Program-made: the position numbers and the translations under genes
Notes under the pieces: generated by a model
Told to the model about the DNA's origin: nothing
Seen by the model: only the letters and a program-made list of their open reading frames with translations
Databases searched by the model: none
Part shown: one piece after another, positions 1-32,000 of the stretch
How the letters are laid out: each line of letters opens with the position of its first letter
How positions within the stretch are numbered: position 1 is the stretch's first letter
Assembly (NCBI RefSeq): GCF_000196555.1
Contig: NC_015067.1
Coordinates: 1-32,000 of the forward strand
Length of the DNA stretch: 32,000 bases
Reading direction: 5' to 3'
From: Bifidobacterium longum subsp. longum JCM 1217
GTDB taxonomy: Bacteria; Actinomycetota; Actinomycetes; Actinomycetales; Bifidobacteriaceae

Positions 1-1503
1 ATGGTTAACGCTTCCGGCGACCCCGTAATCGAGGCCGCCCACATCTGGTCAGACACGCTGACGGTGCTCAAACACAGCGCTTCGCTCAGCCCACGAGAAA
101 AAGGCTGGTTGGAAGGCGTTGTTCCTGAAGGCGTCTTCGGTTCGACCATCGTGCTGTGTGTGGACAACAACGACACGCTTCAAGCCATTCAGGGTGATTT
201 GAACGATTCCCTGCTTCAGGCATTGCGTACGGTAACCGGCGAAAATATGTTTCCCGCGTTCAAGGTCGTGCCGAAAACCGAGCCCGAACCGCTTTCGGAG
301 GCAAAGCCGGCGCAGCCATATCCTTCGGAAATTTCTCCGACTGTCGCCGAATTCGGTAAAGAATCCTATGGTGCAAAGCCGGCAGCCGCACCGCGGGAAC
401 CGATGCCCGCCACCGAGCCGCAGTTCCCGGTCGGTCAGCAGAAGATGAATCGCGATCCCGAGACTCATCTCAATAAGAACTTCACGTTTGATTCCTTCGT
501 GCCCGGCGATTCCAACCGTTTTGCCCGTACGGTCGCACTGGCCGTGGCCGAAGGTTCCGGGCAGGATTTCAACCCGTTGTGTATCTATGGCGGATCGGGC
601 CTGGGCAAAACCCACTTGCTGAACGCCATCGGCAACTATGCACTGGTCAAGGATCCCGGGCTGAAGGTTCGATACGTCACGTCTGAGGAATTCACGAACG
701 AATTCATTGACGCGCTGCAAAACCCGAACCAAAGCCAGGGGCAGATTGCTGAATTCAACCGTCGATACCGACAGGTTGATGTGTTGCTTATTGACGATAT
801 CCAGTTCCTCGGCGGCAAGGAAGCCACCTTGGATCAGTTCTTCCATACGTTCAATGCACTGCATCAGGCAAATAAGCGTATTGTCATTGCTTCCGATGTA
901 GCGCCCAAGAATTTGAAGGGTTTCGAGGCTCGACTCATCTCGCGCTTCGAATCCGGCCTGACCGTAGACGTCAAGCCGCCGGATCTGGAGACCCGAATCG
1001 CCATTCTTCGCATGATCGCCTCGATGAACGGCTCGAAAATCCCCAGCGATGTGTTGGACCTCATCGCCGAACGCTTCACCGAGAACATTCGTGAACTCGA
1101 AGGCGCGCTAACCCGTGTTACGGCCGTGGCCTCGCTGAGTAATCAGCCGGTGACCCGCGCCTTGGCCGAGCAGACGTTGCAGGACTTCTTCACCACCGAT
1201 GTGGAAATCAAGCCCACGGACATCATCAGTCAGGTGGCGAAGTACTTCCACCTGACGTTTGAGGATCTTGTCGGTAAATCACGAACCAAAAACGTGGCTG
1301 TTCCTCGTCAGATCGCCATGTATCTGGCTCGCGAAATGACCAGTATGAGCCTGATGGATATTGGCCAGGTCTTTGGCGGACGCGATCACACCACAGTAAT
1401 GCATGCCTGCACTCGAATCAGTGACCGAATGCAGCAAAAACAGGAGATCTATAACTACGTTATGGAGCTCACGGTTCGCCTCAAGCAAAGCAACACCAAC
1501 TGA
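1..1503 (+). CDS. dnaA: chromosomal replication initiator protein DnaA
   Basis: 500-aa ORF with Walker [12 protein letters not shown], Walker [10 protein letters not shown] and a C-terminal DNA-binding region (RDHTTVMHA). It is followed by a DnaA-box cluster and dnaN. The window begins exactly at its ATG. Confidence 0.97.
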
Positions 1504-1523
1504 CACAACGCTTCTGAGAGACG

Positions 1524-1568
1524 AAAAACGGCACTTTTTGGACTGACTTTCCGAAAAGTGCCGTTTTT
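1524..1568 (+). terminator. intrinsic terminator after dnaA, potentially bidirectional (A-tract/T-tract flanked)
   Basis: AAAAACGGCACTTTT (1524-1538) pairs with AAAAGTGCCGTTTTT (1554-1568). The stem is about 14 bp, the loop about 15 nt, and the 3' arm ends in a T run. Confidence 0.6.
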
Positions 1569-1715
1569 GGTTGCTCAGGCGGATTCTGGTGGATACGTCG
1601 AGGCAACGGATTCGAGACATTAGATTCCTCATGGCTCCCCTTTGTGAGGGGATCTGTCGGCGCAGACGACTGAGGGGAGTTTCGAAGGGGAACACGCAAA
1701 AAACCATGAAACGAG

Positions 1716-1798
1716 AGAATCGATTCTGAGGACCGATTTTGCGGGTTTGGGCGAGCGAGACGGAAAAAGTGCCGAAAACGGTCTCCAGAATCGATTCT
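1716..1798. repeat. two copies of the perfect 12-bp palindrome AGAATCGATTCT; function unknown
   Basis: Exact copies at 1716-1727 and 1787-1798, 71 bp apart, in the dnaA-dnaN spacer upstream of the DnaA-box cluster. Confidence 0.7.
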
Positions 1799-1854
1799 CC
1801 TCGACGAAAAAACAGTCTTCAACACGCCGTGCGAAAGTGCGAAAACCAAAAAAG

Positions 1855-2098
1855 TTATCCACATAGTTGTGCACAGATGTGGGTAAACTCGGCGGATAAC
1901 TCGTGGATTACCCACTGTTTTGTTGTGGAAAACTCGTGCATAACCGCGACCTCGATGTGGAAAACTCAAATTCGACGAACTGGCTGTGGAAAACTCGCCC
2001 ACTTATCCACAAGCCATGCAGAATTTGTCCACAATTTTCAGGGACTTATGAACCGTTGCAGTTGTAGGGCTCAGCCCTACTTATCCACACTATCCACC
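1855..2098. other. oriC DnaA-box cluster (chromosomal replication origin, dnaA-dnaN spacer)
   Basis: Perfect TTATCCACA at 1855-1863, 2003-2011 and 2081-2089. Near-consensus boxes are TGTGGGTAA 1878-1886 (reverse orientation), TTGTCCACA 2025-2033 and CTATCCACC 2090-2098. TGTGGAAAA occurs at 1924, 1956 and 1985. Confidence 0.85.
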
Positions 2099-2238
2099 GG
2101 CCTTATTATGGCGATTACTTACTCAGTTACGTGAAAAGCATCATCGCCATAGTAACAGCCGGTCATCCAGCGTACGTAAGTTCGCCACCTAACGGCTAGA
2201 ATATTTCTCAGCCAATCCGACGAAGGGAACAATCACAC

Positions 2239-3363
2239 ATGAAAGTCGAAATCGATACTGCAGCCCTGGCCGACGCCGTAGCCTGGACCTCCCGAGTCAT
2301 CGACGCACGTCCCTCCAACCCGATTCTCGCTGGTGTCAAGCTGGAAGCCATTGACGGAACGCTGCAATTCTCCGCCTTCAACTACGAGATTTCCGCTCGC
2401 CACCACATCGAAGCCGGCGTTGACGAAGCCGGTTCCGTACTGGTTCAGGGCAAGCTGCTGGCCGATATCACCAAATCGCTGCGTTCGGAGAAAACGTACC
2501 TGGTCACCGACGGCTCCACGCTGACCATCACGTCCGGCAAGTCGAAGTTCACCTTGCAGCTCATGCCCGACACCGAGTACCCGGATCTGCCTGTGGTACC
2601 GGCCATGCTCGGCCAAGTCGATGCCCCGACTTTCGTTCAGGCCGTGAACCAGGCGTGCGTTGCCGTCTCCCGCGAAGAAAACCGCCCGGTACTGACCGGC
2701 GTTCGCATGCAATTCCAAGGCGACAAGGTCGTCATGACCTCCACCGATCGCTTCCGTTTGGCCCGCGCCACCTTCACTTGGACTCCGCAGAACCCGGACG
2801 TCGACACCACCACGCTGGTTCGCGGCTCCCTGCTCAAGGATGTGGCCCGTGCTCTTGACGAGCACCAGAACATCCGCCTTGATTTCGATGCCGATAGCCC
2901 GACGCTGCTCGGCTTCGAAAACGCCGGCCGCGTCTCCACCTCCCAGCTCATCGACGGTGAATTCCCGGCGGTCGACCGCCTGTTCGCCGACGAATATCCG
3001 ATTCAGGCCGTAGTCAACAAGCAGGATTTGCTCGACGCCATCAGCCGTGTGGCTTTGGTCGCCGAACGCAATGCTCCGATTCGCATGACCTTCACCGGTC
3101 AGGAAGTGGCGCTGTCCGCCGGATCGGTCGACGAGGCTCAGGCCAACGAAACACTGGACATCGACATGGATGGCGACGACATCACCGTGGCATTCAACCC
3201 GTCCTACCTGAAGGAGGGTCTGTCCGCCGTAACCGAACCATTCGTGCGCATCAAAATGACGACCCCGGTCAAGCCGGTCGAGTTCAATGGCCAGCAGGAA
3301 GCTGATTCCGACGAGTCCATGGACTACCGATACCTGCTCGTGCCGATGCGCTTTAACAACTGA
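2239..3363 (+). CDS. dnaN: DNA polymerase III subunit beta (sliding clamp)
   Basis: 374-aa ORF in the conserved position after dnaA. It has a three-domain clamp-like sequence, and GAAGGGA lies about 10 nt upstream of the ATG. Confidence 0.96.
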   Translation: MKVEIDTAALADAVAWTSRVIDARPSNPILAGVKLEAIDGTLQFSAFNYEISARHHIEAGVDEAGSVLVQGKLLADITKSLRSEKTYLVTDGSTLTITSGKSKFTLQLMPDTEYPDLPVVPAMLGQVDAPTFVQAVNQACVAVSREENRPVLTGVRMQFQGDKVVMTSTDRFRLARATFTWTPQNPDVDTTTLVRGSLLKDVARALDEHQNIRLDFDADSPTLLGFENAGRVSTSQLIDGEFPAVDRLFADEYPIQAVVNKQDLLDAISRVALVAERNAPIRMTFTGQEVALSAGSVDEAQANETLDIDMDGDDITVAFNPSYLKEGLSAVTEPFVRIKMTTPVKPVEFNGQQEADSDESMDYRYLLVPMRFNN

Positions 3364-3390
3364 AATCCCTGAATTTCCAACGATTCGCTA

Positions 3391-4629
3391 ATGCACATCT
3401 CCCGTCTCGCACTCGACCACTACCGCTCATGGAGTCAGGTAGTGGTCGATTTCGTACCAGGCGTGAATATCCTGTTCGGCAAGAACGGTCTGGGCAAAAC
3501 CAATCTGGTGGAAGCCGTCGAAGTGCTGTCCACCGGATCGAGCCATCGCACGTCCAGCACGTTGCCGCTGATCGAACGCGGGCAGACCACGGCCACCATC
3601 CGCGCGAACGTCGCTGATGATGCCGGTCAAACCACTACGTATGAAGCGTCAATTCATGCGCGTGGTGCCAACCGAGCCCGCATCAACTCGGGGTCGTCGC
3701 TGTATCTGCGCGATATCATCGGCAAGATTCCCAGCGTTTCCTTCACTCCCGAAGATCAGCGGTTGGTGTCCGGCGATCCGGGAGCACGCCGCACCATGAT
3801 GAATCAGGCTGCGGCTCTGCTCGAGCCCGGATACATGCAGACGTTGCAACAGTTCACGCGCATCGCCAAACAGCGTGCCACATTGTTGAAGCAATTGAAT
3901 GCCAATGTCAACAATGGCCAGCCGATGGATGCGGTTCTGAGCGGTTTGGAAATCTGGACCGGCCAGTTCATCGAAGCCGGTGTGGCGTTGACCCGTATGC
4001 GCGCTCATGTGATCGGTCTGCTTGCCGAGCCATTTGCCGCGATTTACGCCGACTTGGCCGGTGCCGGCGAGCAGGTGACGCTCACTTATGCGCCTTCATT
4101 CGACGAAGTGCTGATGTTCGACGATCCGCATCCGCAGATTAGCGAGCATTTCCAACGCATCTACCCCGGTGAAGTGGCTCGCGGCGTGAACCTTATCGGT
4201 CCGCAGCGCGATGACATGAACCTTGAGTTGGGCGGTATTCCCGCCCGCGAGTTCGCTTCGAACGGCGAGATGTGGACGATGGCGTTGGCCTTGAAAATGG
4301 CATTGTTCGAAATAGTGCGTGACCGGTTGGGATTGCAGCCGATTGTGATTCTCGATGATGTGTTCGCCCAGCTTGACGACAGCCGGCGCACGCAGATTCT
4401 TGATTTCGCCAGAAAACAGGATCAGGTGCTGATTACCGTGGCCGCTGAAGGCGATGTGCCCGACTATGAATCGGCCCATCGCATCGACGTGGCCGCACTG
4501 GACGAACCAGCTTCCGTGATATTGCCAACTCTGGGCAATTTGTCCAATTCGCGGGAAAATGAGAGTTTGGGTGGGTATGACGAAAAAACCGCGGTGGACA
4601 GCGCGTCCGTAGAACGGAAAGTGTCATGA
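3391..4629 (+). CDS. recF: DNA replication/repair protein RecF
   Basis: 412 aa with an N-terminal Walker A FGKNGLGKTNLVEA and a Walker B-like IVILDDVFAQLD. It sits in the conserved dnaN-recF position. Confidence 0.95.
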   Translation: MHISRLALDHYRSWSQVVVDFVPGVNILFGKNGLGKTNLVEAVEVLSTGSSHRTSSTLPLIERGQTTATIRANVADDAGQTTTYEASIHARGANRARINSGSSLYLRDIIGKIPSVSFTPEDQRLVSGDPGARRTMMNQAAALLEPGYMQTLQQFTRIAKQRATLLKQLNANVNNGQPMDAVLSGLEIWTGQFIEAGVALTRMRAHVIGLLAEPFAAIYADLAGAGEQVTLTYAPSFDEVLMFDDPHPQISEHFQRIYPGEVARGVNLIGPQRDDMNLELGGIPAREFASNGEMWTMALALKMALFEIVRDRLGLQPIVILDDVFAQLDDSRRTQILDFARKQDQVLITVAAEGDVPDYESAHRIDVAALDEPASVILPTLGNLSNSRENESLGGYDEKTAVDSASVERKVS

Positions 4630-5096
4630 ACCCGCCGATCGCCCGCCAACTCAACCTGGACGAGACCAAACTGCCGGCCGAAATATTCGAGCGGCTCTCC
4701 CGTCGCGGGGCGACCTTGAAGGACTACAGACGCCGCCGTGAAGAGGCCATCGAAAACTTCGGCAAACCGGGGCGCGATCCGGCTGAACTGGGCAGCGTGA
4801 TGACCACCATCGCCGGCAACGGCGTCTGGACGGCGAATATGAAGCTTGCGCAATTGCGCAACCATTGGGACCAAGTGGTGGGTCAGGCCATCGCCAGCCA
4901 TTCGGCAGTCGCCGATTTCACTGACGGCGTACTGACCATCCGCGCCGAATCCACGGTCTGGGCCACGCAGCTGACCTACCTTATCCCCCAACTCACCGAT
5001 ACCATCCGTCGCAATCTCAAAGGATTGACCATCACCGAGATTCGCGTGACCGGCCCGGCCGCCGGATACACACGCAAATGGGCTCGGCGGCGGTAG
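4626..5096 (+). CDS. DUF721 domain protein (conserved recF-gyrB spacer gene of Actinobacteria)
   Basis: 156-aa ORF whose ATG overlaps the recF stop (ATGA). Position and size match the DUF721 family gene found between recF and gyrB. Confidence 0.8.
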   Translation: MNPPIARQLNLDETKLPAEIFERLSRRGATLKDYRRRREEAIENFGKPGRDPAELGSVMTTIAGNGVWTANMKLAQLRNHWDQVVGQAIASHSAVADFTDGVLTIRAESTVWATQLTYLIPQLTDTIRRNLKGLTITEIRVTGPAAGYTRKWARRR

Positions 5097-5228
5097 CCAA
5101 GATACCAAACAAATTCGCAGAAGCCTCGCTATGGCGCTCGTCGGGTTAGACGAGTAAAATCACATGCAGTATGGTCAAATGGCTAGAAGAGCCCTTTACG
5201 GGCCTCGTAAGCCATATCACCTCCGTGA

Positions 5229-7367
5229 ATGACCTTCATGACGGAGGTTGACCCTGTAGTCACGGAAGGAAGCCTGTTGGCAGACGAAACCAGCAAAGAG
5301 GAGCAGCTGAAGGCGGCTGCGGAACGCATCAACAATGCGGAATTGACCGAAGGCGAACTTGACGAATCCATGGCCCCCGAGCATTATGAGGCCTCCGATC
5401 TGAGGGTGCTCGAAGGACTTGAGGCCGTGCGTATCCGCCCCGGTATGTACATCGGTTCCACCGGCCCGCGCGGTTTGCACCACCTGGTCTATGAGATCGT
5501 CGACAACTCGGTCGACGAGGCGCTGGCCGGATACGCCAGCCATATCGAGATCACCATTCTGCCGGACAACGGCATCCGTGTGGTGGACGATGGTCGAGGT
5601 ATCCCGGTCGATGAGGTGCCCGGCGAGGGCGTCTCTGGTGTGGAGACCGTGATGACCAAGCTGCACGCCGGCGGCAAGTTCGGCGGCGGCGGTTATGCAG
5701 TGTCCGGCGGTCTGCACGGCGTGGGCATCTCCGTGGTCAACGCACTCTCCACCCGCGTGGACATCGAAGTGCGCCGTCAGGGCTTCCACTGGACCCAGAC
5801 GTACATCGACCAGCACCCCACCGCGCCCTTGAAGCAGGGCGAGCCGATGACCGAAGGCGAGTCCACCGGTACGTCTGTGACTTTCTGGGCCGACCCGAAG
5901 ATTTTCGAGACCACCATCTACGACTTCGAGACGCTGCGTTCCCGCTTCCAGCAGATGGCCTTCCTGAACAAGGGCCTCAAGATCAGCCTGACCGACGAGC
6001 GTGAGAACGACCAGGCCGGCGACGAGGTGGCCGGCGACGCCGCGGACGAGCCCGGCGCAAAGCACCAGACCGTCACCTACCAGTACCTCAACGGCATCAA
6101 GGACTACGTCGACTATCTGGTCAAGGTGCGCAAGGCCATGCCGGTGGAAGAGGACGTCATCAGCTTCGAGGCCGAAGACCTGAAGCTCGGCATCTCCGCC
6201 GAACTCGCCATGCAGTGGACCACTGCCTACTCCGAGGCCGTGCACACCTTCGCGAACACGATTTCCACCACCGAGGGCGGCACTCACGAGGAGGGCTTCC
6301 GCGCCGCGCTGACCTCGCTGGTCAACCGTTACGCGCGAGACAAGGGCATCCTCAAGGACAAGGACGAGAACCTCTCCGGCGACGACGTGCGTGAAGGCCT
6401 GACCGCCGTGATCTCCGTCAAGCTCACCAACCCGCAGTTCGAAGGCCAGACCAAGACCAAGCTCGGCAACTCCGAAGCCAAGACCTTCGTGCAGCGCGTG
6501 ATGACCGACAAGCTCGGCGACTGGTTCGATGCCCACCCGGCCGAGGCCAAGAACATCATCCAGAAGGCCATCGAGGCATCCCGCGCCCGTCTGGCCGCCA
6601 AGAAGGCCCGCGAGAACACCCGCCGCAAGTCCATCTTCGAGTCCGCCGGCATGCCCGACAAGCTCAAGGACTGTCAGTCGAACAACCCGGAAGAGTGCGA
6701 GCTGTTCATCGTGGAGGGTGATTCCGCAGGCGGCTCCGCCATCCAGGGCCGCAACCCGATCACGCAGGCCATCCTGCCGCTGCGAGGCAAGATCCTCAAC
6801 ACCGAGCGCGCCAGCCTGGACCGCATGATGAAGTCCGACACCATCGAATCGCTGATCACCGCGGTCGGCGGCGGCTACGGCGAGGACTTCGACATCTCCA
6901 AGGTCCGCTACCACAAGGTCATCATCATGGCCGATGCCGATGTGGATGGTGCGCATATCGCCACCCTGAACCTGACGCTGTTCTTCCGCTACATGCGCCC
7001 GATGATCACCGCCGGCTACGTGTACGTGGCCATGCCGCCGCTGTATCGCCTGAAGTGGACCAAGGGCCCGCACGACTTCGTGTACACCGACGCCGAGCGC
7101 GACCGCGTGCTCGCCGAAGGCAAGGCCAACGGACGCCAGCTGCCCAAGGGCGAAGGCATCCAGCGCTACAAGGGTCTGGGCGAGATGAGCTACCAGGAGC
7201 TATGGGAGACCACCATGGACCCCGAGCACCGCATTCTGAAGCAGGTGCACATCGAGGACGCCGCCGCGGCCGACGAGACCTTCTCGATGCTGATGGGCGA
7301 TGAGGTCGAACCCCGCCGCCTCTTCATCCAGCGCAACGCCAAGAACGTGCGTTGGATCGATGCGTAA
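5229..7367 (+). CDS. gyrB: DNA gyrase subunit B
   Basis: 712 aa with the GHKL ATPase motif LHHLVYEIVDNSVDEA, the Toprim motif EGDSAGG and PLRGKILN. The exact start is uncertain because in-frame ATGs also occur at 5238 and 5370. Confidence 0.95.
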   Translation: MTFMTEVDPVVTEGSLLADETSKEEQLKAAAERINNAELTEGELDESMAPEHYEASDLRVLEGLEAVRIRPGMYIGSTGPRGLHHLVYEIVDNSVDEALAGYASHIEITILPDNGIRVVDDGRGIPVDEVPGEGVSGVETVMTKLHAGGKFGGGGYAVSGGLHGVGISVVNALSTRVDIEVRRQGFHWTQTYIDQHPTAPLKQGEPMTEGESTGTSVTFWADPKIFETTIYDFETLRSRFQQMAFLNKGLKISLTDERENDQAGDEVAGDAADEPGAKHQTVTYQYLNGIKDYVDYLVKVRKAMPVEEDVISFEAEDLKLGISAELAMQWTTAYSEAVHTFANTISTTEGGTHEEGFRAALTSLVNRYARDKGILKDKDENLSGDDVREGLTAVISVKLTNPQFEGQTKTKLGNSEAKTFVQRVMTDKLGDWFDAHPAEAKNIIQKAIEASRARLAAKKARENTRRKSIFESAGMPDKLKDCQSNNPEECELFIVEGDSAGGSAIQGRNPITQAILPLRGKILNTERASLDRMMKSDTIESLITAVGGGYGEDFDISKVRYHKVIIMADADVDGAHIATLNLTLFFRYMRPMITAGYVYVAMPPLYRLKWTKGPHDFVYTDAERDRVLAEGKANGRQLPKGEGIQRYKGLGEMSYQELWETTMDPEHRILKQVHIEDAAAADETFSMLMGDEVEPRRLFIQRNAKNVRWIDA

Positions 7368-7379
7368 CGGAATCCTCCA

Positions 7380-7401
7380 ACCTCCCTCGTCAGAGGGAGG
7401 T
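7380..7401 (+). promoter_or_regulatory. stem-loop between gyrB and gyrA (no U-tract; possible attenuator or processing site)
   Basis: CCTCCCTC gtca GAGGGAGG is an 8-bp GC-rich stem, extendable by A/T at each end. It lies 13 nt after the gyrB stop. Confidence 0.3.
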
Positions 7402-7434
7402 ACACAACGGACTTAGACAACTAAAGGAACAACA

Positions 7435-10086
7435 GTGGCAGATGAAAACAACACCGGCGACGAGCAGTTCACGCCGGACGGCTCGATGGAGCCGTTGAGC
7501 CCGCAGGAGGCGGACACTACCGACTACGGCCTGATGGACACCGGCGAACGCATCCAGCGCAAGGACCTGCAGCAGGAGATGCGCGAGTCCTATCTGGCGT
7601 ATGCCCTCTCCGTGATCGTCGAGCGCGCCCTGCCGGACGTGCGCGACGGTATGAAGCCCGTGCATCGCCGCGTGATCTACGCGATGTACGACGGCGGCTA
7701 CCGCCCCGATCGCGGCTACAACAAGTGCTCCCGCGTGGTCGGCGACGTGATGGGTAAGTACCACCCGCACGGCGACTCCGCCATCTACGACACTTTGGTG
7801 CGTATGGCCCAGTCCTGGTCGATGCGCAACATGCTCGTCGACGGCCAGGGCAACTTCGGCTCCCCCGGCGACGACCCGGCCGCCGCCATGCGTTACACCG
7901 AATGCCGTATGGCCCCGCTGGCCATGGAAATGGTGCGCGACATCGACAAGGACACCGTCGACTTCGTGCCCAACTACGACGGCAAGACCCAGGAGCCGAC
8001 CGTGCTGCCGGCCCGCTTCCCGAACCTGCTCGTCAACGGCTCCGCCGGCATCGCCGTCGGCATGGCCACCAACATCCCGCCGCACAACATGCGCGAGGTG
8101 GCGGACGGCGTCCACTGGGCGCTCGACCACCCGGACGCCAGCCGCGAGGAACTGCTGGAAAACCTGATCCGCATCATCAAGGGACCGGACTTCCCCACCG
8201 GCGCCACCATCCTCGGCCACAAGGGCATCGAACAGGCCTACCGCACCGGCCGTGGCCTGATCACCATGCGTGCCGTGGTCAACACTGAGGAGATCAACGG
8301 CCGTATGTGCCTGGTGGTCACCGAACTGCCCTACCAGGTCAACCCGGACCGCCTCGTCGTCTCCATTCGTGAGGCCGTGCGCGACGGCAAGATCCAGGGC
8401 ATCGCCGACATGCGCGACGAGACCTCCGGCCGTACCGGCCAGCGCCTCGTGCTCGTGCTCAAGCGCGACGCCGTGCCGAAGGTGGTCCTGAACAACCTGT
8501 ACAAGCACTCCCAGCTGCAGCAGACCTTCGGCGCCAACATGCTGGCGCTGGTCGACGGCGTGCCGCGCACGCTGAGCCTGGACGCCTTCATCCGCCATTG
8601 GGTGAACCACCAGCTCGACGTGATCGCCCGCCGCACCGCGTACCTGAAGCGCGAGGCCGAAGAGCGCGACCACATCCTGCAGGGCTATCTGAAGGCCCTC
8701 GACATGCTGGACGAGGTCATCGCCCTCATCCGTGCCTCCGAAGACACCGACACCGCACGTACGGGCCTTATGGGGCTGCTGGACATCGACCAGGTGCAGG
8801 CGGACGCCATCCTGGCCATGCAGCTGCGCACGCTGACCCGCATGAACCGCGACAAGATCGTGGCCGAGCATGAGGAATTGCAGCGCAAGATCGCCGACTA
8901 CATCGACATCCTCGCCAAGCCGGAACGCCAGCGCAAGATCATCGGCGACGAGCTCGACGAGATCGTCGCCAAGTACGGCGACGACCGCCGCACCAAGATC
9001 CTGCCGTTCTCCGGCGAGATGAACGTCGAAGACCTGATCGCCGAAGAGAACGTGGTGGTCACCGTGACCCACTCCGGCTTCATTAAGCGCACCAAGGCCG
9101 ACGAATACCGCTCCCAGCACCGCGGCGGCAAGGGCATCAAGGGCACCAAGCTGCGCGAGGACGACGTGGTGGATCACTTCTTCCTGACCTCCACGCACAA
9201 CTGGCTGCTGTTCTTCACGAACAAGGGCCGCGTGTACCGCATCAAGGCCTACGAGCTGCCCGAGGGCTCGCGCGACTCCAAGGGCCAGCACGTGGCCAAC
9301 CTGCTGCAGTTCGCGCCTGATGAGTCCATCCAGACCGTGCTGTCCATCCCGAACTACGAGGTGGCCAAGTATCTGGTGCTCGCCACCCGTTCCGGCAAGG
9401 TCAAGAAGACCCCGCTGGCCGAGTACGATTCCCCGCGCCAGGGCGGCCTGATCGCCGTGCGCCTCATGGCCGACGAGAACGGCGAGAACGCCGACGAGCT
9501 CATCGGCGCCGCGCTGTGCAACGCCGAGGACGACATCATCCTGGTCTCCAAACTCGGCATGAGCCTCAAGTTCCAGGCCGACGACGAGCAGCTGCGCCCG
9601 ATGGGCCGCCAGACCGCCGGCGTGCAGGGCATGAAGTTCCGTAACGACGACAGCCTGCTGGCCATGGATGTGGTCCCTGGCGACTCCGACAAGGACCTGT
9701 TCGTGGTCACCAACGAGGGCTTCGCCAAGCGCACCGCCATCAGCGAATACCGTCTGCAGGGCCGCAATGGCCTGGGTATCAAGGCCGTGCAACTGGTCGA
9801 GGGCCGTGGTGCTCTGGTCGGCGCGCTCGTGGTGTCCGAAGACGATCAGGTCATGGCCATCATGAAGTCCGGCAAGGTGATTCGCTCCAACGTGGACGAA
9901 GTCAAACGCACCGGGCGCAACACCCAGGGCGTGACCTTTGCCAAGCCCGACAAGGGCGACACGATTCTCTCCATCGCCCGTAACGAGGAGAAGGACGAGC
10001 CCGAGGATGGCGGCGATGCCGCGGCGAACGGCACCGCCGAGACCGCACAATCCGGCGAGAATGTGAACAACGCGGACGAGGCGTGA
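7435..10086 (+). CDS. gyrA: DNA gyrase subunit A
   Basis: 883 aa with a GTG start preceded by AAAGGAA. It has the active-site region AAAMRYTE, a QRDR-like GDSAIYD, and a C-terminal beta-pinwheel repeat region. Confidence 0.97.
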
Positions 10087-10155
10087 GCAGCGTCCTGAAA
10101 AGCTGGTAGCCTCGCATACAGCAGAGGCTACCGCCAAGCCTGTTAAGGAGAAACG

Positions 10156-10722
10156 ATGAGCGAGAATCTCGAAGACAACGAGCCCCGGATCATACCGCCG
10201 GCAGTCGGCAATACGCAGAACGAGCATGTCGAGCCGCTGATCGGTACTGAGCACGCTCCCCGCGTGGCACGCTCCGTGTCCAGCGATCCGGAAGAATCCG
10301 CGTTGCCTTCTTCAGGTGCCGCCACTCCCGTGCGTCCGGCACCTCGCCGTAGCGCCCCCAGGGCTCGCCGCATGAGCTTGTCGCTGACCCGCGTGGATGC
10401 TTGGTCCGTGGCCAAGGTGACGTTCATGCTGTCCATCGCCGTGGCGATTATTCAGGTCGTTGCCTCCGCGATCGTATGGGTGCTGCTTGATGTGGTCGGT
10501 GTATTCAGCCAGATTACGCAGATTGTGTCTTCCACCGGTCTTGATGCAGGCGGTTTCGATCTCAAGAACGTGTTGTCCCTTACCACCGTGGTCTCCGGCG
10601 TCACCATCTTCTCGATTGTTGAAGTGGTGATCTTCACCCTGCTGGCCACCATTGCGGCACTGATCTACAACGTGGTCAGCTCGCTGGTCGGCGGCGTGCA
10701 CGTCACGCTCGGCGACGACTGA
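10156..10722 (+). CDS. DUF3566 family membrane protein (conserved downstream of gyrA in Actinobacteria)
   Basis: 188 aa with a disordered N-terminus, then LSLTRVDAWSVAKVTFMLS and several hydrophobic helices. AAGGAGAAAC lies upstream of the ATG. Confidence 0.85.
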   Translation: MSENLEDNEPRIIPPAVGNTQNEHVEPLIGTEHAPRVARSVSSDPEESALPSSGAATPVRPAPRRSAPRARRMSLSLTRVDAWSVAKVTFMLSIAVAIIQVVASAIVWVLLDVVGVFSQITQIVSSTGLDAGGFDLKNVLSLTTVVSGVTIFSIVEVVIFTLLATIAALIYNVVSSLVGGVHVTLGDD

Positions 10723-10828
10723 TATAGCTATACTGACGGAACTCCCCTCAGTGAACCGCACCCCGGTTGTTGGACTGAAGTAATTCAGATTCGATGATCG
10801 GAGGTGCGGTTTCTTATGTGTGGGGTTC

Positions 10829-11132
10829 GTAGGCGTCGTTGCTGGGCCGAGACTTGGGACTCCGGCGACGCTGGGGGTGGCAGGCGTCGGTGTTGGGACA
10901 GGTTTTGTATCTCTGACGACGCTGTGGAGGGCTTACCGTCGTCAGCGGTACAGATCTTGGAGTTCTGCCGACGCTGAGGGTGCGTTCTGTGTCGTATGCG
11001 TCCAATTCTTGGCCCTCTGCCGACGCTGGGCACAGCAAGCGTCGTTGCTGGGCCAAGTTTTGGACTGCCGCCGACGCAGAGAATGCACACAGTGGTGTTG
11101 GTCTGCCAGCGTGTGGCAGCTTGGCGCCGCTG
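10829..11132 (+). repeat. six degenerate tandem units of about 52 bp, each able to fold as a hairpin (candidate structured ncRNA array)
   Basis: The phase marker GACGCTG (variants GACGCAG, GCCGCTG) starts at 10867, 10918, 10970, 11022, 11073 and 11126, giving periods of 51, 52, 52, 51 and 53. Outer stems GCGTCG/CGACGC are at 10833-38/10866-71, 10884-89/10917-22 and 11039-44/11072-77. Inner CCRAnnnTTGG mini-hairpins are also present. Confidence 0.8.
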
Positions 11133-11179
11133 GGGGGGAGTCATGAGTCCCATTCCAACTCCCCCTTATTGACCACTTA

Positions 11180-11217
11180 GGGGTGCATCCCAACACATGG
11201 GGTGCACCCCCTTTTTT
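11180..11217 (+). terminator. rho-independent terminator closing the repeat array
   Basis: GGGGTGCA (11180-11187) pairs with TGCACCCC (11203-11210) and is followed by CTTTTTT. It is preceded by a second hairpin, GGGGGAGT...ACTCCCCC (11134-11165). Confidence 0.75.
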
Positions 11218-11405
11218 CTTGTTGTGCTACGGGGTTCCAGTCGCATTTTTTTCGGTGATATTTTGAACGCGAAGACAGGCTGGGAAATGCCCGATAGTCG
11301 TGTTCCCCTCAGCAGGTGAAGCCCTGCTTTCAGGCTGCAAAACCGACTCGGGTGTTCCGAAAGCGGCTTTCGTTGTTGTACATCGATACATAAGAGAGAA
11401 CACCC

Positions 11406-12119
11406 ATGAAAAACACCATTATTCGTGCTGCCGGTGTGCTGTTGGCTGCAAGCATGATATTTGGCGGTGCGGCAGCCACTGCATCGGCCGCGGAAGCAAC
11501 GTCGCCGAGCACCGGCACCACCAGCAGCACGCAAGCCGCGGAATCCATCAATCGCGAATGGGTGCTGAATCCCGCGAACAACACTGAGCTGGCGGCTCTC
11601 GGCACTATACAAGGCGGATCCCAGACGTTCGACGGGCTGACCATCGATGCCACTGCAAACGGTGCCAAGTTTGCGCCGCGCGCCAATGACACCCAGATCA
11701 ACGCCGGAACCATCATCAGCATCCCGGTGCCAGCCCACACCAATACAGCCACCATCACCCTTGCGTTGTCCGGCGGCACCACCACTATTACCGCGGATGC
11801 CGGTGAAGTGAGCAGCGACAACACAGTTATCGCCTTGCCTGCTGCGGAGTCGGCTCGTACGGTAAACGTCACCTTCACTGCCCAGACCTATCTCAACGGC
11901 ATCGCCCTTGCCGAACAGCAGCCGGAACCCGAGTTCCCCGGTACGCCCACGGTCGCGGCCAAAGACACGAACTGGGACTTCACGGAAACCGGCATCGATC
12001 GACCGGCCGTGCAGGGCCTACCGACAACTACCAAGGCGTCGCCATCGACGCTCGGGCGCAAGGCGCCAAGTTCAACCCGCGTACTACCGCGGCAAGCGGC
12101 GGCAGCGATACTCAGGTGA
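11406..12119 (+). CDS. N-terminal fragment of a secreted pectinesterase (signal peptide plus first repeat domain); the frame is lost near 12015-12022
   Basis: Signal peptide MKNTIIRAAGVLLAASMIFGGAAATASA. The domain containing GLTIDATANGAKFAPRANDTQINAGTIISIPV is repeated in the next ORF's frame. The last roughly 30 codons look like out-of-frame read-through. Confidence 0.7.
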   Translation: MKNTIIRAAGVLLAASMIFGGAAATASAAEATSPSTGTTSSTQAAESINREWVLNPANNTELAALGTIQGGSQTFDGLTIDATANGAKFAPRANDTQINAGTIISIPVPAHTNTATITLALSGGTTTITADAGEVSSDNTVIALPAAESARTVNVTFTAQTYLNGIALAEQQPEPEFPGTPTVAAKDTNWDFTETGIDRPAVQGLPTTTKASPSTLGRKAPSSTRVLPRQAAAAILR

Positions 12120-13702
12120 ACGCTGGAACCATCCTGTACATTCCGGTCGCACAGGCCGAGGGCGGCGCTACAGTCACCGTGAAGGGCCAGCTGTACGGTC
12201 CTACGCTCAAGCTCGACGGTACGGACATCACCACCGGCACTGCTGTAACCATCGCAACCGACAGCACGCGCTACGTGCCGCTCTCCGTTGAAGGCACGGG
12301 CAGCCTGTACCTGACCGGCATCGCCATCGACTACGCGGCCGGCTCCCCCGCCGCCACCAGCCACACGGTCACCGTGGGCCCGAACGGCCAGTACCGGACC
12401 ATTCAAGCCGCTCTGGATGCTAACGACTCTTCCGAAACCGACCGACTAGTGCTGAAGATCACTCCGGGCGACTATCGCGAGAAGATCACCGTGACCAAGC
12501 CGGGCGTCACCTTCGCCAACGCCGACGTGACCGCCAAGCGCGCGGTGACGATTCGCGCCAGCTACTATTCGTCCAACACATTCGATGCCGACGGCAAGTT
12601 TGTGCCGCAGGATGAATTCGACCTTGGCACCAACAAGTGCGCCACCGTGACCATTGGCGCGGGTGCCACAGGTTTCTCCGCCTACGGCATCACCTTCCAG
12701 AACGATTACAACGTGGTGGATCACACGGCGGCGGGCGAGCAGACGCCGGCCGTGGCGCTGAACACCCAGGCAGACAAGGTGTACCTGAAGAACAGCCGCA
12801 TCATCGGCCGTCAGGACACTCTGTACGTGCAGGGCGCCGGCAACCGCGTGTACGTGGACGGCGGCTACATCGAAGGCACGGTTGATTTCGTGTTCGGCGA
12901 CGCCAACGCCTACTTCGCCGGCACCGAGCTGCACATGGCCGCGTTCGCCGGCAAGAACAACGGCTACTTCACCGCCGCCAACACCAAGAAGTCCGGCGTG
13001 GGCCTGGTGTTTGACCGCTGCAACTTGACCGTTGCCGCAGCATATGACGACGATGCCAAGCTTTCGCTGGGCCGCCCGTGGCAGACGTTCGCGCAGTACA
13101 CGCAGGTGCGTAAGGGCGACGGCAGCAGCTATGTGACCGGCGTGGATTTGGGTACGAAGAACTCGGCGTATACGGACACTTCCTCGGCCGTGACCTACCT
13201 CGACAGCACGATGTCCAGCAAGATCACCAAGAATCGTTGGAATGTGTGGACCAGCAAGAACCAGAGCGGCAAAAGCGTGGACGTGACCTTCCACGATGAT
13301 GTGCGATTCGCGGAATACGCCAGCCACGATGAAACCGGCGCGCTGCTTGATCCGGCTGATTATAAGAACGTCGTGCTCGGCTCGATGTCTGCTTTGGATG
13401 AGGCTCAGGTGCAGGCGAAGCGTGCTGAATTGCTCGCGGCACTGGGCTTCGGCTCGGCGGCTGGTCAGTGGGTTGTGCCGGATGGCGCGTGGCCATTCGC
13501 TTACGACCCGAACTACTCGACCGGCACTGATGTGCAGCCGACTCAGCCGGGCGGCAACGCCTCGCCTAACGCGGATTCGGCGGCCAAGGCCGACACCATG
13601 CCGGAAACCGGCTCGGCCATCATTGCGGTGGTTGTAGTCGCCGTGCCGCTGCTCGTTGCTGGCTTGGCGCTGGTAGCAGTGCGCCGCAATCGCCAGCAGT
13701 GA
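12116..13702 (+). CDS. pectinesterase (carbohydrate esterase family 8) catalytic part with an LPXTG-like cell-wall anchor; together with 11406..12119 it forms one frameshifted gene
   Basis: CE8 signatures are GRQDTLYV, GTVDFVFG and LGRPWQ. The C-terminus MPETG plus a hydrophobic helix plus RRNRQQ is a sortase-type sorting signal. This frame stays homologous upstream of 12116 (TDNYQGVAIDARAQGAKFNPR), back to about 12020. Confidence 0.85.
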   Translation: MNAGTILYIPVAQAEGGATVTVKGQLYGPTLKLDGTDITTGTAVTIATDSTRYVPLSVEGTGSLYLTGIAIDYAAGSPAATSHTVTVGPNGQYRTIQAALDANDSSETDRLVLKITPGDYREKITVTKPGVTFANADVTAKRAVTIRASYYSSNTFDADGKFVPQDEFDLGTNKCATVTIGAGATGFSAYGITFQNDYNVVDHTAAGEQTPAVALNTQADKVYLKNSRIIGRQDTLYVQGAGNRVYVDGGYIEGTVDFVFGDANAYFAGTELHMAAFAGKNNGYFTAANTKKSGVGLVFDRCNLTVAAAYDDDAKLSLGRPWQTFAQYTQVRKGDGSSYVTGVDLGTKNSAYTDTSSAVTYLDSTMSSKITKNRWNVWTSKNQSGKSVDVTFHDDVRFAEYASHDETGALLDPADYKNVVLGSMSALDEAQVQAKRAELLAALGFGSAAGQWVVPDGAWPFAYDPNYSTGTDVQPTQPGGNASPNADSAAKADTMPETGSAIIAVVVVAVPLLVAGLALVAVRRNRQQ

Positions 13703-13789
13703 TTGAAAGCGTTGCTGCGAACCGGACCTGGTGACCTTGTAGACGGGGGGCTATCTCCGTTGAAAGAGGTACATTGATGGCTTTGCAGA

Positions 13790-13908
13790 AAGCCAACTGC
13801 TTTCAAAGGGGTACCTGAACCACGAAACCTCGAGTATAAGCGTTGCAATGACGGCGTTTATACTCGGGGTTTCCCATATTCAGTACCCCTCTGAATGCAG
13901 TTAGCTTG
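13790..13908. repeat. 119-nt near-perfect long hairpin (imperfect palindrome) between convergent genes
   Basis: There are three stacked stems. AAGCCAACTGC pairs with GCAGTTAGCTT (13790-800 / 13898-908). GGGGTACCTGAA pairs with TTCAGTACCCC (13808-19 / 13880-90). CCTCGAGTATAAGCG pairs with CGTTTATACTCGGGG (13828-42 / 13855-69, two G-U pairs). Confidence 0.75.
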
Positions 13909-13999
13909 GATCGATGATCATATCCAAGAATTCACTCGTATAGTGGTGCGTAATGCTTACGTATTTGGGATAGCACTTGTTGCTCGTTGTACATATAGC

Positions 14000-14035
14000 A
14001 ATGCCCTTGCCTCCTCACGGGGAAGCAAGGGCATT
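14000..14035 (-). terminator. possible gdhA terminator hairpin (weak U-tract)
   Basis: AATGCCCTTGC (14000-14010) pairs with GCAAGGGCATT (14025-14035), an 11-bp stem downstream of the gdhA stop on the minus strand. Confidence 0.4.
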
Positions 14036-14040
14036 ACGCT

Positions 14041-14091
14041 ACTGCTTAGTACTGCTTAGTATTGCTCAGCACTGCTCAGCGATTGCTCAGC
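14041..14091. repeat. five tandem copies of a 10-11-bp unit RYTGCTYAGY
   Basis: The copies are ACTGCTTAGT, ACTGCTTAGT, ATTGCTCAGC, ACTGCTCAGC and GATTGCTCAGC. They end 9 nt from the gdhA stop codon at 14100-14102. Confidence 0.8.
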
Positions 14092-14099
14092 GGCAAGCG

Positions 14100-15470
<1,371 letters not shown>

Positions 15471-15764
15471 TTAAGACGGTTTTATTCTATGCGCGCAGGC
15501 CCTTGCTGCATAGAGTCTCGCTCGGATAACGGGAAAGCTATCGGCGTGGTTATGGGGTGGTTCAAGTTTCCGTTTGTTAGATTTTTCGGCGATTGCTGGA
15601 TGTCTGTCTGTGCGTGAATCGGGTCGAAATGGAAGCTGCATCACACCGAAGGTGCGTTCATATAGTGGACATAAAGGTGGACTTGGGTGATGTCGGATGT
15701 GCCCGTTGGGAATCGTGCGCCGTAGGGGCCGAGGTCTTCGGCGCGCAGGTTACCGGGTTCGCGG

Positions 15765-16199
15765 TCAGTGCGCGAAGTAGGTCTGCAGAATCATCGTGGT
15801 CTCGGTGCTTACCGGCACCGTGCGGTGGATGAGATTGAGCAATTCCTCAAGGGCGGTGGGGGAGGCCACGCGTACCACCAGTACGAAGCTGGGGGCGCCG
15901 GCCACCGAATAGCAGGAGACGATGCCGTCGATATTGTTCAGCTTGTCCGGAATCGAGGATTCGGCTGAGTAGTCGAGCGGGGTCACGTTGACGAACGCGC
16001 TGATGGGCAAGCCACGCTGCTCTTGGTCGATGATGGCCTTGTATCCCTTGATGATGCCGCGCTTCTCCAGCTTCTGCACGCGCGACTGGGCGGCGGAGAC
16101 GGACAGTCCGGTCGCCTGGGCCAGTTGCGCGAGCGTGGCGCGGCCGTCGGCCTCCAGCATGGTGAGGATGCGCTGGTCGGTCTCGTCAATCGCGGTCAT
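15765..16199 (-). CDS. Lrp/AsnC family transcriptional regulator
   Basis: 144 aa with an N-terminal HTH (DQRILTMLEADGRATLAQLAQATGLSVSAAQSRVQKLEKRGIIKGY) and a C-terminal RAM/AsnC_trans_reg-like domain. Confidence 0.9.
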   Translation of the reverse strand: MTAIDETDQRILTMLEADGRATLAQLAQATGLSVSAAQSRVQKLEKRGIIKGYKAIIDQEQRGLPISAFVNVTPLDYSAESSIPDKLNNIDGIVSCYSVAGAPSFVLVVRVASPTALEELLNLIHRTVPVSTETTMILQTYFAH

Positions 16200-16348
16200 G
16201 GTGTCTTCTCCGTTCGTTGTGCTCTGTGTTCACTGTACCTGTTGCCGGAATGCGATGGCTTTCCGATTTTGCCTGGTAATTTCAGTAGTTCTTCCTGTGT
16301 TTTCTGTTGTGTGGTGGAATGTTTATGCCTAAAGTCCTAATTGAATGT

Positions 16349-16388
16349 AATAATTCCTTCTGAAATAAGAGAACGACGAAATAATTCC
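16349..16388. promoter_or_regulatory. two direct AATAATTCC repeats in an AT-rich divergent promoter region (candidate Lrp operator)
   Basis: AATAATTCC occurs at 16349-16357 and 16380-16388, 31 bp apart. The second copy ends just before the aminotransferase RBS GAGGAGG (16392-16398). Confidence 0.35.
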
Positions 16389-16404
16389 ATTGAGGAGGGA
16401 TGAT

Positions 16405-17739
16405 ATGCAGAAGTTTTCCAACATGCCTCTGTCCGAAGTTGCATCTGCTGCTGTGCCTGCTGCCAGACGGGTTGCTGTGCCGACCGCCAAGCCCGCGAGC
16501 TTGTCCGCCGAAGCCCTGAATATCCCGCGCTCCGGCATCCGAGACGTATTCGACCGTGTAGAGCGCGTGCCTGACGCGATTTCACTGACCGTGGGGGAGC
16601 CCAGCGCCACGGCCGCGCCGCATATCGTGGCGGCCGCTTGCGAGGCCGCACAGGCTGGCCGCACTCGGTACACCAACGTGCTCGGCGTCCCCGAATACCG
16701 CAAGGCCGTGGCCGATTACTCCGCCCGTGTGAAGGGACTCACTTATGATCCCGAAACCGAGATTCAAGCCGTTGACGGTGCCACGATTGGCCTGTTTCTG
16801 GCGCTGAAAGCCGTGGTAGGCACCGGCGATGAAGTGATTATTCCCTCGCCGTTCTTCACTTCCTATGACGCCGAAGTGATGCTGTGCGGCGGCCGCCCGG
16901 TCACCGTGGCGCTGCGTCCGGAGCACGGCATGCGCGTGAACGCGGCGGACATCGAAGCGGCGATCACCCCGCGCACCCGCGCCGTAATCATCAACTCACC
17001 CGGCAATCCGACCGGCGCGGTAACTTCTGCCGCTGAACTGGCGCGTATTGCCGAAGTATGCAAGCAGCACAATATTTGGGCCATCTCCGACGAGGTTTAC
17101 CATCCGTTCGTGTTTGGGGAAACGTTCGGGGAAACGCTTGGGGGAGAGGCAGCCGTGGCACCATCGATTGCCGCGGTGCCGGGCATGAAAGACCGCACCA
17201 TTGTGGTGGAAAGCCTGTCGAAAACCTACGCGATGACCGGCTGGCGCATCGGCTACCTGCTGGCACCCGAAGCGGTCATCGAACAGACCGGTAAAATCGC
17301 CGAACTCATGCACTCCTCGGTGAACTCCTTGGCGCAATACGCAGGCGTGGCAGCACTGGCCGGTCCGCAGGATCATGTGGCCGCCATGCGCGAGGAATAC
17401 CGCGCCAAGCGCCAGATCGTGCTGGACGGTCTGGCCGGATGCCCGGTATTGCGCTTGATTGAACCGCAAGGTGCGTTCTACGCCTTTGTGGACGTACGCC
17501 TGACTGGCCTTGACTCCGGTGAATTCGCAGACCGTCTGCTGGACGAAGAGCACGTGGCCGTGGTCCCCGGCGAGGCCTTCGGCGAGGAGGGGCGCGGCTT
17601 CGTGCGCCTCTCCTACGCCGGAGATGCCGGCGAGCTGCGTGAGGGCGTCGCCCGTCTGCGCGCATTCGCCGAACGGGTATGGAACCCCATCACCGGCCAC
17701 CACACCGCCACCTATCACCCCATGGAGGTGCTGGCCTGA
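16405..17739 (+). CDS. pyridoxal-phosphate-dependent aminotransferase, class I/II (aspartate/aromatic-type)
   Basis: PLP-lysine motif SLSKTYAMTGWRIGY and NSPGNPTG. I chose the ATG at 16405 (GAGGAGG 6 nt upstream) over the TTG at 16390 in the ORF track. Confidence 0.9.
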   Translation: MQKFSNMPLSEVASAAVPAARRVAVPTAKPASLSAEALNIPRSGIRDVFDRVERVPDAISLTVGEPSATAAPHIVAAACEAAQAGRTRYTNVLGVPEYRKAVADYSARVKGLTYDPETEIQAVDGATIGLFLALKAVVGTGDEVIIPSPFFTSYDAEVMLCGGRPVTVALRPEHGMRVNAADIEAAITPRTRAVIINSPGNPTGAVTSAAELARIAEVCKQHNIWAISDEVYHPFVFGETFGETLGGEAAVAPSIAAVPGMKDRTIVVESLSKTYAMTGWRIGYLLAPEAVIEQTGKIAELMHSSVNSLAQYAGVAALAGPQDHVAAMREEYRAKRQIVLDGLAGCPVLRLIEPQGAFYAFVDVRLTGLDSGEFADRLLDEEHVAVVPGEAFGEEGRGFVRLSYAGDAGELREGVARLRAFAERVWNPITGHHTATYHPMEVLA

Positions 17740-17988
17740 GGCTTAAAGCGAGGCTAGGCCGCCATTCGGCCTCGTCGGCGCGAGCGATGGCCTGCTTCTT
17801 GGCTCGCAGCAAGATGTAGCCGAGTACCAGAACGTTGGCCAGAGCTCGATGTTGGCATCGCGTCAAAACAACCGCATTAAGGCTGCCGCGTTTCGTATCG
17901 TTACGCGTAGGGGCTGGCTGAGGCGTAATGCTGAAGAGTAACATTGAAGCAATGGCAATCAAGCCGATTTGAGGAAGAGAAGCACACG

Positions 17989-18585
17989 ATGGCGTACTGC
18001 GGCCACTGCGGAAATAGAGTTGATAGGCCGGCACGATTTTGCCCGGCATGTGGAGCGTCTGTAGACAGCGCACCGGTTGCGTCTGTACCAGTGCCGGCCG
18101 CATCGTCAGCCGTACCGACTGCGTCGATACCGGCACCTGCTGTGCCAGCGCCTTCAGTACCACCATCGATACCAGCCGCGCCGGTTGCCCCATCGGTTTA
18201 CGCCGCGCCCGCTGCCCCACAGCCGGCACCAACTGCTCCCTTGCCAGCTTTGCCGATTCCCGCTCCTGCCGCATATCAGGCGACTGATGCAACCGCCGTC
18301 CTGGCACCGCCGCGCAAATCCAGCAAGAAGCTGATCGCCGTTCTCTGCGCATTGCTTGCGACGATTCTGGTGGCGGCCTTGGCATTCATCGTCCCCAACT
18401 TCACCGCCGTCAAAGCGATGCTGGGCTTCCAGCCCACCAATCCGCTGGTCGTCACCTTCGACGCGATCAACTCGCTGTCCACTCTGCGCAGCACCAAATA
18501 CGAACTCAGAACCCACAGCAGCACTGACGACTCCCTTGACGCGCGGATGTCTGGCATGTATTCGCTGGGGCAAAACCACCAATGA
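17989..18585 (+). CDS. zinc-ribbon / Pro-Ala-rich / single-TM protein, N-terminal part of a frameshifted gene
   Basis: MAYCGHCGNRVDRPARFCPACG is a CxxC...CxxC zinc ribbon. About 100 aa of P/A-rich linker follow, then the TM helix LIAVLCALLATILVAALAFIV. The frame ends at 18585, just after a GGGG run at 18567-18570. Confidence 0.65.
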   Translation: MAYCGHCGNRVDRPARFCPACGASVDSAPVASVPVPAASSAVPTASIPAPAVPAPSVPPSIPAAPVAPSVYAAPAAPQPAPTAPLPALPIPAPAAYQATDATAVLAPPRKSSKKLIAVLCALLATILVAALAFIVPNFTAVKAMLGFQPTNPLVVTFDAINSLSTLRSTKYELRTHSSTDDSLDARMSGMYSLGQNHQ

Positions 18586-19447
18586 CTCCTCCGCGTCTGT
18601 GACCATCAAGACAGATGAACAGGCAACAACCCTCGCTTGGCACAAAGGCGCATTCGCCGGGAAAAACGTTTGGTATGATGACGACCCCTACTACATCTAC
18701 TACCCGGCCGACCAATATGAAGATGACTTAAGGAACGGCGTTGGTAGTGATGTGGCGGACTTGATATTGAACGTCAAGGATGCGTTGGTCAAGAACGGTG
18801 CTTGGGACATCACCGGCGCGGAGCAAACGTTCTACGATCAGCTGGACAAGATGAACGACGATGGGTACTCGAACGACATCGACCGGGCCAAGGGCACGAA
18901 AACGTCTGCCGAGGTGAAGGCCGAGGCCAGCAAATTCATCCAACAATATTTCGGCGTGGAGCTGGAAGATAAGAATGTGCGCAGCCAGCTGTTCCCGAAT
19001 ACATCGTCTGCCAAGTCTGCCGGCAATACGCAGCTGTCGTACCAAATCGATATCAAAGCGTTGTCTCAGCATTTCGTGAATTACTGGATCAGTCATGAAG
19101 CGCAGTATCCGCATCTGAAATCCTGGGTGATTCAGCAAATCGAGGATGCCGGCGTGGACGATGCTGAAGATGAGTACCGTCAGGCGCTCGATAATGTGCG
19201 CAACTGGGATTTCGGCACGGATGAAGAGCCGGAGATGCCGACTATCACCGTGGATCTGAACTACGGCAGAAAGCGTCTGATGAATTCGATTGCCATAAGC
19301 GTGTCCGGCAAGGACGAATACGGCGACTCCTATAATGGCTCGCTATCGTTGACGCTCAGTCAGCAGAACGCGGTGTCTGTGGACGACCCCGATTTGACTG
19401 ATATGGTGAGCAAAGCCAAGGACAACAACGGACTGGATTTGTCCTGA
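18569..19447 (+). CDS. C-terminal extracytoplasmic part of the same zinc-ribbon membrane protein gene (different frame); function unknown
   Basis: The frame continues as GKTTNDSSASVTIKTDEQ and runs to 19447. This is the only long coding-like frame here. The upstream part of ORF 18356..19447 overlaps the other frame and is probably not translated. Confidence 0.6.
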   Translation, partial: GKTTNDSSASVTIKTDEQATTLAWHKGAFAGKNVWYDDDPYYIYYPADQYEDDLRNGVGSDVADLILNVKDALVKNGAWDITGAEQTFYDQLDKMNDDGYSNDIDRAKGTKTSAEVKAEASKFIQQYFGVELEDKNVRSQLFPNTSSAKSAGNTQLSYQIDIKALSQHFVNYWISHEAQYPHLKSWVIQQIEDAGVDDAEDEYRQALDNVRNWDFGTDEEPEMPTITVDLNYGRKRLMNSIAISVSGKDEYGDSYNGSLSLTLSQQNAVSVDDPDLTDMVSKAKDNNGLDLS

Positions 19448-19606
19448 ATATGGTGCGTGGGATGTTGCGGCGGCGCTAATTTCCTCGGTGGGCTATCACG
19501 CACTCTTCCCGCTTGCAGCGGTCTGCTCGCTGATTGGCGCGGTGCTGATCGTCTTCATCAAGTCAGTGAAGTAAACATACTTATTCATCCCTCTTCCTTC
19601 CATAAC

Positions 19607-19668
19607 AAACGAGCGGAGGGGTTGGGCCATTGTTTTGCGGTGTGTCCAGTCTCTCCGCTCGTTTATTT
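19607..19668 (+). terminator. large-loop hairpin with a T-rich tail downstream of the zinc-ribbon gene
   Basis: AAACGAGCGGAG (19607-19618) pairs with CTCCGCTCGTTT (19653-19664) and is followed by ATTT. The loop is 34 nt. Confidence 0.45.
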
Positions 19669-19933
19669 GCTTGATTCTGTGGAATGGAAGGGGCATGCTC
19701 TATGTCAAATAAGATAATGCGGAAGGGCTGTTCTGCGTGCATATATCTTGCTGAACGTATTTGAGGGTACTTTCTGGTTAAAGACACGCCCTATGGTGGG
19801 CAGAATGCTGCCGTTGTGTCTGGCGTCGGTCGCAGGACATGTCGTATCATGAGGGCCCAAGCTTAATTCAGCCGTCCTCAATCTGATTAGTCGTCGGGTC
19901 GGGTTGGCGTGATCGGCTTGCAGGGAATCATCC

Positions 19934-20043
19934 GGCTCTTCCGGTTTTGGCGTGACCCGCAGCCTCCTCCACACCGGCGGCTTCAGACACACCATACAAG
20001 CCCACCTATAAGCATCCCCCTACACACCAAAACCGGAAGAGCC
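19934..20043. mobile_element. 110-bp miniature inverted-repeat element with ISL3-type termini (GGCTCTTCC...)
   Basis: Left IR GGCTCTTCCGGTTTTGGCGTG (19934-19954) matches the reverse complement of CACACCAAAACCGGAAGAGCC (20023-20043) at 20 of 21 positions. The flanking 8-mers AATCATCC and AATTATCT match at 6 of 8. There is no ORF inside. Confidence 0.65.
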
Positions 20044-20184
20044 AATTATCTGCCGGTACCTTCCACCCGAGAGGAAGGTGTAGTCCTCCGGGTCCGGGCG
20101 ATATCGCCGCAAGGCGAAGGATTTTCGTGTACCGTTCCATGAAGACGGAGCGACAATGACCACGCGGTTGGTCTGAATCCTCGA

Positions 20185-20215
20185 GGGGTGGTCCTTAACA
20201 GGACCACCCCTTTTT
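20185..20215 (+). terminator. canonical intrinsic terminator with no annotated upstream gene
   Basis: GGGGTGGTCC (20185-20194), loop TTAACA, GGACCACCCC (20201-20210), then TTTTT (20211-20215). Confidence 0.75.
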
Positions 20216-20303
20216 CGATGGAGAGGGCCATGGCGGACTGGGAGAATCCCTCGAACAAGAACGCAAAAACCCTCAGAATCGGTATTATTCCAAGGGTTGT
20301 CTG

Positions 20304-20376
20304 TGGAGCTAGCCGGGTTCGAACCGGCGACCCTCTGCTTGCAAAGCAGATGCGCTACCAGCTGCGCTATAGCCCC
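20304..20376 (-). tRNA. tRNA-Ala (anticodon TGC)
   Basis: The reverse complement is GGGGCTATAGCGCAGCTGGTAGCGCATCTGCTTTGCAAGCAGAGGGTCGCCGGTTCGAACCCGGCTAGCTCCA. It has a cloverleaf, a G3:U70 pair, anticodon loop TTTGCAA and T-loop GGTTCGAAC. CCA is not encoded. Confidence 0.95.
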
Positions 20377-20387
20377 GTGAGAAAAAA

Positions 20388-20407
20388 AGAGCGGCTCGCG
20401 GCCGCTT
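20388..20407 (-). terminator. short GC hairpin with a T7 tract between the two tRNA genes (weak terminator or processing signal)
   Basis: On the minus strand the sequence reads GCGGC cgcga GCCGC followed by TCTTTTTTTC. Confidence 0.35.
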
Positions 20408-20418
20408 CATTTTTCCTG

Positions 20419-20492
20419 TGGGCCCGGGAGGACTTGAACCTCCGACCTCATCCTTATCAGGGATGCGCTCTAACCAGCTGAGCTACGGGCCC
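20419..20492 (-). tRNA. tRNA-Ile (anticodon GAT)
   Basis: The reverse complement is GGGCCCGTAGCTCAGCTGGTTAGAGCGCATCCCTGATAAGGATGAGGTCGGAGGTTCAAGTCCTCCCGGGCCCA. It has a 7-bp acceptor stem, anticodon loop CTGATAA and T-loop GGTTCAAGT. Confidence 0.95.
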
Positions 20493-20524
20493 GATCCATA
20501 CGCTTCAAAAGCGCACAAGTGATT

Positions 20525-20552
20525 ACAATACCATTGAACGGCGGTATGTCAA
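20525..20552 (-). promoter_or_regulatory. sigma-70-like promoter for the tRNA-Ile/tRNA-Ala genes
   Basis: On the minus strand, TTGACA (20552-20547) is followed by a 16-nt spacer and TATTGT (20530-20525). The -10 element lies about 32 nt upstream of the tRNA-Ile 5' end. Confidence 0.5.
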
Positions 20553-20630
20553 TAACGGCGTGTCGCGATTGTCGCTTGCGCCATGATTGCCGGCTCGACG
20601 GTCAATGCCCAGCTACGTAACCTTGCGTTC

Positions 20631-21316
20631 TCACACCGTAATGCTGCGGTTACACCTCCCTCTCTGCGCAGAAATGTCCAATACATATGAGGCTTCTGCT
20701 GTTTTCGTGGGTTGGGTTCTTGGTTGTGGTGGGCGTATGTCGAGTCCGCCGCGGCGGAGCATGACAAGCGCGATGGGATTGTTCGCGTGGTGGAAGCCGT
20801 AGGCCATGCGGATGGTGACCTTGATCCTGTTGTCGGACGCCTCGAGCCTGGCGTTTGAACAGCCCAATTCGATTGTCCCGAGGATGTCGGGCCCATGACG
20901 GCGGATCTTCCGGGCGGGTTCGACGATCTCGGGGATGCGGCTGTGGGACGCCCGGAACACCCGGCGGTTCAGTTCGGTCCGGGCCTGGTCGCCGGTCGTT
21001 TGGGCATCGTCCGGAGGGGTTCCCTGAGCCGCCATGAACGGTAGGGCCGGCCCTTGGGGTCCGTGTCCCGCAGGTTCCCGGACGCCTCGGACCGTCTGTC
21101 GGTCAGCTTGCCGGGGTTCTTCAGGACGGTGTATCTGCCGCCGCGCATGCGCTTGACGGATTTCTCGTCCCCGTCGCGGCGCTGCGCTTCGACGGCTACA
21201 CGGACGGGGCGGACCTGTGGCAGTACGTCATCGCGAACTTCGGCACCCTCTGCTGGGTGCCATCATGCTCGGCTGTCTCGTCATGGTGTCCTCGGCCACC
21301 GCGAAGGCGGGGCAGA
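20631..21316 (-). pseudogene. ISL3 family transposase remnant (C-terminal portion, internally frameshifted, 5' end cut off by the IS30-family element)
   Basis: The minus-strand frames give GGRYTVLKNPGKLTDR...SWRLREPLR. After a frameshift near 20990-21010 they give SHSRIPEIVEPARKIRRHGPDILGTIELGCSNARLEASDNRIKVTIRMAYGFHHANNPIALVML, which is typical of ISL3 transposase C-termini. Confidence 0.75.
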
Positions 21317-21386
21317 TTCTAGTGGTGGTTGCAACACCTGAGGTTTGAGCGGCCTTCCATGGTCACGTTGTCGGTTGTTGAGGTTA

Positions 21387-22418
21387 TCACGCGGCGTCGA
21401 GCAGTTCGATGATCTTCTCGCTTGGTTTCATGAACCCGAGGGTTTTGCGTGGCCGGTCGTTGAGTTCCTCGGCGACCGCGTCGAGGTAGTCCTCCGGGTA
21501 GACGGATAGGTCGGTGCCTTTGGGGAAGTACTGGCGCAGGAGCCCGTTGGTGTTCTCGTTGGTGCCGCGCTGCCACGGGGAGTGCGGGTCGCAGAAGTAG
21601 ACGGCCATGTCCAGCGAGGCGCCGATCCGTTTGTGCAGGGCGAGTTCCGCTCCCTGGTCCCAGGTCAGGCTGTTGCGCAGGAGTTTGGGCAGGTGCTGCA
21701 TCTTGTCGATGATGGCCTGCTGGACGTGTTCGGCGTCGTGCCCGTCGGGCAGGTGCAGCAGGATCGTGAACCTGGTGGTGCGCTCGACGAGCGTGCCGAT
21801 GGCGCTTTTGTTGCGGCTGCCGGTGATGAGATCGCCCTCCCAGTGGCCCGGGACCGCCCGGTCCTCGATCTCCGGGGGTCGCTCCGAGATCATGGCCATG
21901 GGTTCGCGGAAACGGGGTTTGCGGCCTTGGCCGCCTTGGGGTCTGCGGGCGGTTCGCCCCTGCCTCATGGCGCGTTTCAGCTCCTGCTTGAGTTCGCCCC
22001 TGGCCTGCAGGTAGATGGCCTGGTAGATCGTCTCGACGCTCGCGTGCATATCCCCATTATCCGGGAAGTCCAGCCTCAGCCGGTTGGCTATCTGCTCCGG
22101 GCTCCAATGCCTGCGCAACCCGGCGGCGATCTCGTCCCACAGTCGCGTGCCCTCGGCCGCCTTGCGCGGTTTGGGGCGTTTGAGCCGGTCCGCGGCCTTC
22201 TGCTGGGCGCGGTAAGGCTCGTAACCGCCGGACTCGGGATTCCTGTTGCGCTCGACCTCGCGGCTGACCGTGCCGGGGTCGCGGCCCAGCAGGCGGGCGA
22301 TGGCGCGGATCGAATCGCCCAGACGCAGACGGTCCGCGATCTGGATGCGCTCCTCCTGGCTCAGGTAGCGCGGATGGAGGGTCTTGGGTTTGTCCATGGT
22401 GGAACGATACCAGTCCAC
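21387..22418 (-). CDS. IS30 family transposase, C-terminal roughly 346 codons; the N-terminal 77 codons lie at 24877..25107 beyond the IS21 insertion
   Basis: It has the HTH YLSQEERIQIADRLRLGDSIRAIARLLGRDPGTVSREVERN and a DDE core (GHWEGDLI...TWDQGAE...). The frame is open upstream to 22427 (KPLVDW) and then runs into the IS21 end. Confidence 0.85.
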   Translation of the reverse strand: MDWYRSTMDKPKTLHPRYLSQEERIQIADRLRLGDSIRAIARLLGRDPGTVSREVERNRNPESGGYEPYRAQQKAADRLKRPKPRKAAEGTRLWDEIAAGLRRHWSPEQIANRLRLDFPDNGDMHASVETIYQAIYLQARGELKQELKRAMRQGRTARRPQGGQGRKPRFREPMAMISERPPEIEDRAVPGHWEGDLITGSRNKSAIGTLVERTTRFTILLHLPDGHDAEHVQQAIIDKMQHLPKLLRNSLTWDQGAELALHKRIGASLDMAVYFCDPHSPWQRGTNENTNGLLRQYFPKGTDLSVYPEDYLDAVAEELNDRPRKTLGFMKPSEKIIELLDAA

Positions 22419-22517
22419 CAGGGGTTTCTCGTTTGTATTTAGTCAAGTCGGTGTTTCGTGTTTCGTCACTAATTTTTTTCGGTTTTCGGCATGAGGAGTG
22501 CCGGCCGGTGGTTTGTT

Positions 22518-23279
22518 TTACTGGTTGTCCGTCTTGCCGAACATGAGGGCCTGGCTGACGCGTCGGCTGGGGCCGGTGAATTCGATGAGGCGTCCGTGGT
22601 GGACGATGCGGTCGATGATCGCGGCGGCGAGTTTGTCGTCGGCGAAGATCGTCCCCCATTTGCTGAACTCGATGTTCGTGGTGAAGATGATGCTGCGCCG
22701 CTCGTAGCTGCCGGCGATGATCTGGTAGAGGAGGCGGGCCCCGTCGATGTCGAAGGGCACGTAGCCGAACTCGTCGAGGATGATCAGGTCGGCACGGGCG
22801 AGGTCTTTGAGCAGGTTGTCGAGGGCGCCGTCGCGTTTGGCCTTGCCGAGCTGGAGCACGAGCTCCGCGGTCTGCCGGAACCTCACGCTCCTGCCTTGCT
22901 CGATGGCGAGCATGCCCAGGGCGGTGGCCAGGTGGGTCTTGCCGCGTCCCGTCTTGCCGTAGAACACGAGGTCCTGCGCCTTGGCCACGAAATCGAGGCC
23001 GGTCAGCTGCTCCTTGGTGTATCCGTCGGGCAGGCGCACGTTCGCGAAGTCGTAGCCGTCGAGGCTTTTGGGCACCGGGAACCGGGCCTGGCGCATGAGC
23101 CTTGCCCGTTTGGAGGCCTCCCTGTTGGCCAGTTCCGTGGCGAGCATGCGGTCGATGGCGTCCAGTTGGCGGGGCGTGGCCCATTCGAGCGTTTCGTCGA
23201 TGGTGGCCTGCGAGATGAACAGGCTCCTCGCCCGCTCGCGCAGCGGGCCGGGGTCGGTCCGTCCGTTCTTCTGGTTCAC
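22518..23279 (-). CDS. istB: IS21 helper ATPase IstB
   Basis: Walker A GKTGRGKTHLA and Walker B LIILDEFGY. The GTG start at 23279 overlaps the istA stop (GTGA) and has AAGGAGG upstream. The longer ORF to 23591 is a high-GC extension. Confidence 0.9.
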   Translation of the reverse strand: MNQKNGRTDPGPLRERARSLFISQATIDETLEWATPRQLDAIDRMLATELANREASKRARLMRQARFPVPKSLDGYDFANVRLPDGYTKEQLTGLDFVAKAQDLVFYGKTGRGKTHLATALGMLAIEQGRSVRFRQTAELVLQLGKAKRDGALDNLLKDLARADLIILDEFGYVPFDIDGARLLYQIIAGSYERRSIIFTTNIEFSKWGTIFADDKLAAAIIDRIVHHGRLIEFTGPSRRVSQALMFGKTDNQ

Positions 23280-24742
23280 TCGTCCTCCTTGGTGTAGGCG
23301 ATGTCGTATTCGCTCAGGTCCACGGGGTCGTCGTAGGCCACGGGTCCCAGGCCCGAGGCGTGGCGTGCCGCGGCCAGACATACCCCGGCCCGGTCCGTGC
23401 CTCCGGTGGATTCGAGGATCTCGAGCATGCCGGCCACGGCCGCCCGCCAGCCGCTCTCGCCGTCGGCGTGCAGCAGGGCACGCAGGCTGTCGCGCCGCGT
23501 GGCCTCGTCCTGCGCGTCGATCCATTCGCGAAGCGGGTCGGGCATCGCGTCGCGCACCCGGCTGTTGCGCCAGGCCGCCGGCCGGTCGCACAACAGCCCG
23601 AGCTGGCTCGACGGGTCGCCGCTGTCGGTCGGCTTGTCCCCGTAGGACCTCGGATGCGTGATCACGCGTTTGCCTTCGGCATCGAGGATCTCCACCTCCA
23701 GGGCCCTCAGGCCGACGATCATCTCATGGCCGGCGTGTTCGGGTCCGGCCGCGTACCGGTGGCGGCCCTGGACGGTGACGTTTCCGTATTTGTCGGCCTT
23801 CATCCTCGTCCACGTGACCACGTCGAACGGCTTGGCGGGCAGGGGCAGCAGCGCCTTGCGATCATCCTCGAACAGGCCGGCCTGGCTCTCGCCCTTCCTG
23901 TAATGGTCCTTGTCCCCCAGCTCGAGACAGCGGTCGGGAAGGCGCAGGTTGAAGTTGTCGAGGCTCCACACGCTGGGCACCGGCACGAACAGCCTTCGGC
24001 GCACGGCCCCGACCCTGGCCTCGACCGCGCCCTTCTCGTGGCCCGAGTACGGGTTGCAGAACGAGTACTCGAACCCGTAATGGGCCTGGAACGCCTGGAA
24101 CAGGCGGGTCAGGCGGATCTCGTCGAACCGTCGGCGGCCCACGCCGGCGGCATTGTCGTACACGATGCGCCGGGGCACCCCGCCCAGCCATTCGAACAGG
24201 TTAAGCAAAGCCTGACACGTGCATTCCGCGTTCTCCCCGGGCATCAGCTGGCACGGCGAGATGTTCGAGTACGGGAAATCCAACACGAAATGCCGCATCC
24301 GCGTCACGACGCCCCGGTAGCGCACGTCGACCTGGCCGAAGTCCGCCTGGCATTCGCCCGGATGCCACGACAGGTCCAGGAAACCCATCTCGCGCTCCGC
24401 CATGAACTCACGCTTCAACCGGGCCACCGTCCGGGTCACCGTCGACAACGACGCCTCCACCCCGTACTCGTCACGCAACCGCTCGTGGATGCGCGTCGCC
24501 GTGTGACGTTGCTTGTGCCAGGTCTCCCGGTCCTCGGCGAGCATGCCCTCGATCACGGGAATCCACTCGTCGAGCACCGAGCCACGGCGTCTCCTTACCG
24601 GAGGCCTGGCCGACAGGTCGTCGGCCTTGAGATACTTGCGCACGGTCGGCTCGCTGACCTTCTCGCCGCGCGCGATCGAGGCGACGGACTCCCCATTCCT
24701 GCGCCTCTGACGGATAGACTGTATTTTGGGCATGCTGATCAT
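23276..24742 (-). CDS. istA: IS21 family transposase IstA
   Basis: 488 aa with an N-terminal HTH (SIARGEKVSEPTVRKYL) and a DDE region (ECQADFG...YDNAAG...GHEKGAVE). Confidence 0.93.
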   Translation of the reverse strand: MISMPKIQSIRQRRRNGESVASIARGEKVSEPTVRKYLKADDLSARPPVRRRRGSVLDEWIPVIEGMLAEDRETWHKQRHTATRIHERLRDEYGVEASLSTVTRTVARLKREFMAEREMGFLDLSWHPGECQADFGQVDVRYRGVVTRMRHFVLDFPYSNISPCQLMPGENAECTCQALLNLFEWLGGVPRRIVYDNAAGVGRRRFDEIRLTRLFQAFQAHYGFEYSFCNPYSGHEKGAVEARVGAVRRRLFVPVPSVWSLDNFNLRLPDRCLELGDKDHYRKGESQAGLFEDDRKALLPLPAKPFDVVTWTRMKADKYGNVTVQGRHRYAAGPEHAGHEMIVGLRALEVEILDAEGKRVITHPRSYGDKPTDSGDPSSQLGLLCDRPAAWRNSRVRDAMPDPLREWIDAQDEATRRDSLRALLHADGESGWRAAVAGMLEILESTGGTDRAGVCLAAARHASGLGPVAYDDPVDLSEYDIAYTKEDE

Positions 24743-24876
24743 TTGCCTTTCCGGCCCTTTCCCGAATGGATTCGAAGCACCATCAGGCTAAGGCCCACGG
24801 GTGGTCGGCATGCCTTTCTGCCTAAACCCGAAAAAACTACGTGACTAAAACCTCAACTCCCTATTGAACACATACA

Positions 24877-25107
24877 CTCGTTCCTTCCCGTGGCGCGCGT
24901 CCTGCCGTTGCGCCACGCCTTGCCGGTGCGTTTCGAGACGCCGACCGCGTGCGCGGCCTGGGTGAAGTTCATGCCTTCCTCGTCCAGCAGGCGCACGTAC
25001 TCGGCGCGTCTCGCCTCGCACATCAGCTTCCTCGTCGGATATTCGACGCCGTTGAACGTCCAACGGTGTTCCCCGCCACGGTCTTCGTTTCGGTGGCTTC
25101 TGGTCAC
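24877..25107 (-). pseudogene. displaced N-terminal 77 codons (first HTH) of the IS30-family transposase
   Basis: A GTG at 25107 is preceded by AAGGAGG with a 5-nt spacer. The sequence reads ...LLDEEGMNFTQAAHAVGVSKRTGKAWRNGRTRATGRNE and joins in-frame to KPLVDWYRST at 22427 once IS21 and one TSD copy are removed. Confidence 0.8.
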
Positions 25108-25173
25108 CTGACCCTCCTTGCGGTAGGTCAGGTGTTGCAACGATCACTAGAACCCGCCCGGTGTTCGAGGAGT

Positions 25174-25183
25174 GGGGGGGGGG
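25174..25183. repeat. G10 homopolymer tract
   Basis: Ten consecutive G between the IS30 right IR (25152) and the stop of the truncated ATPase gene (25217). Confidence 0.9.
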
Positions 25184-25216
25184 CTGCGTTCCGGGGCATT
25201 TGCCGGCCGTCCGGCG

Positions 25217-26368
25217 TCACATCGTCAGGCTGTCCGGGTTGAGGAGGAAATCGTAGACGCTCATCGTGAGGATGCCGTGTTCGTCGCGGACGGGTTTGAC
25301 CACGTCGCGTACGAGGACGATCTTCTGGAAGCTGTCGTCGATCTCGAGCAGCGAGGCCTTCTCCTGCGCGACCTTCTCCGGTGTGGGCAGTTGGTATGCG
25401 GATTGAATGTAGCAGCGCCGGTTGCCGAGGTTCGCCACGAAATCGACCTCGAGGCGTTTGCGGTACGGCACACCTTCGCTGGTGCCGCGCCGGTCGACCA
25501 CGCCCACATCGACGTTGTAGCCGCGTGTTCGCAGCTCGTTGTACACGATGTTCTCCATGATGTGCGTCTGCTCGATCTGGCAGAACCCCAGTCGCGCGTT
25601 GCGCAGCCCCATGTCCTCGAAATAGTATTTCTTCGGGCTGCCGATGTACTTGCGTCCCTTGACGTCGAACCGTCTCGCCTCCTCGATGACGAACGCGTCC
25701 TCGAGATGGCCGATGTATTGCATGATGGTGTTCGTGCTGATGCCGGAATGCAGCACGCTGGCGAACGTGGCCTTGATCTTGGGCGGATTGGTCAGGGCTC
25801 CGATGGAGGAGGCCAGCACGTCGACCAGGTCGTCGAGCTCCTGCGACCTGCGCAGCCCGTTGCGCGAGACGATGTCCTTGAGATAGGTCTCCTCGAACAG
25901 GTTCTTCAGATAGAGGGACTTCTGCTCGTCGCTTCTCATGGACAAGGTGAGCGGCATGCCGCCGAACATCACGTATTCGGCCCAGCCGTGCTGGACGTCG
26001 CCGTCGTACGCCTGCATGAACTCGGCGAACGACAGGGGGCGGACGCGGACCTCGTCGCCGCGGCCGCGGAACTCGGTCATCACGTTGGTGGACAGCATCT
26101 TCGAGTTGCTGCCAGTCACGTACACGTCCACGTTGCGCATGCGCAGCAGCCCGTTGAGCACCCCGTACAGACGGGGCGGCTCCTCGCCGCGCATCTCCTC
26201 GTCCGAGATCGCGTACTGCACCTCGTCCAGCAGCACGTAGTACGGTTCCTCGCGATTCGTGATACGGGATCTCACATAGTCGGACAGGGCGTGCGCGTGG
26301 GGGTAAGGGGCGGTTGCCGATTCGTGAGGGGCGGCATTGTGTGCCGCTTGTTGTCCGCCGTTGTGCAA
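25217..26368 (-). pseudogene. AAA+ ATPase with a DUF4143-like C-terminal domain, 5'-truncated (Walker A region missing)
   Basis: It retains Walker B YYVLLDEVQ and the C-terminal LEVDFVANLG... domain. There is no P-loop and no credible start: the track ORF begins at a TTG, and its first roughly 25 codons are non-homologous. Confidence 0.75.
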
Positions 26369-26370
26369 GA

Positions 26371-27186
26371 ATGACTTGCATGCCTTATCGCCGTCGTCAA
26401 TCCACCGCTCCGAAGTCCGGTGCGCCGAAATCCGTTCGGTCCGCTGCCGCCGGGCAGTCGTTGGACATTGACGGCATCCATCTGCACCTGACGCGCAAAC
26501 CCATCAAAAACCTGTATCTGCGCATCAAACCGCCGAGCGGCCGCGTCGAAATCTCCGCACCGATGCGGATGAGCGAGAGTCGCATTGCGGATTTCGTCAA
26601 AGAGCGACATTCGTGGATTCTCGCCCAGCAGCAGCGCATGGCTGAGGCGCAACGGCGCTCCATCATGGCATTGAACGAGGGCGCCGGCTTCGAGAACGGA
26701 GGTCGTGGTGTAGCTGGTGCCAGCGGCCATGATGGAGGCGTTGCCGGTCGTCCGAAAACCGGTGATATCAGTCGTCCGGGAATTGGTGACGCCGGGCCAG
26801 GCCAAGCCGGTACGAATGTCCAACCGTATTTTGACCGCTCCCAAATCTGGACCGACGAACGCAAACGACAAGCGGCGGCCGCGATCAACGCCGCGTTGCC
26901 ACAGCTGCTGGCCAAGTGGGGGCCGGTCGTCGGCCGGCAGCCCACGCATATCACGCTACGGGTCATGACCTCGCGCTGGGGATCGTGTACACCGCGAACC
27001 GGCCGCATCCGTCTGAACCTTCAATTGGGACTGATGGAACCGCAATTCCTGGAATACGTCTTGGTCCATGAGATGACGCATTTGTGGGAAAGCGGCCACG
27101 GTGCCGGATTCCAGCGCCGCATGACCGCCTACCTACCCGGCTGGAAGACGCTGCGCCGCGACCTCAACCGCCGCGTGGTGCTGTGA
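26371..27186 (+). CDS. DUF45/YgjP-like HExxH metallopeptidase family protein
   Basis: Motif VLVHEMTHLWESGHG, SRWGSC, and an N-terminal KNLYLRIKPPSGRVEISAP. I chose the ATG at 26371 over the TTG at 26314. A Gly-rich insert of about 60 aa lies mid-protein. Confidence 0.8.
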   Translation: MTCMPYRRRQSTAPKSGAPKSVRSAAAGQSLDIDGIHLHLTRKPIKNLYLRIKPPSGRVEISAPMRMSESRIADFVKERHSWILAQQQRMAEAQRRSIMALNEGAGFENGGRGVAGASGHDGGVAGRPKTGDISRPGIGDAGPGQAGTNVQPYFDRSQIWTDERKRQAAAAINAALPQLLAKWGPVVGRQPTHITLRVMTSRWGSCTPRTGRIRLNLQLGLMEPQFLEYVLVHEMTHLWESGHGAGFQRRMTAYLPGWKTLRRDLNRRVVL

Positions 27187-27282
27187 CGATGACGGGTCAG
27201 GCTTCAGTGCCGGCGATGTGGCTGATGGCCTGATCGGATTCGTCGACGATTTGCCGCATGGTCCGAATGCGCCACCATCTCG

Positions 27283-27648
27283 ATGGCCGCCGGACACCCG
27301 CTCACCGACGAAGACCGCTGGCCTTGGCTCGACACCATCGCCGCGTGGATCGACGAGCGCGTGGCCGCCGGCGAGCCCGCCGTGGTCACCTGCTCGGCGT
27401 TGAAGAAGATCTACCGCGACAAGCTGCGCCGTCAAGGCGTGGTGTTCGTCTACATGCAGGGCACATTCGACGAGGTGATGGAACGCCTTTCCCACCGCCA
27501 AGGCCACTTCATGAAGCCGAGCATGCTGCAATCCCAGTCCGACATTCTCGAAGAGCCGGGCGATGACGAAATTCACGTCAACGTACACATCGGCCAGGCC
27601 GATCCCGAACACGAGGCCATGGCCGTGGCCGGTGCCCTCGGCCTGTGA
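27283..27648 (+). pseudogene. gntK: gluconokinase (GntK) relic lacking an intact P-loop
   Basis: MAAGHPLTDEDRWPWLD...CSALKKIYRDKLR...GHFMKPSMLQSQSDILE matches the GntK/shikimate-kinase-like family. Upstream homology (SGFSAGDVADGLIGFVDDL) lies in another frame, with GKS degraded to GFS. Confidence 0.7.
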
Positions 27649-27906
27649 GCCATCTCTCGGTTCCCCTTAGTCTCACTTCGCCACACGTGCGGCGCATCGA
27701 CGAACTCGAACGGCGCATCAGCGAACTTCAGCTGGAGCTGAAGCAGTGTGAAGGCCAGCAAGGGCGAACCGGATCGGTCCAAACGGGCTACTCAGGCCGA
27801 CCAGCCCAGCCAGTCCGTTCAGACCGACCTAACTGATCAGAGCGGGCCCTCTGACCAGTCCGAACCATCTGACCGACATGTACTTGTTGACTAAGTGTGC
27901 GGCCCG

Positions 27907-29220
27907 TCATTCGTTATGGAACATGCCGGCCATGTATACAGGCAGGTAGGTTACATTCCCTTCGACTGAGACGTTGCACGGGCCAAGCACATAGCCTGTA
28001 TTGAGATGGTATTCAGGGTGGACGAGCACGTTGTCCATTGCGCGATGGCGTTTGTAGGATTTGCCGGACTTCACCTCAATCGGCAGCACGTGATCGTTGC
28101 GGTCTTGGATGAGGAAATCGAGCTCGCCAAGCTTCTTACTGTTGTAGTAGTACAGGTCAAATCCGTGAGCGCGTAGCTCTTGGGCCACCGCATTTTCATA
28201 GATTGAACCGTAGTTGATATCAGGGTTGCCGTCGAGTACGTCGAGCGCGGTTTTCTTGAGAAACGAGCCGGTAAGCAGACCCACGTCGTTGTAAAAGAGT
28301 TTGAAGAGGTTACGTTCCTTGCTCATCTCCAACGGTGTGCACGGTTCGTCCACGTTGTACGCGGCGACGGCTACATCCGCATTGACCAGCCAATCGAAAT
28401 CGGAAGCAACCGATTGGAATCTCATGTTCTTTTCGATTTTGGCGAAGGTAAAGCGCTTGTTTGGGTTATTTAACTCGCTGGGCACCAAATCGTAGATAGC
28501 GCGGATATGCAGCCGGTCTTCTTTGCGCGCGTATTGGCTGATATCGCGGCGATATTCACGCTTTATGTTCTCTTGTATAGTGCGCACGTCCGCAACGCTG
28601 CCGTTTGCCACGAACGAGTCGACTGCGGCAGGCATGCCGCCGATGACCAGATATTTGGAGTATAGCTCCATGAGCCTTTGATGAATGAACTCATCCACTT
28701 CCTGGTGCTTGGCAAAGCATTCGGCAAGCATATCGAATACGTCGTTGCCGATATGCTGCGACCAGCAGAACTCTTGGAAATCCAGTGGATACATATCCAG
28801 CTCGGTCAGGTACCCGACCGGTACCGAGCGTATATCTTCGAGCTCGACTCCAAGTAGCGAGCCGGAAAGCGCGTAATCGAACCGACCATCATCTACAAGG
28901 AACTTAATTGCGGTGACCATTTCCTTGCAACGCTGGACCTCGTCAAAGAAAATCAGGGTTTTGCCGGGTACTAATGGCGTATTTACGGCCAGTTCCAGCC
29001 TCATCAGTAGGTTTTTGGCATCGCGGGGCCGATCGAATAATGCAACGAGGTCAGGGTTCTCGATGAAATTGAGCTCGGCGATATGGTCGTAATGCTGTTG
29101 GGCAAAGTGCCTGATGATATAGGTTTTGCCAATCTGACGGGCTCCGGTGACCAGCAGTGCAGTGCGTTTCGGCGCGGATCTCCAAGCTTCCAGCTGTGTC
29201 TCGATTTTTCTTCGCAGCAT
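27907..29220 (-). CDS. AAA+ ATPase fused to a DUF4143 / PD-(D/E)xK-like domain (COG1373-type; uncharacterised)
   Basis: 437 aa with Walker A TGARQIGKTYI, Walker B LIFFDEVQ and a C-terminal ELDFLI...PIEVKSGK nuclease-fold-like motif. GGAG lies 7 nt upstream of the ATG. By eye its G+C is visibly lower than that of its neighbours. Confidence 0.9.
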   Translation of the reverse strand: MLRRKIETQLEAWRSAPKRTALLVTGARQIGKTYIIRHFAQQHYDHIAELNFIENPDLVALFDRPRDAKNLLMRLELAVNTPLVPGKTLIFFDEVQRCKEMVTAIKFLVDDGRFDYALSGSLLGVELEDIRSVPVGYLTELDMYPLDFQEFCWSQHIGNDVFDMLAECFAKHQEVDEFIHQRLMELYSKYLVIGGMPAAVDSFVANGSVADVRTIQENIKREYRRDISQYARKEDRLHIRAIYDLVPSELNNPNKRFTFAKIEKNMRFQSVASDFDWLVNADVAVAAYNVDEPCTPLEMSKERNLFKLFYNDVGLLTGSFLKKTALDVLDGNPDINYGSIYENAVAQELRAHGFDLYYYNSKKLGELDFLIQDRNDHVLPIEVKSGKSYKRHRAMDNVLVHPEYHLNTGYVLGPCNVSVEGNVTYLPVYMAGMFHNE

Positions 29221-29262
29221 GAGAATCTCCAGTCATTTGTAGGCCTTGCATCTATGCTGGGC

Positions 29263-29372
29263 ACGTTTTCCAACTGTTTATAGCGCATATTTTACACTTT
29301 TCCAACCATAAGAATGCGGTTTTGGCTACGTTTTCCAACCTCAAAATGGGGAGTTTTATACACTTTTCCAAC
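29263..29372. repeat. four iteron-like direct repeats (core TTTTCCAAC) at 32-33-bp spacing, upstream of the ATPase gene
   Basis: The core sits at 29266, 29298, 29331 and 29364. Two flavours alternate, ACGTTTTCCAAC and ACACTTTTCCAAC, so the array is a duplicated module of about 65 bp. Confidence 0.8.
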
Positions 29373-29411
29373 TTATGTATGTGGAGACTCTCTATTTCAC
29401 GTGAGACGAAA

Positions 29412-29438
29412 GTGGCTCCCCTCTTTGAGGGGAGCCAC
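29412..29438 (-). terminator. dps terminator hairpin
   Basis: GTGGCTCCCCTC (29412-29423) pairs with GAGGGGAGCCAC (29427-29438). On the minus strand it is followed by TTTCGTCTC. It lies 17 nt after the dps stop. Confidence 0.7.
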
Positions 29439-29454
29439 GGAATACTGCTTTTAC

Positions 29455-29934
29455 TTATGCCAGGTGAGAGCGCATGAACCACTGGAACTTTTCGAGTTCC
29501 TGCACGTGGTCCTGGATGATGTTGGAGCTGATCACATCCAGCTCGTCCAGCTCGGCGATGGCCTTGCGGTCGTCGGCGATGAAGGCGTCGTAGTACTCGA
29601 TCAGCGCCTTGAGATACTCCTCGGTGCCCACGCGGCCCTCAGCGTCGAACGATTTCCACGTGCGGTTGCGCACGATGGCGTCAGCACGGCCATCCGGGGT
29701 GCCGCCCAGAGTGGCAATGCGCTCGGCGGTCTCGTCGGCCTGGGCCAGCACGGCCTCGACCTCGGGGTCAAGCATCTCGTGAACGGCGATGAAGTTCGGG
29801 CCGGTCACGTTCCAGTGTGCGTGCTTCAGGACCAGAGCGGCCTCCTGCTCCTGGCTCAGTCGGTTCTGCAGGATGGCGATGGCCTTCTCACTGGCCGCTT
29901 CATCAAGGCCCGGCACAACAAATGCAAGTGTCAT
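29455..29934 (-). CDS. dps: Dps family DNA-protection / ferritin-like protein
   Basis: 159 aa with ferroxidase-centre residues in KHAHWNVTGPNFIAVHEMLD and ...DETAERI... Confidence 0.93.
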   Translation of the reverse strand: MTLAFVVPGLDEAASEKAIAILQNRLSQEQEAALVLKHAHWNVTGPNFIAVHEMLDPEVEAVLAQADETAERIATLGGTPDGRADAIVRNRTWKSFDAEGRVGTEEYLKALIEYYDAFIADDRKAIAELDELDVISSNIIQDHVQELEKFQWFMRSHLA

Positions 29935-30030
29935 AATGTTCCTTCTTTCAGTAGGTGGAACGTTGCCCTTTCATTCTACGTTTTTTGGTTATGCCCCGGG
30001 CCGAACGAATAGGTGGTGAATATCACGCGA

Positions 30031-31374
30031 CTATTTGGCATCGTCGCTTTGTGATTCGGCCGGCAGCGGCGCATGGTCCGGGGCGCCGGCTTTGCGGACT
30101 TCGATGGTTTCGATGCGGCGGCCATCCACCTTGGTGACGACCATGTTGTAGCCGTCGTCGGAATGCAGCACGTCGCCTACCGCTCCCATCTTGCCGGTCT
30201 TGGACAAGAAGTAGCCGGCGACCGTCTCGTACGGGCCGTCCTCCAATTCGATGCCGGTCAGATCGGCGAAGTCCTCAATGGTCATGCTGGCCTCGATCGT
30301 GGCCACGCCATTGACGAACGCGGTGCTGGTGGTGCGTTCGCCGCCCTTCTCGCTGGGCAGATCGTACTCATCGCGAATATCGCCCACAAGCTCCTCGGTC
30401 ATATCCTCAAGCGTCACGATGCCGTCCGTGCCGCCGTACTCGTCGATGACCACGGCCAGATGGATGCCGCGCTTACGCAGCAGTTCCAGGCTTGGCAGCA
30501 GCTTGGAGGTGCCGGGCAGGGAGATGCCTTCGCGCACCACATCGCGCACGATCTTGGCGTTCGGATCGCGCACGTCCAGCAGATCGCGCACATGCACGAA
30601 GCCGATCACGTCGTCGAAATCCTTGCCGGTCACCGGGTAACGGGAGTACGGCTGGTCGCGTACGAACGCGGCGGCCTCGGCCAAGGGCTGGTCGCCCTCG
30701 ATGAAGACCACGTCGGCACGTGGGCGCATCACCTCGGCGACGATGGTTTCGGACGCGTCGAACACATCGTCCAGAATCGTGCGTTCGTCCTTGGAGAGGT
30801 TGGTGTTGGAGCTGACCAGCACGCGCAGCTCGTCGTCGGACACCTCGGACTCGGTCTGCTGCGGGTCGAAGCCGAGCAGGCGGACGATGCCGTTCGTGTT
30901 CTTGCCGATGAGCCAGATGATCGGGCGGCAGACGGCGGCGAAGGCGTCGATGGCGGGCACCACGGCGCGCGCGATCTGCTCGGTGCGCTGCATGGCGATG
31001 CGCTTGGGCACCATCTCGGAGATCACGATGGAACAGTAGGAGATGATGAGGGTCAGGATGATGTTCACCAGGCCGCCGGCGATGCCGGGGTGCACGCCCC
31101 AGCTTTCGACCGCCGGAATCAGGTAGGGGGCGATGGAAGAGGCGCCGAACGAGGCGGACAGGAAGCCGGAGAGCGTCACGCCGATCTGCACGGTGGACAG
31201 GAAGGTGTTCGGGTCACGTGCGATTTTGGCGACTTTGGCGCCGCGAGCGTCCTCCTGCTCCATTTGCTCGATCTGCGAGCCGCGCAGAGAGACCAATGCC
31301 AACTCGGTGCCGGAGAACACGGAACCGATAACGAGAAATACAAAAATCAGGAGGATGTTCAAACCAAGTGACAT
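30031..31374 (-). CDS. CNNM/CorC-HlyC family membrane protein (DUF21 plus CBS pair plus CorC_HlyC)
   Basis: It has an N-terminal DUF21 TM region (SGTELALVSL, ISEMVPKRIA), CBS-pair sequence, and a C-terminal transporter-associated domain (ETVAGYFL...VTKVDGRRIETIEV). I preferred the ATG at 31374 to the TTG at 31404. Confidence 0.9.
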   Translation of the reverse strand: MSLGLNILLIFVFLVIGSVFSGTELALVSLRGSQIEQMEQEDARGAKVAKIARDPNTFLSTVQIGVTLSGFLSASFGASSIAPYLIPAVESWGVHPGIAGGLVNIILTLIISYCSIVISEMVPKRIAMQRTEQIARAVVPAIDAFAAVCRPIIWLIGKNTNGIVRLLGFDPQQTESEVSDDELRVLVSSNTNLSKDERTILDDVFDASETIVAEVMRPRADVVFIEGDQPLAEAAAFVRDQPYSRYPVTGKDFDDVIGFVHVRDLLDVRDPNAKIVRDVVREGISLPGTSKLLPSLELLRKRGIHLAVVIDEYGGTDGIVTLEDMTEELVGDIRDEYDLPSEKGGERTTSTAFVNGVATIEASMTIEDFADLTGIELEDGPYETVAGYFLSKTGKMGAVGDVLHSDDGYNMVVTKVDGRRIETIEVRKAGAPDHAPLPAESQSDDAK

Positions 31375-31452
31375 GGCTTCAACTCTAGGGGAGTGGCACG
31401 TCAAATTGGGGTGTGCTGGCTGGGCAGTAAGAAACTCGGCAAAGGGAAGGGC

Positions 31453-31633
31453 ACTCTTATCATTACTGCGGCCGACGTGTCGACCGGTGTTTCCGATGCG
31501 TTGCTCGCCTTCGACGATGCCGTATGCGCTCCAGCGCTGGACGGCATTACTAGTGCAGAGAGGCTGTTTCTCGCGGCTATGGCCAAGGATTCGCCAAATC
31601 CCACGCAGGTTGGCGATGTTGCGGATCGCACGC
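31453..31633 (+). pseudogene. possible relic of the C-terminal winged-helix part of an ATP-binding protein gene
   Basis: The frame reads ...GVSDALLAFDDAVCAPALDGITSAERLFLAAMAKDSPNPTQVGDVADRT. This resembles the C-terminal HTH tails of large actinobacterial ATPases, recognised from memory only. No N-terminal part is present. Confidence 0.3.
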
Positions 31634-32000
31634 TCAGAAGCTCAGCACTTCTACTTTGCCGGAATCGAGCTGATAGCGGGCGCCGACGATCATGAGCTTG
31701 TCAGCGGCGAGGGCCTGCTGGATGACAGGAGACTGCTCCACCAAAGTTTCAATAATGTGGGCCACATGCACGCGCTCGATATCTTCATGCGCGTCGAGCT
31801 CGGCTTCGCGCGCCTGCCAGACGGACATGCCGGCCTGGCGCAGAATAATCGATTCGGCGGCGGCGATGTGCTCGTCGAGGTCGTCCATCGCATCCGCGGC
31901 CTCCAGTGAGCCGTCGGCTTCGGAAGTGATGGTGTGCATCAGGTCGTCCAGCTCCTGCTCGGCGGCCTCGATTGCGCCGCAGTGCTCGTGACCGAGCACA
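31634..32000 (-). CDS. beta-class carbonic anhydrase (C-terminal part; the gene continues beyond the window)
   Basis: LGHEHCGAI is the HxxC zinc-ligand motif, and the C-terminus has LMIVGARYQLDSGKVEVL. The ORF is open to the window edge. Confidence 0.85.
   Translation of the reverse strand, partial: VLGHEHCGAIEAAEQELDDLMHTITSEADGSLEAADAMDDLDEHIAAAESIILRQAGMSVWQAREAELDAHEDIERVHVAHIIETLVEQSPVIQQALAADKLMIVGARYQLDSGKVEVLSF

Follow-up and report, generated by a model that had tools for sequence, protein, structure and literature searches.

A non-coding tandem array of hairpin-forming repeats just downstream of the putative gyrase operon terminator in Bifidobacterium longum

A non-coding, hairpin-forming repeat array is located just 3′ of the putative gyrase operon terminator of Bifidobacterium longum subsp. 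longum JCM 1217, at positions 10821-11130 of the window (the whole stretch of 32,000 nt analysed here, from contig NC_015067.1). Its existence and these properties were confirmed, and its function is a proposal only. An earlier note on this DNA had claimed a tandem hairpin repeat in the region downstream of gyrA-DUF3566, and this repeat is real. By analogy with known repeat families, we favour the explanation that the array may serve as a cis-acting, BIME-like insulator or backup terminator on read-through transcripts, to which we assign a probability of roughly 35%.

Repeat units and their pairing registers

The array consists of inverted arms in alternation (-> <- -> <-) and comprises five to seven diverged, non-coding units of 51-53 nt; it originated by tandem duplication and continues to change by unequal recombination. 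In the window it consists of five clear units and one degenerate unit with lengths of 51/51/52/52/51/53 nt, which are pairwise 64-76% alike, corresponding to a mutual divergence of 24-36%. Six equal units had been claimed before; the phase markers given for them were right to within 1 nt, but the sixth unit is not equivalent to the others. Unit 1 (10821..10871, plus strand, 51 nt) is composed of a linker, an arm GCGTCG..CCGAG and an arm CTTGG..CGACGC. It is followed on the same strand by unit 2 (10872..10922, 51 nt), unit 3 (10923..10974, 52 nt), unit 4 (10975..11026, 52 nt), unit 5 (11027..11077, 51 nt) and the degenerate unit 6 (11078..11130, 53 nt), which forms a stable hairpin of its own (11092-11130, -22.7 kcal/mol). 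A repeat search yielded five in-register copies with 64-76% identity, starting at 10844, 10895, 10947, 10999 and 11050 (spacing 51, 52, 52 and 51), directly followed by the degenerate sixth copy. The motif CGACGC starts at 10866, 10917, 10969, 11021 and 11072, and CGCCGC starts at 11125. At no more than two mismatches, CTGCCGACGCTG had 11 matches in the 32 kb; five of these belong to the array, all on the plus strand and evenly spaced, and the remaining six are close to chance (6.65 expected). Tandem Repeats Finder reported nothing at this locus because the copies are too diverged.

The outer stem GCGTCG/CGACGC is, as the earlier note had described, exact in units 1, 2 and 5 and changed to GTGTCG in unit 4; unit 3 has CCGTCG. 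The three inner hairpins of the CCRAnnnTTGG type that it named (CCGAgacTTGG, CCAAttcTTGG and CCAAgttTTGG) were found as well, but units 2 and 3 carry ACAGgttTTGT and ACAGatcTTGG in their place. Every unit is quasi-palindromic, with arms able to pair inside the unit or over the unit junctions, and the stability of junction pairing equals or exceeds that of intra-unit pairing. Junction hairpin J2 (10899..10959, plus strand) joins the 3′ arm of unit 2 to the 5′ arm of unit 3 (23-nt arms, 78% complementary, -24.4 kcal/mol), and J4 (11000..11065, plus strand) joins the corresponding arms of units 4 and 5 (28-nt arms, 75% complementary, -28.3 kcal/mol). The junction register is an alternative to the intra-unit fold and is used, in the form of J2, by the minimum-energy fold, while the J4-type register corresponds to the hairpin conserved in Bifidobacterium boum and Bifidobacterium thermophilum. 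The intra-unit fold as originally drawn is one of two equally possible pairing registers, both of them compatible with the energies, the paralogue comparison and the SNPs.

The array forms hairpins, as the earlier note had proposed, and it folds better on the plus strand. For 10810-11225 the fold reached -211.7 kcal/mol on the plus strand (z -7.7) and -165.5 kcal/mol on the minus strand (z -5.5), and for 10821-11135 the values were -160.3 vs -116.8 kcal/mol (z -6.3 vs -3.8). All five transition SNPs inside stems (10899 C/T, 10900 A/G, 10972 C/T, 11093 T/C and 11130 C/T) retain plus-strand pairing via G-U; among them, C10899T and A10900G lie in unit 2, and C10972T in unit 3 turns a C-G pair into U-G. 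The three G/A SNPs of the array are all outside stems. G-U switching, which had been thought to keep the structure while the sequence drifts, is thus in line with the SNPs. Covariation in the stems did not exceed that of shuffled controls (86.8% of cells paired, double changes in one pair only), and the stems are kept mainly through sequence conservation. Between B. boum and B. thermophilum, G-U and U-G pairs of unit 1 are exchanged for A-U and C-G. Together, the fold asymmetry, the G-U-compatible SNPs and the local G/T skew are only suggestive of structure on the plus strand. The GC skew is +0.21 in the array and about -0.1 to +0.06 in its flanks, and over 16 arrays the stem oppositions comprise 91 G-T vs 27 A-C (share 0.77 vs about 0.68 expected from composition, p 0.02). 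The G/T richness could stem from mutation bias of the leading strand, and G-T counts would be inflated by such a bias as well.

Genomic setting, coding potential and RNA family searches

The Pfam scan placed gyrB at 5229-7367 and gyrA at 7435-10086, followed by a DUF3566 membrane-protein gene (10156..10722, plus strand; PF12089, E 7.5e-37), the last gene of the dnaA-dnaN-recF-gyrB-gyrA-DUF3566 cluster. Directly upstream of the array, a long near-perfect hairpin, T1 (10753-10812, plus strand, -50.6 kcal/mol, z -5.5), is followed by UUUCUUAU (to 10820) and looks like the intrinsic terminator of the gyrB-gyrA-DUF3566 operon. This hairpin had been overlooked before; since T1 lies between DUF3566 and the array, the latter is not simply the 3′ UTR of the operon. 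The same layout, a terminator hairpin and then an array, was found in loci L054, L063, L055 and L070. Neither in B. longum nor in the three other species scanned was a promoter-like site detected upstream of the array.

At its other end, the array reaches the point at which strain haplotype homology stops, the break 11129/11130 at the 3′ edge of unit 6. Beyond it lies a variable cassette (11130-13954) that only about half of the strains possess. It contains a hairpin (11132..11166, plus strand), in which GGGGGAGT (11134-11141) pairs with ACTCCCCC (11158-11165), and the canonical intrinsic terminator T2 (11180..11217, plus strand), identified by a terminator scan and consisting of a 13-bp stem (11180-11210) and a T-tract. 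Both features were noticed before and are present, but they belong to the strain-variable cassette and not to the conserved element; the GGGGGAGT...ACTCCCCC hairpin is missing from ATPase-type haplotypes. T1 and T2 have the properties of canonical intrinsic terminators, whereas none of the repeat units is followed by a U-tract. In window-type strains, T2 stands on the plus strand with nothing else to terminate. In ATPase-type strains, the sole promoter-like site (L002 4342-4369) lies between the array and the following gene.

A small protein, encoded by ORF 10820-11146 (plus strand, 108 aa) or ORF 10785-11153 (minus strand, 122 aa), is suggested by some assemblies in which ORFs of 151-188 aa have been called across the array. 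We give this idea next to no credence, and a protein-coding array was ruled out. Neither ORF has a Pfam match, the repeat length is not divisible by 3, gene callers usually make no call there so that most assemblies lack an ORF over the array, and the called ORFs differ in start site and frame between assemblies, one of them running through scaffold Ns with a W/C/R-rich junk composition. One-unit deletions of 51 or 52 nt, described below, also speak against a reading frame. The earlier view of the array as non-coding with a variable period was thus upheld.

A stand-alone structured RNA of about 300-400 nt transcribed from the plus strand, for instance a sponge or scaffold that would offer UGRGG loop motifs to an RNA-binding protein, appears improbable to us. 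It would fit the plus-strand fold bias and the G-U-compatible SNPs, the plus-strand terminator after the array in window-type strains, and the semi-conserved UGRGG beside the CGACGC stem in B. longum, B. boum and B. thermophilum. Its repeated-hairpin design is also reminiscent of CsrB/RsmZ-type sponge sRNAs, which consist of repeated hairpin modules with a short purine-rich motif; the array shares with these the repeated hairpins and a semi-conserved purine-rich motif in or beside the loops, but differs in its much longer unit (about 52 nt), its poorly conserved loops and the lack of a detectable promoter of its own. We know of no cognate protein in bifidobacteria. Against such an RNA stand the gap of only 8 nt between T1 and the array with no promoter-like site in it, the missing 3′ terminator in about half of the strains, the variable unit number, the absence of significant covariation, and a narrow distribution, in which the RNA would occur only in B. 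longum and, as a 2-unit version, in two distantly related species. Moreover, cmscan with Rfam 15 over the whole window returned two tRNAs only at the gathering score and left the array unmatched, a search of 10700-11420 at E<=10 gave only weak, unrelated chance matches, and 20 related loci had no match. The possible Bifido-meK precedent named by the earlier note, which shares the genus and, reportedly, the hairpins, found no backing: no covariance-model match to it appeared in the window or in the 20 related loci, with the reservation that the presence of this family in the library under that name was not independently confirmed. A discrete structured ncRNA of about 400 nt, as first envisaged, is possible in view of the hairpins and strand bias, but no promoter-like site, Rfam match or significant covariation was found for it.

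Several other assignments were rejected. A cluster of DnaA boxes was ruled out, as such boxes are restricted to the dnaA-dnaN spacer and none is in the array. Derivation from tRNA, considered for repeats with a 73-nt period, was ruled out by the absence of tRNA or tRNA-like genes within 3 kb at 29 loci. A CRISPR array or remnant is contradicted by the homology of the whole unit between copies, including the part that would be the spacer (64-76%), and by the lack of cas domains in the ORFs scanned.

Variation among strains and arrays in other species

The unit number is identical in 26 of the 33 loci examined. An exact 52-nt deletion (10964-11015, beginning inside unit 3 and ending in unit 4) occurs in L349-L354, a 51-nt deletion (11019-11069) in L355, and an IS30-family insertion with a 3-bp duplication at 11114-11116, in the hairpin of unit 6, in L003; both kinds of event are rare. 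Divergence of the array between lineages is 0.6-1.9%, whereas 4-fold sites in the ATPase gene next to it differ by 3.1-4.5%, so that the array is 2-4 times less diverged than these neighbouring sites. The 4-fold divergence reaches 10-15% in gyrA and DUF3566 but only about 3-4.5% in the ATPase gene, and from these values the segment downstream of DUF3566 appears to be younger than gyrA and DUF3566 and recently exchanged. The low divergence of the array is at least in part, probably largely, due to this history. Strong purifying selection on the array was dismissed, as the contrast seen with gyrA 4-fold sites shrank once the adjacent ATPase gene served as neutral control.

Homologous 2-unit arrays occupy the same locus in B. 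boum and B. thermophilum, two distant species. A search of 79 other species with a unit HMM was otherwise negative, the B. boum match being weak, which first suggested a feature restricted to B. longum; periodicity scans then revealed hairpin arrays of unrelated sequence, with periods of about 41-73 nt and in part longer, at this position in roughly 13 further species, about a sixth of the other bifidobacteria. Within 1.2 kb downstream of DUF3566, 14 of 77 species scored as tandem arrays; the corresponding counts were 4 of 75 for the adjoining 1.2 kb and 2 of 158 for coding DNA upstream. These arrays are likewise hairpin-forming and non-coding, and they show higher-order repeats and fast turnover, e.g. 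a 248-nt super-repeat in L054. The array is absent from close relatives such as Bifidobacterium breve and from most species surveyed. Any function of the array is therefore dispensable or redundant, as most species lack it and some B. longum strains have lost a unit or carry an IS.

Such a distribution bears on the view that the array is a neutral, minisatellite-like by-product. Tandem duplication of a palindromic unit would have taken place where the conserved origin-proximal cluster meets variable DNA, a boundary prone to recombination, and the array would persist without function. We regard this as possible, although doubtful. The hairpin potential and strand skew would then be side-effects of palindromic ancestry and mutation bias. 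It agrees with the nearest relatives lacking the array, with its position exactly at the haplotype breakpoint, with the tolerated whole-unit deletions and IS insertion, with the absent covariation in a recently exchanged segment, and with the rapid turnover and higher-order repeats elsewhere. It is harder to reconcile with units that are strongly diverged from one another and yet nearly invariant as an array over the B. longum lineages, with the lower divergence relative to neighbouring 4-fold sites, with stem SNPs that are all compatible with pairing, with homologous units retained at this site in B. boum and B. thermophilum despite their distance, and with the recurrence of arrays at one intergenic position in many species.

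Relation to known repeats and possible function

In Escherichia coli and other Proteobacteria, BIME-2 or clustered REP elements are extragenic tandem, short imperfect palindromes in alternating orientation with variable linkers, situated at 3′ ends of transcription units; their number per locus differs between strains and they are IS targets, two features that are shared but rare in the B. longum array. They have been reported to act as terminators, mRNA stabilisers, topological insulators and gyrase sites (PMC3333891). REPs differ from the array in having hundreds of dispersed copies, a conserved GTAG/CTAC foot and often a cognate Y1 (RAYT) transposase, and the copies of one BIME locus are well conserved, in contrast to the diverged units described here. 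No GTAG/CTAC foot was evident in the unit consensus, and no Y1 transposase was among the 18 window ORFs scanned against Pfam. Only one locus was seen, as no other unit copies exist in the 32-kb window and all 19 spurious-ORF clusters containing the array map to the gyrase-operon locus. In metagenome and viral collections, the matches listed for the pattern CGACGCTG..CGACGC..CGACGC were unrelated GC-rich DNA, and nhmmer found a true unit in none of the 240 loci listed.

The similarity to these elements raises the option of a DNA-level REP/BIME-like cluster, be it a site for DNA gyrase or a nucleoid protein, a cruciform-prone topological insulator, or hairpins of the lagging-strand template. We consider this unlikely, in spite of the tandem alternating inverted arms with linkers that match BIME-2 architecture (PMC3333891), a copy number that differs between strains, an IS in a hairpin loop as reported for REPs (PMC1525189), and the location beside gyrB-gyrA at the end of the supercoiling-sensitive gyrase operon, 9 kb from oriC. 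G-T wobble is tolerated in single-stranded DNA hairpins too, and the plus strand is the lagging-strand template here. Array periods across species cluster at ~41, 51-52, 62-63 and 73 bp, near whole helical turns, but this pattern is post hoc and comes from few independent repeat families. Within the window and the spurious-ORF clusters, nothing hints at the many dispersed copies by which REPs are defined, the array is devoid of DnaA boxes, and the fold asymmetry and G-U-type SNPs speak against a recognition site in duplex DNA.

MIRU-VNTRs of Mycobacterium are intergenic, near-identical tandem units of ~50 bp within or after operons, with highly polymorphic unit number, ~40 dispersed loci and often phasing with flanking ORFs. 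The array resembles them as actinobacterial, intergenic tandem units of ~50 bp with whole-unit copy-number changes between strains. Membership was rejected on the basis of its diverged palindromic units (64-76% identical), a nearly fixed copy number, a period that is not a multiple of 3 and the single locus seen. U-less ('I-shaped') and tandem terminators of Actinobacteria, including bifidobacteria, are also comparable, being GC-rich hairpins of the coding strand 3′ of the stop codon that serve as backup behind a canonical terminator. Such tandems usually comprise two or three unrelated hairpins, whereas the bifidobacterial arrays have 5-13 phased homologous units over 0.3-1.3 kb. In the literature, we found no paper that connects tandem repeats of B. 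longum with gyrA and no sRNA study of bifidobacteria that covers the locus; papers on VNTRs and on DUF3566 were uninformative.

The favoured insulator or backup terminator is in keeping with the position of the array, which follows T1 immediately and precedes the promoter of the variable next gene. The lack of an own promoter, the plus-strand fold asymmetry and GC skew, the pairing-compatible SNPs, the pair changes between B. boum and B. thermophilum, the G-T excess in stems, the low divergence and the recurrence at the locus were also counted in its favour. Transcript ends in B. breve are often at GC-rich stem-loops other than classical terminators (PMC5746004). If polymerase reads through T1, as we assume, the array would presumably be transcribed as plus-strand RNA, and its stacked, stable, GC-rich and mostly U-less hairpins would pause or terminate transcription. 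The same hairpins would bar 3′-exonucleases. By these two effects, the array may shield the variable genes that follow from the essential operon and stabilise read-through transcripts at their 3′ end, a role known from clustered REP/BIME elements of enterobacteria. A point against this explanation is the number of hairpins: with a good terminator already in front of them, five or six seem more than termination alone would need.

A further and more far-reaching idea, to be taken as a long shot, is that of a previously undescribed class of fast-evolving plus-strand hairpin-repeat arrays at the end of the gyrB-gyrA-DUF3566 operon, in which the unit sequences would turn over between species but the position, the strand bias and periods quantised roughly by helical turns (about 41, 52, 62 and 73 nt) would persist. 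These arrays could couple local supercoiling or gyrase action, or an RNA- or ssDNA-binding factor, to gyrase operon expression or origin-proximal insulation.

In a major commensal of the human gut, the array adjoins the genes that determine chromosomal supercoiling, forms a boundary of strain-variable gene content, and is a source of the spurious 151-188-aa ORF calls in public assemblies. If it is only a minisatellite, its value would be that of a strain marker and an annotation caveat. If it has a function, no REP/BIME-like insulator or terminator module would have been described in bifidobacteria before it, and the locus would exemplify conserved architecture despite sequence turnover.

The repeat array and its setting

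The window covers the part of the Bifidobacterium longum chromosome near the replication origin and carries dnaA (1-1503), dnaN (2239-3363), recF (3391-4629), gyrB (5229-7367), gyrA (7435-10086) and a DUF3566 gene (10156-10722), the protein product of which is identical in many B. longum genomes. The spacer between dnaA and dnaN contains a cluster of nine DnaA-box matches (TTATCCACA, TTGTCCACA, TTGTGCACA or TTTTCCACA; 1855-2089), presumably oriC. Directly after the DUF3566 stop codon follows T1, a near-perfect 60-nt hairpin (10753-10812; -50.6 kcal/mol, z -5.5) with UUUCUUAU behind it. The repeat array (10821-11130) is thus located behind a terminator-like element and not directly in the 3' UTR of the operon.

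The array reported in the earlier note was confirmed as an observation, while its interpretation as a structured ncRNA was partly supported. A repeat search recovered five in-register copies (spacing 51, 52, 52 and 51; identity 64-76%), followed by a degenerate sixth unit (11078-11130); TRF did not detect the array. The core CTGCCGACGCTG (≤2 mismatches) matches the array five times, always on the + strand, and matches elsewhere in the 32-kb window are at chance level. The outer stems and small inner hairpins described previously are present. Every unit is a quasi-palindrome, and inverted arms alternate along the array, GCGTCG-8nt-CCAAG being followed by CTTGG-8nt-CGACGC. The region folds far beyond shuffles (z -7.7 on the + strand, -5.5 on the - strand). 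Pairing within units, as originally proposed, is possible (six hairpins, total -90.1 kcal/mol), but arms can alternatively pair across unit junctions (five hairpins, total -100.3 kcal/mol), and the global minimum-energy fold adopts the junction hairpins 10899-10959 and 11000-11065. Both registers are compatible with the paralogue comparison and with the SNPs.

Gene callers mostly leave the array uncalled. The ORFs called over it form nineteen clusters (151-188 aa) whose start positions differ and whose frames switch among assemblies, one ORF spanning scaffold Ns, and the ORFs overlapping the array contain no Pfam domain. On these grounds a protein-coding function, despite the occasional calls, was rejected as practically negligible, in line with the earlier view of the array as non-coding. 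All nineteen clusters map to the array locus itself, and no paralogous array surfaced through them. Rfam 15 gave no family match to the array at gathering score or E ≤ 10 and none to 20 related loci, leaving the suggested Bifido-meK motif unconfirmed; promoter-like sites were not found before the array or analogous arrays. A stand-alone ncRNA would agree with the strong folding, yet appears quite improbable given these searches. A DnaA-box cluster, tRNA-derived repeats and a CRISPR remnant were also tested as identities of the array and dropped.

Variation and divergence within B. longum

Among 33 B. longum loci the unit number is mostly constant. Exactly one unit is missing in L349-L354 (52 nt, 10964-11015) and in L355 (51 nt, 11019-11069), so that the variation in unit number sought by the earlier note does occur; these losses result from recombination between CTGCCGACGC cores. 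In L003 the hairpin loop of unit 6 is interrupted at 11114-11116 by a 1,399-bp IS30-family element, with a 3-bp duplication (TGG). This element (L003:3962-5360) is an intact copy of an IS also present in the window (21309-25158; HTH_38 plus rve transposase, 21387-22418, - strand), where it is split by a second insertion (22434-24876) bearing a Mu-like rve transposase (23276-24742).

Homology between the two haplotypes stops where unit 6 ends on its 3' side (11129/11130) and resumes near 13955. Past 11130, window-type strains carry a GGGGGAGT hairpin, the canonical terminator T2 (11180-11217), a gene of unknown function for 237 aa (11406-12119) and a pectinesterase-domain gene (12116-13702), whereas the other haplotype has a degenerate unit 7 together with a gene for a DUF234 ATPase. 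The strong terminator previously taken as the end of the array, T2, therefore belongs to a strain-variable cassette (11130-13954) with its left breakpoint exactly at the end of unit 6. The other cassette type also contains a LacI remnant and sometimes a 20-bp-stem hairpin. Further along, a 10-bp tandem repeat ACTGCTCAGC (~5 copies, 14040-14092) closely follows the - strand glutamate dehydrogenase gene (14100-15446) and the terminator hairpin of that gene; it is down to ~2 copies in strain L002, which makes it a small VNTR. In many other Actinobacteria a tRNA-Ala/tRNA-Ile pair directly follows gyrA and the DUF3566 homologue. Here, tRNA-Ala(UGC) and tRNA-Ile(GAU) (20304-20492, - strand) are 10 kb off and inverted, which fits a rearrangement downstream of DUF3566.

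Relative to L011-L015, a divergent B. longum lineage, divergence is 2.3-3.6% in the array and 10-14.5% at gyrA 4-fold sites, a contrast that is misleading because 4-fold divergence in the downstream ATPase gene is also low. In haplotype-matched pairs it amounts to 10-15% for gyrA, 10.5-12% for DUF3566 and 3.1-4.5% for the ATPase gene, and hence the entire stretch following DUF3566 appears to have been shared more recently. From the drop in divergence across 10156-11129 against L011-L015, the DUF3566 stop codon or its vicinity would be a recombination boundary. Array divergence of 0.6-1.9% is still 2-4 times below that of ATPase 4-fold sites, a modest sign of constraint. A neutral minisatellite at a recombination boundary would be consistent with the unit losses and the divergence drop and less so with this constraint; we consider it possible but doubtful.

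About 20 SNP sites were found in the array. All five stem transitions (10899 C/T, 10900 A/G, 10972 C/T, 11093 T/C and 11130 C/T) stay paired via G-U on the + strand, the three G/A SNPs all fall outside stems, and the transversion at 11076, a singleton, disrupts a pair. This pattern favours + strand pairing, but with ~p 0.03 and small numbers it is suggestive only.

Arrays at the same position in other species

With a unit HMM the array was detected in B. longum-type loci only; in B. breve and other near relatives the spacer is short and lacks it. A covariance model built on the junction hairpin gave strong independent matches at the same position in B. thermophilum (JCM 1207; L055:3683-3787; 43 and 36 bits) and B. 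boum (L063:3681-3783), and none in ~75 other species. The conserved element is a junction-type hairpin CUGCCGACGCU-loop-AGCGUCGGCAG, and each species carries a pair of units (CUGCCGACGCUGAG...AGCGUCGG) that are homologues of the B. longum unit, preceded by a canonical terminator and a ~75-nt, strikingly C-rich and G-poor spacer. The spacer resembles a Rho-utilisation site. Between B. boum and B. thermophilum, A-U and C-G replace G-U and U-G in unit 1, and unit 2 acquires a single wobble and a single mismatch; the covariation proposed earlier as a check gave formal counts no higher than shuffles.

Periodicity scans revealed tandem hairpin arrays of unrelated sequence in the same spacer in many species. 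They occur in ~13 other Bifidobacterium species, just past the DUF3566 terminator, in spacers of 0.3-1.4 kb. B. aesculapii (L054:3752-4385) has 12-13 hairpins with a ~52-nt period and a 248-nt super-repeat of five hairpins; each hairpin (TGTGTGGAGCG-nnnn-TGCTCCACACA) contains two inverted TCCACA cores, DnaA-box-like at 7/9 positions. The period is 73 nt in the B. thermophilum group (L059:3856-3949; L065:3764-3930; L070:3694-4076), 62 nt in B. callitrichos (L068:3499-3667, 3996-4214), B. rousetti (L085:3573-3718, 3930-4094, 4471-4635) and B. pullorum (L032:3675-3788), and 63 nt in B. pseudolongum (L057:3558-3725). Perfect 14-bp hairpins were found in B. choloepi (L087:3589-3746), 25-bp stems in B. 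ramosum (L092:3744-4308), tandem hairpin units in B. leontopitheci (L082:3876-4145) and a further unrelated array at L081:3845-4215. Periods cluster at ~41, 51-52, 62-63 and 73 nt, near whole helical turns, a post hoc observation on few independent families. Four bifidobacterial gyrA-DUF3566 contigs carry the GTDB names Slackia, Dysosmobacter, Parabacteroides and Senegalimassilia (L021, L041, L067 and L081; L021 matches B. longum at 100% identity) and are probably mis-binned MAG contigs.

The unrelated arrays avoid coding-like ORFs, save antisense gyrA shadows and slight overlap with the next gene (L057, L032), and have strongly negative fold z-scores, the + strand usually folding better. Stems of 16 arrays contain 91 G-T versus 27 A-C oppositions (share 0.77 observed, ~0.68 from composition, p 0.02). 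By a crude seed score, 14/77 species have an array within 1.2 kb downstream of DUF3566, compared with 4/75 in the next 1.2 kb (p 0.02, from raw counts unadjusted for intergenic length) and 2/158 in upstream coding DNA.

An intergenic palindromic repeat cluster

The closest anatomy is that of BIME-2-type REP clusters, which likewise consist of palindromes in alternating orientation separated by linkers, lie outside genes at the ends of operons, change in copy number and are targeted by IS elements; the dispersed high copy number that defines REP clusters was not seen in the 32-kb window or among the called-ORF clusters. REP/BIME clusters serve as terminators, mRNA stabilisers, topological insulators or gyrase sites (PMC3333891), and B. 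breve transcripts frequently end at GC-rich stem-loops without U-tracts (PMC5746004). Because of this anatomy, these roles and the B. breve transcript ends, we favour, at a probability of roughly one in three (0.35), a cis-acting + strand element that would depend on read-through and act as insulator, backup terminator or 3'-end protector. A REP-like gyrase or cruciform element acting as DNA would share the BIME-2 likeness, while the SNP pattern leans towards + strand pairing; we hold it to be unlikely. The array is outside every described family, yet of a known kind, an intergenic palindromic repeat cluster. What stands out most, and is explained least, is that it recurs across the genus at a single locus while its sequence turns over.
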